Part shown: positions 1 to 55,947 of the stretch, one piece after another
How the letters are laid out: the number at the start of each line of letters is the position of its first letter
Numbering within the stretch: the stretch's first letter is position 1
Origin: Prorocentrum cordatum
Lineage: Eukaryota
NCBI GenBank assembly: GCA_963575745.1
Contig: CAUYUJ010000123.1
Coordinates: 62,001-117,947 of the forward strand
Length of the DNA stretch: 55,947 nucleotides
Reading direction: 5' to 3'
Notes under the pieces: model-generated
The model's input: the letters and a program-made list of their open reading frames with translations, nothing else
Told to the model about the DNA's origin: nothing
Database searches by the model: none
Program-made: the position numbers and the translations under genes

Positions 1-3000
1 GCTGCTCTCCCCGATGCTGCCCAGGAGATCGATGCTGTCGAACTGATCGGAGAGCGTGACGAAGTCCCACATCCGTCGTGCTCTGCCCTGTTGGACTCAT
101 CGGCCGCCTCCTGGCGTTGAATTCTGTCATGCATAACCTGAAGCCTGGCGGCGCTGCTAGGCCCCCTCCCCCCCTCGGGGGGATTCGGCGGGCGCTGCTG
201 CTGCCTGCACCTCGGCTCCAGGAGTTGCAGGAGGGGAGGGGGTTGCTGTGCCCCTTGTCTCGTCCCTCCTGCGGGCCACTCGGCCACGAAAACGGGCTAT
301 GCCTGACTCTCCAGAGTCTACCCGCTGACCCTTGTGGGCCTGGCTGATGTCTTCTCCTGGAAATGCGGGCACTGGACCGAACGCCTCTTCGAGGGCTGCA
401 GCTGCGGCGGCGGCTGAGGTGTGCTGGCGCGTCATGATGTCGATGCCCTCATACTGCCTCTCGATGCTGGCCCCTGCCGCCTCCGCGTTCTGCTGGGACG
501 CAGGGGGAGGGGTCAATACGAAGCTGTCGGCTCCCTCTCCACCACCGTGGCCGCGCTGCTCCTCATGCCCGAATGGAACTGTGGGCGTGAGTGACATCTC
601 GCTGAGTGGCGCTGGCGATGCTGGAATGAGGATTACCTGAGATGCTGTCGGGGTGGGAGGGTCTCCTTGCACTGCTGGTATCGAGCTAGCCCTTGACGTG
701 GATGCCAGGTCTGTGTCTGCCTCGTGCTGCGTGATCCCCCTCATCTCATCACCCTCATCGGGCGTGGGGTGATCCTGGCTCCAGGGCGGCCACCTGGCGG
801 GGTAGATCATCGGCGCGTGCTCCGAGCCGTCGTCCTCCGCTCGTGAGTCCTGCGTGCCCGCTGTGCCGAACTGGGTCAGGGGGGCCTCCTCGTAGTAGCG
901 CCTTTGGATCTCCTTCGCCTCGTGGTCCCTCACTACGGACTCCAGCTCCTCCTCCATCTGCACGGCTTCCCATTGTGCTTTCTCCTCAGCAGCTTGCCTG
1001 TGCAACTCATCTTGTTCGCGCTCGTATCTTTCTGCCTCCTCGTGCGGGTCTGGCCTGTCGGGGCTCCTGGACCTGTCGCGCTCTGTGAGGAGGGCCTCGC
1101 CTTCGTCGGTCTGGCGGGTTGCTGACCTGGCTGACTTTGATGCGGGCCTCCGAGGGGAGGGGCTGCTCTGCCTGCGGCCCCTGTTGGCTGGGCGCTCTTC
1201 AGCTGCGCCAATTTGGAAGGTCGCAACGGGGGGCTCGACTGTGGCGGCCGCTGCCTCGGCTGCTCCTCTGGCTTCCTCGTACAGGTCGGCGGCCTCCTGG
1301 TAGTCGTCCATGGACTCTTGGGACGTTGGGAGGTGGCCCCCTTGGACGAGATGATGAGCTGCCCTCTTGGTGAAGTCGTAGCCCTCCTGTCCGTATTGCC
1401 TCATCTCGGCGTACAGGTTGACCATGGCCTTGCGTTCGCGTTCCCTGCTGGCTGCGATGGCTTCCAGGCTCTGCATCCTCAGCTTTAGCTCCTCTGTCTC
1501 CGACGCGCCCTGCTGCTCCTTCTTTGCGATGGCGTCTAGCTCGGTGTGCAGCGTGCTGGAGCGCTGGAGGCTTTCTTGCAGCGCAAGGTGGATAGCCTCC
1601 TCCCTGCCCGTCCTCTGCTGGCTGGCGAAGTCTTCCATGGCGGAGGCCTCCTCCATGCTGGCGATCCTGAAGGTGAGGGCCTGGGCGAGCTCCTCCTCGA
1701 GCGCCTGCTCCTGCACCTCTGCGTTGGACTTTTGCTCGCTCAGCTGCACCGCGTAGCTGCTCAGTTCCTGTCGCAGGCTCTCTGTGTGCAGCTGCAAGTC
1801 ATGTGCGCTCGCCTCTTCTATCATGACTTGGCGGGTGAGACTCGCCCTTATTCCCTCAACGCTGCCTTCGAGCTCTGCCCGCATTGCCTCCTTGTCCTTC
1901 AGGCTGGCCTTCGCGATCTCCTCCTCCTCTGCTCTGGTCCTTAGCAGGGCGAACTGCAAAGCCTGCACCTCATGCGGGACTTGCCGCTCCTTGTTGGCGC
2001 TTCTCAGCTCCGCTGCTTCATGGTATGCCACCTGTGCTGCCCGCTGCGCAGCGCCCGCCTCAAGCTTGGAGTACTGCTGTAGCTCGTGTATGCGGGCTTC
2101 AGCTGCCTCGAGCTCGTTTTTGGTCTGCTTGAGCCGCTCCTGCTGCCGTGCTGCTGTCTGGACGATCCCTTGCAGCCTGGCCGCCTCTGCCGGCGGGAGG
2201 GCCCCTTTTCCCTTGGCGTTGGCAACCACTTGAGCCTGGGCGATTGCCTGGACCCTGGCTGATTCGGCGGCAGCTTCTATCTCGAGGGCGTGGTTCTTTT
2301 TGGCCTCCTGGAGCTTCTCTTCCATGACCAGCTCCTGCCTGGCGAGCTGCTGCTTGAGATTACCCGCTGCAGCTGTCGCTTGGGCGCTCTCATGCTGGGC
2401 CCGTCGCAGTGACTCTTGTGCCTCGGCTCTTGCCCTCATCAGGTCTTGGTAGGCGCCGTCCTGGGGTTGCGGCTTCTCCCGGTGCTCCGCTCGTACTTGC
2501 TCGAGCTGCTCATGCAGGTGATTTGCCCGGTGTGTCGCGGCTTCCGCCTCTGCCTTGGCATGAGTGAAGGCTGTGTCATGGCTGATTATTCTGGCCTCCA
2601 TCTGCGTCGCGAACTCGAGCTGCTCGTATTGTTGCCTCTTGATCTCATGTCGGAGGGCCTTGTGTTGCTGCTGTTGCTGCTGCTGGGCTGCGCTCTCCGC
2701 TGCGGTGATGCGCTGCAGCTGCTCTGACTCCTCCTTGAGTGCCAGCCTCAGTTTCGCCTGCTCGCCATTGTGGCGGAGTGCTTGTTCGCGAGCAACCCTC
2801 CTTACTTCCGCCAGTTCGGCAGTGAACTCTTGCTCGGCTTCGGCATGGCGCTGCTGCTGGCGGGCCCGCTCCGCATTTGCCTTGGCCACCTGATCTGCGA
2901 AGCCTCTGGTTGCGCTGCCTGCCGAGCTGGCTCTTGATCGTGGCGATTGCCCCACCACTCCTGATGGCCAAGCTGGGAGTCCGTCACCAGGTGCTTCGCT

Positions 3001-4205
3001 GTTCAGGCGCCTGTCAATCACAGCCTTGTGGAAAGCATCCCAGCTCGGTGCCAAGCCGAACCCGTCCGTGTCCCAGTCGCCCTCGTCGTCCGCCGCGCCG
3101 CCGTCGGCGAGCACAGCCCTCACGTCGGCGATGTTGGACTCGAGCTGCCTCAACTCCTGCTGCTTGGCCTTGAGGTCGTCCCGCAGCTCGTTCGACTTGG
3201 CTTCTAGGGCGATGACTTCGAGTTTGACGGCCTTGCGCCTCTTGCTGAGCACCTGCAGCTGGTCGTTCGGCCTTCTCGTGACCAGCTTCTGATACTTGAT
3301 GACCGCGATCTCCCGTAACTGCTCTTCAGTGCTGTCCCCCGCGGCCTGCTTGGCAATGATCAGGTCGCCCAGCTTCCTCAGCCTCTGATCGGCGGTGCTC
3401 AGGAACTTCTGGATGCCTGCGCGGTCGGCCGGGGGCGCCTGCCACTTTGGGTGGGTGGTGGCCTGGTCCAGCGTGCATGCCGCCACTGAGTCGATGACCT
3501 TTTGAGCACGCTGGTCCGCTTTGCTGGAGCTGGCCTGGCCACCCTTGCCCGCCCTGGGCTGCTGCTGCTGCTGCTGCCAGGGATGCTGACTGGGCTGCTG
3601 GTGCTGCTGCTGTGGCCATTGGCGAGGGCTGGCCTGGCCAGAGCGTCGTGGCCGCGACGGCTCCCTGCGCCAGGGCGGTTCCTCAGCAGCTGGCTCGGCG
3701 TGCCAGTGCTGTTCTCGCCAGCCAGCGCCGTGCCACCTCTCCTGACGCCATGGGGGCGCTGCTGGCGGTGCTTCTTCCTCTTGGGCCTGGCCTTTGCCGC
3801 TACGGCCACCACCGCCTCTGCCCTTACCATCACGAGCCATCGCTGGCTGGGCGGAGTGGTGGGCGGCCAGGCGCTCGGCCGCTGCCCGCAGGCGGAGCAG
3901 GAGCCTGTCCTGGGCTCTCTGCTGCCGCTCGCGGCGGTGGGCAGCGCCCTCTGGAGCTCCTCCTCGATGATGACGCGGCGTCCCGCCGCTTGGCCGCAGC
4001 GCGGCCGCGAGCGCCGCGGCCTGCGGCAGGGGACAGGGAGGCACGGGTGGCCCCCTGCCGCAGGGTATGGCGCGCGGCGCGCGTGAGCCCGGCCTCGGGG
4101 GCTGGCCGATGCGCGATGCGCCCTGCCACCGCGATCGATCGGGCGGCAGGCGCCGACCGACCCCGATGGATCGATCGGGATCGGCTGGCCCCAAGAGGCC
4201 AAATG
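1..4205 (-). mobile_element. Non-LTR retroelement A, 5' portion (continues beyond window start)
   Basis: ORF1 is homologous to that of LINE B. The base-paired leader at 4020-4200 abuts a (CCT)n tract. ORF2 is not visible in the window. Confidence 0.6.
157..3840 (-). CDS. ORF1 (gag-like, coiled-coil) protein of non-LTR element A; 1227 aa from the first ATG, probably N-terminally extended to ~3999
   Basis: Uninterrupted frame starting MARDGKGRGGGG with a long E/Q/A/K coiled coil. The block HPKWQAPPADRAGIQKF...EIAVIKY aligns by eye with ORF1 of elements B and C. The part of the ORF-track call above ~4200 is only (GGA)n read-through. Confidence 0.75.
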   Translation of the reverse strand: MARDGKGRGGGGRSGKGQAQEEEAPPAAPPWRQERWHGAGWREQHWHAEPAAEEPPWRREPSRPRRSGQASPRQWPQQQHQQPSQHPWQQQQQQPRAGKGGQASSSKADQRAQKVIDSVAACTLDQATTHPKWQAPPADRAGIQKFLSTADQRLRKLGDLIIAKQAAGDSTEEQLREIAVIKYQKLVTRRPNDQLQVLSKRRKAVKLEVIALEAKSNELRDDLKAKQQELRQLESNIADVRAVLADGGAADDEGDWDTDGFGLAPSWDAFHKAVIDRRLNSEAPGDGLPAWPSGVVGQSPRSRASSAGSATRGFADQVAKANAERARQQQRHAEAEQEFTAELAEVRRVAREQALRHNGEQAKLRLALKEESEQLQRITAAESAAQQQQQQQHKALRHEIKRQQYEQLEFATQMEARIISHDTAFTHAKAEAEAATHRANHLHEQLEQVRAEHREKPQPQDGAYQDLMRARAEAQESLRRAQHESAQATAAAGNLKQQLARQELVMEEKLQEAKKNHALEIEAAAESARVQAIAQAQVVANAKGKGALPPAEAARLQGIVQTAARQQERLKQTKNELEAAEARIHELQQYSKLEAGAAQRAAQVAYHEAAELRSANKERQVPHEVQALQFALLRTRAEEEEIAKASLKDKEAMRAELEGSVEGIRASLTRQVMIEEASAHDLQLHTESLRQELSSYAVQLSEQKSNAEVQEQALEEELAQALTFRIASMEEASAMEDFASQQRTGREEAIHLALQESLQRSSTLHTELDAIAKKEQQGASETEELKLRMQSLEAIAASRERERKAMVNLYAEMRQYGQEGYDFTKRAAHHLVQGGHLPTSQESMDDYQEAADLYEEARGAAEAAAATVEPPVATFQIGAAEERPANRGRRQSSPSPRRPASKSARSATRQTDEGEALLTERDRSRSPDRPDPHEEAERYEREQDELHRQAAEEKAQWEAVQMEEELESVVRDHEAKEIQRRYYEEAPLTQFGTAGTQDSRAEDDGSEHAPMIYPARWPPWSQDHPTPDEGDEMRGITQHEADTDLASTSRASSIPAVQGDPPTPTASQVILIPASPAPLSEMSLTPTVPFGHEEQRGHGGGEGADSFVLTPPPASQQNAEAAGASIERQYEGIDIMTRQHTSAAAAAAALEEAFGPVPAFPGEDISQAHKGQRVDSGESGIARFRGRVARRRDETRGTATPSPPATPGAEVQAAAAPAESPRGGEGA

Positions 4206-4208
4206 GCT

Positions 4209-4530
4209 TCCTCCTCCTCCTCCTCCTCCTCCTCCTCCTCCTCCTCCTCCCTCTCTTCCTCCCTCTCCTCCTCCTCCCTCTCCTCCTCCTCCTGCTTCCT
4301 TCCTCCTCCTCCTCCTCCTCCTCCTCCTCCTCCTCTCCTCCTCCTCCTCCTCCTCCTCCCTCCACCTCCTCCTCCTCCTCCTCCTCCTCCTGCTTCCTCC
4401 TCCTCCTCCTCGTCCTCCTTGTTCCTCCTCCTCCTCCTCCTCCTCCTCCTCCTCCTCCCTCTCCTCCTCCTCCTCCTCCTCCTCCTCCTCCTCCTCCTCC
4501 TCCTCCTCCTCCTCCACCTCCTTCCTACCT
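4209..4530. repeat. (CCT)n microsatellite
   Basis: Directly visible. Confidence 0.98.
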
Positions 4531-5475
4531 CCAGCTTGTGATGGCGGCGGTGGAAAACAGGCCCATCACCGCGGGATCGGCACCGCAGCGGGCTCGATGC
4601 GCGCGGACGGACGCACGAGGGATCGGCGCCCATGCCCCGCCTCGGGGAGCAAGAGCAGCAGGGCGAGGGCGACGGAACCCTGGGATGAGGAGTCCATCGG
4701 CGGCGAGCGAGGTGGGGGAGCGAGGGGGAGGCCCTCTCGGAAGGCTCGGAGGTGCCCCGGCCTTCTGAGAAGTCTTCTGGGCCTTCCCCGACGACACACA
4801 AAACGCTTCTCAGGAGGCGCGAGGGCTTCTGCGAAGTCCCGCCGCCCTCTGAGAAGGCCTTCTCCCTATCATCTCCCCACTGGCTCGCCGCCGACTCATA
4901 CTTGCAGATTACGCAGGAGAAATGAAATACACTCAAACAGAAACTCCAACATAGCCAAACAAAAACACGAAACGTAGTTTCCAGACCATGTTTGCGACCA
5001 TCCTCGAATATGCCTCCTGTAGAGAGGACGTGCCCGACTGAACCCAACGCGAGCTGCACACGACGACGGGGGGAGATGACGGCAGCCCCACGGTCTCCGG
5101 ACTCCCTCGCGGACCTCCGCATAGCACCTTTTCGTGGGCCCCTTTTTCCGTGGGCGAACAATGGCATCGGAGGCACAACTTGCACCACAACAAAAACCAC
5201 CCAATGGATGGTTTGAAATGGGATCGGTAAAAAGATCGAGAAGAAAATCGACCGGGAACCCTGGAACCCAGAACCCACCGAAATCGGCCCCGAACCAAGG
5301 GCTATAGCAACCCAGGAGCCCGGAACCGGGAAGCCGGGAACCCGGCCGGCCCCCAAAATCGGCGGGGCACTTTCGCCAAGGCTTTCCATTTCCGCCAGGA
5401 CCCCTTCAAGGCAAGCACTGCTTGGGAACAACGGCACAAACATAGGGAAACGAACAATGACATAAGCATCACAAC

Positions 5476-6215
5476 TCGGAGGTCCGCGCGGATTTCTCGG
5501 ATCGGCGCTGGGGCCCCCTGGCGGCGCCTCCAGAGCCGCCCCTGGCGCGCTCCGCGCGCCACGGAGGGGGGTCCAGCGCAGATCCAAGAAATCCGCGCGG
5601 ACCTCCGAATTTTTATGTTTGTGTCCTTTTCCGTTCCCCTAAAGCAGAACCTCTCGGAGGTCCGCGCGGATTTCCGCCAGGACCCCTTCAAGGCAAGCGC
5701 TGCTTTTTAAAGGGGCCCAGGGACACACAAAGAAGTACACACGAATACAAGGATTCCCCATATGTTTCCATCTGTTTTGGATGCTCGTCTTCCCCCCACT
5801 ATTTTCCCACATTTTTCTTGGGATCGACGATGAATTGTGTCTGTGTTTTTTTTGTCCCTCCTGAGTTTTGGGGAACAACGGCCCACACAGCACCTCTCGG
5901 AGGTCCGCGCGGACCTCCGAACTTTTATGTTTGTGTCCTTCTTCCTTCTTCGTTCCCCTTCTTTGTGTCCCTCCTGAGTTTGGGGGAACAGCGGCACAAA
6001 CAGAACCTCTCGCGGAGGTCCGCGCGGATTTCCTGGTTCGGGGGGGTGCAAATCATGACCGGCGGCATGTGCGCGGCCCAGCGGGGGGGCCAGGGACGGG
6101 GCCAGGGACGTGATGAAATATCATGGCCCCCTATATGATATCCCCCCCCCCTAGTCATCACCCCCCTCTTTTCCGCCCCCGAAAAGCAGAACCTCTCGCG
6201 GAGGTCCGCGCGGAC
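5476..6215. repeat. Cluster of foldback/dispersed repeats built on GGAGGTCCGCGCGGA(CCTCC)
   Basis: The motif recurs near 5478, 5590, 5656, 5899, 6013 and 6199. 5478-5606 has ~26-bp terminal inverted repeats, and a related foldback lies at 34060-34167. Confidence 0.8.
5710..5865 (+). repeat. Dispersed repeat (GGGACACAC...TCGACGAT..ATTGTGTCTGTG..CCTCCTGA)
   Basis: Diverged copies at ~11825-11990, ~34280-34440 and, partially, ~34585-34662. Confidence 0.8.
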
Positions 6216-6356
6216 TTCCCGGAGCGGCGCCGGACCCCCGTCCGTGGAGCGCGGAGCGGCGCGCCGGCGGCGCCGCCCCGTGGGGGGGCCCACTGCCGAG
6301 CCGAGGCGCATCCGCGCGGCGCTCCGAAGCATGGCGTGTGCAGTCAGCCAGTACAT

Positions 6357-6549
6357 CGGGGGCGGCAAAGAGGGGGGTGTCCAAGAGGGGGGGGTGCAAA
6401 TCATGACCGGCGGCATGTGCGCGGCCCAGCGGGGGGGCCAGGGACGCAATGAAGTAAGAAGAGGCGCCATGAAATCTGGGGAAATATCATGGCCCCCGCC
6501 ATGATATCCCCCCCCCCTAGTCATCACCCCCCTCTTTTCCGTCCCCGAG
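6357..6549. mobile_element. MITE-like element; partial second copy at ~6037-6182
   Basis: TIRs TCGGGGGCGGCAAAGAGGGGGGTG / CACCCCCCTCTTTTCCGTCCCCGA. The interior GTGCAAATCATGACCGGCGGCATGTGCGCGGCCCAGCGGGGGGGCCAGGGAC occurs twice. Confidence 0.65.
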
Positions 6550-6574
6550 TACAGTAAGGGTGCGCGATAAGGAT

Positions 6575-6767
6575 TCGGGCTGGACGACAGGGGGGGATTG
6601 AGCAAGGGGGGGTACGAAATTTGCTGCATGCAGCTGGTTTCGGAACCCATCGAGAGGCCCCTTCCTCGATACATAGGCGCCTCCGGCGCCGGGAGGCGCC
6701 GGGAAAATCAGCTACGTGAGCGGATTCTCAAACCCCCCTTTGCTATCCCCCCCTTTCGCCCGGCCCG
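6575..6767. mobile_element. MITE-like element
   Basis: Imperfect ~36-bp TIRs CGGGCTGGACGACAGGGGGGGATTGAGCAAGGGGGGG / CCCCCCTTTGCTATCCCCCCCTTTCGCCCGGCCCG. Confidence 0.6.
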
Positions 6768-7398
6768 AAGGATGCAAGGGCCTCGGACGCCAATTTCAAA
6801 TCTGCTCGAGCGGGGCGGGGCCAACGGAGCTGGCGACGGATGGACCGAGGAGGCAATGATGCAAGGGTACCCATGAGGGAAGGCTGCCCATCCTTACTCT
6901 GCGGGATGACCGTACGAGTGTTTGTGTTCTTCGAGGGATGTCGGGCGGGTGGTAGCTGAGCACGTTCTTAGGGTGGAGGGCTCGGGGTGAAATCCATATG
7001 GGCTTCTGCACCTCGAAAGTCAATCCGTCTTGTGATCCACTTCTTGCAGACTCAAGCCCCGAAAATCCATCGAAACTGCATTTCAGATTCCGCCCTTTGC
7101 CCCCCACCCAAGGATTTGGACGCCCGAAATGGGCACGGAAAAAATTGGCACAATGCCCAACAGCAAGTGTTGCCCCAAACCAACAGCGGCCGCTGTTGGG
7201 TCGGCAACCTTCTGTCTCAAGCGAACACAGGCCGCGGCGGCGCGGACATTTGTTTGTTGTTTCTTTTTGTTTTTTCTTTTTTTCCCCCCCCCCCCCCAAC
7301 CATCCTGTGGTGTTGGGTCCTCGTTTTGAAAAGACAGCGCCCCGCGTCCCTCACTCACTCCTCCTCCCCCTCCTCACTCCTCCCCCTCCGCGTCAGCC

Positions 7399-8998
7399 AC
7401 ACCCACTTCGGCACACCCCTCACACGTTTCGTGGCCCCATAGGGAGCTCCACCGAGGGCTCCAGTGGCTGCGTTCGCATGGCGGCACCGCGCCCATTTCG
7501 GCACACCCCTCACACGCTTCGTGGCCCCATAGGGAGCTCCACCGAGGGCCCCCGTGGCTGCGTTCGCATGGCGGCACCGCACCCATTTCGGCACACCCCT
7601 CACACGCTTCGTGGCCCCATAAGGAGCTCCACCGAAGGCCCCAGTGGCTGCGTTCACATAGCGGCACGGCACCAATTTCGGCACACCCCTCACACGTTTC
7701 GTGGCTCCACATAGCATTGCTCCACCGAATAGGGAGCTCCACCGAAGGCCCCAGTGGCTGCGTTCGTATGGCGGCACCGCACTCATTTCGGCACACCCCT
7801 CACACGTTTCGTGGCCCCATAGGGAGCTCCACCGAGGGCTCCAGTGGCTGCGTTCGCATGGCGGCACCGCACCAATTTCGGCACACCCCTCACACGTTTC
7901 GTGTCCCCATAGGGAGCTCCACCGAAGGCCCCAGTGGCTGCGTTCGCATGGCGGCACCGCAGTCATTTCGGCACACCCCTCACACGCTTCGTGGCCCCAT
8001 AGGGAGCTCCACCGAGGGCCCCAGTGGCTGCGTTCGCATGGCGGCACCGCACCCATTTCGGCACACCCCTCACACGCTTCGTGGCCCCATAGGGAGCTCC
8101 ACCGAGGGCCCCAGTGGCTGCGTTCGCATGGCGGCACCGCACCGGCACACGGCACACCCCTCACACGTTTCGTGGCCCCATAGGGAGCTCCACCGAGGGC
8201 CCCAGTGGCTGCGTTCGCATGGCGGCACCGCGCCCATTTCGGCACACCCCTCACACGTTTCGTGGCCCCTGAGGGAGCTCCACCGAGGGCCCCCGTGGCT
8301 GCGTTCGCATGGCGGCACCGCACCCATTTCGGCACACCCCTCACACGCTTCGTGGCCCCATAGGGAGCTCCACCGAGGGCTCCAGTGGCTGCGTTCGCAT
8401 GGCGGCACCGCGCCCATTTCGGCACACCCCTCACACGTTTCGTGGCCCCATGGGGAGCTTCACCGAGGGCCCCAGTGGCTGCGTTCGCATTGCGGCACCG
8501 CACCTGTTTCGGCACACCCCTCACACGTTTCGTGGCCCCATGGGGAGCTTCACCGAGGGCCCCAGTGGCTGCGTTCGCATTGCGGCACCGCACCTGTTTC
8601 GGCACACCCCTCACACGTTTCGTGGCCTCATAGGGAGCTCCACCGAAAGCTCCAATGGTTGCGTTCGCATGGCGGCACCGCACTCATTTCGGCACACCCC
8701 TCACACGTTTCTCGGCCCCATAGGGAGCTCCACCGAAGGCCCCAGTGGCTGCGTCCGCATGGCGGCACCGCGCCCATTTCGGCACACCCCTCACACGTTT
8801 CGTGGCCCCATAGGGAGCTCCACCGAAGGCCCCAGTGGCTGCGTTCGCATGGCGGCACGGCACCAATTTCGGCACACCCCTCACATGTTCCGTGGCCCCT
8901 GAGGGAGCTCCACCGAGGGCCCCAGTGGCTGCGTTCGCATGGCGGCACCGCACCCATTTCGGCACACCTCTCACACGTTTCGTGGCCGCTTAGGGAGT
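7399..8998. repeat. 90-bp tandem satellite, ~17-18 units
   Basis: Unit CGGCACACCCCTCACACGTTTCGTGGCCCCATAGGGAGCTCCACCGAGGGCCCCAGTGGCTGCGTTCGCATGGCGGCACCGCACCCATTT, head-to-tail with no spacers. One ~20-bp insertion near 7710 and a 1-bp phase shift near 8150. Confidence 0.97.
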
Positions 8999-9289
8999 TC
9001 CCTCTCATTCGTTCAACCTGCTTTGCGGTACTCGTAACTGGGTCCATCGCCCGGATATTTTTTGTATATATATATATATAAACATACATACATACATACA
9101 CATAAAAACGCAAAAATACCCTTTGCCCCCCCACCCAAAACCCATGCTCGGGGCAATGATGATGATGGGGTGACCGACGTGGGCGGCGAAGAACACAAGA
9201 GCTCTTTCGGGCCGCTCTTGGGAGCCAGCAGGGGCCCAGAAGGGGGCCCCGAAGGGCCCCTTGAGGCCCCTGTTCTCCACCCACCCTAT

Positions 9290-9406
9290 TGAGGAGGAGG
9301 AGGAGGAGGAGGAGGAGGAGGAGGAGGAGGAGGAGGAGGAGGAGCAAGAGATTGAGAGGAGGAGGAGGAGGAGGAGGAGGAGGAGAGAGGGAGGAGGAGG
9401 AGGAGG
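9290..9406. repeat. (GGA)n microsatellite
   Basis: Directly visible. Confidence 0.97.
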
Positions 9407-9849
9407 ACGAAAGTACCCCCCCAACCCCACATTACCACCCGGCCGAAAGAGCACCCCCCGCGCGCCTTCTCTTCCTGCTGCCTCCGTTCCAGCGCCGCGA
9501 GCTTCCTCTTCGCCCTGGTGCGGCGCCACAGCAGCTGGACCCTGCCCCGCGCCCCCAAACCTCCTCCACCCCCTTTCCTAAGAAGTAACTCCTCCTGCCA
9601 CTCCCCCTTCTCCTTCTCTTGATAATGCTCCTCCTTCTCCTCCTCCTCTTCCTCCTCCTTCTCTTTCTCTTGTGTTTCCCGTTCCCCTCCACTTCGCGTC
9701 CTCGTGTTCGTCCTCCCCTCCACGCTGCCACCCTCCAACTCCGCCTCTTCTCCGTATGACGAGCTCCTCCCTGCCGCACCCCCGAATGGGTCGGTAGGGC
9801 GGGCGGGGCGTTTCGCCTGAGACTCCCTCACCACTCATTACCCTCAATC

Positions 9850-10180
9850 TTGGAATTTGCAACTGTTTCAGAGATGGAGGGCGGCTCATGTTCAAGATGT
9901 GGTTCTCGCCAAAGCGCCGTGCCTATTCGTCTTAAAAGTTCAGAGCAGCTCCAAGGAATCAGGGACTGTATGGTGCTCTTGAATGACTCAGGCATGATTA
10001 AGGGATGTCCGGAGGCAAAAACCACATTTATTCGCGGTGTGAAGTTCCACGACTGGCAGATTTAGGATTGTCAGGACGCACCAGTCACGTTGATCCGCGG
10101 CATTGCAGTTTCAGCGATTCTGTTCTGGCATAATTTACGATTCTCAAACGGTTGTCTTCCAATTGGACACTTCCCGCAAT
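9850..10180 (-). repeat. Dispersed repeat, inverted homolog of ~15010-15330(+)
   Basis: Both contain GTCCA(A/G)TTGGAAGACAACCGTTTGAGAATC...ACTGCAA(T/C)GCCGCG and a downstream AACCACAT(C/T)TTGAA...CCGCCCTCCATC. Confidence 0.7.
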
Positions 10181-10480
10181 GAACGCACTTTCTTGTAGGG
10201 ACCTGTGAAAGAGGGAACTTGGAGGAAGGCTTTGTTGCAGCATCGTTGATGCTTCTTGGGCTTACACTGGTCCTCTTCCTCCTGCTCCCTTCTCCTTCCT
10301 GCCTCCTCCTCCCTCCTCTCTCCTCCATCCTCTCTCCTTCTTCCTCCCTCCTCACCAATCTCGTCCAGACGTTATCAGCAACGCTGAGATGCTGAGAAGA
10401 GTGCGAGCACGGATGCTTGTCCATGGCACTGCTCATCAGCATCCTCCTCACCCTCTTACTCTGGAGTCCACGCGTCCGCC

Positions 10481-10760
10481 GTCCTCCTCCTCCTCCTCCT
10501 CCTCCTCCTCCTCCTCCTCCTCCTCCTCCTCCCCCCTTCCGCTCTTCTCCCTCCCGAAGAACTTCCTCTTCCTACTCCTTCTCCCTTCCTCCCTTCCTCC
10601 TCCCCCGCTTCCCCTCCCTCGTCCTCCCTCATCTGCGCCTGCCCCCCCCCCTTCCTCCTGCTCCTCCCCCCTTTCTCCTACTGCCCCTCCTGCGTAGAAT
10701 CTGGCCTTTCCTCCTCCTCCTCCTCCTCCTCCTCCTCCTCCTCCTCCTCGTCCACCTCCG
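10481..10760. repeat. (CCT)n-rich pyrimidine tract
   Basis: Directly visible. Confidence 0.9.
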
Positions 10761-11504
10761 CCTCCTTTCACGACATCGCGAGCTTCCACGAAGCGAAATC
10801 TTGTGGTTGGCTCTCCTTCTATCTGGCCGCTGGCCCAAGAAGAAGAGGGGGGCACACCCTCACCACCTGGGACAGCCATACAGTCGGGGCGTTGACCTAA
10901 GGAACCCTAAATAAAAAACGGGCCCCCTTTTCCCATAAGCTAAACTTCGATTTCCCATGGAAAACCTCAGGAAAACCTCAGGCAAACTGCACCAACAATC
11001 AAGGAACACCGAGCCCCTCCCCAACGAGAAGGGTTCCTTCTTCAGCGCCCCGACTGTAGGCCAGTGAACACTCCGTGGTCTGAGCAGGACTTCGAGCCGC
11101 GACCAGGCAGCCTGCGGAGACATCAGGGGCAGTTTGGACCGGTCTTGAGGGGCAACGGTGGGGGATGGGGGGGGGCCAGCTCGAGGGGGGAGATGAGGAT
11201 CATCGACCTGGAAGCGGCGATACATCGCCGATAGATCGGCGAGAGGTCGATAGGTCTCGAAAGCGAATCCGCACGCTCCTGGGCGGGTTGGGCATATCGG
11301 GCCCCTATGGGCAATGAATGGTCGATTGGCGTCGATGCGTTCCCCCCTGAGTTCAATCCCCTGACGTTGTCCCTGACCCCAACAGGGCAGGGCTGCTTAG
11401 CAAACGCCCAAGACCGTGTAGTAAACGCCGATTGTCCGCTCGGGGTGGTTATTTTCCTCCCTTGAGGTAGGGTAGATCGCTCGCTATCGGCCGACGGAGG
11501 GCGA

Positions 11505-11626
11505 CGGGGAGGGGGACGGGGAGGGGGACGGGGAGAAGGAGGAGGAGGAGGAGGATGAGGAGGAGGGAGGAGGAGGAGGAGGAGGAGGAGGAGGAGGAGG
11601 AGGAGGAAGAGAAGGAGGAGGAGGAG
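11505..11626. repeat. (GGA)n-rich tract
   Basis: Directly visible. Confidence 0.9.
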
Positions 11627-12118
11627 GTCGCTGGCGGCGCTCAACCTCGACACCCGCACTGGGATCGCCGCCGCGGCAGCGCGGCGCGCGAATCTGCAGT
11701 CGCGCTCGTCTCATGATGGGGTGCGCGATGGGGATGCGAGGGCCCGGGGAGGACATCTCGAAGCCTCTCGAGCGGAGCGCGGCCAACCGAAGTGGTCACG
11801 GATGGACCGAGGAGGCAAGGATTGAAGGGGCCCTGGGACACACGAACAAATACACACAAATAACAGGATCCCCCATATCTTATCCTTTAATTTCTGGGTT
11901 TCTGTCTTCCCCCTCACTTCCGACATTTTCCCATATTTTCCTGGGAGTCGACGATTGATTGTGTCTGTGTGTTTTTGTTCCCCTCCTGATGACGGCACCC
12001 CCGACGCGCGAAGTGCAGGGCAGGACAGATCGTTGGCTGCAGAACTCACCTCGTCGGGAGCGACAAGTCCTCGAGGCCCAGACCAGTGTGATTTGAGCGG
12101 GGACCGACCGTCCCGGCG

Positions 12119-12278
12119 TTACCACGAAATGTTCTTAGAACCCAGAAATGTTCTAAGAACGAAAACCATGTTCTTAGAACATTCACCCGATGTGTTAAAC
12201 CAAGACAGTCCCAGCCAGAAATGTTCTGAGAAAATTTCGTGGAAACGACAAAAGGTTCTTAGAACATTGTTTGGTAAG
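12119..12278. mobile_element. MITE-like element with repeated GTTCTWAGAAC palindromes
   Basis: TIRs TTACCACGAAATGTTCTTAGAACC / GGTTCTTAGAACATTGTTTGGTAA; four GTTCTWAGAAC motifs. Confidence 0.65.
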
Positions 12279-13132
12279 GCTATAGGCGAGCCAGGACGCT
12301 TCGCCACTGCTTGAGTGATGGCACCAGTGCCCCAAAAACGACCCCCGACACGCGAAGTCCAGGACAGGACAGATCGTCGGCTGCAAAATTCATAGCGTCG
12401 GAGATCTGGGAGTGACAGAATCTAGGTCGGGTTTCTTGAGGAAGATTTCTTGTGGTCGGGCCTCCACTGTACCCTGTCAACTCCGTCTTTGGCGTCGACT
12501 CGCGTCGATGAACGTCTGGAAATCGAGGAGATGGCGCCGATGTAGCATCGGTGAACGCCGATAAACGCCGATGTCGCGTCGATGAGCGTCGACTTGGCGT
12601 CGAGGAGCGTCGCTTCGCAAGAGCGACATAAGGGTATGGGAGGCTCCCATGAGCTGCCACCGAAGAGAAAACGCAGCGCTTGGGGTCCCCTGAGGCCCTG
12701 GCGACTCCATTTTTTCGAGTCGGGCGTGGTCGCTACACTCCCGGGCCCCAGGACCCTCACGCAGCGCCCCGGCTCGAGAACTGATGCAGAAAGGTGGGGT
12801 CCCTGGGGCTCCGGTCGTTACTCTTGCGGCGCCGCATTCTCTTTGCCGCGTCGGATCTCCGGGGCTGCCTGCCGGCGCCCGAGCCCGACCTGCGCTGCAA
12901 GGCAGAGGAAGTGCAGGACTTGCCCGGCACGTGCCGGCGGCCGGGGCCGGCTATCGAGGGAGCATACCATGTCGTTGAACTTAGGCTGGCGACGCCAAAA
13001 CCGCGCCTGCGCGCTTCTCTAGCGAGCCCAGCTGCGCTGGCGCGCGCATATCGAGATTGGAGTACATGTGCGCAGATGCTTCAATCTCGAGGGGGGCTCA
13101 TGGTGGGACACGGCAAAGGGGACCTGACTACC

Positions 13133-13326
13133 TACCAGACCACCCCAACCCAACCCGAAGATCCGAATTTCGGGTTGGGGGGGGTAAGGGTTCCACATGT
13201 GTTTTTTCTATGTTTCGAGTCTAAATTGAGGGTAATTTTGAGGGTAAATTGAGAGCCTTCGGGTTGGGTTGGGGTAAATCGAGGGTAAATTTGAGCCTTC
13301 GGGTTGGGTTGGGGTGGTTTGGTGGG
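13133..13326. mobile_element. MITE-like element (second copy at ~39110-39260)
   Basis: TIRs ACCACCCCAACCCAACCCGAAG / CTTCGGGTTGGGTTGGGGTGGT; interior GAATTTCGGGT..GGGGGGGTAAGGGTTCCA shared by both copies. Confidence 0.75.
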
Positions 13327-13477
13327 TGGTGAGGACCACTGCCCAGTGGGGGGCCCGCTTGCTCGGCGCTGCCAGCCGCTCGCGGGCGCTGGCGCGTTTC
13401 GGAGCCGCCGGCTCCGTCGGAGTGACTGAGTATCGCTTGGCCGATCCCCATCCCCAGCGGCGTGGCCTGGGCCCCAC

Positions 13478-13628
13478 TCTCCTCCTCCTCCTCCTCCTCC
13501 TCCTCCTCCTCCTCCTCCTCCTCCTCCTCCTCCTCCTCCTCCTCCTCCTCCTCCTCCTCCTCCTCCTCCTCCTCCTCCTCCTCCTCCTCCTCCTCCTCCT
13601 CCTCCTCCTCCTCCTCCTCCCCCTCCTC
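13478..13628. repeat. Near-perfect (CCT)n, ~48 units
   Basis: Directly visible. Confidence 0.98.
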
Positions 13629-14199
13629 TCTCGGACCCCTCCCGCGCCGATTTACCCCCTAGATGGGAATAGAGGCCGTTCCCTTCGGGTTTCGAGGGGC
13701 GTATCCCCAACTGGGGTGGTGATTCGGTGGGGGTCTCGAAGGGGATGGGCATAGGGATGGGGATTGGACAAACGAGTTACTGAACGACGGGACAGCCTGA
13801 CAGCGCGGTGCCAGCCACCATAGGGAGCCCACGAAGGACGCACGCGCCCAGCCACGCACCGGAATGCGCCCCCCTCCCCCCCCCAAAATCCGCGAGGCCA
13901 GCCTTGTGTTATCCGCGCTCGCGCAAGGCATGCGCTCGACACTCCTGTCAGAACGCATGCCCGCGGGCGTGCTTTTTGCTCTTGGTCCACGGTGTCCCTA
14001 GGACTTCCAGGGATACACCCCCCGGTCTCCAGAGAAGCCCGGCACGAGGCCTTGAGTGCCCCATGGGCTCCAAGATGAAGCCAAGAGCTGGCGATACCGT
14101 GGGCCAGGGACACCTCTGGCAAACCCCGATTTGCTGAGGAGAGCATGCGAATGCGGGGGAAACGGACAAGCTAAGAGAGGATAAGAGAGGAGAGACGAG

Positions 14200-14410
14200 G
14201 AGACAGGAGAGAGGCAAGCTAGGCGCGCCCGCGCCATCTCTGACATTCTACCCCCTTCACTCATCCCTTCCCATTGCGCTGATGTTGTCTCTATCTGCGG
14301 ACGCGTGTCATAGCCGATCTGGAACTCCCCCTGAAGGCCCCATCGCGTTCTGTGCAATCGGGAAATAAGAAGCTGCGTGCAGTGGAGGAGGGAGGGAGGA
14401 GGACCAGAGC
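14200..14410 (+). repeat. Dispersed repeat (GCAAGCTAGG.GCGC.CGCGCC...ATCCCTTCC...GCGGACGCGTGTCA)
   Basis: Copies at ~17305-17560, ~18965-19010 (partial) and ~19385-19594. The last copy resumes at 29217 after LINE B. Confidence 0.8.
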
Positions 14411-14649
14411 AAACCTAAGACTCGAACCCAGGAACAATGCAAACCCAACACGAAACCCTCCTTTCCCTCCAAGTTCCATCTTCATAGGCCCTACAGAACG
14501 TTAACAAAGTGTTCCTGATATGCATCCCCTGGGGATAAGAAAGTTCGGCGTTCAGGAAATGATATAAACGTGTTCCCTGAGATCGCAGCAGAAGGATAAG
14601 GATGATGACGATCATGGTGATAAAGGTGATCCTGTATGCTGTATAGAAA

Positions 14650-14836
14650 TCCAAAGGACATCCATCAGATTCCTTAGGACATCCATAGGACCCATTAGGA
14701 AATCCATATGATTCTTCAGGACATCCAAAAGGATTCCTGAGAGAAGCCAAATCGGATTCCTCAGGAAATCAATAGGACTCTTTAGGACATCCATCGGATT
14801 CCCAAGGAACTCCATAGGAATCCTTAGGAATCCTTG
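14650..14836. repeat. Degenerate ~21-bp minisatellite (ATTCCTTAGGACATCCATAGG-like)
   Basis: Recurrent TAGGACATCC / TCCTTAGGAA motifs. Confidence 0.65.
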
Positions 14837-15229
14837 CTACTCAACATAAGACGGCAGCAACTTCGCTTCGCAACTTTACCCCGCGAAAATCAAAATCGGC
14901 CTTGCCGCCCCCCCTCCCCAACCAAATCTGTATAGGCTGGGGATATTAAACTCTCAAAGTGGAAAGGGGGAGGGATGTAATATCCGGGACAGGCCGTTAT
15001 TTTCATGGGGGGAAGGGTCCAGTTGGAAGACAACCGTTTGAGAATCCAGACCTGTGCCAAAACACCATTCCTGGGACTGCAACGCCGCGAATCACCGTTA
15101 CACTTACGCCTTGACGATCCTGAACCGTGCCAGAACACCACTCCCGGGACTTCAACACCAAGGATCGACGTGACTGTTTCGCTTTGACGTTCCGACATCA
15201 TGTCAAAACACGATTTCTGGGCCGTTCAC

Positions 15230-15575
15230 CAATGAGAACCTTTGAAACGGCTGCGAGCCTGTAAATCGAATGTGCGCGGCGAAAACCACATTTTGAAAAG
15301 GAACCGCCCTCCATCCGTGAAGCTCTTGTACACCTTAACAACAAATTTACGCGGCATTCAAGCGAGAGCTACGTTTTGAAAACGGCTCGCCCTCAATGTG
15401 TGGAGCGCTTGCAACGCTTTAAACAGAATGTGCACGGCGCTAGAGCGAGAACCACCTTTTGAAAACAGCCCGCCCTGCATCCGTAAAGCTCTTGCAAATG
15501 TTTGAAGACAATGTGCGCGGCGCTAAAGCGAGAACCACAATTTGAAAATGAACCGCCATCCGTGAAACTTTTGCG
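15230..15575. repeat. Degenerate tandem repeat (AATGTGCGCGGCG...GAGAACCAC..TTTGAAAA...CATCCGT.AA.CT)
   Basis: Three to four diverged units. Confidence 0.65.
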
Positions 15576-16241
15576 AATATTCAGTTTCAGTCGTAGGCGG
15601 TGAGGACTCCTCAGCCGAAACGCCCGGCCCGCCCTTTCGACTGGACTCGGGGTGTGACAGGGATGGAAAAAAGGGATGGAAGATAAGGATGGAGAATGGA
15701 GAAGAGGGAGGAGAAGGTGGCGACTGCGATGGAGTATTACCAGGATGAGAGAGAGAGAGAGAGAGAGAGAGAACAACAAAACAAACAATGAGGCATGAGG
15801 ACGAGAGTGAGGAGAGGACGAGGCCACACAGCAGCAGCGGGAACTGGAGCGGAAGGAGCAGGAGGAGCAGGAGGACCAGGGGGAAGGCGGAGGGGAAGAG
15901 AAGTGGTGGGGAAACCAAACGGTACCGATACCGCTACCCCCCGGACCTCTCCCGGGGTGCGTTCTGACCAGGATTCCGGGGCGAATCCGAAGGTGGCGAC
16001 GAGGGCCTCCCAGGAGGCCCCCCAAAAGGGGAAAAACAGGCGAAGGGTAGAGGTAGTTATGGGTACCTTTTCCTCCTCTGAAGGGGGGCGACAGCCACGA
16101 GGAAGAGCGCGGATCCCAGAAGAGGTGGCCCGCGCCGGGGCGCGCCGCGCCAGCCCGAGCGGCGGCGGGGGCGCAGGGCGCCGAGCCGAAGCCGAGGCAC
16201 GCGCCGCAGCGGGAAGACCACGTGGAGGGCAGGGCAGCACT

Positions 16242-16487
16242 CCCTACAGGGGGAGTTTCGACGAAAAATAAAAAATACCCCCAAAATGATCAAAAGTAGT
16301 CCAAAAATAGTCTGGGGGATTTTCGACGAAAAATAAAAAGAATACCCCAGAAAATGATCAAAAAGTAGTCCAAAAATGGTCAAGGGACTATTTCTTTTTT
16401 TAGTATTTCTTTGACCTCTTGAGGGGTATTTTTGGGGTACTTTTTTATTTTTCGTCGACAGTCCCCCTGTAGGGGGACACGCCCGAC
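16242..16487. mobile_element. MITE-like element, AT-rich interior
   Basis: TIRs CCCTACAGGGGG..TCGACGAAAAATAAAAAA / TTTTTTATTTTTCGTCGACAGTCCCCCTGTAGGG; same family as 16865-17045. Confidence 0.75.
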
Positions 16488-16864
16488 AGAAAGCCAAGAG
16501 GGCGTGGGAGGCTCCAACGGAAGTCGGGGATCTTCTGACCCGGGTCAGTCCAGACCCGGGTCAAGCGGAAACCCAAAACTGCCATGCAGGAGAAAAAAAC
16601 TGCAACGCAGATCTTCGCAAACCCGGGTCAGCCAATATGCGCGGCCGCCTCGCGGCCACGAGCGGCTCGCTAACCCGCGTCAGCCAGAGGGGGTCTTCGC
16701 AGGATCCTGCAGGATCTGGCGCCCTGGCTGACCCCCGTTTGCATTGACCCCCGTCTCAAGGCTCCCGACAGCACCCAGATGCTGGAACACCGGGCAGCAT
16801 TCGTCCTGACCTAAGGAACGATATAAATAAGGAACGAAGCCCCTTTTTTTCCAAGTAAGTTTAG

Positions 16865-17045
16865 GTCGGGCCTGTCCCCCTACAGGGGGCTTTTTCGACG
16901 AAAAATAGAGAATATCCAGAAAATACCCCACGAGGGCCAAAAAATATTTAAAAAATAGTCCCCAGACAATGTTTGGACTATGTTTGAATTATTTTTGGGG
17001 TATTGTTCATTTTCGAAATTCCCCCAGTAGGGGGACAGGCCCGAC
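16865..17045. mobile_element. MITE-like element
   Basis: Perfect 19-bp TIR GTCGGGCCTGTCCCCCTAC / GTAGGGGGACAGGCCCGAC. Confidence 0.8.
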
Positions 17046-17739
17046 TTGTAAGTCTACGAAGTCCGAAGGAACACCAGGGGGGCTTGCCGCCAAAGAGGCA
17101 GCGGAACGCATGCAAACCAAAGGAACGACCGAGCCCTTTTGAAAAGTGAGTGTTCCTTATTCAAGCCAGACCCTGCAGGACAACAGTTGAAATCCGTGTA
17201 GAAAGATCATGCGCAGAGAAGGCCGACCCTGCTCCAGACCGAGCCAGGGGACAGAGGGGAGTGGTACTCACGTCGTGCAGATGTGAGGGGGCAGGAAGAA
17301 AGGAGAGAGGGACAGGCAAGCTAGGTGCGCTCGCGCCTTTTCGGACATCCGATCCCGCCCACATCCCTTCCTGTTGCGAAGACGTCTTCTCTACCCGCGG
17401 ACGCGTGTCATAGCCGACCCAGAACTCAAACAAGGGCCCCGTCGTGCTATGCAGAGTCCGTGGACCAAAAGGGACCTGCGCACACCGGAGGGGATGGCGG
17501 AGGACGAGGACCAAGAGCGTCAGCAGGAGCTGGAGTGGAAGGAGCGGGAGAGAGAAAGAGAGAGAGAGACAGCCCATAGAGGTGTCAGGAGCGCTCCTAC
17601 ACCTCTGGCCCTGCGCCGGGCTGTGGAAGGAGCGGGACGAGCAGGATGGCCAGGGGAAGGCGGAGGGGGCGACGAGGAGGGGGGCGGCAGCGAGGAGGCA
17701 GGACTCGGGCTCTGGAAGAGAGGCCCATGCCGGAGAGAG

Positions 17740-17885
17740 GGGGCGCTCTCCTCTCAACGACAAGGACACAGCGCCGATCCGAAAGCGAGGTCCACGCTGC
17801 AGCGAGAGCGTCATGCCGAAACACTGGGGACTGTCAGATTGAGAAGACAGAAGGGACATAATCTTTGGAATCCTGTGTAACAGCA
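17740..17885 (+). repeat. Dispersed repeat (GCGCCGATCCGA.A..GAG..CCACG.TGCAGC)
   Basis: Related copies at ~19125-19325, ~29400-29535 and ~30390-30510. Confidence 0.7.
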
Positions 17886-18001
17886 GTGATGCGCGGAGAG
17901 AGCCGGCGATCTTCCAGACAGAGTCAGGGAGCAGGGGGAAGTAGTATTCAGAATGTGTAGTTGTAGAGAGGAGTGATGTGGAGCAGAACAAAAGAGAGGA
18001 A

Positions 18002-18933
<932 letters not shown>

Positions 18934-19723
18934 AGAAGAAGAAGAAGGAGGAGGAGGAGGAGAGAGGAGAGATGCAAGCTAGGTGCGCTCGCGCCATATC
19001 TGACAACCCACCCGGGATCCGAAGGAGTGGGAGGAGCCGGAGGACCAAAGGAAGGCGGAGGAGGGGAAAAGATGGGGGCGACAATGATGAAAAAGGACTC
19101 GGAACCAGAAAAGTGGTCATCGCCTGGGCGAGAGCGCCATTCTGAACGACGGCAGCAAAGCGCCGATCCGAGAATGAGACCCACGTTGCAGCAGGAACGC
19201 CATTCTGAATCACCGAAGGTAATCGGATTGCAACGCAATATTAGAACACCGAAATCATTACATCTGGTGTGTAACATAAACAATACGCGGAGGGGAGCTT
19301 GATGCAACGTTTGGAACCCTGTGTACAAAGATAAAACTCGCTGAGGAGGAGGATAACGAAGAGCATGAGGAGGAGGAGGACGAGGAGAGAGGTAAGCTTG
19401 GCGCCGTGGTGCCATATCCGACATCCTACCCCTCCCTCCCATCCCTTCCCGTTGCGTTGATTTCTTCTCTATCCGCGGACGCGTGTCAAAACCGACCTGG
19501 AATTCCCAAACCTACCCCTATCGTGTTAGCGCAATCGGAAACGGAAAAGGGGAGCTGCGTCCATAGGAGGAGGATGAGGATGAGGAGGAGAAGGTTTGGG
19601 ACCGAGACCTTTCTGGCACTCTGGAGAGAGCCAGAGCGTTCTTCATACAGAACCACTCGGACTCACCTTATACGTTGCTTAACAGATTCAGTTCTCTTTC
19701 TGTTGTGATCTAAGCCGTGCATT

Positions 19724-21485
19724 TTGCCAGAGAGCAGACACAACACGGGAAAAGAGAAGAGTTGGCATCGACGCCTACGTGCACAAAGGGGAGCTTGCAG
19801 ACTACTATTACGTGCACTGCGAGCCAGAGATATCTTAGCATCACATCATTCTGCACAAAATATGACGGGCAAAGGAGGGACACGTAGCTCAGGACCAGGA
19901 GTGCAATGGGATTGTATGCAGTGTGGACGGTACGTAACAGGGCATCACTGGCGTTGCTTGTGTGGACAGACATATGGACAGAACCAACAACAGCAGAATT
20001 GGGCTCATCATGGTTCAGTATTGCCTGGTGGTGCACATTATGGTGGTACGGGTTCAGGTCGGGCGCAGGCACGTGAGGTCAAGTCCAGAGCATCATCAAG
20101 GCCGAGGGGACCTGGGACCAATGATCATGACAACAAAAAAGCTGTAAAGAAGTATCTAGCATCCGTCATGCCAGCTTGCAAGTCAGACGCAGAGAGTTCA
20201 CCGTTCTTTGAGCCCGCTCCTATGGAGATCGAAGGCCTCAAGAAGTTCAAGGCATCAGTGAGGCAGAAGCCCCAGGGCCTTGCCACTCTGGGTATTGCTG
20301 GGCGAAGCGTCGGGAAAGATTGCCTTGACACGGTCAACGAGATTTCTGTTCTGAAATATATGCTAAGCATGATGGAGCCAGTCACCAGGCAGCTCCATGA
20401 GTTGCGCCAGAGAAAGAATGTTACCACGGACAGAATGAAAGTGCTGGAGGGAAGGCTCAGATCTACACAACTGGACATACAGCAGTGCCAAGTAAGAGTT
20501 GCAGCACATCAAAACCAGCATCGAAGAGCTTGAGGAGCTTGAGGACTCGGACACCGAGATGGCGGATACGTGCGCGGACGATCGTGGCGGTGGAGGTGGA
20601 GGCGGGGCATGTGCAGCGGCTTCGGTCGCGGCTGAGCGTCCCGCCCCCCAGAAGATCCACGCGCCGCGTGGTGAGGTTCGCGCGCATCCAGCAGGCGCAG
20701 CCCCAGAACCGACGGTCCCAGGACCGCCCAAGGCTGAGCCGCCGCCGCTCGGATCACAGCTCGAAGGCATGATGCAGATTCTGTCCAACCTCATGGCAAA
20801 GCAGAATCACACGGAGTCGGTGCTCAACAGTCTTGGGACTTTCGCGATGCAGCAGGCTACGGCGGCCAGTGTCACCAGTGCGACAGGGGCAGGAGGATCG
20901 ACGGGAGTTTTTCCTGCTGGGGGACCTGCGGCGGCGACGGCAGGGCCAGCCCCCGAGGGAGCGCAATTCAAGACGCCGCCGCACAAATCCAGGGCGGCGA
21001 ACAGTCCAGGGCCAATGAGAGCACCGCCAACACCAGTGGGGGGATGTCCAACACCAGTCGCAACTACGCCAGTGGAGCCCTCGATCAAGGCGACAATGCC
21101 CAACTTCGGACAAAATGGAGATGGCGAGATACCTTGCATGTCACAGATCTCACCGACCCAGCCGTTTCATCACATGGAGATGGAGGATCCCCATATGCCA
21201 GCGCCGGAGACATCGGTAACGGATGGCAGTACGACGGCAAGTTCGACACCTATGGGAGCCCCATATACGACAGAGCGAATCGCCGAGCAGACTCGCAAGA
21301 GGAACGAGAGGGAGGCCGCAGCGGGGGCGGTCGAGCGCCCAGTTCCAGCAACACCAGAGGGCTCGCCGAGTGGTCTCACCGACGCGATGGGAGTTGTCAA
21401 CCTCGTGAGCCAGGCCACGCAGGAGACACCCGTAGACACCGAGACGGCCAGTCCGCCGCGCAAGGAGGCAAGGACCTCCGCGTGA
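19724..21485 (+). CDS. LINE B ORF1 (Zn-ribbon plus coiled coil), one frameshift near 20495
   Basis: WDCMQC...WRCLCG RanBP2-like ribbon and the shared ORF1 block SPFFEPAPMEIEGLKKF...EISVLKY. Removing one A in CAAGTAAGAGTTG joins ORFs 19724 and 20499. First ATG is at 19862. Confidence 0.75.
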
Positions 21486-22789
21486 GGCTGGGCGCAGTGC
21501 AAGTCAGATTTTTCCGAACAGATGAGGGGCCACCAATAATTTCTTCCCCCCCCCCATGCCACTCCAAGGCGTTCCATACTGGGACCTGTTGTTTGCAGTA
21601 TTGAAATCCCAGTGGGCTCATCCAGTTCGGAGAGCAGGGCATCATCCTGCCACAGTTTAGTTTCCCTTGACGTTGCTAGCGATGATAATGTCACTTGTCA
21701 GGCTGTTGAGAATATGTCGGGTAACCACGTAGGATCCAGTCTTGATTTCTCATGAGTTTCTTGGGCATGGGGAACCCCTAAGGAGTATGTTTTTCCTCGA
21801 GCTTGCTTGCACGTGTGTATGTGGAAAAAAGTTAGAGGTTATCGTTTTGCGGTTTTTGAGTTTTCATCTAGCTAGGTCGTGCAAGTCTCCAGCTGAGACT
21901 GCGCGCGCGATCAACTCATGCGAGCCAGAGCCTTTGAAGCATTCTGGTCTGAATGTTCAAGAGGCTGGGGGTGGGCGCTATCATTGTCTGGATTTCGCAG
22001 AGGGGTGTGCTAAGAGTAGAAACACCCCTCCCTCGGAAGACAATGACTGGGTGCCTGCTCTTGGCTCTCTATGGTGAGAAGCTTTAGATGGGGCGGGATG
22101 GGCTGGAATAGGGTGGGGAGGGGGCAGTCCGACTACACAGGTCTTGAGACCCGACGCTCCTGTCTTTGTTCCGCGTGAGGCCGAAGTCAGAGGGGCTTGG
22201 CCCAATCCGTTGGCACCAGCTTGGAGAGAGGAGGCATATCCCGCTTGCGATCGTGAGCCGCCCTGTCCCTTGTGGTGTATCGCAGAAGAAACATCACTGT
22301 TTGGGTTGCTCCATGACTTCTCGCTCGATGCTTGGATTTCGATTTACCATGCCCCGACGGTGCGTGTAACCACATCGTCTGAATTAAGCAATGTTTTGGT
22401 ATATCAAGGTTCGCTTCTAGGCTTGCAGGCAGCTGTTTCGTTTCCTAATATCCAGGTCAACGCTTTTCAGTTTCTCTGGGGCTCTCGGCTGAGTTTCGAA
22501 ACCTATCTGTGTTGTCCTGGGTTCACCTATTTTCATCCTGGGCCGATACTGGCCAAATTACTCCCACGCCGTTCTATCCCCCCCCCCCGACACTTCAACC
22601 TGTCGGGGAAGAGGCGAGGCATCAGGTACAGTTCCCCCACTCCAGAGCCCTCCTCCTGGCTCGGGCACTGCTCCTCTAGTTTGCCCAATGAGTCGTTTGG
22701 AATCCCTATATTTGATCATTCAGCGACATGGCAGGCTGATCTGGACAACCGAAACCGAAGGAATACAAATACCAGAGTTGGTTCAACTT

Positions 22790-23285
22790 GCCCTGGATAT
22801 GTGTCCGACGAGACAAGCGGACTGGACAGCATTTCATTTTTTCACTGACGGGTCCGTCAAGGACTTAGACATGCAGTCTGCCACGTGGGCGGTTGTCCGA
22901 ATATCTGAGGACTCGAACGGGCTCTCTTACACTGGGCATGTGCACGGGTATCTTGCAGACACCTGCAGGACACCAATTACCGCCAACAGACCCTCGTCAA
23001 CGGACGCGGAGTATGTAGGTGTGATGTGGGCTATTATTGCCATTATTTATGAAGTTGCCACGTTTGGTACCACGACAGCGACTATCAACACAGATTCATT
23101 GAATGTGGTTACGGCATTGCGAGGTGAACGAGCACTGGATACGTCTTGCAGGCTAGCGGTCATGACAAGAGTGCTATGGGATTTAGCTGGGACAATTGCA
23201 AAGGTTTCGATTTCTCATATTAAGGGTCACGATGGACACCCTTGGAACACTTTTGCCGACAAACTGGCCCTGGGGACCTCGAGGT
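22790..23285 (+). CDS. RNase H domain, N-terminal part of LINE B ORF2
   Basis: FFTDGS...STDAEYVG...INTDSLNV...HIKGHDGHPWNTFADKLA: all four RNase HI acidic residues plus the His loop. Confidence 0.88.
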
Positions 23286-23509
23286 GACTTGGTTCCACCT
23301 AGCTTTCCTTACGAACTGCTTGAGGTCACATTGCGCTCTCGTGAAAGGGAATGGGAATGGTTGAGTCAGCTGTCTGATAGTGAGCGAGCAGCTTATCCTC
23401 CGATTTCCTCCGAAGGGTTCTGTTCCTTCCCTTGTTGTGACAAGGTCAATGTTGGCCATGTACCGGACCCCTTGGGATCCTCCAAAGTTATCAAGGCCCA
23501 GGTAAGTTG

Positions 23510-24305
23510 CTCACTCACTGTTGTTCAATATAATGTTAAAAAACTGACGCGACGTGAGTATTACGGCGCAGCGGGGCGTAAAAGGCGAGCCCGTCGAGTC
23601 ATGGCGCGATCCCAACTAGTGGAAGAGGGTGTCCACATCGCGGGGATGCAGGAAACAAGGAACCCAAAAAGGCGATCGCTCATGCAAAGGTTTTGCTATT
23701 TTCTCCTCGGGAGCTGGGCCAGGTGATGACTCAGGCTTAGGGGTGGAGCTTTGGCTCAGTCTGGACATTCCGTATGCTCAAAAATATGGTAAAGATTTTT
23801 TTTTTTCAAAGCGTCATGTTCGAATTCTGCATTCCACCCCACGGATGCTTGTTGCCTGCATTAGGGCACCTGAGCTTTGTCTCACAGTTCTGGTTGGGCA
23901 CGCCCCCCACAGTAAGCTAGACGTCGCAGTCAGAAATAGCTTTTGGGCTGATGTGGCACAACAGACAGCAGACTGGTGCCCTGATCTTTTTCTTGTTGAT
24001 GCCAATGGGCGCGTTGGTTCACAGGTTTCCGAATTTGTTTCCGATCAAGGTTTCTCGCAAAAAGAAGATAGCAACGGGGCCAGTCTGCATAACATTTGTG
24101 CGATTTCGGGGACCCATTTGTTGAATGCGCAGACCGCAGCGGCAGATGATTACACGTGCACCTGCCCTGGGGGGGAGCACCATCGTATTGTCTACATAGG
24201 GTGCTCTCAATTTTTACGAGACTATGCTAAGAGCACCGAGGTGCTACATGATTTTGACACTGGGCTGAAAGGAAAGGACCATTACCCCCTCAAGGCCAAG
24301 TTTGA
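23510..24305 (+). CDS. APE-type endonuclease domain of LINE B ORF2 (frameshift near 23665)
   Basis: VVQYNV...IAGMQETR...GHAPHS...VDANGRVG...RIVYI...DHYPL (EEP motifs; the RIDY motif reads RIVY). Confidence 0.85.
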
Positions 24306-25179
24306 ATGGCAGCAAGCCGTCAAGTATCCCCTTCTTCAGGCTAAACCCATTGACATGAGGCGGCTTAAAAATCCTGATGATGTCGCCCATTTCAAGACAC
24401 TACTGAATGCCATTCGCCAACGAGAATGGGAGCTCAATGTTTCCAGTCATGCGCTGGAGGTGCTTCAGGATATCAATGATGCTGCCAATACTGCATATGC
24501 GAAGAAGGCGCTTCGAACCAGGAGGCAGTATGTTGACGATGATTCTCTCGTTCTCATACGATTCCGACGTGGGGTGCACAAAGCGCTTCGCACCTGGCAG
24601 GGGCGTGGCTCAGAGACTTGTGAGCGTAGGTTTTCTTCTTTTGCTTTCAGGGTGGTTGCTGGGGACCTAAAACTGCTCATTGGGACATGTGACTCCAGCT
24701 GGTGGGTTTCTCAGTTGCGAAATCTTGAGCAAGCCTCGATCCAGCGCCTTCGTGCCAGGATGGGTTTTGAGCAGTATTCGCAGGCTCTTCTGGTTTTTCT
24801 CACATCCACTGAAACGGTTTTGCATCATCTTTTAGAAGCAGATCGCACACGTTTGTTGGACAAGAGTGGAGATAACATCAACACTGCCATTGATGGTGCT
24901 CAGCCTCTCTCTGAGTGGACGGCAGTCAAGAAGTTGCTTTTGTGCGGGGGGAGGCCATCGAGGCCAAAACAGGGGCCCCCACCTCTCCCAATGATCAGGA
25001 CACCGCTAGGTCAGGTTTTAAGGGAGGAAGACGACATCGCCGATCACATCCAGCAGCACTTCTCGGGCGTTGAGATGGGCAAGGCAGCACAACCACAGGC
25101 TCTGGTTGACGACTATAATCAAATGTTGCCCCTTCTCGACACAACCTTCCCTCGTGATATTACAGTTGTTCCTACCATC

Positions 25180-26330
25180 TATGATGTTGAAGCGGGCCTC
25201 GCGAGGCTGAAAACTGGCCGGGTCCCTGGGGCCGATGGTTTCCGAGCTGAATATGGCAAGGCAGCCTCGAAGGAATTGGCGAGACTCGTGGCCCCCCTGC
25301 TAGTCAAGACAGCCATCGCAGCTAGGGAACCGATTGCATTTAAATCCGCACGATTGGGCACATGTCCCAAAGGTTCAGGGGATTTCACTTTGGCCGCTTC
25401 ACGTCGGAGCATTTTGGTTTCTCCAGTTATAACCAACATGTATCATACATGTTTAAGGAGTCTTGCCATGGGCTACTTTTATGCCTCAGTGCAATCAGTG
25501 CAGATGGGAGGAATACCTGGTCGGGGGTGCGACATTGCTGTCCTCACCTCGCGCTTGCTTTTTCAACTTGCGGAAATCCACGGGCTTTCGACCAGGGCTT
25601 TACTTCTGGAACAAAAAAAAAGCGTTTTACACCACCTTGAGGCAGTTTGTCTTGGCGCTCCCGCAAGACAGTGAGGATGTCGAGTACGTGCTTGCTCATA
25701 TGGATTTGCCCCCCCTGCTTTTAGAAGGGCTCAAGTCCCAACTGGCTACTAAGCCGATGTTTGAGGATCGGATTCCATCCGAACATCTCCTGGCCCTCAT
25801 TAAAGAGAGTCAGCGGGGGGCTTTCTGGAGAGTTGCTTCGGCATCTAACTATGCCCTGCCTCGCCGAGGCACCAGGCCAGGCACCGTTTTCCCAGCGGAT
25901 ATTTTCAATGTTGTTTTCCAGGGGGTTCATACCGACATCAATCGGGAGCTCCATGATGTTTATGATGTCCTGGCTTCGTTTGGTTTACCCACCACTGATT
26001 TATTTCTGGCAAGAGAAGCACAACTTGACACCAGAGAGTGGGGGACCTCCTTCGTGGATGATCTCACCCAGCCCTTTGTCACCTCTGAAGCGGGGCAGCT
26101 TCTAACGACTGCGCAGCGGGTGCTTGATGCTGTGTATCAAGCCTGCTGCATTCGTGGCGTAATCCCTAATGCTGCCAAAACGGTTTTCATTTTAGATTTT
26201 CGGGGAAAGGGTTCGATGGCAGCGAGACTGGATAAGAACGGAGATCCTCATCTCCATGTCAGGTCTGACGCATGGGACTTTCAAGCCAAGATTGTCACTG
26301 ATCACCGTGTACTAAGGTCCTTCCTCTCCC
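25180..26330 (+). CDS. Reverse transcriptase domain of LINE B ORF2 (frameshift in the A run at ~25613-25621)
   Basis: GRVPGADG...PKG...RRSILV...QMGGIPGRG...KAFY...RGTRPG...FVDDL...NAAKT. Confidence 0.9.
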
Positions 26331-27019
26331 CCACCAACAGCATGGCTACGGAAGTGGTTGCAAGATGCCACGGGGCCAAGTCAGCTTTAGCCCCCATCAA
26401 GAAGGTCATCGGACCTAGGGGCATGCTCAGCATTCGTAAAAAGGTGCTGTATGCAGAATGTTTAGCTAGCTCCGTGCTGCTTTACAATGCGGCAACTTGG
26501 CTCGAACTCTCACAAAACTTGTGGAACAAAAAGTACGCATCACACATGAACAGGTTTATCGTGCGGCTCTGCATCTTCCGCGCGCCAACAACTCAGGAGA
26601 AAAAGTCGCGTACTTTGAGGTGTTGGGCCAAGTTTCGCGCCTTCCTCTTAACGTAGTGCTTTCGGTGGCACGCCTTAGGTTATTAGCTCGGCTCATGGCT
26701 GGCTGTCCGGATATTCTGCGTGTTTGTTTGCAATATCTTTGTGGGCCGATTAGAGGCTGGATGGCTCTTATTGAGGCTGACCTAGGCTGGCTCACCTCTT
26801 TCCTTGATCCCAGCAAACGGCCGCAGGACAATGCTGTGCTCAGCTGGATCAGGATTATCAAAGACAGCCCTAAGGCCTTTCGTTCCACCTTGAAGATTGT
26901 TGCCTCCAGAGCAGTACGATTCTGGAACGACCAGTTCCACCTTGAGGCGTGGAACAGGAGGTGCAGGCAGCACCTTCGGGGGTCCCCCCTCGAGAAGCAG
27001 GTTGGGCCTGCGCCCGCAG

Positions 27020-27205
27020 TGAAGTGCCCCCATTGTCCTGCAGTTTTTGTTTCTGAACGTGATTACCACGTCCATTTGGGCAAGTTTCATGCCCCCCACA
27101 GTGCGCCCAAAAACTTTGTGGTGGGGACTTGCTGCCAGGCTTGCTGCAAAGATTTTCACACCCCTGGGAGGCTCCACACACATGTTTCCAGAGTTGTGCG
27201 TTGTC
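27020..27205 (+). CDS. Two C2H2-type zinc fingers in LINE B ORF2
   Basis: CPHCPAVFVSERDYHVHLGKFH and CQACCKDFHTPGRLHTHVSRVVRC. Confidence 0.75.
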
Positions 27206-27474
27206 GTCAGGCCTGTTTTTTTTTCTCGGGACGTTGTCTTGGGGATGAGACGGCCATTGCTGCGAATATGCTCGAGGTTCGTGAGCAATCCGCTGCGAAT
27301 CGCAAATCTGGCAAGCAAGATCATCAAACGGTCAAGCCCCCCAAGCGTTCCTTTGGACCCCCCGTTGCTCTACCAGGACATGGGCAGCAGCTACCACAGT
27401 TCGACGCGCCTGAAGAGGTACCGCCACCGCCACCGCCGCCAGTATTCAGCCCCTTGCGGGCACCGTGCAGGCCA

Positions 27475-28250
27475 CAGATGTACATCTTACATCTCTTTTC
27501 AGGATATCGACGACAGGACGACTTCCAACACCAGGTGGAAGTGGCTTTAGAGCGGTTCCAGGCTAATATTATAGTTTTATCTATAGATGTCATCAACCAC
27601 CCTGTACGGGGTGACTTAACCAACGATAATCCAGTGCTAATGTGGATTCGTTTGGCTAAATCAGGACGCGTGGCTGGGGCCATGGCAGGTCCCCCCTGCG
27701 AAACGTCGTCGATTGCCCGTTTCAGGGAACCTGTTCAAGGAGCCCGTGGGCCCCGTGCGAGACCACCCAGACCTCTGAGGCTTGCATCACAGCTGTGGGG
27801 ATTACCGTTTGTCTCTGAGCGTGAGTCTGATCAGCTCTCTCTTGGGAACAGACTGTTGAGAACCACACTTGAATTTGCAGTGGTTTGTTGGAGGCTGTTC
27901 ATTCCTGAAGTTGTGGAGCACCCTGCAGAGCCTTGGAGCCCCCCAGAGGCCCCGAGCTCTTGGCACTTGGAGCTCACCAGAGACCTTCTTCAACAACCAG
28001 GGGTGGAGAAGCACACTATACATCAATGTGTTTTTGGGGCCCCCTCGCGCAAACCTACGTGTCTCATGGGTGTGCATTTTGGTGCCCTTCGGGATGCCCT
28101 TCGGGCTAGGCCTCAAAGGGGTCCTCTGTAACCATCATATGGGGCACATTGCTCTCGAAGGTGTGGATCAGCTGGGGGTCTGGAACACCGCACATGCAAA
28201 AGTTTACCCCAAAGGGCTATGCGAGCTTCTAGGGAGGGCCTTTGCTCAGG
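27475..28250 (+). CDS. C5 DNA cytosine methyltransferase-like (DNMT) domain at the C-terminus of LINE B ORF2 (frameshift near 28120)
   Basis: Motifs in order: I LHLFSG, II LSIDV, III GDLT, IV AGPPCET (catalytic PC), VI VVEHP, VIII QCVFGAPSRKPT, X-like AKVYPKGLCELL. Confidence 0.85.
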
Positions 28251-29580
28251 AGGCATGGGTGAAGTTTCCCTGGTTATTCGATACCCCCCACCGCCACTAC
28301 CCACTCCCGCATCGACTGTGACGACACGAAGGTTACGATTCAAACAACCACCACGACCCGCAGTGCGGGTACATGCCGATAGGCCGCGACAAGAAGGATG
28401 GAATACTAAGTTTGTACCTACAGATACGCAACATGTATGGACTTATGAAGACGAGTTATGGTTAAGACAGCAATATAATCTTGACGAGACATGCGATGAG
28501 TGGTTACCACCGTCATTGCGAAGATACTACGTGCCACTGGACCCGTACATGGACACGAGAACGATTGGTATGGATTGCATGCGACAAAATAGGCCAGACA
28601 GAGAGGATGCAGGGCAGAGCTAACTCACTTTCTTCTATGTTGCCCTGCCCCGGCTCACCTGATGTCTCGCCTAACAGCAACTTTGTAAGCCTCTTGGGGG
28701 CCTCACCAGTACAGTGTAGGGACCAGAGGTAAGTGAAGGGCTGGACTATGAAGGTGATGCCGTGCCCACCCAAGTGCCGCCAGTGTACACTCACTCTAAA
28801 AAGTAGTAGTAGTCCAGTGCTGTCTACTATGGTATATAGCTCGACATGGTCAGTAGCTGACCCTCTGGGGGTGAAGGCTTCTTTTCCAAATATATTACCT
28901 ATTTCCTTTTTCCCTCTTATAGTGTACGCCCACTTTAAAAGGCAGTAGCCCATACTGCACTGCATGATCAGGGAGGGAGAGGGTAGAGATGGGTGGGGTT
29001 CCATGACCTATGGCTGCCAATCTCACCTGACTTGATTGCCCCTGTACGGCCTGGTGCAGCTGTGTGGCTGCACAGAGCCGAGGCTTTACACTGTTGCTGC
29101 TGGCTGCTGGCTCTGCTGCCGCCGCCGCTCTTACCCCCCATCCCCCTCTTTTTGCCGTCCACCCTCTGTGATCGGGCTTCCACTCTCTGCCCTAAAGCCG
29201 CGAACGAACGAACGAGGAGGAGGAGAAGGAGGAGAAGGAGGAGGTGGAGGTGGCGTGTGAGCAGGAGGAGGACGAGAAAAGAGGAGGGCAGGACGACCAG
29301 CAGAAGAGCTGGAGCGGAAGGAGCTGGAGAAGCGGGAGGACCATGAGAAGACGCACGCGACAAAAACCAAGGGGGGCGACAGCGATGCAACAAAAGGAAT
29401 CGGATCCAGGAGAGCGGCCCGCGCGGGGGCGAGAGCGCCTCTCTCTGAACGGCGGGCGCAGAGAGCCGGTTCGAGAATGAGGGCCACGCTGCAGCGGGAG
29501 CACCAGTGGTGCTCCAGAAGTGGCACTTCTGAAGCACCGACGACAAGCACATAGAAAACACACGCAGCAGAAAAACATAG

Positions 29581-29730
29581 GGGGGCCACATGCGAACCCT
29601 ACCCCTGCCCCCCACGATTTCTGAGGGGGAGGGTGGGGTTCACTTCGTTCGGGAGCTCCCGAGCGAAGTGAGCCCCACCCTCCCCCTCAGAAATCGTGGG
29701 GTGCAGGGGTAGGGTTCGCATGTGCCCCCC
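29581..29730. repeat. 150-bp spacerless palindrome (foldback element)
   Basis: 75-bp arms centred on GGGAGCTCCC at 29651-29660, ~4 mismatches. Confidence 0.95.
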
Positions 29731-29959
29731 CAAAACAAACAAGGCCGAATCCCGTGCAAAAAACAGTACGTGCGCTGACATCCTGCCACTCCCTCCCAGC
29801 CCTTCCCGCTGCGCTGATGCTTTCCAAATCCGCGGGCGCGTGACGAAGCCGCCCTGTAAATCTCAGAAGAGAAAAACCCAACGTGTTGTGTGCGCGGTCG
29901 GAAAAGGGAAGCCGCGCGGACAGGAGGAGGGAGAGGAGGAGGTGGCGGATGAGCAGGAG

Positions 29960-30280
29960 GTCGGCTCCGGGCCAGGAATTTCCTGCTGGTGGTCAGCATG
30001 CCGGGACGGGGTGGGGGGTCAGGGTCGGTTCCGGGCCAGGAATCGTCGGTTCGGGGGCCCCAGGAACAAAGGTTCCAATGGGTCAGGATGCCGGGGCGAG
30101 GTGAAGGGTCAGGGTCGGTTCCGGGCCAGAAGTTGTCGGCGGGGGGGGGGTCCAAGAGCCACGGTTCCAGTGCGTCAGGATGCGGGGGCGAGGTGGGGGG
30201 TCAAGGCTCGGTTCCGGGCCAGAGATTGTCGCGGTTGGGGGGCCCCAGGAGCAGAGGCCCCAGTGGGTCAGGATGCCGAT
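29960..30280. repeat. Degenerate ~90-bp tandem repeat (GTCAGGATGC...GGGTCGGTTCCGGGCCAG)
   Basis: Three to four units, with GGTTCCGGGCCAG at ~30027, ~30117 and ~30210. Confidence 0.75.
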
Positions 30281-30579
30281 GACGAATAGCAGCAGCAGAA
30301 GAGCTGGAGTGGAGGGAGCGGGAGGGGCAGGAGGGCCAGGGGAGGGCGGAGGACGGGCAGGAGGGGAGCGACGACGATGCAAAGAGGGCTCGGATCCAGG
30401 AGAGCGGCCCGCGCCGGGGCGAGAGCGCCGATCGGAACGGCGGGGGCCAAGCCCCGATCCGAAAACGGGGCCCCCGCTGCAGCGGGAGCACCACTCTCGA
30501 AACACCGAAGACAATCGGACCATAAACGATAAGCAGACGACAAACATTGAAATCCTGAGCGTTACATATATATATATAT

Positions 30580-30621
30580 ACTAGAACCACGCGCGCGCTT
30601 CGCGCGCGCTTAGGTTCTAGT
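30580..30621 (-). mobile_element. Helitron-like 3' terminus next to (TA)n
   Basis: Minus strand reads CGCGCGCG-AAG-CGCGCGCG-TGGTT-CTAG|T, i.e. a GC hairpin followed by CTAG. Confidence 0.5.
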
Positions 30622-30848
30622 TTGCTCCGAAAACGGTGTTCGCAAGCACGGGTCCGATTCCGTGGCGATTCGCGGGAAATCTACGTCCGAAAATGACGTG
30701 TTGCCAGAGGCAGGTCCGCGGATGCTTTAATGCAACGTGTCCAGTGTATCCAACGATTGCATACTTGTTACATATGCTACATATTGTATTGTTCTGCAAT
30801 ATTAGGCCCCCCCCCCCCTTGGAGCCGCGCCACATCGTCGGACCAAAT

Positions 30849-33802
30849 CTGGAGGGCCTCATTCTGGGCCTCAAAACATAGAAAGACCTATGGAAAATCA
30901 ACAATTTCGGCCTCTTGGGCCTCTTGGGACTCCAAGAGGGCCTCAAGATGGCCGACGATGGCCCCAAGACAGCCCAAGACGGCCTCAAGACGGCCCAAAA
31001 TGGCCCCAAGAGGGCCCATGAGGCTCCCAAGAAGATCCACGAGAGCACTCAAACCCGAACAATCTTTCCATGACACCCTCACCCTTAGACCCGAACCTTG
31101 AGACCGAAGACCCGAGCCCAGAAATCGAACCCGAACGCCTCAACATCTCAAATGAAGAGGCTCATCCCCGCTCCACCGTTTCCTCCTTCCTTCTGAATCC
31201 TTCCTTCTTCCACTTGCTCAAACTCCTCCTCCTCCTCCTCCTCCTCCTCCTCCTCATCGCCCTCCTCCTCCCACTCCTCCTCCTCCTCCTCCTCCTCCTC
31301 CTCCTCCTCCTCCTCCTCCTTCTCCTCCTTCTCCCCCTCCTCCTCCTCCTCCTCCTCCCCCTCCTCCTCCTCCTTCTCCTCCTTCTCCTCCTCATCCCCG
31401 TCCCTCCCCTCCCCCTCCTCGTCCTCCCCATCCCCCTCCAATGCGCCGGGCCGGGCATGGTATGGAAACTGCCTTCGCCGACTCTCTGCCGCCTTGCCTC
31501 TTGGGGCCTCTTTGGGGCCTCTTAGGCACCTCTTGGAAGCCTCTTGGGGGCCTCTTGGGGGCCTCTTGGGGCATCCTGGGGCCTTCTTGGGGTTGTCTTG
31601 GGGCCCTCTCGGGCCGTTTTGGGGGCCTCTTTGGCCGTCTTGGCGCCCTCTCGGGCCGTCTTGGGCGCCTCTTGGGAACCTCTTGGGCCGTCTTGGGGCG
31701 GTCGTGGGGGTCTTTTCGACCGTCTTCAACGCCGTGAAGGCCCAGGAGCGTCCCGGGAGGCCTTCCTGGGCTGTCTTCGGGCTATCCTAGGGCGCCTCGT
31801 GGGGCTTTCGGACCGCTCCGACAGCCAAGGGAGCTGATATCCTAAAAATGTACGTTTTACGAAGGGAATGGGGCCATTTTGGTCTCCCGGGGCGCTCTTG
31901 GGGGGCCTCTTGGAGGCCTCTTGGGGCGGTTTGATGGCCTCTTGGCCCTTCTGGAAGCGATCTTTTGCGGTCTTGAAGCGATCCTGGGGTTCTCTCGGCG
32001 CTCTTGGAGCCTTCTTGGGCGGACTGGGCAGCCCGGGGGCCGCCGGAGGAGCGTCCCGGGAGGCCCTCCTGGGCCGTCTTGGGGCTGTCCTCAGTCGTCC
32101 TGGAGCGTCCTTGGGCGCCTCGTGGGGCTTTCTGGCCGCTCCGACAGCTAAGGGAGCTGATATCGTAAAAATGTACGTTTTACGAAAGGAATGGGGCTAT
32201 TTTGGTCTCCCGGGGCGCTCGTGGGGGGCCTCTTGAAGGCCTCTTGGGGCGGTTTGAGCGCGACTTGACCCTTCTGGAAGCGATCTTTGGCGGTCTTGAA
32301 GCGATCCTGGGGTTCTCTCGGCGCTCCTGGAGGGCCTCATTCTGGGCCTCAAAACATAGAAAGACCTATGGAAAATCAACAATTTCGGCCTCTTGGGCCT
32401 CTTGGGACTCCAAGAGGGCCTCAAGATGGCCGACGATGGCCCCAAGACAGCCCAAGACGGCCTCAAGACGGCCCAAAATGGCCCCAAGAGGGCCCATGAG
32501 GCTCCCAAGAAGATCCACGAGAGCACTCAAACCCGAACAATCTTTCCATGACACCCTCACCCTTAGACCCGAACCTTGAGACCGAAGACCCGAGCCCAGA
32601 AATCGAACCCGAACGCCTCAACATCTCAAATGAAGAGGCTCATCCCCGCTCCACCGTTTCCTCCTTCCTTCTGAATCCTTCCTTCTTCCACTTGCTCAAA
32701 CTCCTCCTCCTCCTCCTCCTCATCGCCCTCCTCCTCCCTCCCTCCTCCCGCCTCTCCTCCTCCTCCTCCTCCTCCTCCTCCTCCTCCTTCTCCTCCTCCT
32801 CTCCCCCTCCTCCTCCTCCTCATCCCGTCCTCCTCCTCCTCCTTCTCCTCCTTCTCCTCCTCATCCCCGTCCCCCCCCTCCCCCTCCTCGTCCTCCCCAT
32901 CCCCCTCCAATGCGCCGGGCCGGGCATGGTATGGAAACTGCCTTCGCCGACTCTCTGCCGCCTTGCCTCTTGGGGCCTCTTTGGGGCCTCTTAGGCACCT
33001 CTTGGAAGCCTCTTGGGGGCCTCTTGGGGGCCTCTTGGGGCATCCTGGGGCCTTCTTGGGGTTGTCTTGGGGCCCTCTCGGGCCGTTTTGGGGGCCTCTT
33101 TGGCCGTCTTGGCGCCCTCTCGGGCCGTCTTGGGCGCCTCTTGGGAACCTCTTGGGCCGTCTTGGGGCGGTCGTGGGGGTCTTTTCGACCGTCTTCAACG
33201 CCGTGAAGGCCCAGGAGCGTCCCGGGAGGCCTTCCTGGGCTGTCTTCGGGCTATCCTAGGGCGCCTCCTGGGGCTGTCTGACAACTCGGACAGCCAAGGG
33301 ATGCTGATATCCTAAAAATGTACGTTTTACGAAGGGAATGGGGCCATTTTGGTCTCCCGGGGCGCTCTTGGGGGGCCTCTTGGAGGCCTCTTGGGGCGGT
33401 TTGATGGCCTCTTGGCCCTTCTGGAAGCGATCTTTTGCGGTCTAGAAGCGATCCTGGGGTTCTCTCGGCGCTCTTGGAGCCTTCTTGGGCGGACTGGGCA
33501 GCCCGGGGGCCGCCGGAGGAGCGTCCCGGGAGGGCCTCCTGGGCCGTCTTGGGGCTGTCCTCAGTCGTCCTGGAGCGTCCTTGGGCGCCTCGTGGGGCTT
33601 TCGGGCCGCTCCGACAGCTAAGGGAGCTGATATCGTAAAAATGTACGTTTTACGAAGGGAATGGGGCTATTTTGGTCTCCCGGGGCGCTCGTGGGGGGCC
33701 TCTTGAAGGCCTCTTGGGGCGGTTTGAGCGCGTCTTGACCCTTCTGGAAGCGATCTGTGGCGGTCTTGAAGCGATCCTGGGGTTCTCTCGGCGCTCCTGG
33801 AG
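30849..33802. repeat. ~1478-bp tandem duplication of a composite (GGGGCCTCTT)-rich repeat
   Basis: Copies start at CTGGAGGGCCTCATTC, 30849 and 32327. They are near-identical apart from the CCT tract. Confidence 0.95.
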
Positions 33803-34059
33803 CCCTCTTGGGCGGGCTGGAACGCGCGGGGGCCGCCGGAAGGGCGCCCCGGGAGAGGGCCGCACCCTATATACAAGGGAGGTTCCGGCCCGGGGCCCGG
33901 GGCCCGGGATCTCCCATATATGTATATACGTATATATAAACAAAACACGCGGAAGGGGGCGGCACCACGCCCCGGAGAACTTCATGGGAGAGAGGAGAAC
34001 AGCATCCAAATCGAGAAACTGTAAAACCATTTTTCGGCACCTCCCCCTACACATGAACT

Positions 34060-34167
34060 GTTGGCGCTCCGCGCGGATTTCTTGGATCCGCGCTGGTCCT
34101 CCCCGGCGGCGCCTCCGGCGCCGCCCCAGGGCCCAGCGCGGATCCAAGAACTCCGCGCGGAGCGCCA
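34060..34167. repeat. Foldback element related to 5478-5606
   Basis: TGGCGCTCCGCGCGGATTTCTTGGATCCGCGCTGG / CCAGCGCGGATCCAAGAACTCCGCGCGGAGCGCCA. Confidence 0.8.
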
Positions 34168-35043
34168 GAAGTTTCTGCTGATGCCGCTTCTGAGCGCACC
34201 CGCATGGAGACCTTGTAGAACCAGCTTTGTGCTCCTGCGTTGCTCCTCCCCGTGCGTGCCGGGGCCTGCGGCCCATAATCAAGGGGCCCAAGGACACACA
34301 AACAAATACACACAAAAACAGGATCTCCAACATTTCCTATATTTTCTGGGTTTTTGTCTCCCCCCCCCACTTCCCAGATCTTCCCACATTTCCTGGGGAA
34401 TCGACGATGGATTGTGTCTGTGTGTTTCTTTCCCTCCTGATCTACTCCGACCCCATCTAGCAGGCCTCGACTGGCGAGGTTGGAAAGCACCCGATCGCCC
34501 CGAGATCCAACAGGCTGCGGTCCAGGGCAGGCACGGGCCACCGCGGCAGAGGCGGAGCCCCCTCCCCGCCCACACGGAAGGGGCCCACGAGCACACAAGT
34601 CAATACGCACAAATGACAGGAATCGACGATTAATTGTGTCTGTGTGTTTCTTGTCCTCCTGACCAAAGAGCTCCGCGGGCGGCGACACGCGCAGTGCCGA
34701 GCAAGAGGCCCGGCGGCGCCCCAAAAAGAGCGAGGGCACCGACGCGGCGAGCAGAGGGCCCTCTCTAGGGGGAAAACAAACCTACCTCGCTTTTGACCAC
34801 CCTCGCTTCCAAGAGATACCAAACGATGCCAAACTACGGCCTGTATTGGTCAGGCCGCTTGACGAGGAGGCGCGTGGTATGACTTGGTTTTGCCTGAAGC
34901 GAAACCGGGGTAGGTAATTCACGCTCTGAATCCCAGGCCCCCGGAAGGGGATCCTCTCGGAGGGCACGCGCCGCACCCCGCGGGAGCGGCCCGACCGCGC
35001 GCGGGCCCAAGCGGTGACAGGCACCGCAGCTCTGCGCGCTTTG

Positions 35044-35968
35044 GGAGGGGGAGGGAGGGAGGGAGGGAGGGAGGGAGGAGGGAGGAGGGAGGGAGGGAGG
35101 GAGGGAGGGAGGGAGGGAGGAGGGAGGAGGAGGAGGAGGAGGAGGAGGAGGAGGAGGAGGAGGAGGAGGAGGAGGAGGAGGAGGGGGAGAAGGAGGAGGA
35201 GGGGGAGGAGGAGGAGGAGCAGGAGGAGGAGGGGAGGAGGAGGAGGACATGGAGGAGGAAGAGGAGGAGGGGAGTAGGAGGAGGACATGAGGAGGAGGGG
35301 AGGAGGAGGAGGAGGAGGAGGAGGGAACCTGGACCCGCCCCCCTCCGCTGCGCGGCGTCGGCCTGCTGCGCGTCCCTCCGGGCGGCCACGAGCCGGGCGC
35401 CTCCGGGCTGCGCCAAGCGGGCCTTCGTCTCCTCCGCCTCGACCTTGCCGGGGCGGGCGCGCGCGCAGGAGGAGGAGGCGGAGGAGGATGGGGAGGAGGA
35501 GGAGGAGGAGGAGGAGGAGGAGGAGGGGGAGGAGGAGGAGGAGAAGGAGAAGGAGGAGAAGGGAGGAGGAGGAGGAGGGGGAGAGGAGGAGGAGGAGGAG
35601 GATGGAGGAGGAGGAGGAGGAGGAGGAGGAGGAGGAGGAGGGGAGGAGGGGGAGGAGGGAGGAGGAGGAGGAGGAGGAGGAGGAGGAGGAGGAGGAGGAC
35701 AAGGAGGACAAGGAGGAGCACCGCCGGCGTACCCGGCCAGGGGCCATCCAGGGCGCTGGCACGGAGTGCACGCCCACCTGGCCGAGGCCGGGAAGGTCCG
35801 TGCTTTCTACCGCCCGTGTGCCTCCCTGCGGCCCCGGATGGCCCCGACCATGCCTTGTGGTGGTGGTGGCGATGTGCAAGTGCCTTCTGCGCAAAGAAAG
35901 GGAGGAGGAGCATGAGGAGGAGCATGAGGAGGAGGAGGAGGAGGAGGAGGAGGAGGAGGAGGAGGAAG
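35044..35968. repeat. (GGA)n/(GGGA)n tracts with short GC-rich interruptions
   Basis: Directly visible. Confidence 0.92.
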
Positions 35969-36664
35969 GCCATGACCTCTCAGCGCCGCGGCAGGACCGT
36001 CACGGGCGATCTCTCGAGTCTTAGACTTCGCGGCCCACTGGCTGTCTCCCTTGCCGCGGAACGCTGATCGGGGGTTCAAGGATCCACGAGGGGGTTCGCA
36101 AAGCATGGCCCGAGGCACGTGCGCGGCCCAGAAGCGGCCAACGGGACGTGTTGCAAGAATAGCATATCAAGGCAGAGGATAACGAGAACTAGGGAGAAGA
36201 AAGAGGAGGGACGAATCGAGGAGGGAGGAGGCCACAGAGCCGCGAAGATCACCGAATCCGGAGCCCCACGGATCGGCGGCACTCGCCAGAGGCCATTACA
36301 ATAACATGTCAAGGCCTTAACTAAGAAAACATGGTAGTCTGAAAAGACGAGTGTGAATAACACGTAGCGCTACGAAACACAACACATCGTAATGCCCAGA
36401 AGCGCAGCAAAGTAAAACAACACACAAGTATACTACGAATGAGAAGAAGTGGGGGTCTCTCCTGGAAGTGGCCAGCTTGCTGTCTGGGAAGAGGAAGACA
36501 GATCAGGTTGGCAACCACGTGCGACACCTACCCCTGCAGGTCATGCTTCGGGAAACATGAACAGCTGGGAGTCAGAATTCGAAGGATGTCTGCAGTGCGG
36601 TGGCCCGCAACGGGCGTGTCCGCCGAATGGCCACGCAGTGCTAGGATCCGCAAGTGGTCGCAGA

Positions 36665-37498
36665 TCAGGAGCACGGGGAGGTTTCAGGAGAGGAGCAGTC
36701 GACCTCATTGAAGTAGAGCCGCTGCGCCACCTTGCGCCGCTGGTCCAAATAAGACCGCCGCCTCCTGGCCCGGTTGATCACGGTCAGGAATCGTGCCCTG
36801 CGCAGCCTGCCGCGGTACCACCGCTGGATCAGTGCCGCGGCCTGGGTCGGCGAGGGGGCGCTGCGCGGCTGCATCGTCGGCTGATGCACGGCCTGCGGCA
36901 GCTGCTGCGGCGTCGGCTGGAAGTCGGCATGCTGCCCAGGCTGCGGCTGCTGGTGCCATTGCTGCTGCCCCATCTGCTGTGAGTGATGCGGCGCAGGCTG
37001 GTGCACCGCTTCCAGTGCGGGCTGCTGTGGCGGCTGCTGAAACTGCTGCGGCAGCGGCTGATGCACCGCCTGCTGCTGGTACACATCCTGCTGGAACTGA
37101 TGCTGCTGAAGCTGCTGCTGGTATTGCTGCTCCAGGGGCAGCTGCTCCTGCTGCTGCTGCTGCTGCTGATGCTGCTGCTGCTGCTGCTGCTGATGCTGCT
37201 GCTGCAGCTGCTGCTGCTGCTGCTGAAACGCCACTGTGGGGGCGGTCGCATCCCCAACAATGTGCGGCTGCATCTGCAGCGTGGGCTGCAAGACCTCACC
37301 TGGCGGCTCCTGCAGCAGGTGCTGCTGCTGCTGCTGGAGGTGCTGCTGCTGCTGCTGCTGGACTTGCTGCTGCCACATCAACTGCTCTTGCTGCTGCTGA
37401 AGCGTCAATGCGGGAGCGGCTGCATCCCCGACAAAAGGCCGCTGCGGCTGCAGCGTGGCCGGCTGATGCGCTGCCCACTGCGATGGCGACTGCTCCAT
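36665..37498 (-). CDS. Gln-rich ORF with a C-terminal IQ-like (calmodulin-binding) motif
   Basis: ATG in GCCGCCATGG context, poly-Q (CAG), internally repeated AVHQP and VGDAxAP, and AAALIQRWYRGRLRR matching IQxxxRGxxxR. Confidence 0.5.
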   Translation of the reverse strand: MEQSPSQWAAHQPATLQPQRPFVGDAAAPALTLQQQQEQLMWQQQVQQQQQQHLQQQQQHLLQEPPGEVLQPTLQMQPHIVGDATAPTVAFQQQQQQLQQQHQQQQQQQHQQQQQQQEQLPLEQQYQQQLQQHQFQQDVYQQQAVHQPLPQQFQQPPQQPALEAVHQPAPHHSQQMGQQQWHQQPQPGQHADFQPTPQQLPQAVHQPTMQPRSAPSPTQAAALIQRWYRGRLRRARFLTVINRARRRRSYLDQRRKVAQRLYFNEVDCSSPETSPCS

Positions 37499-38199
37499 GG
37501 CGGCGGCGGAAGCGAGGGAGTGAAGGGAAGGGGGCCCTCCTTCTCCTCCACCTCCGCGAGGGGGACGGAGGGGATTCCCATGGAGGGGCCTGAGCGGCGC
37601 AGCGCGAACACGGCAGCATCACTGAGAGAGAGAGAGGTGAAGGCGGAGGCACTCGGCGCAGACAACCGGGAGGGAGGGCGCACCACAGACGCACTGATCT
37701 GATTCTCTCGGGCGGTATGCAAGTGGCACGCGCGCTCAGGATCATCAGCGGTACGATCGGCGAGCCAGGCGAGATAGGAGGCTCGGGAAGGGGCGGGGCC
37801 GTCATCGAGGCCGCTGTTTGGGCACGCGGCAGTCTGCCTCACAGAAGGGGCACCGCCCGCGGCGACACCGACAGCGAGCCCTGTCCAAGATGGGCAGGAA
37901 CTGCTGTCGCGGTCTCTGTACTCCAGATTTCGTAATCAAAGGGAGTGGGTCACAATCCTCCCAGACCACAAGTTTTAGACACCCCCGACCATCCATGAAA
38001 GGGCGGCACTTTGCCCAGACCCCCCCTAACCCTTCAAGACAGCTCAAATCAGACCCTCCCGCCAAATGTACCCCCCCTACTTTATGATGGAATCCGGAGT
38101 ACGTGCCCATTCGTTTCCGTACCCCACCTCGATCGCCCCGATCCCCGAGCCGAGGATCGACTCAGGCGCCCTCCCGACTCGGGCCGGGGAGGCCATCGC

Positions 38200-38397
38200 T
38201 CTGGGCCTGGGCCAAGGATACACACGTCGTTCATTTCTAATCGTGCTCATTTCTAATTTTGCTCGTTTCTGACTGTTCCTGGCCCCCTAGTGGCCAGGAA
38301 GAGGCCCAGGATAGAACACTTAGAAATGAAAGGATACTGGCCCCCCAACCAATCAAAGAACTTTCGAATACTTAGAAATGAAAATGTAGGCCCAGAC
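38200..38397. mobile_element. MITE-like element with inverted TCATTTCTAA/TTAGAAATGA motifs
   Basis: Two TCATTTCTAA on the left, two TTAGAAATGA on the right; CTGGGCCT / AGGCCCAG ends. Confidence 0.5.
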
Positions 38398-38707
38398 GGG
38401 GCGCGGTGTGCAGCGCGGGCGCGGCCGCGGGAAACCCTCGCGGGAAAGCCAGCCGAGAAGACCCGCGCGATCGGTGCGACGTCATGGGCAAGCCCACAGG
38501 GCACACTGAACCCAGACCCCCTCGCGCAGTGAAAACACATCGCGACGGGAGGTGCTTCGCCACTTTTGGCTTCGGGGCGCCCGTACTGGGCCTCGGGACC
38601 GTCCAAAAACGACTCAGGGGAATGGGTCGGGGCCGACGCTACGAACAAATCGTGACGTCGAGGGTCTGAGTGCACGGTTTCCCCCGGGGCCACAGGCGCC
38701 CCGACAA

Positions 38708-38880
38708 GGAGGAGGAGGAGGAGGAGGAGGAGGAGGAGGAGGAGGAGGAGGAGGAGGAGGAGGGAGGGGGAGGAGGAGGGAGGGCGGGAGGGAGGGAGGG
38801 GAGGAGGAGGCGGGTGGAGGAGGAGGAGGAGGAGGAGGAGGAGGAGGAGGAGGAGAGGAGGAGGAGAGGAGGAGGAGGAC
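38708..38880. repeat. (GGA)n microsatellite
   Basis: Directly visible. Confidence 0.95.
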
Positions 38881-39109
38881 GGATCGCCTGAGCCCTTCGA
38901 GAAAACCCTCCAAGCTCTCTTGGGGCCATCTCGGGGCCCGTGCGGGCCGGGTCGCAGGGCCCGGGGGCCGGCTGGAGGGGTCTGGGGCCCGGGGCCGCCG
39001 CCGGGCGAGCGAGCCCTCTTGACTCTTGAGCGAGAGCGCCGGACGTGTGCGCAAGCCGCTGGGATCTGCACGACCTGGGGGCGCTGCGTCCCCGCGCGTG
39101 GCTGCCTAC

Positions 39110-39260
39110 CTCCCAGACCACCCCAACCCAGCCCGAAGACCCGAATTTCGGGTGGGGGGGGGTAAGGGTTCCATCTGTGTTTTTTCAATGTTTCCAGACC
39201 CCCCCCTGGAAATCGAGGGTCAATCTGCGCCTTCGGGTTGGGTTGGGGTGGTTTGGTGGA
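39110..39260. mobile_element. MITE-like element, same family as 13133-13326
   Basis: Same TIRs and interior. Confidence 0.75.
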
Positions 39261-39982
39261 TGGTGAGTGGCTGCATCCTCCCTCCTGCCTCCCCTAGGTG
39301 AAGTCCACAAGCTCTCCAGCAGGACGAGTCAGCGGGGAGCGTCCCGGATAATAGGCCCCCGGGAGCCCCGAGACGGTGAACAACAATCCTGGCCCCCTTC
39401 CCTCCAGGACCTCTCGTCTTCAGGCGGAGCAGAGGCGAGAGAGGCCCAAGAACACAAGACAGTTCCGAAGGCTACAATGCCATACTCTAGATTTCTTAAT
39501 AACCGTGGGGGGGTACCCCCCCGACGGGGGTCAACCTCGCCTCGTCGTCGCTCCGCGACGGGGGTCGGAGCGCCTTCGGCGCGCGGTGGCTGCCCGCGAC
39601 GGGGGTCGATGTGGGGCTTTCGGCGGGGGTGACGCCCCCCCGGACGCTTCTTCAAAAACTACGAGCAGGCACGTAGAAGGCACGGGCCGCGAACCACAGG
39701 ACACGAGCGTACTCTTGACTCGGCAGGGTCGCCCTGCTCATCAGTCTCGACTCCAGGTCTCCCCTTCTACTCCTCCGGCTCCTCCTGCTCCTCCTCCTCC
39801 TCCACCACCTCCTCCTCCTCCTCCTCCTCCTCCTCCCTGCTTATCAGTCTCGACTCCAGGACCCCTCTTCTCCAAGCCGAGCAGAGGCGAGAGCCGTCCA
39901 GGCCCGGGCGTGGTTGCTTGCTTGGCTCGGCTTGCCTTCGCGCCTGGCGCCGCGCGCCACACCCTCGCTCGGCGGGGAAAAG

Positions 39983-40548
39983 AAGGGGGAGGGGAGGAGA
40001 CCGGGGGAGGAGGAGGGGAGGGGACGAAGGAGGGAGGAGGAGGGGAGGGAGGGAGGGAGGGAGGGAGGGAGGGAGGGAGGGAGGGAGGAGAAGGAGGAGG
40101 AGAAAGAGGAGGAGAAGGAGGAGGAGGAGGGGGGGGGATGAGGAGGATGAGGAGGATGAGAGGAGGAGGAGGAGGAGGAGAAGGAGGTGGAGGAGGAGGA
40201 GAGGGAGAGGAGGAGGAGGGAGGAGGAGGAGGAGGGAGGAGGAGGAGGAGGAGGAGGAGGAGGAGGAGGAGGAGGAGGAGGAGGAGGAGGAGGAGGAGGA
40301 GGAGGAGGAGGAGGAGAGGAGGAGGAGGAGGGGGAGGAGGAGGAGGAGGAGGAGGAGGAGGAGGAGGGGAGGAGGAGGAGGAGGAGGAGGAGGAGAGGAG
40401 GAGGGAGGAGGAGGAGGAGGAGGAGGAGGAGGAGGAGGAGGAGGAGGAGGAGGAGGAGGAGGAGGAGGAGAGGAGGAGGAGGAGGAGGAGGAGGAGGAGG
40501 AGGAGGAGGAGAGGGAGGAGGAGGAGGAGTAGGAGGAGGAGGGGGGGG
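39983..40548. repeat. (GGA)n microsatellite
   Basis: Directly visible. Confidence 0.97.
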
Positions 40549-41289
40549 GCCGGGATTTTGGATTGCGCTGCTGATGAAGCGCATGGCCTGTCAGCTAATG
40601 GCGGCGCTGCAGCTAGCAGAGGCAGTTAGCACAGTCAACTCGTGTGGCTGTGCTAAGAGGCGAAGCTCGCAAACTCTGCACGGGCACCTGAAGTCAAGTC
40701 AGACAGTAACTTCCTCCACCCATCCTGCCTAACCCCACGAATCCCACCCAGTCCCATAGTATTAACTACGCGCGCAACTGGGTGCGAGGCAGCCATGTGG
40801 ACGCAGAGCGTCTGATACTAGGCGGAGAAGGGTTGAAACTTTCAACCGTGGCCAGGAAGTGGCGGCAGACAGGGTGGGCAATCCTGAACGGTTGCTCTCG
40901 GCGTATCCCTGGCCGCGCCAGGACATCACGCTACACAGAGATGTACTCGCTGACTTATCCCCTCCACAATGCTACCAGCCACTCCCACGCCCATCCTTAT
41001 CTGCAAGACAAAAGCAAGAAAGGCTGGCGGCAGGCGGGGGCTGCGGCGTGCAGCCGCATGAGCGCCTGGCTGGCGGCGCGCGGACCGACGGACACTCGGG
41101 GGTTCGGTGCCACACGCAACGGGTGTGTGGTTAGCGACGGACTACGCTCACCGAGCCCCCTGCCGCTGCCCCCCGCGGGCCAAGGCTTGAAGCTAGACAG
41201 TCGGGCGGTGACAGAACCGCGAGGGGGCGCACCTCTGCCCAGGTTGACGGTGGAGAGAGAGCAGGCGAGCGGGTGGCAAGCAGGCGGCG

Positions 41290-42050
41290 GCGGAAAGCAG
41301 CAAGAGAGGCAGGCACATGCCTCTCCGATCTCAGCACGTCCGCCCAACCTGCCATACCCAACCCCCTCTCGAATAAGAGCGCCCTATGGCCCCCTCCCCT
41401 CACGGTTCGACCCTTGGTTCGGCCGACCTGGCTGACACTCGAGCTGGCGACAGTTGCGCACGTCAACTGCTTTCAGTGAAACCTGTTGCGCACCGTCTGA
41501 AATTTAGTCTCAGAGAGAGAGGGCAAGAGGGCGGGGCAGCACATGCAGGCAGGCCGTGCACAAGAGAGAGCAAGAGAGGCGGGCTGCCGCTCTCTCTGAC
41601 TGTTGCTACACTGCCTCGCTGCTGATACCTCCAACTGCCCGACCTACCAATCCCAGCCCTCTCCCGACTACACGACGCGGTCTTCACGACCGCTGTGGCT
41701 CTCAAAGCCGCTGGGCTCAACGACTTTACCTCGGCGAGAGCCGCTGTGGGGCGGGGGCTTCGCGAGTTCCTTTCGGAGCGCCCACTATGGCCCCCTCCCC
41801 TCACGGATCGACCCTCGGTTCGGCCGACAAGGCTGACGCTCGAGATGGCAACAGTTGCGCATTGCGACTGCTGTCAGTCAAACGTGATGCGTCTTATCTG
41901 AAAAATCTGGTCTCAGAGGGAGAGAGGGCAAGAGGGCGGGTCGGCACTGCAGGCAGGCCGAAGCGATGAAAGAGCAAAAGAGGCGGGCTGCCGCTCTCTC
42001 CGCTTGCTGTTACCCTGCCCCGCTGCTAGCACCTCGACCAATCCCCCAAC
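41290..42050. repeat. Diverged ~401-bp tandem repeat (2 units plus a partial) inside element C
   Basis: TATGGCCCCCTCCCCTCACGG at 41385 and 41786; AGAGGCGGGCTGCCGCTCTCTC near 41575 and 41979. Confidence 0.85.
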
Positions 42051-43236
42051 GTTCCCTCCATACTACAAAAATCACCTGAAACTGCGGCCATCGGATACTC
42101 CTGGAAACTGAAGGTGGCCGGCAGACACACATCCATGGTCCAAGAGAGGCTGACTGCAGCAAAACTGATCCACGTGAAAGTTAGGCCTACTGTGGCGCAA
42201 CTCTGGGTCAGACGGCTATGGAATGCAAGCTCGTTCAGCGGACGTGATTCCAGCTCAGCTCGGAACTGGCGGATGAGCTGGGGGTTATCTGTATACCACC
42301 ACGGGGCTAGGCAAACGAGGAGGGCACGCATGAACCATAGCACCAGCCACGAGGCAAGGTCTTAGCACAGCTCGAAACACTGGCAACATAGGCGGAGAGA
42401 TCAGAGCACGGCCACACAAGTACCCCACTGTCAGCCTGCTCGCCTGTCAAACCCCAAGACGGTGGTCCACCCAAGTGCCGTGTGCGTGGCGCGGGTGTCT
42501 GTGAGCTTCTAGGAAGGTGAGATAAGAGAGGTAACGAAAGGCTCGAAAGACGAAATAGTTGTGAGAGCAAGGCCAGGGCTGACAAAGTGCCTGACTGAAA
42601 TGCAATCCCTTACCCATCCACCGCCTACACCTGAGGCCCTCCACCCAACATCCTATTTACTCGTGCGCATTATCAAACAGCCCTACCCCGAAACCGGGTT
42701 GGAAAGTCCATGGGGCTATTCGCTGAGCGAGTCGAATCCGACGTCGCTCTCTAGCTTGCGCACGCTTGGCAGCAATTAGGGTACGCAAGTCTGGCGTGAG
42801 CTCAACGGGCTGTGGGGGCGGCGGGGGACACGGAGATTGGGAAACGGGTGCAAAGGGCGGAGCAAGCGAGCAGACGGGAGTGAGAGAGCAAGATAGCCAG
42901 GGCTGGCACAGTAGCCTGACTAGATCAGTGCAATCTGGAATTGGGCAGCGTGGCTGCTGCTGGGCCTCGGGCTCCATCCGAGGTGAGTGTCAGTCGGCCT
43001 GACTGGCGCAGCGCCAATCGCAGGCGGGCCTTGAGACGGCTCAGCGGCAGCCCTCTCGCCCCCCTTGGCCCGCCCGCCATGACACATCACCCCAGCGTCG
43101 ACGTCGCTCCCTCGCTGCCCTCGGTGGAGCCGGCGCGGCCGCCGCACGGCATGAAGCCATCTGGCGCTTCGCGCCGTGGGCTGTGGCTGCGGCTGTGCCT
43201 CTGGCGGCGGCTGGCTGCACCTGCAACGGCATCCTC

Positions 43237-44877
43237 TCATGCCTCTGCGGCGACGGCGGCACGGCCGTGCGGCGACGGTGGCAGGGCGCCGCGGCCGCGG
43301 TGACTGCGCGCACCTGGCCGCGCTGACGCTTGGCGAGCCAACGCGTCTCGCAGTCCCTGCTGTCCATCAGGGCGACGCGCACGTTCTGCAGCCTTCCTCT
43401 CAGCACGCTGAGCTGCCCTCGCCTTGCGGGCCGCCTCGGCCGCGGCAGCCGCAGCAACATCCTCCTCGGCGCTGACTGGCGCCTCGACGGCGTCGGCGGC
43501 GGCGGGTCCAGCAGCGCCCCATGCCGCACCCACGGCGGCGCCCGCAGGCGGGGGCCCCCCCTGGGGGCCGCGGGCCATAGGTGCGTCGGCCGGCACGGGG
43601 TAGGCCGCGGCAGGAGCCTCAGGCCTGGGCGCGGGGGCCACTGGCCCCAGGCGCTGGGGGGGCCCTGCAAAGGGCCGCACCTCGGGCGCAGGCGCGTCGC
43701 CATGCGCCACTCCACCGCGCGCCGCCGCCATCTGACCCTGCATCGTCGTCAGCAGCTGCGTGAGGCCGACGAGCTGCTGGGTGAGGGCTGCCTGGCCAGC
43801 CTGCAGCTCCGCGATGGCCGCGATGGGCGGCGCGCGGTCGGGCGGCGTGGCTGGGGCTGCATCGCCCTCAGCGCCTGCCACGGGCGTCGGCGTGATGGGC
43901 TCCTCCATCGGCTCGTCGCCCGTGGGGGCCATGGCCTCGAGCTGCTCCAGGAGCGTCTTGGCGCGGCCGAGGGCCTCGGCGCGCTGACGCACCTTCGCCT
44001 CCAGCTCCGCGAGCTCCTCACGCGCCTGCGCAGCCGCGGCCTCGGCCTTCTCCAGCTTGGCCTGAGCCCTCTGGACGAAGCTGCGCTGGCGGTCGCATCG
44101 TACGCCAGCTGGGCGGGCCAGGATGATCATGCTGAGCTGCACGGCGTACTCCTCCTCCTGCGGCCGCCTCTGCTCCAGACTCATGCCGAGCTCGATGGCG
44201 GCCTGCGGCCTCTTGCCCGTGGCGGCCGCCATCTGGCGCAGTGAGCGCCTGTGGGCTGTGAGCCCGCGCTCATCCGATGGCGGCTCGACCCAGGCTGGGT
44301 GGGCCCGCGCGTCCGACGGCAGCGCGGGAAGGATGCCGAGCGCGGGGTTGCGGCCGTCCTCGTCGCCATCCGATGCATCAGATTCGCCTCCAGCAGAACG
44401 CCTCCGTCGCCCATCGCCGTCGGCGGAGCGCCGGCGGCGGCTCGAGGCCGACCTCGGCCGCGGATCGCCTCCGTCGTCCTCCGTGCCCTCGTGCTCGAAG
44501 CGGACTCGCGAGGCTGACCGCGGCCTCGGCTCGGCCTCGGGCTGACGTGCCTCGCCCTTGCCGCCGCGGCGCCGACGCCTCGAGGCAGAACGAGGCAGGC
44601 GGCCGTCACCGCGCGGGCCCGCGCGCGGGCGCGCTGTCCCTCCTCCGTCTCCATGCATTGGACCATGCTCGGGAAGAGGGAAGCAAGTGCGGCACAGGGC
44701 GTCAGCAGGGCCGTTGAGTCCTCCGCACGACGGGCACCACCATCCAGGCGGCGGCGGCGGCACGGCCCACGGCGGAGTGCTGCCACTCTGCCCGCTGTGG
44801 CCGCCGCCCGAACTGCCCTTGCCGCTGCCCTTGCGGCCCTGGCCGCCTTTGCCCCCGCCTCCAGCACGGCCTGACAT
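43237..44877 (-). CDS. ORF1 of element C (RanBP2-type Zn ribbon, coiled coil); probably extends to TTG at 45018
   Basis: MSGRAGGGGKGGQG start, WWCPSCGGLNGPADALCRTC, shared block HPAWVEPPSDERGL. Confidence 0.75.
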   Translation of the reverse strand: MSGRAGGGGKGGQGRKGSGKGSSGGGHSGQSGSTPPWAVPPPPPGWWCPSCGGLNGPADALCRTCFPLPEHGPMHGDGGGTARPRAGPRGDGRLPRSASRRRRRGGKGEARQPEAEPRPRSASRVRFEHEGTEDDGGDPRPRSASSRRRRSADGDGRRRRSAGGESDASDGDEDGRNPALGILPALPSDARAHPAWVEPPSDERGLTAHRRSLRQMAAATGKRPQAAIELGMSLEQRRPQEEEYAVQLSMIILARPAGVRCDRQRSFVQRAQAKLEKAEAAAAQAREELAELEAKVRQRAEALGRAKTLLEQLEAMAPTGDEPMEEPITPTPVAGAEGDAAPATPPDRAPPIAAIAELQAGQAALTQQLVGLTQLLTTMQGQMAAARGGVAHGDAPAPEVRPFAGPPQRLGPVAPAPRPEAPAAAYPVPADAPMARGPQGGPPPAGAAVGAAWGAAGPAAADAVEAPVSAEEDVAAAAAAEAARKARAAQRAERKAAERARRPDGQQGLRDALARQASARPGARSHRGRGALPPSPHGRAAVAAEA

Positions 44878-45700
44878 CAGCCCGTTGCTGTGGTGCGCGC
44901 GCAGCCTCGCAGCGGCAGCGGCGACGCGCAGCAAGGTGCGCGACTGCGTGCGCCGCTCGCGAGCGCGCCTGTGCCAGGCGGGCTCGCGCACGCGCAGCCG
45001 GCGCCGCGCCCTGCGCAAAGCGGGCGCCCGCGCCGTCGTGCGCCCGCCCACTCTGGGGGCGGCGCACGCCGCAGCACAGCAGCACGGCCGGCCCGCACGC
45101 CACCAGCAAGGGCGCGGGCGAGCGCGTATGGCCGCCGAGTCCCGCGAGGCTCGCAGGTATCCTGGATACCTGCACCCAAAAACCTCGGGCCGGGACGGCG
45201 GCTGGGGGACCGGGGGAGGGGGAGGAGGAGGCGGAGGAGGGGGAGGAGGAGGGAGGAAGAAGGGGGGGAGGGGGAGGAAGGGACAGGGACGGGAGGCGGA
45301 GGGGAGGAGAAGGGGAGGGGAGAGCGCCCCGCGCGTCGCTGGCCGCCCAGCGGGCCCGACGGGCCACAGCGCCGCGCCGCGCGAGACCGCTCGGCTGACC
45401 GCCCCCGCGGCCGCCGCCACCGCAGTGCCCTCTCGCTGCCCTCCTGGAGGAGTCTCTATTTTTCCTTGGGAGAGAAACGCTGCGAGCTCGTGCTCAACAA
45501 GGTCGCGGCTTCTGGCGGCTTGACGCCTGATGTGCCCTCGACCAGGGCTCGGAGCGCGTAGCGCTGCGGGCGGCCACGGTGGGTTCCATCCTCGCCTGCA
45601 GCAGCTCGCCGAAAAGCAAAGGCGCGTGCTGCCACGCCCCGAGCTTCTCGCAGCCGACGGTTGCGGTTCCTAGAACCTGTAGTCGGGCCCCACTTTCACC

Positions 45701-46785
45701 TCAAACACCTCGACGAGCAGCAACGAGGCCAGTTGCACCAGCCTCCAGCTTCGACCCCAACACCTCGTTGAGCAGCGACAGGGCCCGCTGCCACTGCCCC
45801 CCGGTGCTGCACGCGCTGATCCCAGCACTGTAGCTGATGATATTGGGATCCAACTTCGACGCCGACATCTCGCTGAGCAGCGACAGGGCCCGCTGCCACT
45901 GCTGACCTTTCACGCAAGCACTGATCCCAGCACTGAAGCTGATGACAGTGGGCTCCAGCTCCGACCCCAACATCTCGCTGAGCAGCGACAGGGCCCGCTG
46001 CCACTGCTGACCTTTCTCGCAAGCGCTGATCCCAGCGTTGTAGCTGATGACAGTGGGCTCCAACTTTGACCCCAACATCTCGCTGAGCAGCGACAGGGCA
46101 CGCTGCCACTGCTGACCTTTCTCGCAAGCGCTGATCCCAGCGTTGTAGCTGATCATAGTGGGTTCCAGCCTCGTCTCGACCATGTCGCTTAGCAGCGACA
46201 GGGCCAGCTGCCACTGCTGACATTTCTCGCAAGCACTGATCCCAGCGTTGTAGCTGATGACAGTGGGCTCCAGCTTCGACACCAACATCTCGTTGAGCAG
46301 CGACAGGGCCCGCTGCCACTGCTGACATTTCCCGCAAGCGCTGATCCCAGCACTGTAGCTGATGACATCGGGCTCCAACATCGACCCCGACATCTCGCTG
46401 AGCAGCGACAGGGCCCGCTGCCACTGCTTACCTTTCTCGCAAGCGCTGATCACGCCGTTGTAGCTGATGACATCGGGCTCCAGAATCGACCCCAACATCT
46501 CGCTGAGCAGCAACAGGGCCCGCTGCCACTGGTGACCTTTCTCGCAAGCGCTGATCCCAGCACTGAAGCTGATGACATCGGGCTGCGACTTCAACACCAA
46601 CATCTCGCTGAGCAGCGACAGGGCCCGCTGCCACTGCTGACCTTTCACGCAAGCGCTGATCCCAGCGTTGTAGCTGATGACAGTGGGCTCCAACTTTGAC
46701 CCCAACATCTCGCTGAGCAGCGACAGGGCACGCTGCCACTGCTTACCTTTCTCGCAAGCGCTGATCCCAGCATTGTAGCTGACTA
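45701..46785 (-). CDS. Pentatricopeptide repeat (PPR) array, 10 x 35 aa; probably an internal or terminal exon, or an orphan fragment
   Basis: 105-bp repeats encoding VISYNAGISACEKGQQWQRALSLLSEMLGSKLEPT. No ATG; a possible AG acceptor lies near 46783. Confidence 0.92.
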
Positions 46786-47426
46786 GGGCTAAGCCGTGGA
46801 CTCCGTCCACGACCTCTGTCTCGAATGGTCATCGGAGGACCGGCGGAGAGTTCGCCGAGAACCTATAAGCACGGATGCGGCTGGGGCGGTAGTAGCGAGA
46901 CCGCGCCTTCGCGCCCGAGCTCTTGCAGCGCTCCAGCAGCCTGGCCCAGGCGCATGGCTCGTTCGCCCCTCTCCCAGTGGTGGCAGTCTTGAAGTCTCTC
47001 GGGGGCTGTGCTGTTGGCCTCTGCTGCTCTCCTGCTGCCCTCTGCTGCTGGTCCCTGCTGCTTTTTCTGCTGACCTCTGACGCCCTCTGCTTCTCTCTGC
47101 TGCTCTCTGCTGCTCTGTGCTGCTTTCTGCTGGTATCTGCTGCTCTCTGCCAGAGGAGGAGGAGGAGGGGGAGGAGGGGGTGGATGAGGAGGAGGAGGAG
47201 GAGGAGGAGGAGGAGGAGGAGGAGGAGGAGGAGGAGGGGGAAGGACCTTTGCTGGTGTCTGTGCGCCAAAGCCGAAGCCCATCTGAGGCGCCTCGGAAGC
47301 GCCCGGGGACAGGGCTCGGGAGGCCCTCGGGGAGAGCCGCCAGGGGGCGCCGGGGAGGCTCGAAGGATCTCCAGGGGGGGCCCAGGAAAGCTTCACAAGA
47401 GGGCGTGACATTGAGGAGATCGGTCT

Positions 47427-47593
47427 ACTCTGTAAGACCGGTTTTTTCAAGGCAGATCTGCCTTCAAAAGAACGGTTTTACTTTGAAGGCAAATCTGCCT
47501 TCAAAACACCGTTTCTCGAAGGCAGACCTGCCTTCAAAGAACCGGTTTTACTTTGAAGCCAGATCTGCCTTCAAAGAACCGTTCTTACAGAGT
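47427..47593. mobile_element. MITE-like element with four internal GAAGGCAGATCTGCCTTC palindromes
   Basis: 34-bp TIRs (ACTCTGTAAGA.CGGTT.TTT.AAGGCAGATCTG, 3 mismatches). Confidence 0.8.
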
Positions 47594-48049
47594 TCAAACC
47601 GCTGATGGGTCGGACGTGCCCGGCCACGGTCGGGAGGCCGCTCTTGTTGGAGTACTGTTGAGGGCGAAGCTCTCTCGGGCGTGTCGGGAGCGCCGGGCCC
47701 CCTCTCGTGGGGGCGGTGTCGAGGCCTTTTTTGGAGCCCCTTGGGTGGGGCTGAAGGCCTCCTCCTCCTCCTCCTCCTCCTCCTCCTCTTTTTTGGAGCC
47801 TCCTCCTCCTCCTCCTCCTCCTCGCCTCTCAGGTCCTCTTGTGGGCCTCCGCGAGACCTTTTGGGACCCTCTTGGGCCGTCTGAGCTCCCTTTGAGCCGT
47901 CCTGGAGCCACGTTCAGAACTCCGTACGTCATCAGGACCCTCATGGAGCTATCTTCCGGGCCTTCTAGGGTTGCCGTGTACTCCTCCTCCTCCTCCTCCT
48001 CCTCCTCCTCCTCCCTCTCCTCCTCCTGCGCCGCCTCCTCCTCTTTCCG

Positions 48050-50890
48050 CTTTCCGCTCCTCTGACGGCGGCCCCCGAGGGAACCACCGCAATCCGAACG
48101 CCTCCACTACACGCCGAGGAAGCCACAGGACCGCCTACACACTCCAGGCTCCCTACTCCGAATCCTCCCAGCGGATGTCCCGCCTCTCGCCCAAGACCTC
48201 ATACAGCCCCCGAGCCCACCCGACGCGGCGGGGATGGAGAGGGGGCTGCACGGGGCAAGAGCGGGGGATGGGCCGCTTGGAGGAGGGGTCCAGCCCCTGC
48301 TTTAATTGGCGCAAGGCCCGTGCTCGGCCATCTGTGGGGTGTCCTGCACAGCGATCGGCGAGGGCCAAAATCTGCCGTCTGGCATACGCCCCGCACACAC
48401 TGCACCACACAAGACCCCCAGGACCCCCCGAGCACAAGAGCCTGCGAGACCAGTGTGCCTGAGCCAGCTTCGCCATGACCCCAGGGCACCTATCGTGCAC
48501 CAGCCTGGCTCGAGTCGAGCAGCTGCGGCCACAACACAAACAAAACCAGCGGCCTCCAGAATACTTCGCCTGATGCCCTTTGGGATCCGACACGAGCTCG
48601 AGCGGGTCGAAAACGCGACGGAGCCGAGGTTTGAGAGCATCGGGGAAAGAGGAGGCGGCGAGGTGCGCGAGGATCCTGCCTGAGTAGAGAGCAACGAAAT
48701 AGGCCGACCACCACAGAAGCGGCCTCAACTCCTCTACTTCCTCAGACACAGGATGCAACCTCGCGCCTTTCTTAGCATACACGTCAGCAAGCTTATTAGC
48801 CCTGTAATGAAGCCACGGGACCCCTTGCGCCTGTGCATGAGTCCATGATTCGTGGCTTCGTATCCAGTGCAAGTGAATCTGCTCAAGACCTATCTCGTCG
48901 ATCTTAAACCAAATCTTGCACCGCACTTCCGAATGCACCTTCGTGGGGCGGCAGCACGCTTCAGGCCCTGCCGCTACACCATCGATGAGAGACTTACAAT
49001 CGGTGACAACCGTAACCTCGCCTACACAATTGCAAAGACACATATAAAAGGCCCAGAGCTCAGCTGCTCCGATCTCCTGCAAGACTCCAGGGTGAGGCCC
49101 AAATATGGCTCCTTCAGAGTCCCCATGGCGGTCGATCTTCACGCAAGACCAACCAGCCCTAGAAGCCAGAGGAAAATTGGGCGCCAAACAGGACCCGTCG
49201 ATCCCAACGAGACCTGAGAGGGCCCCTCCCACAATGGGCCCTTCAAACTCCACGAGCCCATCGAGCCTCGGGGGAGGTTGGAGGTCAAGCAAAGAGTCCA
49301 CAAGGCCCCTGTGGAGGAGGGGATCTTGATGCTCGCATTCTCTGCCAGCACGGGTGACATCGTCCAGGTCGAGCTCGCGCCTGACCACAGCACTGAATTC
49401 ACATCTGAACAAACGATGCCCCTCGTCTCCTGGCTCCGCCTTGCAGACCTGACACAAGGGCGAGTCGACGGACCGTGCCGCGAAGAGGCGCGCCTGAGTC
49501 CAAAGCCCCCCCGCGACATGGGTTCCGAGGAGCTGCGCCGCCGTCTTGAAACCCTCCCGTCGAAGCTGCTGCTGAGCCTGACGCATGGGCTCCAGGAGGG
49601 GGGCCCCCCCCAGGTTTTCCAAACCAGGGGGCCCAGGGAGGCACCGTAGGAGCGCAAGCTCCGTTCCTAAATCGACAGCTTTCCGAAGCGAGCCAGGGCG
49701 GACCTCCGTCAGATCAACCAGCACCCCCCCCCGCCTCCCACCTCGACTCACTCTGCGGCGTCCAACCCAGGCGCTTCAAGGTGGCCAGAACAGCCGAGCA
49801 GGGCCCACGGACCCTGCCGTTAAACTTAGCAAACGCTTTGGCAAAAAGGGACCCCAAGATATCTCTCGACAACCAACCCTCGACGATCGCGCGCCCCCAG
49901 AACACCAGCGGCAAGGCGTTGCCCGCATACACGGGATCGGACTTGGGGCCCTCGCTGAGAAAAATTGCAACGAGCGGCTCTTGCCCGCCGACGGCCCAAA
50001 CAGCGCCGACCCAGCAGCAGCCCTCAGGGAGGAGAGATCCGCGTTACTCATTCCCGTAACCCTGGTACCATACAGGGCCGCGGGGGCTCCTCCCGCCTTG
50101 AAAATACGAGAAAGCCCCTTTCGCGACGTGCTGAGTAACCGAAACCTGCGAATCCTTTTTCTGACGCTCAGAATCCGACCCTTCTGGACCCTGCGTGCCG
50201 CCCTTGAACACGAAAAGTCGATCCCAAGATTCTTGACCCCGTCGACGACCACGAAGTTCCACCGACGAAGCCTGCTGGATATAGCTTTCCCCATGGTCCT
50301 GGACGACGCCACAATCCTATTCTTAGTGGGAGACACTTTCAGTCCTAGATCCTCCAGCTTGCTGCACAATGCATGGAGCGCTCGTACCAGCCCACGAAAT
50401 ACCAACTCGGCTGGCCCGATCACTGACAACGTACAGTCATCCACCACTAGGTAGGCGGAGATGTTGACGGCGAGAGGGATAACCGAATCAAGAGTACTGG
50501 TGTGGTACAGACGGAGGAGCGTCGTAGCATAAGCACACCCTGCGAGGATCCCTTGAGCAACTCTAAACCACTCCGAAACGAATAGCCCCACCTGCAGAAC
50601 CCTCGGGGCGCTGTACATAGTGACCAGGAGGGCAGCTCTGCGCGGGCTGAAACTGTGCTGCACCGCGAAATCCAAAAGGCGAACGTGTCCGACATGCTCA
50701 TACGCCTTCTGAAGATCAACTAGGCCTGAGGCGGAAGACTGGTTGTGATGTGAGGCCCACTCGTTCATAGCAGACTGGACCCAGACCGCCCTCTCACAAC
50801 TCTCCCCCTGCGTGGCGTAGACCCAATCCCTCTCATGCTCCCTCTCCCACTGCTTAGCCTCAGACTTCCTGCAGGCCGAGAGAACGCGCA
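48050..50890 (-). mobile_element. 5'-truncated LINE (element D) within (CCT)n
   Basis: RT followed by RNase H and a Cys-rich tail; (CCT)n at 47981-48043 and 50893-50920. Confidence 0.85.
48153..50885 (-). pseudogene. Element D ORF2 remnant: RT (partial), CCHC finger, RNase H, Zn-binding tail, with frameshifts
   Basis: DLQKAYEHV...GILAGC...VVDDC...KNLGID; CQVC...GHRLFRC; IDGSC...AELWA...TDCK...WIRSH...NKLADVYAK; WCSVCGAY. Confidence 0.88.
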
Positions 50891-50989
50891 TGCCTCCTCC
50901 TCCTCCTCCTCCTCCTCCGCCTTCTTTCCTCGATCCTGTATGCCCTGAATATCTGTCTTTATCTGTATATATATACATATATATATAAG

Positions 50990-53900
50990 AACTCTCGATG
51001 GTGTTGTATGTTTCATGTAGCAGGCGGTCGGCTCAGGCGCCGAGCATTGCGAGCCACGTCGCGGCGAGGAGGTGGCGGCCCCGAAGAGGGGAGCTCCCGC
51101 CTGCCGCGAGGAGTGCCAGGCGCTCGCTGCGGCAGCGCTCCCCGTCCGGGGGCGACAGCCAGGGGCAGGGCGACGGGGAAGGACGAAACCCGCCTCGCTC
51201 CAAGCTTGTGCAAGCTTAGGGAGCCTCCGGAAGGTGGCCCTCCGCCGAGCTTCGAATCCTAGCTCGGGAGCGGCAGGGCGGCCCATGCGTCTCGCGCTGG
51301 GAGCACAATATGAAAGGCACCCATGCAGGCAGCACGCTTTGAACATGCCGACAAGCGTGATCCAACTCAAGGAGGAGTCAGGAGGGGAAGCAGTGATAGC
51401 TCACTTCACCACAGTACGCATGCATAGCTCACACCACCGATTTCTGGAGACCCCAGAGGTGAGTACACGTAGAAAAGTGGCGGAGCGAGTCAGTGCCATT
51501 GCCGTTGACATCATGGCATCCGAACAGACATCCACGCGGGGCTGCGCGGAACCTCGCGCTCGTGCAAGTCGAGCCAGTCATTGGCCGCAGAGGTGCAATC
51601 CAGATACACATAGACGTAGCTGTGCACACTCGCCGGATAACATCACACATGCAATCAAAGTGCTCGGGGCGCACTTCTGGGAAAAACTGGTGCGCGCGCC
51701 GAAGGAGTGCATCACGAACAGGATCAGACCTCTGGATCGACTCAAGTGCAGGTAAAAGCTTGTTTTAGTATTTGGAGGCCCCTGCGTCGAGGCCAGTAGA
51801 GAGCCCTTAGAACCAGCCGCGCGCTTTCCGCATGTAGCCCAGAAAGCTGCGCTCGTGCCAACCACGGTGCCACCGATAGGGGATGCGCTCAAGGTCCTCA
51901 CGAGCCCGATCGAGGTCCTCCAGAACACCACGCAGCCCACCAGAGTTCAGCAGGTACCTGATCGCGGCGGAGCGCGCGACAACGCTAAGGTCAAGAAACT
52001 CAATACTAAAAGCCGATTGCTTTGAGCCTCGTAGCGATGTCATGTGTGATCGCATCCCTGGGCCCAAAGGTCGGCCGCACGACACTCTATCGGAACTGGC
52101 GGCTCAACGCGGCATCAAGCGGGTGCGCCTGCAGCCGAAAGAGAAGCTTCGAGACGCACATCGCGCGGAAGGCCGCAGCTGAATGTGCACTGCCTAGCCC
52201 GAGTTGTCGAGTCTGACGCACCCTGGAAAAGGCATCCTGGCATAACCGCCGGCCGCACTTCAGAGGCCGCGTTCGGCCCAATCGGAAACCCAAGGTAAAC
52301 GGCCCACAGGACGACTTGCAGGTGACAGAAGGGAGCACCAAACGTCGCCACTTCAGAAGTAAGATGTCCAGCGTCAGTGCCACAGCAAAACTCAATCTGG
52401 CATTCCTTGGAGCTCAGACAAAGATTCGCAATGGCCTCGAACTCCATCAATGCCGCAAGGAGAGGGCCTAGGTCAGTGAGCACATCCAAACCACCAAAGC
52501 AGAACTCATCCGCATAGGCCAGAGATAGGTCAGATTCGCAGCGCACCTCCGCTGCAGCCAGGAAAGCAATGGATCTACTGCAAGCACAAAGCGGAACATC
52601 GAGCCAGGACACCCCTGCTGAACTCCAGATTCAATGCGAAGGGACTGGAAGCGTTGACCCCAACAGCGACAATAGCGGCACTGGAAGCGCACATCATGGC
52701 AAAGAACTGGATGAGATGAGGCGAGACGCCCATGGCACGCGACAGGAAAAAGAGCCAGCCATGCGCTAAACTCGGGATAGCAGCAGCGAGGTCGGTGAGA
52801 AGCAGGGCTGAATGCCTTTCGTCGTTCATGAACCTCCTCATCCCCCATGCCTCCGTCTTGGCCGCATTCTCTATCGTGCTCCTCCCCGTCGCGCACTTCT
52901 GTTCAGCGCCATCAAGCGAGGACGCGTTCGCAGCGATGGGCGAGGTGCAAGCCGCGGCCATCAGCTTGACATAATTATGCGCTCCCCAGGCTAAGCGAAC
53001 GAGTGATGCTCGCTCCTCGGGCAAGGGCCTGGCCTGGAACGTCGGAAGGGTCCGTGCCCTCGGGGGGAAATGCCAAACTGCGCAGCATGTCATCTGGGAG
53101 CGAGTGGGGGTTGCCATCAAAGAGGGAGATGTAGCAATAGTAAAGTACATGTGATGCGCGCAGATGCTTTCATGCAGCATGGGGCGTGCCATCAGGCCCA
53201 GGGGCGATGCGGGTCCGCCCCAAAACGAATTCATGCGACCGGGATATTCCAGACGCCATGCCTGGTTGAGCGGGCCGTCAAGGGCCATGCTGCGATGGGC
53301 GAGGTCGTTCCACCAGGTGAAGCCCGCGTCGGGGGCGGCATTCACAGCGGCCCAGTCATCGTCGAAGAAGGGCTAGCGGGGGAGCCATCAGAGGCCTTTA
53401 CGGCGCCCATGACAATTCGTTTGCGAAATTTTTTCCGGGGGTATTTACGAAGGCGGAGGTGAGCAGCCATGGAACTTTTAACATCTTCACCTGCGCGAGA
53501 GGGCGCACTCCCCCGCTCTTCCCGATTCAGAATGCGGCGATAAAAACAAAAGACGCGCAGGGAAAGCCGCCGGGAATGAATGCAGCAATAGCGGGCGCCG
53601 AAGTGGCGGCGGAGGCGGGGGTGGCAACCGAGTGCCAGCGGCGTCGCCACTCTGCGCGGCGCGAAGGGCGGCGAGCGCCAAGCTGCGTTGCTCACTGTTG
53701 CAGGCCGCCCGCCTGCCGGCGCCGAAGGGCCCCGCGGGCCCTCCTCCCAGCCCCGGAGAAGAAGGGCCCGGCGACCGGGCGCGCGGCCCAGGCGCCCCGG
53801 CCCCCGGGGGTCTCATTCGACCTCTCCGCCAAGGCCTGAACGGGGCGACCAAGGTCACAGCGAAACCGCTCAAAGCAGCCCGAACGGGAATATGATCACC

Positions 53901-55947
53901 CGGCATGGCGGACTTCAGGGGCCCCGCCGCCGAGGTTGACGTGGCGAAATCTCTGATCGGGGCAGGCGGCAGTGGCGGGCAAAGCCGGTCGATGCGCTCG
54001 ACCGCGTTGCTCCTCTTTCCCCCTCGGGCGTCGAGGTCTCGAAACAGCTCGGCGAGGTGAGGGGGAAGGCGTCGGAGGCAGCGTGACGGCGCAGCATCTC
54101 TAGCAGTGAATCCACCCTCGCCCCCAGCATGCCCCCCCTCCTCTTCAGGCGCCAAAATTCCAGTCGCCCAAGGGCATTACGCGTGCCTCGAATTCTCCAC
54201 CACCAGGCTTGCGACACATAGAATTACGATGAATAGTCTTCAGCGCGCCAGAGAAGAGACCGATTGAGTCGGAAGCGCTGTGCAAGTGGAGATCGCGGAC
54301 CGTCAGATTCCCGAGGGGCCCGCGGAGCTTGCTCTCCAGCCCCCCCCCCGCGACCAAAAACGCACGCTCGATAATGGAGAGGAAAGAGGCGAGCTGCGAG
54401 GGCACCGCGGCGACGACCCCGACACGCCCCCCTGCAAAGATACAACGAACAACGTGCACCCGAACTCACGTCCAGGAAGCTGGTGCTGAAGCTCAGCTAT
54501 ATCATCCTCGTGGCCGCGCGATTCTTGCGCTGCGATAGCGTCGCGCGCTGCCCAAGTCTCGCTCGGGCCCGCCGCGAATCGGCCTTGACCGACGCGAAGA
54601 AGGCCCCTGTGTTCCAGGCGCGAACGGAGAGGGGGCGGGGGGGGGAGCGAGGGCACAGAGGCGGTGTGCGTGTGTGCGTTCGCGTGTTTTTGCGCGCGTG
54701 TGAGCGCGCGTGTGTGGGGCGGGGGGGGGGGGGGGGGGGGGGGGCATGGTCTGTAGCGCAGTCAGCGTCAGCGCGAAAAGGGGCGGCGCAGATGGACCGC
54801 CCCCGCCTGCTCGACAGATGGAATGCGCTCCTGGAAGCCGAACTCAACGAACACATCTGGACCGCAGACGATTGAAACCGAATTGCCATCATTGACCTGC
54901 GCCCTAACTGCTGATGCAGGGTCGCGCGGGCCGCGCAGGATGCGCGCCGATCCGCCGAGCTCCCTGCCACCGGGCCGTCCAGGGCAAGGAGCTCGCTGAG
55001 ATGCGCGCGGGCGCGCCCCAGGGGCATTAGAAACACTTGGCGGACGCTGAAATCTAGGTCGCGCCGCAGACGCAGAGTGAACAGCACGGCGGGATGGAGG
55101 GGGCCTGGGGCGCTCCGCGCGCCGCCGCTCACAGAAATTGCCGGGGAAAGAACTGGCGGCATTCGCGTTTTCAAGCGACGCGTGACTTCTTTCGATCGGT
55201 CGAAGGCACGAACGAGGGTTCTCGGCTGATCGGCCGCGCTGGCAAAGGCTGAGACGCACGCGGTACCTGTATCCTTCAAGTCCTTCAGCAACAGCGGCCT
55301 GAGGAACCCGGGCAGCAACAATTTGCGCGCGTCGTGCAGCTGCTTCTCGATGCCTCCAGCGGCGCAGTGAGATCCCCCATTCGAAGACGATCCCGCAACC
55401 GATGCCGAAGATGGCGGCGCAGGTGGCGATGCAAGGGCGCAGATCTGAGCTTCGGAAATCCTCTGCCGATCCTTGAGGTCCTGGAGCTGGCGTTCAATCT
55501 CGGCGCATTTTCCTTCAAAGACGGGGGCGGGCGGACCGTCGACATCCACGTTCTGCGCGGGGGGGAAGTTCGGAGCCTGCATCTGGGATTGGATCGCCGA
55601 GATCTGAGACTGCGCCGTGCTGGCCTTCTCGTCCACCGCAGCTGCCACAGCTGCTGCGATTGTCTCCTGATTACCAGCCTCGATGACGATCGCCCCTCTC
55701 GTGAAGGGAACGAACGCTCTTGTCGTGCGCCTCAGTGGTCACGCGCATCGCCGGTACCCCCTGCTCGAAATGTTGCTCGCATGCGGCCTGCTTGGAGTTC
55801 GTGTCTCTGACGGTCTGGATGATCTCGATTATCCAAGATGGTGCCCTGGGCGGTGGGCGTGGGCTCTCGCGTCCACTGCAGCTGCGGTTGGCGCCGTCCG
55901 CGCTGCTGTCGATGCGATGAGCTGGTGCTCGCGGGAGTTGGCGATGT
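50990..55947 (-). mobile_element. Decayed LINE (element E): ORF1 remnant, APE, RT and CCHC finger, heavily frameshifted
   Basis: ERIDRL...GDHIPV (APE, ~53890-54010), TDLAAAIPSL, SGVQQGCPGS, AYADE (RT, ~52280-53100), CLFGC...DSLRHFSTC (~51460-51545), and a coiled-coil ORF1-like segment at ~54900-55900. Confidence 0.8.

What the first reader, a model, noticed from the sequence alone, without database searches (positions are those of the whole stretch)
19595..29216. Full-length LINE carrying its own C5 cytosine methyltransferase domain (RNase H-APE-RT-ZnF-DNMT)
Seen: after the RT and two C2H2 fingers, ORF2 continues into LHLFSG...SIDV...GDLT...GPPCET...EHP...QCxFGAxSRKPT...YPxGLC. These are DNMT motifs in order with the catalytic Cys intact. 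Motif I is FSGYR rather than FxGxG, and motif VI is EHP rather than ENV. Known: DNMT-bearing LINEs have been reported in Symbiodiniaceae dinoflagellates, so the class itself is not new. Inference: the element could methylate its own cDNA or its insertion site during TPRT. This copy is unusual in being complete, with a candidate TSD, tail and both UTRs.
Basis: partly seen in the sequence, partly recalled or inferred. Interest (0 to 1): 0.8.

Follow-up and report, generated by a model that had tools for sequence, protein, structure and literature searches.

The report
LINE retrotransposon ending in DNMT-like domain
This is a full-length but frameshifted jumping gene (a LINE) whose main protein ends in a strongly conserved domain shaped like a DNA cytosine methyltransferase; thousands of related elements share this domain, no standard domain library recognises it, and I found no paper describing it.

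Summary
A 9.6-kb non-LTR retrotransposon sits at 19595-29216 (+), inserted into a host tandem repeat. It has a GA-rich 13-nt flanking duplication and a (CGAA)n tail. ORF2 reads RNase H - APE endonuclease - RT - two C2H2 fingers - a ~380-aa C-terminal domain (CTD, 27475-28620) carrying the quoted motifs.

The CTD is not a one-off fusion. A profile finds 12,072 cluster representatives, and 50 of 51 metagenome loci with enough upstream DNA have RT upstream on the same strand. Intact relatives exist, including Symbiodiniaceae gene models.

It is not the published SymbioLINE-Dnmt, which carries a Pfam-detectable DNMT in ORF1. This copy cannot encode its proteins as assembled: six frame changes in ORF2 and one in ORF1. 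Methyltransferase activity and self-methylation are untested, and CpG statistics give them no support.

Verdict: a new variant of a known kind, retrotransposon-borne DNMTs.

The parts
19582..19594 (+). left copy of the candidate target-site duplication GAGGAGGAGAAGG
   Evidence: The exact 13-mer abuts the element start, but it is low-complexity and occurs 9 times in the window.
19595..29216 (+). whole non-LTR retrotransposon insertion (about 9.6 kb) inside a host tandem-repeat unit
   Evidence: An uninterrupted neighbouring repeat unit (29757-30060) aligns to the left flank up to about 19594 and resumes at about 29217. GC is 0.53 against 0.61-0.64 in the flanks.
19862..21485 (+). ORF1 candidate (first ATG at 19862): a Cys-rich stretch (CMQCGRYV... 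at 19913), a predicted coiled coil, then low complexity. One frame change near 20494.
   Evidence: Two overlapping stop-free frames, 19709-20533 and 20496-21485. No Pfam family reaches its threshold. Other copies in run X1 lack one base at 20494, which would join the two frames.
22832..23269 (+). RNase H domain, N-terminal in ORF2
   Evidence: Pfam PF00075, E 2.1e-8, 34.9 bits against a cut-off of 25.8. Motifs FFTDGS, TDAEY, NTDSL and FADKLA.
23520..24291 (+). APE-type endonuclease (frames 3 then 1)
   Evidence: The window itself gets no Pfam hit. It is colinear by tblastn with relatives that carry PF03372, e.g. P0054 at E 5e-8. Motifs VVQYNV, GMQETR, VDANGR and GKDHYPL.
25204..26512 (+). reverse transcriptase (frames 1 then 2)
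   Evidence: Aligns to L157 residues about 1058-1498. L157 has RVT_1 at E 6.6e-14 over residues 1118-1403. Motifs PGADGF and FVDD. The window's own pieces get no Pfam RVT_1 hit.
27025..27183 (+). two C2H2 zinc fingers
   Evidence: Pfam zf-C2H2_4 at E 8.9e-4, below the cut-off. Both fingers are conserved in L157.
27475..28620 (+). C-terminal DNMT-like domain (CTD), split over frames 1 (to about 28122), 2 (about 28124-28318) and 1 (to the stop at 28621-28623)
   Evidence: Family alignment and conservation. AlphaFold models with pLDDT 79 (a relative) and 94 (the window's own 27460-28131). Fold matches to C5-MTases.
27697..27699 (+). Cys codon of the Pro-Cys dipeptide (motif IV equivalent)
   Evidence: P and C are 100% conserved in 193 CTDs. 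The only PDB sequence hit of the family profile is M.HaeIII, aligned at its GGPPCQSWS.
27916..27918 (+). Glu codon of EHP (motif VI equivalent)
   Evidence: E is 100%, H 99% and P 99% conserved in 193 CTDs. It follows strand beta-5 in both models.
28624..29200 (+). 3' untranslated region
   Evidence: No homology to relatives' proteins beyond 28620.
29201..29215 (+). short (CGAA)n tail
   Evidence: Tandem Repeats Finder: period 4, 3.8 copies, 100% matches.
29217..29229 (+). right copy of the candidate target-site duplication

Best explanation
The region is one full-length copy of a non-LTR (LINE) retrotransposon. It belongs to a very large clade for which I found no description. In this clade ORF2p reads RNase H - APE endonuclease - reverse transcriptase - two C2H2 fingers - a C-terminal domain with the C5 cytosine methyltransferase fold. 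The host looks like a Pyramimonas-type green alga; most relatives come from Symbiodiniaceae dinoflagellates and marine metagenomes. This copy inserted by target-primed reverse transcription into a host tandem repeat. As assembled it is broken by frame changes, so it cannot make its own proteins. In intact relatives the C-terminal domain is most likely an active SAM-dependent enzyme. It would use the invariant Pro-Cys cysteine as nucleophile and the invariant Glu as proton donor to modify C5 of a flipped cytosine in the nucleic acid handled during retrotransposition (target DNA, new cDNA or the RNA:DNA hybrid). Shown here: the element, its architecture, the domain's fold class, its motif conservation, and its constant linkage to RT. 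Inferred: SAM binding, catalysis, the substrate and the biological purpose. My sub-confidences are: LINE with this architecture 0.97; CTD a true member of the C5-MTase fold superfamily about 0.8; catalytically active methyltransferase about 0.55.
For: Architecture. RNase_H reaches Pfam significance in the window. ORF2 aligns colinearly over residues 208-2094 of an intact 2125-aa relative, L157, which has RNase_H at E 4.9e-6 and RVT_1 at E 6.6e-14. P0061, a Fugacium kawagutii gene model, shows RNase_H, Exo_endo_phos, RVT_1 and the CTD in one 1967-aa protein.

Linkage. 50 of 51 metagenome loci with at least 2.5 kb upstream have RT upstream on the same strand. 27 of 40 with at least 5.5 kb upstream show RNH, APE and RT. 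In long proteins the domain sits at the C-terminus.

Family size. 12,072 cluster representatives at E<=1e-3, and 1,482 at E<=1e-30.

Motifs. They fall on the expected secondary-structure elements: FSG after beta-1, SxD at the end of beta-2, PPC after beta-4, EHP after beta-5, a beta-6/beta-7 hairpin carrying Q..G..S.KPT, and a final helix starting at YP. The family profile's only PDB hit at E<=10, out of 177,635 sequences, is M.HaeIII aligned at GGPPCQSWS.

Conservation in 193 CTDs. P-C 100%, Glu 100%, K and T of KPT 100%, D of SxD 99%, D/N of GDL 100%, G of FSG 98%.

Selection. Among 16 loci with stop-free frames of 2,442-3,638 aa, four-fold sites differ at 72%, which is saturation. CTD amino-acid identity is still 0.44, equal to RT (0.45) and above the linker (0.37).

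Copy number. Run X1 holds 1,258 contigs that are 90-100% alike, covering all 30 bins of the laid stretch, which includes the CTD bins.
Against: No sequence-profile method reaches significance. Pfam PF00145 hit 0 of the window pieces and 1 of 20 members at E 0.18. hhalign gave probability 2.4-7.9%, with P 0.004 against 0.03 for a reversed control. The M.HaeIII hit has E 1.9. My phage C5-MTase reference set was selected by the motif GGFPCQxF, so it is biased.

Three canonical motifs are altered. In motif I the second glycine is replaced by Arg-Arg. ENV is EHP. QxRxR is SxKPT, so the arginines that hold the target cytosine in known enzymes have no obvious equivalent.

The window's copy has Ser where 94% of the family has Trp (PPCETSS), plus the frame changes. 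CpG statistics give no sign of self-methylation. In the published assay the SymbioLINE-Dnmt domain, a different domain, showed no de novo DNA methylation in yeast, and the authors called that result inconclusive (PMC5890265, passages).
Confidence: 0.55

Rival explanations
1. The CTD is an RNA (or RNA:DNA-hybrid) cytosine-C5 methyltransferase in the manner of Dnmt2. It would mark the element's own transcript or template rather than genomic DNA.
Against: DNMT3, DNMT1, MET1 and M.HhaI score equally well within 1 Z unit, so the fold search cannot tell the substrate. No assay exists.
Confidence: 0.15
2. The CTD keeps the methyltransferase fold but does not methylate. It could serve as a nucleic-acid-binding or base-flipping module, or do other cysteine-based chemistry such as a covalent hold on the target, helping target-site engagement or second-strand steps of TPRT.
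For: Motif I (FSG-x-RR), motif VI (EHP) and motif VIII (SxKPT) all depart from the canonical SAM- and cytosine-contacting residues. The substitutes are themselves 94-100% conserved, which suggests a changed pocket. LINE ORF2 C-terminal regions generally serve nucleic-acid binding (established knowledge, recalled).
Against: Residues that bind the adenosine part of SAM in C5-MTases have conserved counterparts: F/Y 97%, D of SxD 99%, D/N of GDL 100%. The nucleophile Cys and the Glu are invariant, which is the expected pattern for a working enzyme.
Confidence: 0.2
3. The resemblance to DNMTs is convergent or superficial. On this view the CTD is a Rossmann-like domain unrelated to C5-MTases, and the Pro-Cys and Glu positions coincide by chance.
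For: No significant sequence-profile link. SDR dehydrogenases tie with C5-MTases for the truncated window model and lie only about 2 Z units lower for the full-length relative.
Against: Five motif equivalents occur in the canonical order on the canonical structural elements. The beta-6/beta-7 hairpin is typical of class I methyltransferases and not of SDRs (the topology rule is recalled). Foldseek, which uses 3Di plus sequence, lists only C5-MTases in both searches. The single PDB profile hit and the nearest named ESM-Atlas cluster (PF00145, score 0.88, a lead only) both point to C5-MTases.
Confidence: 0.1

Closest known systems
SymbioLINE-Dnmt of Symbiodiniaceae (de Mendoza et al. 2018, PMC5890265; section 6 and passages read)
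   Same: An APE/RT LINE with target-site duplications, conserved UTRs and no poly-A tail, carrying a cytosine-methyltransferase-type domain. Relatives of the present element are abundant in the same dinoflagellates.
   Different: There the DNMT is Pfam-detectable (PF00145) and lies in ORF1, upstream of the RT ORF. Here ORF1 has no DNMT, and the DNMT-like domain is invisible to PF00145 and ends ORF2 after RT and two zinc fingers. No PF00145 hit was found in 7 long relatives' ORFs or in 14 long family proteins. A local phage-DNMT HMM found nothing below E 0.06 in the 80 loci plus the window, a test of limited sensitivity.
Catalytic domains of C5 DNA methyltransferases (DNMT3A/3B, DNMT1/MET1, M.HhaI, M.HaeIII) and Dnmt2
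   Different: 12-17% identity and no significant profile match. FSGxRR replaces FxGxG, EHP replaces ENV, and SxKPT replaces QxRxR. There is an extra loop of about 20-25 residues (GPRPLRS..LWGL) after the catalytic Cys, and a family-specific tail (Y.PLDPY..G.D).
Other retrotransposon-borne DNMTs: SymbioDIRS-Dnmt3, Gypsy-DNMT3 of streptophytes, and EpiLTRs of Cymbomonas and Euglena (bioRxiv 10.64898/2026.05.21.726589; abstract and passages read)
   Same: A DNMT-type domain appended to a retroelement polyprotein. In the Cymbomonas elements it is at the 3' end of pol, in a green alga of the same order as Pyramimonas.
   Different: Those are LTR or DIRS elements with recognisable DNMT3- or DNMT4-related domains. 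This one is a LINE with a far more divergent domain.

Membership tests
C5 cytosine methyltransferase (DNMT, Pfam PF00145) | Significant match to the family's sequence profile | tested here: not met
   PF00145 hit 0 of 8 and 0 of 5 window pieces at E<=1 and E<=10, and 1 of 20 family members at E 0.18. hhalign gave P 0.004 against 0.03 for the reversed control. The PDB profile search gave only M.HaeIII at E 1.9.
C5 cytosine methyltransferase (DNMT, Pfam PF00145) | Class I SAM-MTase fold with the C5-MTase arrangement, closest to solved C5-MTases | tested here: met
C5 cytosine methyltransferase (DNMT, Pfam PF00145) | Motif IV Pro-Cys with the catalytic cysteine | tested here: met
   P-C is 100% conserved in 193 CTDs. 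The window's Cys codon is at 27697-27699. It aligns to M.HaeIII GGPPCQSWS and to Dcm AGFPCQPFS.
C5 cytosine methyltransferase (DNMT, Pfam PF00145) | Motif VI Glu-Asn-Val | tested here: inconclusive
   The Glu is 100% conserved and follows beta-5, but the tripeptide is E-H-P, not E-N-V.
C5 cytosine methyltransferase (DNMT, Pfam PF00145) | Motif I F-x-G-x-G SAM loop | tested here: not met
   F/Y is 97% and the first G 98%, but the following positions are R (94%) and R (97%) instead of glycine.
C5 cytosine methyltransferase (DNMT, Pfam PF00145) | Motif VIII Q-x-R-x-R | tested here: not met
   The beta-6/beta-7 hairpin carries Q...G..S-x-K-P-T, with K and T at 100% and no conserved arginines.
C5 cytosine methyltransferase (DNMT, Pfam PF00145) | SAM-dependent transfer of a methyl group to cytosine C5 | not testable with these tools
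   Needs biochemistry.
SymbioLINE-Dnmt | DNMT encoded in ORF1, upstream of the RT ORF | tested here: not met
   ORF1 (19709-21485) has no DNMT hit. The DNMT-like domain is at the end of ORF2. The definition is taken from PMC5890265 section 6.
APE-type non-LTR retrotransposon (LINE) | APE endonuclease and RT in one ORF, no LTRs, insertion with TSD and a simple-repeat or A-rich 3' tail | tested here: met
   Colinear homology to relatives with PF03372 and PF00078 hits. Catalytic motifs are present. Insertion bounds come from the uninterrupted repeat unit, with a candidate 13-nt TSD and a (CGAA)n tail. The repeat search listed no terminal repeats of the element among the 20 families shown of 39.

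The most novel reading that the evidence does not exclude
A major LINE lineage of dinoflagellates and green algae, with more than 12,000 50%-identity cluster representatives in public data, has a previously unrecognised, highly divergent cytosine-C5 methyltransferase built into the C-terminus of ORF2p. The enzyme that copies the element would then also methylate the nascent cDNA or target site during target-primed reverse transcription. Surveys that search with PF00145 would have missed it entirely, so retrotransposon-borne DNMTs would be far more common than reported.
Probability: 0.4. Interest if true: 0.8.

Novelty: new variant of a known kind. Interest (0 to 1): 0.65.

Why it matters
Retrotransposon-encoded DNMTs are known from a handful of lineages, found by searching with the Pfam DNA_methylase profile. 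This domain escapes that profile. It is nevertheless as conserved as the reverse transcriptase across element lineages that are saturated at synonymous sites, and it is present in thousands of ORF2 proteins. If it is an active methyltransferase, it would be a second, independent and much more abundant way in which LINEs carry DNA- or RNA-modifying activity. That bears on how heavily methylated genomes such as those of Symbiodiniaceae acquire methylation on new insertions. It would also give a compact RT-methyltransferase fusion to study. If it is not active, it shows an MTase fold re-used as a structural module of TPRT. Either way, a very large protein family could be given a fold-level annotation.

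Tried and rejected
- **Whole genome:** none is held for this window, so other genomic copies could not be searched directly.
- **PDB by sequence:** phmmer with the window's CTD gave only chance hits to calcium-channel beta subunits, E 0.5-1.5. The 20-sequence profile gave nothing. L157's full ORF gave nothing at E<=0.01, so the RT could not be placed by solved structures.
- **Building a diverse C5-MTase reference set:** viral loci found with E. coli Dcm were all 64-100% identical. The homolog search with Dcm listed only proteins at least 74% identical and was wasted. The family search on the K-12 record returned only dcm itself. I finally used 61 phage ORFs found through a degenerate motif-IV pattern, a set biased by that pattern.
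- **hhalign:** the -glob mode gave a meaningless 4-column alignment.
- **dN/dS by NG86:** only 1-2 of 120 pairs were usable because dS is saturated. I replaced it with identity and four-fold-site counts.
- **Earlier-findings database:** nothing for this place, this sequence or these words.
- **Sequencing runs:** no RNA holder is listed.
- **ORF2 frame changes in laid contigs:** none of the 12 indel rows shown lies at an ORF2 frame-change site, but 15 further rows were not shown. Whether those frame changes are real or assembly errors stays open.
- **Canonical DNMT in relatives:** no PF00145 in 7 long ORFs. A local phage-DNMT HMM over 3,441 six-frame ORFs of 80 loci plus the window found nothing below E 0.06. 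That HMM might miss the orphan SymbioLINE DNMT lineage.
- **Literature:** searches found no description of a DNMT-like domain at the C-terminus of a LINE ORF2, nor of a LINE with RNase H ahead of the endonuclease. Subscription journals and Repbase are outside that library. No supplementary files were opened.
- **Complex prediction:** not used, because no protein-protein binding is claimed.

Full report
**1. What is in the sequence**

The interval 19595-29216 differs in composition from its surroundings. Its GC is 0.53, against 0.61-0.64 in the flanks. On the + strand it carries a chain of overlapping stop-free frames.

Pfam finds a significant RNase H at 22832-23269: E 2.1e-8, 34.9 bits against a cut-off of 25.8. 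It finds sub-threshold C2H2 fingers (E 8.9e-4). It finds no RVT_1, Exo_endo_phos or DNA_methylase in any window piece, even at E<=10.

The endonuclease and RT are identified by homology. The window aligns colinearly to residues 208-2094 of an intact 2125-aa ORF from metagenome locus L157. That ORF has RNase_H at E 4.9e-6, RVT_1 at E 6.6e-14 and a C2H2 finger. The window also aligns to long family proteins with Exo_endo_phos hits, for example P0054 at E 5e-8.

Catalytic-looking motifs are all present:
- RNase H: DGS, E, D and H..D.
- APE: N, E, D-N and D-H.
- RT: PGADG and FVDD.

**2. Boundaries and state of this copy**

The element sits in a host tandem repeat with a unit of about 1-1.4 kb. 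An uninterrupted neighbouring unit (29757-30060) matches the left flank up to about 19594. The right flank resumes that match at about 29217.

The 13-mer GAGGAGGAGAAGG abuts both ends. It occurs 9 times in the window, so it is only a weak TSD. The element ends in (CGAA)3.8.

The alignment to L157 runs through frames 2>3>1>2>1>2. The changes fall at about 23269-23340, 23644-23669, 25551-25559, 26509-26527 and 28074-28127. The family's tail motif is back in frame 1. That makes six frame changes in ORF2.

ORF1 (19709-20533 plus 20496-21485) has one more. Contigs of run X1 lack one base at 20494, which would join the two ORF1 frames, so that change is private to this copy or to this assembly.

No in-frame stop interrupts the homologous segments. 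I could not decide whether the ORF2 frame changes are real or assembly errors. None of the 12 indel rows shown falls at those sites, but 15 further rows were not shown.

**3. The C-terminal domain is a real, very large family**

A search near the query's length gave 29 proteins at E<=0.01, from 559 candidates. The best is 97% identical over 129 aa and comes from the EukProt set of Pyramimonas sp. CCMP1952. That protein keeps the family's Trp where the window has Ser.

A search for longer proteins gave 42 hits. They include gene models of Fugacium kawagutii, Cladocopium and Breviolum.

A profile search of 1.84 billion representatives gave 12,072 hits at E<=1e-3 and 1,482 at E<=1e-30. In long proteins the domain lies at the very C-terminus.

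Of 14 long proteins scanned with Pfam:
- 4 had Exo_endo_phos.
- 6 had RVT_1.
- 1 had RNase_H.
- 0 had DNA_methylase.
- 5 had no hit at all.

P0061 has RNase_H, Exo_endo_phos, RVT_1 and the CTD in the window's order.

In metagenome contigs, 148 of 172 pattern matches were confirmed and the best 80 were kept. Of 51 loci with at least 2.5 kb upstream, 50 have RT upstream on the same strand; L232 is the exception. Of 40 loci with at least 5.5 kb upstream, 27 show RNH, APE and RT. The other 13 lack a detectable RNH or APE at tblastn E<=1e-4.

Run X1 holds 1,258 contigs that are 90-100% alike, spread over all 30 bins of the laid stretch, which includes the CTD bins.

**4. Is it a DNMT?**

*Sequence evidence is weak.*
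- Pfam PF00145 hit 1 of 20 members, at E 0.18.
- hhalign against Dcm gave probability 2.4%.
- hhalign against 61 phage C5-MTases gave 4.4%.
- With trimmed alignments it gave 7.9%, P 0.0043, against P 0.031 for reversed controls.

In those weak alignments the matched columns are nevertheless motif I, motif III, motif IV and, motif X. A 79-sequence profile searched against all PDB sequences returned a single hit at E<=10. It was M.HaeIII, aligned at GflaGPPCeTWSr / GIIGGPPCQSWSE, with E 1.9.

*Structural evidence is stronger.* The model of relative P0003 has pLDDT 79 and pTM 0.79.
- Foldseek lists only C5-MTases.

The window's own piece (27460-28131) gives a model with pLDDT 94. Foldseek again lists only C5-MTases, best E 5.8e-5. 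The geometry-only search for this piece is a tie, however: EhMeth 8.9, an SDR 8.7, DNMT3B 8.7. This piece lacks the last helix.

The nearest named ESM-Atlas cluster is PF00145 at score 0.88, which is a lead only.

The secondary-structure order matches the C5-MTase catalytic domain with a very short TRD (the reference topology is recalled):
- beta-1 followed by FSG.
- Helix, then beta-2 ending in SxD.
- GDL.
- Helix, then beta-4 followed by PPC.
- A long helix, then beta-5 followed by EHP.
- A beta-6/beta-7 hairpin carrying Q..G..S.KPT.
- A final helix starting at YP.

The reported alignment end-points are consistent with F13, C80, E153 and K198/T200 of the window piece falling on M.HhaI F18, C81, E119 and R163/R165. 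The M.HhaI residue numbers are recalled, and no residue-level alignment was available.

**5. Constraint**

In 193 CTDs, P-C, the Glu, and the K and T of KPT are 100% conserved. H of EHP is 99%, D of SxD 99%, D/N of GDL 100%, G of FSG 98% and Y of YP 99%. The family-specific H (LHLF), RR and GD are 94-98%.

Sixteen loci have stop-free frames of 2,442-3,638 aa. Among them, four-fold sites differ at 72%, yet CTD identity is 0.44. RT is 0.45, the linker 0.37 and RNH-APE 0.39. The domain is therefore under purifying selection as strong as that on RT.

**6. Mechanism**

Shown:
- The architecture.
- The fold class.
- An invariant Cys and Glu.
- Conserved counterparts of the adenosine-binding residues.
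- Constant linkage to RT.

Inferred: the CTD binds SAM and methylates C5 of a flipped cytosine in target DNA, cDNA or the hybrid during TPRT.

Against a simple self-methylation signature:
- This copy's CpG o/e is 0.70 against 0.79-0.80 in the flanks, which lies within the 0.65-1.04 range of 4-kb windows.
- In 21 related loci the ORF2 core has a median of 0.68 against 0.59 downstream (Wilcoxon p 4e-4), so it is less depleted, not more. In 4 of those 21 loci the fixed coordinates do not sit exactly on ORF2.

The altered motifs I, VI and VIII leave room for a changed substrate or for a non-catalytic role.

**7. Comparison with what is known**

SymbioLINE-Dnmt has a PF00145-positive DNMT in ORF1, upstream of the RT ORF (PMC5890265, section 6). 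A 2026 preprint from the same group lists the known TE-borne DNMTs: SymbioDIRS-DNMT3, SymbioLINE-DNMT, Gypsy-DNMT3 and EpiLTRs. It names no LINE ORF2 C-terminal DNMT (bioRxiv 10.64898/2026.05.21.726589, abstract and passages).

My searches found no description of this domain or of this domain order. Repbase and subscription journals were not searchable.

**8. Verdict**

It is wrong in equating the element with the published class, and the proposed function is unproven. This is a new variant of a known kind. The copy in the window is itself non-functional as assembled.

Noticed in passing
window 17600-19594 and 29217-30500: The element is embedded in a host tandem repeat with a unit of about 1-1.4 kb. 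Parts of that repeat reach a summed contig depth of 2,700-5,500 in run X1, against 30-80 over the element, so it looks like a very abundant satellite-like repeat. Several contigs join unit to unit without the insertion.
   Followed up: partly
window 17943-19000: A trinucleotide-repeat array about 1 kb long (AGT and related units, GC 0.36, GC skew 0.88) lies just upstream of the insertion.
   Followed up: no
window 48153-51032 (-): A second, different retroelement. RVT_1 (E 1.3e-7) lies in ORF 49776-51032, followed downstream by RNase_H (E 4.7e-5, just under the cut-off) in ORF 48153-49775. That is the usual RT-then-RNase H order, unlike the element studied here.
   Followed up: no
window 45701-46828 (-): A pentatricopeptide-repeat protein gene fragment (PPR_2, E 2.5e-67), which marks the window as nuclear DNA of a eukaryote.
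   Followed up: no
loci L229, L218, L210, L217, L162, L164, L180 (positions about 2-5100): In many related loci the stop-free frame runs more than 3,600 codons. It starts about 1,700 codons ahead of the RNase H and reaches the edge of the fetched DNA. Five such frames (L229, L218, L162, L221, L174) were scanned, and no Pfam family hit this N-terminal part. These elements may encode a single giant protein with a large unknown N-terminal region.
   Followed up: partly
ORF2 of the element (22832-24291) and relatives: RNase H lies N-terminal to the endonuclease. In the LINE clades I recall, RNase H follows RT. My literature searches did not turn up this order.
   Followed up: partly
protein P0003 (ESM Atlas): Structure neighbours of the CTD at TM 0.58 include clusters whose members carry RVT_2 (93%) or rve and SH3_retrovirus. 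A CTD-like domain may therefore also occur in Copia-type LTR elements.
   Followed up: no
window 157-4524 (-): A 1,455-codon stop-free frame with no Pfam hit at E<=0.001. In GC-rich DNA this may be chance or an unknown gene.
   Followed up: no

What the first reader, a model, noticed from the sequence alone, without database searches (positions are those of the whole stretch)
19724..19864. Conserved Arg/His peptide upstream of the first ATG in ORF1 of three divergent elements: probable non-AUG initiation
Seen: A (3939-3853, HRRERQQRAQDRLLLRLRAAAERLAAHHS), B (19766-19852, HRRLRAQRGACRLLLRALRARDILASHHS) and C (44973-44887, HRRARERRTQSRTLLRVAAAAARLRAHHS) align without gaps. 14 of 29 positions are invariant (HRRxRxxRxxxRxLLRxxxAxxxLxxHHS) and each is preceded by ExxW/A. 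The first in-frame ATG lies 4-5 codons after HHS in all three, with no in-frame ATG upstream. B has an in-frame TGA at 19706. Near-cognate codons sit 14-20 codons before the HRR: TTG 19724 (B), TTG 45018 (C), CTG 3999 (A). Inference: protein-level conservation means this leader is translated, from a non-AUG or IRES-like start. It may be an Arg-rich RNA-binding or nuclear-import helix, or a stalling/processing signal. I know of no description of it.
Basis: partly seen in the sequence, partly recalled or inferred. Interest (0 to 1): 0.82.

Follow-up and report, generated by a model that had tools for sequence, protein, structure and literature searches.

The report
Translated leader before LINE ORF1 start
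A widespread family of jumping genes from dinoflagellate-type genomes encodes a strongly conserved arginine-rich helix just upstream of the first ATG of its first gene, so part of that protein must be made from a non-standard start codon, most likely a conserved ACG.

Summary
All three window copies carry HRRxRxxRxxxRxLLRxxxAxxxLxxHHS in frame, 4-5 codons before the first ATG of ORF1, with no in-frame ATG upstream.

It is a family trait. 58 of 150 listed public protein hits and 31 metagenome loci carry EPAW-HRR...HHS. The elements are LINE-type retrotransposons: ORF1 has a zinc ribbon and coiled coil, and ORF2 has RNase H, AP endonuclease and RT. Their 5' ends carry dinoflagellate spliced-leader relics.

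The motif is under strong amino-acid selection. dN/dS is 0.04-0.2 in five close pairs, and synonymous codons are fully mixed. Only 4 of 34 copies have an open in-frame ATG upstream. In 23 of 26 non-redundant copies no ATG occurs in any frame from -100 to the ORF1 ATG. In-frame stops lie as close as 20 codons upstream. The leader must therefore be translated from a non-AUG codon.

An in-frame ACG with a purine at -3 is conserved in 21 of 26 copies, often directly after a covarying hairpin. It lies at B 19745, A 3981 and C 45036.

The likeliest model is leaky scanning. It would give a long ACG-started isoform carrying an Arg-rich helix and a short AUG-started isoform. No RNA, ribosome or peptide data could be obtained.

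The parts
19591..19606 (+). Probable 5' end of element B: a degenerate spliced-leader-like stretch (AAGG-TTTGG...CGAG) right after a GAG/GAT-rich microsatellite
   Evidence: The flanking repeat shared with 14202.., 17305.. and 29740.. stops aligning at about 19590. The same 'AAGG+TTTGGCTCAAG' pattern marks the 5' ends of relatives. The assignment in B itself was made by eye and is weak.
19706..19708 (+). In-frame TGA, 20 codons before HRR. It limits where translation of B's leader can start.
19745..19747 (+). In-frame ACG in the context AAC ACG G. This is the candidate non-AUG start of B.
   Evidence: It is the only in-frame Thr codon in -54..-13.
19754..19852 (+). Conserved leader peptide of B: EKSW + HRRLRAQRGACRLLLRALRARDILASHHS
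   Evidence: The AlphaFold model shows one helix over residues 6-33 of 19745-19990, pLDDT 90-98.
19862..19864 (+). First ATG on the element's RNA in any frame. It is the conventional ORF1 start of B.
19907..19966 (+). Cys-rich zinc ribbon of ORF1 (W-x-C-x2-C ... C-x-C). The naming as RanBP2-like was by eye.
   Evidence: Short beta strands appear in the model. There is no Pfam hit.
19862..21485 (+). ORF1 of B, broken by a frame change near 20496-20533. It has a coiled-coil-like segment and a Pro/Ala-rich tail.
   Evidence: tblastn finds the ORF1 N-terminal region in 21 loci.
22493..25674 (+). ORF2 of B in pieces: RNase H (about 22832-23269), then an AP-endonuclease-like region, then the start of the RT region
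   Evidence: Pfam RNase_H 7.4e-08. tblastn to the L023 ORF2 gives 5e-06, 6e-09 and 5.9e-40, and that ORF2 has Pfam RNase_H and Exo_endo_phos. There is a weak match to L1 ORF2p structures, E 0.08-0.16.
4195..4208 (-). Spliced-leader relic at the 5' end of element A, directly after (GGA)n
   Evidence: Local alignment to the 21-nt leader scores 10. Shuffles reach this in 0.01 of trials. Sequence.
4066..4068 (-). In-frame ATA inside the GCC-ATA-CCC box of A. This is a secondary start candidate.
3979..3981 (-). In-frame ACG of A (GGG ACG C) at the 3' foot of a predicted strong hairpin
   Evidence: The hairpin folds at -39.4 kcal/mol, z -3.7.
3853..3951 (-). Conserved leader peptide of A: EGAA + HRR...HHS
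3838..3840 (-). First ATG of A's ORF1
45127..45129 (-). In-frame ATA inside the GCC-ATA-CGC box of C
45034..45039 (-). In-frame ACG ACG of C. The second has A at -3 and G at +4 and sits at the 3' foot of a predicted hairpin.
   Evidence: It lies further upstream (-66/-63) than in most relatives.
44887..44985 (-). Conserved leader peptide of C: EPAW + HRR...HHS (the canonical family form)
44875..44877 (-). First ATG of C's ORF1

Best explanation
The three 'elements' belong to a large clade of dinoflagellate-type LINE (non-LTR) retrotransposons whose mRNA is capped by the trans-spliced leader. The RNA carries no AUG in any frame between the leader and the annotated ORF1 AUG. A fraction of scanning ribosomes nevertheless starts upstream, at a near-cognate codon. 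The most likely codon is a conserved in-frame ACG in a Kozak-like setting (purine at -3, often ACC ACG G/A), which in many members sits one base after a conserved hairpin. This start adds about 45-55 residues to ORF1p: a short variable linker, the invariant EPAW, and a 28-residue arginine-striped amphipathic helix ending in HHS. The remaining ribosomes scan on to the AUG 3-9 codons after HHS and make the short form. This is leaky scanning producing two isoforms. Shown: the peptide is under amino-acid selection, AUG is absent, and the ACG is conserved in frame. Inferred: which codon is used, the two-isoform model, and the role of the helix (RNA binding or nuclear import are guesses from its composition).
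For: 1. Coding constraint. dN/dS over EPAW+motif is 0.15, 0.078, 0.036, 0.059 and 0.215 in five close pairs. Across 26 non-redundant copies, Pro uses CCC/CCT/CCA/CCG 6/6/6/6, and Arg uses both CGN and AGR. Constraint starts near the E of EPAW: upstream (-60..-15) substitutions are mostly non-synonymous, with S/N of 0/5, 4/8, 1/2 and 3/9.
2. Family trait. 162 proteins of 1.84 billion representatives match at E<=1e-3. 58 of the 150 listed carry the motif. 31 metagenome loci were confirmed.
3. No AUG. An open in-frame ATG within 210 nt upstream occurs in only 4 of 34 copies. From -100 to the ORF1 ATG, 23 of 26 copies have zero ATG in any frame; the total is 10 observed against 45.9 expected. In-frame stops lie at -60 (B, L013/L025), -66 and -69.
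4. The 'M' at the N-terminus of public protein predictions is a gene-caller artefact. Near-identical cluster mates show M replacing V. The M of P0024 corresponds to TTG in L001/L002.
5. ACG. It occurs in frame in 21 of 26 copies (30 codons) in -54..-13, against 3 and 4 copies in the other two frames. All 6 copies with a single in-frame Thr codon there use ACG. 12 of 13 copies with a single ACG have a purine at -3, and 7 of 13 have G at +4. ACG makes up 30 of 62 Thr codons here against 118 of 382 in ORF1 bodies. ATG, one C-to-T change away at a CpG, is never seen there (0 of 26).
6. The copies carry spliced-leader relics at their 5' ends. L029 has a perfect 21/21 leader plus a second relic. The DNA copy therefore mirrors a processed mRNA, which argues against a missing spliced-in ATG exon.
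7. The ORF1 ATG looks like a true start: it lies 3-9 codons after HHS in 20 of 26 copies, with a purine at -3 in 20 of 26 and G at +4 in 16 of 26.
8. The hairpin next to the ACG: 35 of 36 cells pair and 4 of 6 pairs show compensatory change.
9. The helix model.
Against: There is no direct evidence of translation or even of transcription for the window copies.
The ACG sits in a Thr-rich, (ACN)n-like stretch (62 in-frame Thr codons in 26 copies). Part of its in-frame excess could therefore reflect a translated Thr run that starts further upstream.
Five of 26 copies lack an in-frame ACG in the -54..-13 window: L008, L013 and L018 have ATA or ATT instead, L029 has an upstream ATG, and C has its ACG at -66/-63.
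A stable hairpin ending at -2 would normally hinder, not help, a scanning ribosome.
The hairpin test used only 6 sequences, and the structure was derived from those same sequences.
The loci were retrieved by the pattern EPAWHRRxR. The copies are phylogenetically related, so the counts are not independent.
B is a decayed copy with several frame breaks and a lower GC content.
Confidence: 0.6

Rival explanations
1. The leader is translated from a different near-cognate codon further upstream, and the Thr run is simply part of the peptide. Candidates are the in-frame ATA/ATT of the GCC-ATA-GCC box (A 4068-4066, C 45129-45127) or a lineage-specific TTG, CTG or GTG.
For: The box has a Kozak-like form. 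Its AT[ATC] is in frame and open in L001, L004, L005, L010, L018, A and C. L008, L013 and L018 lack an ACG but have an in-frame ATA or ATT with a purine at -3. The Thr-rich stretch could be a selected peptide.
Against: My pattern finds the box in only about 11 of 26 non-redundant copies. It is out of frame in L006 and L009, and it is separated from the motif by a stop in L024. Stops at -60 in B and in L013/L025 exclude anything further upstream there. Substitutions between the box and EPAW are mostly non-synonymous. In-frame TTG (4 of 26), CTG (5 of 26) and GTG (2 of 26) show no frame preference.
Confidence: 0.14
2. The ACG is turned into a canonical AUG on the RNA by C-to-U editing, as happens for ACG start codons in plant organelles (recalled). 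The long isoform would then start at a true AUG.
For: Strict conservation of ACG rather than other Thr codons. Nuclear RNA editing has been reported in a symbiotic dinoflagellate, in 1.6% of nuclear genes (PMC5357065; abstract seen in the listing).
Against: No RNA data were available to look for C-to-U at this site. If an AUG were wanted, a genomic C-to-T change at this CpG would supply one, yet ATG is absent there in 26 of 26 copies. That fits selection for a weak start better than for an edited one. A Kozak-like context is not needed for editing.
Confidence: 0.07
3. An AUG is supplied from outside the element. Possible sources are read-through from a host gene, cis-splicing of an upstream exon, or the spliced leader itself.
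For: In B, a pyrimidine tract plus AG lies just before 19714, which by eye resembles a 3' splice site. A and C are open far upstream. 4 of 34 copies do have an upstream in-frame ATG.
Against: The 21-nt leader found intact in L029 has no ATG. The frame set by its TTG does not match the motif frame consistently (by eye). Flanks upstream of the leader relic differ between copies. Copies that begin with a leader relic are copies of processed mRNA, so a spliced-in exon would be present in them. Stops lie close upstream in several lineages.
Confidence: 0.05
4. The stretch is not translated. It is conserved as DNA or RNA, for example as an internal promoter, packaging signal or structure.
For: LINE 5' regions often hold internal promoters (recalled). 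The region is GC-rich and foldable. SymbioLINE elements are reported to have conserved 5' UTRs (PMC5890265, passages).
Against: Third codon positions are nearly randomised while first and second positions are kept. dN/dS is 0.04-0.2. Ser and Arg switch between unrelated codon families. The other two frames show 1 and 0 invariant residues. Spacing between the ACG and the motif varies from 18 to 42 nt in 21 of the 26 copies, always in multiples of three; the in-frame ACG of copy C lies further out, at 63-66 nt.
Confidence: 0.03

Closest known systems
Non-AUG-initiated N-terminal extensions made by leaky scanning (recalled examples: murine leukaemia virus glyco-Gag from CUG; FGF2 and c-Myc CUG isoforms; AAV VP2 and Sendai virus C' from ACG)
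   Same: An in-frame near-cognate codon in a good context lies upstream of the main AUG. No AUG or stop lies between them. The extension is conserved as protein. In glyco-Gag it also extends the first structural protein of a retroelement. In FGF2 the extension is Arg-rich.
   Different: Here it is in ORF1 of a non-LTR retrotransposon of a protist with trans-spliced mRNAs. The start codon is inferred from comparison only. A hairpin lies just upstream of the codon rather than about 14 nt downstream.
Rice tungro bacilliform virus ORF I, started at AUU after ribosome shunting past a leader hairpin (recalled)
   Same: A reverse-transcribing element uses a weak non-AUG start placed just after a stable leader structure, which lets ribosomes pass on to downstream starts.
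   Different: No short upstream ORF or long shunt structure was seen here. Shunting is pure speculation for this family.
SymbioLINE-Dnmt and other LINEs of Symbiodiniaceae (de Mendoza et al. 2018, PMC5890265; passages read)
   Same: These are dinoflagellate LINEs with endonuclease and RT in ORF2, conserved 5' and 3' UTRs, and many old and young copies.
   Different: In those elements ORF1 encodes a cytosine methyltransferase. Here ORF1 has the Arg-rich leader, a zinc ribbon and a coiled coil, with no DNMT hit. In the passages retrieved by my term search, 'start codon' and 'spliced leader' had zero occurrences. The paper's supplements were not looked at.
2A-like peptides at the N-termini of APE-type LINE proteins (Odon et al. 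2013, PMC3708506, search listing only; review PMC3894237, passages)
   Same: An unusual translational device sits at the very start of a LINE coding region.
   Different: No 2A motif was found: NPGP and D-x-E-x-NPG in the ORF1 frame of A, B and C, and E-x-NPGP in the three forward frames of all loci (0 hits). The mechanism differs: initiation rather than ribosome skipping.
Dinoflagellate retrogenes tagged by spliced-leader relics (PMC6050394, PMC5585692, PMC12014239; abstracts in the listing)
   Same: DNA copies begin with remnants of the 22-nt leader, sometimes two in tandem (L029, L005, L021).
   Different: Here the tagged copies are autonomous LINEs rather than retroposed host genes. The listed abstracts do not mention this; the full texts were not read.

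Membership tests
LINE / non-LTR retrotransposon (APE type) | Reverse transcriptase domain | tested here: met
   In relatives: L002 ORF2 matches Pfam RVT_1 at 9.7e-07, just under the curated cut-off (29.1 vs 29.6 bits). In B there is no Pfam RT hit, only weak matches to L1 ORF2p structures at E 0.08-0.16. The feature is therefore met for the family and inconclusive for B alone.
LINE / non-LTR retrotransposon (APE type) | AP-endonuclease (Exo_endo_phos) domain N-terminal to the RT | tested here: met
   L002 4e-05, L023 2.7e-05, L010 1.1e-03. B 23620-25674 matches the L023 region at 5.9e-40.
LINE / non-LTR retrotransposon (APE type) | ORF1 upstream of ORF2 on the same strand, and no LTRs | tested here: met
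   The ORF order was seen in L002, L003, L004, L010, L013, L021, L023 and in B. The repeats flanking B belong to a surrounding repeat array, not to the element.
LINE / non-LTR retrotransposon (APE type) | Target-site duplications and a 3' tail | not tested
   The 3' end of B was not mapped. A and C are incomplete in the window.
SymbioLINE-Dnmt | Cytosine-5 methyltransferase domain in ORF1 | tested here: not met
   No Pfam family was found in ORF1 of A, B, C, L002, L021 or L023. An LFSG...GPPC resemblance noticed by eye lies in the ORF2 tail, not in ORF1, and has no Pfam support even at E<=5.
Non-AUG-initiated N-terminally extended isoform | Extension conserved at the amino-acid level, in frame with the main ORF | tested here: met
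   dN/dS 0.036-0.215. Codon-position pattern.
Non-AUG-initiated N-terminally extended isoform | No AUG upstream, and none in any frame between the candidate start and the main AUG | tested here: met
   30 of 34 copies lack an open in-frame ATG. 23 of 26 have no ATG in any frame.
Non-AUG-initiated N-terminally extended isoform | Conserved near-cognate codon in a favourable context | tested here: met
   In-frame ACG in 21 of 26 copies. A purine at -3 in 12 of 13 single-ACG copies.
Non-AUG-initiated N-terminally extended isoform | Direct detection of initiation or of the long protein | not testable with these tools
   No ribosome-profiling or proteome data could be reached from here.
Spliced-leader trans-spliced dinoflagellate transcript / retrocopy | Leader sequence or its relic at the 5' end | tested here: met
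   L029 has 21/21 plus a second relic. L005, L006, L021 and A score above 99% of shuffles. Most other copies show only the last 8-11 nt, and those scores are not individually significant. B and C are weak.
Arginine-rich-motif RNA-binding helix or nuclear localisation signal | Arg-rich alpha-helix | tested here: met
   The model shows a helix over residues 6-33 at pLDDT 90-98. Arg is invariant at five positions.
Arginine-rich-motif RNA-binding helix or nuclear localisation signal | Binds RNA or directs nuclear import | not testable with these tools
   Inference from composition only.

The most novel reading that the evidence does not exclude
A whole clade of dinoflagellate LINEs has a fixed 'weak-start module'. 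It consists of a covarying hairpin, then ACC-ACG, then a conserved Arg-rich helix, then the AUG. It has been kept for a long time against the easy CpG mutation ACG to ATG. The module sets the ratio of two ORF1p isoforms. The hairpin may place the ribosome on the ACG (shunt-like) on spliced-leader-capped mRNA. If so, this would be the first described non-AUG start in ORF1 of a non-LTR retrotransposon, and a tractable case of start-codon choice in dinoflagellates.
Probability: 0.4. Interest if true: 0.8.

Novelty: new variant of a known kind. Interest (0 to 1): 0.64.

Why it matters
Dinoflagellates control gene expression largely at translation, yet start-site choice in them is almost unstudied. 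This family offers hundreds of natural replicates of one non-AUG start signal.

For transposon biology, it would add a second, hidden isoform to a LINE ORF1 protein. The isoform would carry an Arg-rich helix that could decide RNA binding or nuclear entry. The parallel is retroviral glyco-Gag.

In practice, public gene calls for this family are wrong at the N-terminus. They either cut the helix off or begin at arbitrary GTG or TTG codons.

My searches found no description of this. The terms were 'dinoflagellate' + 'non-AUG', 'non-LTR retrotransposon' / 'ORF1' / 'non-AUG initiation', and leader / LINE / relic. Only listings and a few passages were read. Subscription journals are not covered.

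Tried and rejected
- Own genome: none is held.
- Earlier findings of the scan: nothing by place, sequence or words.
- Viral contigs: 9 pattern matches, none a relative.
- Sequencing runs: no RNA holder listed.
- Laying 4 runs on A 3000-4240 gave only short DNA-like contigs, no joints, and no leader-like loose end. The loose ends at 4191 continue into the genomic flank. Nothing can be said on expression, 5' ends or editing.
- Exact or near-exact (up to 3 mismatches, no gaps) 21-nt or 15-nt leader in the window: 0 relevant matches. Relics were seen only with gapped alignment.
- The leader's own TTG as the start: by eye, its frame agrees with the motif frame in only a few loci (L006, L012, L021), and in L012 and L021 a stop follows. 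Rejected.
- 2A-like peptide: none.
- B's 'CCGTGCATTTTGCCAG' (19714-19729) as a leader relic: score 8, reached by 0.17 of shuffles. Not significant.
- A 3' splice site before 19714 in B: seen by eye only, and not shared by relatives.
- DNMT domain in B's ORF2 tail: a by-eye motif with no Pfam hit at E<=5.
- Pfam on B's endonuclease and RT pieces: no hits.
- PDB sequence search of 26470-28131: only weak C2H2 and chance hits.
- Alignment A4 was too diverse for the locus search. It was replaced by A5, which holds the 18 sequences that all have EPAWHRR.
- A fold search on the model was not run, because a single helix is uninformative.
Full report
**1. The observation**

Translating B (19700-20500, + strand) gives an in-frame TGA at 19706. 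After it comes SKPCILPESRHNTGKEKSW, then HRRLRAQRGACRLLLRALRARDILASHHS (19766-19852), then AQN and the first ATG at 19862. A (- strand, 3939-3853) and C (- strand, 44973-44887) carry the same 29-residue block. It lies 5 and 4 codons before their first ATGs (3840-3838 and 44877-44875). No Met occurs in the 195 and 232 open codons upstream.

Fourteen of 29 positions are invariant in this frame, against 1 of 28 and 0 of 28 in the other frames. Nucleotide identity is high at codon positions 1 and 2 and low at position 3: A-B 0.62/0.66/0.17 and B-C 0.45/0.48/0.07. Ser is TCC/TCT/AGC, and Arg and Leu switch codon families. The block is the best-conserved part of the three ORF1s, which are otherwise about 28% identical.

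**2. What the elements are**

B's downstream frames hold an RNase H domain (Pfam 7.4e-08). They also hold pieces that match ORF2 of the related locus L023 in the same order (5e-06, 6e-09, 5.9e-40). That ORF2 has Pfam RNase_H and Exo_endo_phos. L002's ORF2 has Exo_endo_phos and RVT_1. The family is therefore an APE-type LINE with RNase H in front of the endonuclease.

ORF1 has the leader, a Cys-rich zinc ribbon and a coiled-coil-like part, with no Pfam hit. B is a decayed copy with several frame breaks and 53% GC, against 65-76% in A and C. A is cut by the window end. No ORF2 relative was found downstream of C in the window.

**3. Relatives**

A profile of the three ORF1 N-termini found 162 proteins at E<=1e-3 among 1.84 billion representatives. 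Of the 150 listed, 58 carry the motif by a regular expression. The consensus is EPAW-HRRxRxxRxxxRxLLRxxxAxxxLxxHHS-AQ. Of the 58, E occurs in 51, P in 47, A in 47 and W in 49.

Their N-terminal 'M' lies anywhere from 1 to 129 residues before HRR. Only 4 of 58 have another Met upstream. Near-identical cluster mates begin MVSTRAVTTVTEPAW, MTTVTEPAW and MTEPAW. The M therefore replaces Val and is a GTG chosen by a gene caller. The M of P0024 is TTG in the 99%-identical loci L001 and L002. Protein databases thus cannot settle the start, and DNA was needed.

tblastn confirmed 31 of them as loci. All 31 and the three window copies were placed on the motif.

For counts I used 26 non-redundant copies. 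I dropped L002 and L003 (close to L001), L007 (same as L006), L012 (close to L010), L022 (same as L021), L025 (same as L013 in this region), L031 (close to L029) and L015 (only 21 nt upstream).

**4. Is the leader coding?**

Yes. In five close pairs, dN/dS over EPAW plus the motif (33 codons) is 0.15, 0.078, 0.036, 0.059 and 0.215. Substitution counts there are S9/N4, S15/N6, S11/N2, S16/N3 and S6/N4. In -60..-15 they are S0/N5, S4/N8, S1/N2, S3/N9 and S3/N1. Amino-acid constraint therefore begins about at the E of EPAW. Across the 26 copies, Pro is CCC/CCT/CCA/CCG at 6/6/6/6, Ala uses all four codons, and Arg uses both CGN and AGR.

**5. Is there an AUG?**

No. An open in-frame ATG within 210 nt upstream exists in 4 of 34 copies: L014 at -210, L027 at -126, and L029 and L031 at -102. 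From -100 to the ORF1 ATG, 23 of 26 copies have no ATG in any frame. The total is 10 observed (9 of them in L014 and L029) against 45.9 expected from shuffles.

In-frame stops lie at -60 (B, L013/L025), -66 (L024), -69 (L002, L003), -84 and -87. In those lineages translation of EPAW must begin within about 20 codons, where no ATG exists.

The ORF1 ATG itself sits 3-9 codons after HHS in 20 of 26 copies. It has a purine at -3 in 20 of 26 and G at +4 in 16 of 26. L014 and L029, which have an upstream ATG, have their next in-frame ATG only 39 and 93 codons after HHS; no Met follows HHS within the 12 residues displayed for L031.

**6. The 5' end**

Upstream of the leader, variable flanks give way to remnants of the dinoflagellate spliced leader. 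The flanks are often (AGT)n or (ACT)n microsatellites. L029 holds the full 21-nt leader (21/21) followed by a second relic. L005, L006, L021 and window copy A (4195-4208, right after (GGA)n) score above 99% of shuffles. Most others show only the last 8-11 nt, which is not individually significant. B (about 19591-19606) and C (about 45169-45185) are weak.

These copies therefore derive from leader-capped, processed mRNA. The leader has no ATG. By inference, a spliced-in ATG exon would be visible in the copies if it existed.

**7. Which codon?**

In the window -54..-13, ACG occurs in frame in 21 of 26 copies (30 codons), against 3 and 4 copies in the other frames. No other near-cognate shows such a bias: CTG 5/8/4, GTG 2/3/5, TTG 4/2/2. 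ATG is absent in all frames.

All 6 copies with exactly one in-frame Thr codon there use ACG. Of 13 copies with exactly one ACG, 12 have a purine at -3 and 7 have G at +4. The common form is ACC ACG A/G. ACG makes up 30 of 62 in-frame Thr codons here, against 118 of 382 in ORF1 bodies. The spacing from the ACG to HRR varies from 18 to 42 nt in those 21 copies (63-66 nt in copy C) and is always a multiple of three.

The window copies have ACG at 19745 (AAC ACG G), at 3981-3979 (GGG ACG C) and at 45039-45034 (ACG ACG G). Five copies are exceptions. L008, L013 and L018 have an in-frame ATA or ATT with a purine at -3. L029 has an ATG. C's ACG lies further out, at -66/-63. ACG contains a CpG, so a C-to-T change to ATG should arise easily, yet ATG is not seen there. 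By inference this fits selection for a weak start.

**8. The hairpin**

In many copies a stem-loop ends one base before the ACG. I see this in L001, L004, L009, L010, L011, L019, L024, L030, A and C. z-scores are mostly -1 to -2; A has -3.7.

For six copies (L001, L004, L009, L010, L011, L028), 35 of 36 cells pair and 4 of 6 pairs show compensatory change. The covariation score is 0.689 against 0.303 in shuffles, and 0 of 500 shuffles reach it. Sliding the partners destroys the pairing. Two caveats apply: there are only six sequences, and the structure was read from those same sequences.

**9. The peptide**

AlphaFold2, run with a 27-row alignment, models residues 6-33 of B's segment (SW-HRR...SH) as one helix at pLDDT 90-98. 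A low-confidence linker follows, then small beta strands of the zinc ribbon. Mean pLDDT is 81. The invariant Arg residues recur every 3-4 positions, so they would line one face of the helix. This is inference, and the function is unknown.

**10. Mechanism and rivals**

The best reading is leaky scanning on a leader-capped, AUG-free 5' region. Some ribosomes start at the ACG and make a long ORF1p with the Arg-rich helix. The rest start at the AUG.

The rivals are:
- a start at the upstream GCC-ATA-GCC box or another near-cognate codon;
- C-to-U editing of ACG to AUG;
- an external AUG supplied by read-through, splicing or the leader;
- no translation at all, which the codon evidence contradicts.

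**11. Prior knowledge**

De Mendoza et al. 2018 (PMC5890265; passages read) describe Symbiodinium LINEs with conserved UTRs and a methyltransferase ORF1. That is a different ORF1. In the passages retrieved, 'start codon' and 'spliced leader' had zero occurrences.

A review of LINE protein biogenesis (PMC3894237; passages) treats ORF1 as normally AUG-started. A paper on ORFs created by spliced leaders (PMC9851317; passages) excluded the one dinoflagellate data set.

Searches found no description of this leader. Supplements were not consulted.

**12. Limits**

No RNA, ribosome or peptide data were available. The loci were retrieved by the motif itself. The copies are related. B, the copy at the given coordinates, is degenerate.

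Noticed in passing
L029:53-83 (about -198..-167 from the motif); also L005, L021: A complete 21-nt dinoflagellate spliced leader, followed at once by a second truncated copy, sits inside genomic DNA upstream of a LINE ORF1. L005 and L021 also show two relics. Autonomous LINEs, not only host retrogenes, carry stacked leader relics.
   Followed up: partly
L001:142-157, L004, L009, L010, L011, L028; window 3982-4029 (-), 45037-45066 (-): A hairpin ends one base before the conserved ACG. Four of 6 pairs change in a compensatory way across six loci.
   Followed up: partly
window 4062-4072 (-), 45123-45133 (-); L001-L004, L010, L012, L018: The conserved box GCC-ATA-GCC (GCT-ATA-GCC in L018, which is palindromic) lies 60-156 nt before HRR. 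Its ATA is mostly in frame. In L021 the same place reads as a leader relic (AGCCATTTTGG), so the box may be an old relic.
   Followed up: partly
L002:221-4540, L003:235-4695, L004:366-4574, L010, L013, L021, L023: ORF2 lies in the -1 frame relative to ORF1. That frame stays open through the whole of ORF1 (up to 1,487 codons). This is probably a shadow of very high GC3, but a -1 frameshift link between ORF1 and ORF2 was not examined.
   Followed up: no
window 22832-23269 (+); L023:1793-2227: The RNase H domain lies N-terminal to the AP endonuclease in ORF2. This is an unusual order for LINEs, where RNase H usually follows the RT (recalled).
   Followed up: no
window 18002-18935; L017 and L018 5' ends; window 4209-4532: Microsatellites lie just upstream of element 5' ends: (TAG)311 about 650 nt before B, (AGT)n directly before the leader relic in L017 and L018, (ACT)n in L009, and (GGA)n before A. 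This could reflect a target preference or the tails of upstream copies.
   Followed up: no
window 14205-14329, 17311-17813, 18969-19507, 29392-29862, 30381-30497: B sits inside an array of a diverged repeat unit of roughly 1.4-2 kb that recurs on both sides of it.
   Followed up: partly
window 29580-29731: An almost perfect palindrome: 76-nt arms, 95% complementary, no spacer.
   Followed up: no
window 7400-9001; 45743-46782; 31785-33855: Large tandem arrays: 90 bp x 14, 105 bp x 10, and 323-bp units. The 323-bp unit contains a leader-like GGGGCCATTTTGGTCTCC.
   Followed up: no
window 157-4524 (-): A's reading frame stays open for 1,455 codons. About 1,230 of them follow the ATG and are rich in coiled-coil-like Glu/Ala/Gln/Lys. 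This is far longer than the 440-520-codon ORF1 frames of relatives.
   Followed up: no
window 26470-28131 (+): B's last long frame has a C2H2-like finger (Pfam 0.0037, below the cut-off). By eye it also has LFSG...GPPC motifs recalling C5 methyltransferases. Pfam gives no support.
   Followed up: partly
P0168 / P0037 / P0169; P0024 vs P0157: Public predicted proteins of this family start at arbitrary GTG or TTG codons written as M, or at the downstream ATG. One element therefore appears as 465-, 419- and 293-residue products in one cluster.
   Followed up: yes
L014, L029, L031: The copies that do have an in-frame ATG upstream of the motif lack the usual ATG just after HHS. These lineages may have switched to a single, long isoform.
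   Followed up: no

What the first reader, a model, noticed from the sequence alone, without database searches (positions are those of the whole stretch)
28755..29125. Conserved base-paired 3'-UTR RNA element shared by elements B and C
Seen, in the same order on each sense strand: (1) TGCCCACCC-N3/4-TGCCGCCA (B 28763-28782; C 40880-40860); (2) a short hairpin (B GCAGTA-GCCCA-TACTGC; C CGTAGT-TAAT-ACTATG); (3) GATGGGTGG (B 28988; C 40724); (4) CTGACTTGA..TGCCC (B 29027; C 40702); (5) CTGCT(G/A)GCTGC. Block 1 can pair long-range with block 3 in both: B CCCACCCA..TGCC with GGTA..TGGGTGGG, and C CCACCC..CTGCC with GGCAG..GGGTGG. The intervening sequence differs in length and content. Inference: a structured cis element for RT recognition, or an uncharacterised ncRNA/ribozyme. 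A guide role for the DNMT is only speculation.
Basis: partly seen in the sequence, partly recalled or inferred. Interest (0 to 1): 0.7.

Follow-up and report, generated by a model that had tools for sequence, protein, structure and literature searches.

The report
Shared 3'-UTR motifs of two dinoflagellate LINEs
Two related jumping genes (non-LTR retrotransposons) in a dinoflagellate-like genome keep a few identical short sequence blocks near their 3' ends, probably a recognition signal for their own copying enzyme, but a conserved folded RNA is not shown.

Summary
All five motif blocks are at the stated coordinates.

- **Above chance.** Four non-repetitive blocks (TGCCCACCC-N3/4-TGCCGCCA, GATGGGTGG, CTGACTTGA) plus an extra shared TACTATGG form a collinear chain. 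It ranks 1 of 2,174 window positions, and 0 of 2,000 shuffles reach it.
- **Not above chance.** The hairpins and block 5 are chance or low complexity. Gapped similarity is not above background.
- **The elements are related.** Their ORF1s belong to one family (hhalign E 9.5e-6). B is a decayed RNaseH-endonuclease-RT-DNMT-like LINE. C has ORF1 but no ORF2.
- **Pairing is unproven.** Blocks 1 and 3 can pair in both, but the blocks do not vary between B and C. The helix has probability 0.30-0.49 in C and 0.00-0.06 in B.
- **Not family-wide.** The blocks are absent from 80 metagenomic relatives. Most of these carry a different short 3' stem-loop with real covariation, which B and C lack.

Verdict: a lineage-specific LINE 3'-UTR cis-module, probably for reverse-transcriptase recognition. 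Nothing supports a ribozyme, an ncRNA or a DNMT guide.

The parts
19595..29216 (+). Element B: a decayed LINE. It has ORF1 (zinc finger and coiled coil, frameshifted near 20500), RNase H, an endonuclease/RT region, a C2H2 finger, a DNMT-like domain and a 3' UTR.
   Evidence: Pfam RNase_H. tblastn of family proteins covers 22751-28270. There is an in-frame stop at 28129-28131. Candidate target-site duplication GAGGAGGAGAAGG at 19582 and 29217. The ends are approximate.
28624..29216 (+). 3' UTR of B, about 590 nt, ending in GAAC x3. It has no poly(A).
   Evidence: ORF2 stop at 28621-28623. A diverged B-like contig stays alignable to 29178. No A-run.
28763..28782 (+). Block 1 in B: TGCCCACCC-AAG-TGCCGCCA.
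28942..28958 (+). Hairpin 2 in B (6 bp). It is not above chance.
   Evidence: Pair probability 0.78-0.96, but such hairpins occur 23.6 times per kb. In one B-like contig, T28956C breaks a pair.
28982..28997 (+). 3' strand of the proposed long-range helix in B (GGTA ... TGGGTGGG). It includes block 3, GATGGGTGG, at 28988-28996.
29018..29041 (+). Block 4 in B (CTGACTTGA-T-TGCCC) inside a 5-bp hairpin, CAATC/GATTG.
   Evidence: Probability 0.56-0.77 in the context of the whole UTR.
29097..29107 (+). Block 5 in B (CTGCTGGCTGC). It is a low-complexity GCT/GCC repeat.
40546..45230 (-). Element C: ORF1 of the same family, then about 2.7 kb without an ORF2. It is flanked on both sides by (CCT)n.
   Evidence: The ends are approximate.
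43237..44886 (-). ORF1 of C (549 aa from the first ATG after the WHRR..HHS stretch). It has a RanBP2-like zinc finger and a coiled coil.
   Evidence: 18 relatives with E<=0.001. The family profile matches B's ORF1 with E 9.5e-6.
40860..40880 (-). Block 1 in C: TGCCCACCC-TGTC-TGCCGCCA.
40755..40770 (-). Hairpin 2 in C (6 bp with one G-U). It is not above chance.
40716..40729 (-). 3' strand of the proposed helix in C (GGCAG-GAT-GGGTGG). It includes block 3 at 40724-40716.
   Evidence: (probability 0.30-0.49)
40682..40713 (-). Block 4 in C (CTGACTTGA-N7-TGCCC) inside a 7-bp hairpin, GAAGTTA/TGACTTC.
   Evidence: probability 0.71-0.95
40609..40619 (-). Block 5 in C (CTGCTAGCTGC).

Best explanation
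B and C are two diverged members of one dinoflagellate non-LTR retrotransposon lineage. B is a decayed full-length copy with ORF1, RNase H, endonuclease, RT and a C-terminal DNMT-like domain. C keeps only ORF1 and the ends.

The shared 8-9-nt blocks in their 3' UTRs are the parts of a cis-acting 3' module that selection has kept, while everything between them has changed in sequence and length. The most likely role is recognition of the element's own RNA 3' end by its reverse transcriptase (ORF2p), or by ORF1p, before target-primed reverse transcription. This would also let an ORF2-less element such as C be copied in trans.

What is shown and what is inferred:
- Shown: the blocks, their order, the kinship of the two elements, the lack of ORF2 in C, and the fact that relatives carry conserved 3' structures.
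- Inferred: the function.
- Open: whether blocks 1 and 3 (with TGCC:GGYA) act as a long-range helix closing a variable domain, or as linear binding sites. I put the helix at about 45%.
For: - The blocks are exact, collinear and unique in the window. Chain score 43 ranks 1 of 2,174, and 0 of 2,000 shuffles reach it.
- The comparison is a natural one. Both elements share an ORF1 family (18 relatives; hhalign probability 82.7%, E 9.5e-6 over 118 columns) and the WHRR..HHS stretch, which is also present in relatives P0050 and P0059.
- ORF1 identity is only about 21-25%, and no DNA or translated similarity is detectable elsewhere. Neutral DNA should therefore keep nothing.
- C has no ORF2 remnant: 0 tblastn hits outside B for 5 family proteins.
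- B-type elements are multi-copy: 154 contigs of one run lie on 27400-29200 at 80% identity or more.
- In an alignment anchored on the blocks, the consensus fold contains the block 1:block 3 helix. It scores -27.5 against -15.2 +/- 4.1 for column shuffles, and 1 of 200 shuffles is as low.
- The helix is in C's minimum-energy fold, with probability 0.30-0.49.
- Relatives show that this LINE family uses conserved 3' structures. A stem-loop in 44 metagenomic 3' UTRs is 80.9% paired against 66.5% when shuffled, with 53 double-change cells against 19, 0 of 500 shuffles as high, and 21-38% paired when slid. It is found again in 12 of 36 loci left out of the model. L022 and L024 have a long-range helix with probability about 1.0.
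- A published figure legend states that Symbiodinium DNMT-LINEs have conserved 5' and 3' UTRs (PMC5890265, passages read).
Against: - Only two sequences carry the blocks, and there is no covariation.
- Significance is moderate, not overwhelming.
- Gapped alignment ranks only 4 of 398.
- The exact blocks are not enriched on the sense strand of 80 relatives: TGCCCACCC 0 on + and 2 on -; GATGGGTGG 3 and 1; CTGACTTGA 2 and 3.
- In B the long-range helix has probability 0.00-0.06 in two contexts. Fold energies are ordinary: z +0.51 and -0.94.
- B-like copies in public runs change bases in blocks 3 and 4 (A28989T and A29035T in one contig; both blocks altered in a metagenome contig). T28956C breaks hairpin 2. 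These may be dead copies, so the weight is small either way.
- The extreme 3' ends of B and C are not alike.
- Whether C was ever mobilised is unknown.
Confidence: 0.55

Rival explanations
1. Chance. A few exact 8-9-mers happen to line up in two GC-rich stretches that a careful reader compared, and there is no shared function.
For: - Single 9-mer matches are plentiful: 214 between B and C.
- 1% of random box pairs reach the chain score.
- Alignment-based scores do not separate C from controls.
- With one mismatch allowed, block 1 and block 3 co-occur in the relatives as often as chance predicts, 11 against 12.6 expected.
- The hairpins and block 5 are at chance level.
Against: - The pair is rank 1 of 2,174, and 0 of 2,000 shuffles reach it.
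- Most of the random pairs that score as high are low-complexity, whereas these blocks are not.
- The match sits at the corresponding end of two elements that independent protein evidence shows to be related.
- The spacing from block 4 to block 5 is 84 nt in B and 81 nt in C.
Confidence: 0.17
2. A strictly structural element. The long-range helix (block 1 with block 3, plus TGCC with GGYA) and the hairpin that presents CUGACU are the functional unit, and sequence matters only through pairing.
For: - Complementarity is present in both elements, and the consensus fold is better than 199 of 200 column shuffles.
- C's minimum-energy fold contains the helix.
- Block 4 sits in a hairpin whose stem differs between B and C (CAAUC/GAUUG against GAAGUUA/UGACUUC), with probabilities 0.56-0.95.
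- The nearest relatives, L022 and L024, have TGCC(C/T)TCC ... GATGGGAGGAGGGC. The central base is swapped in a complementary way, and their long-range helix has probability about 1.0.
Against: - If only pairing mattered, the blocks should have drifted by compensatory change, yet they are identical in B and C.
- In B the helix has probability 0.06 or less.
- Hairpins of this size are expected by chance, 70 per kb for 5 bp with loops of 8-16 nt.
- The likeness to L022 was noticed after looking. It uses another register in the predicted fold and is not supported by alignment (z 1.4 to -1.5).
Confidence: 0.2
3. A free-standing ncRNA, a self-cleaving ribozyme, or a guide for the element's DNMT-like domain.
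For: The only support is circumstantial: the ORF2 C-terminal domain folds like a C5 cytosine methyltransferase, and block 1 is C-rich.
Against: - No Rfam family matches either region, even at E up to 10.
- Fold stability is ordinary.
- The blocks lie inside the element's own transcript, not in a separate unit.
- No expression data could be obtained.
Confidence: 0.03

Closest known systems
3'-UTR recognition elements of 'stringent' LINEs and their non-autonomous partners (for example eel UnaL2/UnaSINE1 and R2; recalled from the literature, no paper read here)
   Same: It is a short conserved module in the 3' UTR of a non-LTR retrotransposon. It is shared with a second element that lacks its own RT, there is no poly(A) tail at the end, and the rest of the UTR is free to vary.
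   Different: Here the module is spread over about 280 nt as four separated blocks rather than one terminal stem-loop. It lies about 150-190 nt from the 3' end. Structure and RT binding are untested.
SymbioLINE-Dnmt of Symbiodinium (de Mendoza et al. 2018, PMC5890265; passages and a figure legend read)
   Same: It is a dinoflagellate LINE with a cytosine-methyltransferase-like domain. The legend states TSDs, conserved 5' and 3' UTRs and no poly(A) tail, and B and C fit these three points as far as they can be seen.
   Different: The paper places the DNMT in ORF1, upstream of the RT ORF. In B and its relatives the DNMT-like domain follows the RT in ORF2, and ORF1 is a zinc-finger/coiled-coil protein.
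The short 3' stem-loop of the Symbiodiniaceae-type relatives found here (model R1)
   Same: It has the same protein family, the same position just after the ORF2 stop, and presumably the same job.
   Different: It is a different sequence and architecture: a GAATTCA box, a GGCCGCAGC..GCC stem-loop, then A5-15 and TATATA, all within 37-93 nt. B and C have no match (best E 1.2, on the wrong strand and place).

Membership tests
LINE 3'-UTR cis element recognised by the element's RT | Lies in the 3' UTR of a non-LTR retrotransposon, on the sense strand | tested here: met
   B: ORF2 with RNase H and an RT/endonuclease/DNMT-like region matched by family proteins. The stop is at 28621-28623, and the blocks lie 140-420 nt downstream. 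C: the blocks lie downstream of ORF1 on the sense strand.
LINE 3'-UTR cis element recognised by the element's RT | Conserved between independent lineages or partners while the flanking UTR diverges | tested here: inconclusive
   Met for the single pair B/C. Not met in 80 distant relatives. Other subfamilies of the same genome could not be reached because no genome is held.
LINE 3'-UTR cis element recognised by the element's RT | Conserved secondary structure supported by covariation | tested here: inconclusive
   Complementarity and the consensus fold give z -3.0. There are no compensatory changes between B and C, and helix probability is 0.00-0.06 in B against 0.30-0.49 in C.
LINE 3'-UTR cis element recognised by the element's RT | Needed for RT binding or retrotransposition | not testable with these tools
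   Needs binding or retrotransposition assays.
   With filters off over the whole window, there is one match at E 1.2, at 23801-23838 on the minus strand, inside B's coding region. No GAATTCA, GGCCGCAGC or A-run lies at the 3' ends of B or C.
Rfam families, including self-cleaving ribozymes | Score at or near a family's gathering threshold | tested here: not met
   Best scores are 18.7 bits against a threshold of 96 (B region) and 17.4 against 31 (C region), all with E>=0.77.
SymbioLINE-Dnmt (PMC5890265) | DNMT encoded in ORF1, upstream of the RT ORF | tested here: not met
   The DNMT-like domain (27400-28131) lies downstream of the RT in B and in P0012, P0002 and P0014. ORF1 has no such domain.
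SymbioLINE-Dnmt (PMC5890265) | C5-MTase domain present | tested here: met
   Model with pLDDT 80.9. All 22 PDB matches with E<=0.001 are C5 cytosine methyltransferases, though TM is only 0.31-0.42. Pfam PF00145 matches 1 of 12 members, at E 0.12.
SymbioLINE-Dnmt (PMC5890265) | TSDs, and no poly(A) tail | tested here: inconclusive
   B has a candidate 13-nt direct repeat, but it lies inside a GAG-type microsatellite. B and C have no A-run. The metagenomic relatives, in contrast, end in A5-15.

The most novel reading that the evidence does not exclude
The DNMT-like domain at the end of ORF2 reads the element's own RNA. It would bind the C-rich block 1, held in the long-range helix with block 3, and methylate a cytosine there. 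This would mark self RNA or cDNA for reverse transcription or protect it from silencing. On this reading the 3' module is a methyltransferase docking site rather than, or as well as, an RT handle.
Probability: 0.04. Interest if true: 0.8.

Novelty: new member of a known kind. Interest (0 to 1): 0.3.

Why it matters
Dinoflagellate genomes are huge and full of LINEs whose biology is almost unstudied. A defined 3' recognition module, shared by a full-length element and an ORF1-only relative, would give a handle on three questions: how these elements choose their template, which non-autonomous elements they drive, and how the odd DNMT-like domain fits in. As it stands this is an ordinary kind of feature, a LINE 3'-UTR cis element, seen in only two copies.

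Tried and rejected
- **Whole-genome search:** no genome is held for this window.
- **Earlier findings of the scan:** none by place, sequence or words.
- **blastn, tblastx and tblastn of B against the window:** nothing links B and C apart from a weak ORF1 hit.
- **Block 1 pattern in viral contigs:** 21 hits. None of the 21 has block 3 or block 4, so they are chance matches.
- **Public runs:** no RNA holder is listed, so nothing can be said on expression or on transcript ends. Contig depth along the UTR was not used, as the tool warns against it.
- **Protein search with C's ORF1 in the word-indexed database:** no hit. The exhaustive search then found 18.
- **Protein search with the antisense ORF across B's UTR (28516-29007, minus strand):** this was meant to fish out other UTR copies, but found none.
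- **UTR alignment against the nearest relatives:** local alignment of the B and C UTRs with L022-L025 is not significant, z 1.4 to -1.6.
- **Coding reading of the blocks:** rejected. The spacings differ by non-multiples of 3 (12 against 13; 39 against 22), and the sense frames have stops.
- **Symbiodiniaceae-type element in B or C:** rejected.
- **GAATTCA 33 nt after the stop of the ORF ending at 157 (minus strand):** a 7-mer seen 4 times in the window, with no stem-loop or poly(A) behind it. Not pursued.
- **Literature:** one search for a dinoflagellate LINE 3' stem-loop found nothing relevant (listing only).

Full report
**What the window is.** The window is GC-rich eukaryotic DNA. It contains a PPR-repeat gene at 45701-46828 on the minus strand. 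It also contains retroelements whose nearest protein relatives carry Symbiodinium gene-model names. I therefore treat it as dinoflagellate or dinoflagellate-like. No whole genome is held for it.

**Element B** (about 19595-29216, plus strand).
- ORF1 has a zinc finger and a coiled coil.
- An RNase H domain follows (Pfam).
- Family proteins then match a long region by tblastn, from 22751 to 28270. It covers the endonuclease, the RT, a C2H2 finger and a C-terminal domain with the motifs LFSG and GPPCE.
- A model of that last domain (pLDDT 80.9) matches only C5 cytosine methyltransferases among its 22 PDB hits with E<=0.001, though TM-scores are modest at 0.31-0.42. Pfam barely sees the domain: 1 of 12 members, E 0.12.
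- B is a decayed copy, with an in-frame stop at 28129-28131 and frame changes.
- ORF2 ends at 28621-28623, soon after a VPLDPY motif that relatives share. The finding therefore lies in a genuine 3' UTR.
- A candidate 13-nt direct repeat (19582 and 29217) would put the 3' end near 29216, after GAAC x3 and without poly(A). The repeat lies in a microsatellite, so this is tentative.

**Element C** (about 40546-45230, minus strand).
- C has an intact ORF1 (43237-44886).
- It has no trace of ORF2: five family proteins gave tblastn hits only in B.
- An exhaustive search found 18 relatives of C's ORF1.
- A profile built from them matches B's ORF1 (hhalign probability 82.7%, E 9.5e-6, 118 columns).
It is also present in relatives P0050 and P0059.
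- B and C are therefore related elements, and comparing their 3' ends is legitimate.

**The observation.**
- TGCCCACCC, GATGGGTGG, CTGACTTGA and an extra shared TACTATGG each occur once on the plus strand (in B) and once on the minus strand (in C) in the whole window.
- The collinear chain of exact matches of 8 nt or more scores 43. That is rank 1 of 2,174 window positions (next best 35), and 0 of 2,000 dinucleotide shuffles reach it.
- The evidence is moderate. B and C share 214 exact matches of 9 nt or more.
- 202 of 20,000 random box pairs reach 43, 174 of them low-complexity pairs.
- Gapped alignment ranks C only 4th of 398 controls.
- blastn and tblastx see nothing.
- Block 5 lies in a GCT/GCC repeat that contigs of unrelated organisms also match. 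With it included, a low-complexity region beats C.
- The two hairpins are predicted with high probability, but such hairpins occur 23.6 times per kb here. They carry no weight.

**Is it base-paired?** The complementarity is real.
- In B, CCCACCCA pairs with TGGGTGGG, and TGCC pairs with GGTA.
- In C, CCACCC pairs with GGGTGG, and CTGCC pairs with GGCAG.
- On an alignment anchored at the blocks, RNAalifold recovers this helix with an energy of -27.5. Column shuffles give -15.2 +/- 4.1, and 1 of 200 is as low. This restates the observation that the conserved blocks are complementary. It is not independent proof.
- Thermodynamics is mixed. The helix has probability 0.30-0.49 in C but 0.00-0.06 in B. 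In one other context B's centroid does contain it.
- Neither UTR is unusually stable: z +0.51 and -0.94.
- B and C are identical in the blocks, so no covariation exists. The only difference in the helix is G-C in C against G-U in B.
- Block 4 sits in a hairpin with a different stem in B and in C, but chance expectation for this is high.

**Other family members.** An alignment of the DNMT-like domain (A3) retrieved 80 metagenomic loci with 33-44% identity.
- The B/C blocks are not enriched on the sense strand there.
- *Symbiodiniaceae-type relatives.* Most of these relatives have a different 3' UTR. It runs 37-93 nt and holds a GAATTCA box and a GGCCGCAGC...GCC stem-loop. It ends in A5-15 followed by TATATA.
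- On 44 non-redundant sequences, a two-helix structure is 80.9% paired against 66.5% when shuffled. It has 53 double-change cells against 19, 0 of 500 shuffles reach it, and slid controls are 21-38% paired.
- A covariance model of it finds 12 more copies among 36 loci left out of the model (one is a near-duplicate of a training row). All lie on the sense strand just after the ORF2 stop.
- The model finds nothing at the 3' ends of B or C.
- *Closest relatives.* L022 and L024 have a third UTR type, with a long-range helix of probability about 1.0.
- That type contains TGCC(C/T)TCC and GATGGGAGG, which resemble blocks 1 and 3 with the central base swapped in a complementary way. The loosened pair of motifs co-occurs only 4 times in 873 kb: in B, C, L022 and L024.
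- I loosened the motifs after seeing L022. With one mismatch allowed, co-occurrence is at chance (11 against 12.6 expected). The predicted helix uses another register, and the UTRs do not align significantly. This is a lead only.

**Public runs.** One run holds 154 contigs of B-type sequence at 80% identity or more, so the family is multi-copy.
- A 262-nt contig at about 90% identity keeps the GGGTGGGG core and CTGACTTG. It changes A28989 and A29035 and breaks hairpin 2 (T28956C).
- A metagenome contig has both blocks altered.
- Individual copies decay neutrally after insertion, so this neither supports nor refutes selection on active lineages.

**Verdict.** The shared blocks are most likely the conserved parts of a lineage-specific 3' cis-module of a LINE, probably used for template recognition by its RT, and retained by an ORF1-only relative. 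That the module is a conserved base-paired structure is possible, at about 45%, but not shown. Rfam offers no ribozyme or ncRNA match, and nothing tests a link to the DNMT-like domain. The kind of element is known, and a published legend already notes conserved UTRs in Symbiodinium DNMT-LINEs (PMC5890265). The architecture here differs from that paper, because the DNMT-like domain follows the RT instead of lying in ORF1.

Noticed in passing
L027-L099 (for example L046:2798-2864 and L027:3876-3942); alignment A4, model R1: Metagenomic relatives of B's ORF2 end in a short conserved 3' UTR: a GAATTCA box, a two-helix stem-loop (GGCCGCAGC..GCC) with clear compensatory changes, then A5-15 and TATATA. 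It is seen in 44 aligned loci and in 12 of 36 loci left out of the model. There is no Rfam match, and one literature search found no description.
   Followed up: yes
L022:2066-2230 and L024:1577-1740 (L025 is related): The closest relatives have another 3' UTR type. A pyrimidine tract plus TGCC(C/T)TCC pairs over about 85 nt with GGAGGGC(A) plus GGAAG(A/G)AA, with probability about 1.0. A local hairpin changes CATGCC/GGCATG to CATAC/GTATG between the two loci.
   Followed up: partly
window 26470-28623 (+); P0012, P0002, P0014: The ORF2 architecture is RNase H, endonuclease, RT, C2H2 finger, then a divergent C5-methyltransferase-like domain, and ends near a VPLDPY motif. The published SymbioLINE-Dnmt has its DNMT in ORF1, so this may be a different or undescribed LINE clade.
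   Followed up: partly
It is part of the predicted N-terminus in two relatives. It may therefore be coding, upstream of the first ATG, rather than 5' UTR.
   Followed up: partly
window 19714-19735 (+): Near B's 5' end there is a sequence that, from memory, resembles the dinoflagellate spliced leader with a few one-base deletions. This would fit retrotransposition of a trans-spliced RNA. It was not tested with any tool.
   Followed up: no
window 19565-19594 and 29214-29245; 45231-45260 and 40545 downward: Both elements are bounded on both sides by GGA/CCT-type microsatellites. B has a 13-nt direct repeat, GAGGAGGAGAAGG. This may reflect insertion into such repeats or simply their abundance.
   Followed up: partly
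window 19015-19227, 29311-29505, 30312-30519: Sequences flanking B are 73-77% alike and recur with a period of about 1 kb downstream of B. B seems to sit in a tandemly repeated region.
   Followed up: no
window 48153-51032 (-): There is a different retroelement fragment with Pfam RVT_1 and RNase_H domains. It is unrelated to B's family by tblastn.
   Followed up: no
window 18000-19000 and 40000-40560: Very long trinucleotide repeats (GTA/GTT-like, and CCT/GGA) give extreme GC skew (0.88 and 0.55).
   Followed up: no
window 28609-28648 (+): A perfect 7-bp pairing, CAGGGCA/TGCCCTG, brackets B's ORF2 stop codon. A pyrimidine tract plus TTGCC(C/T)T right after the stop is also seen in L022, L024 and L025.
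   Followed up: no
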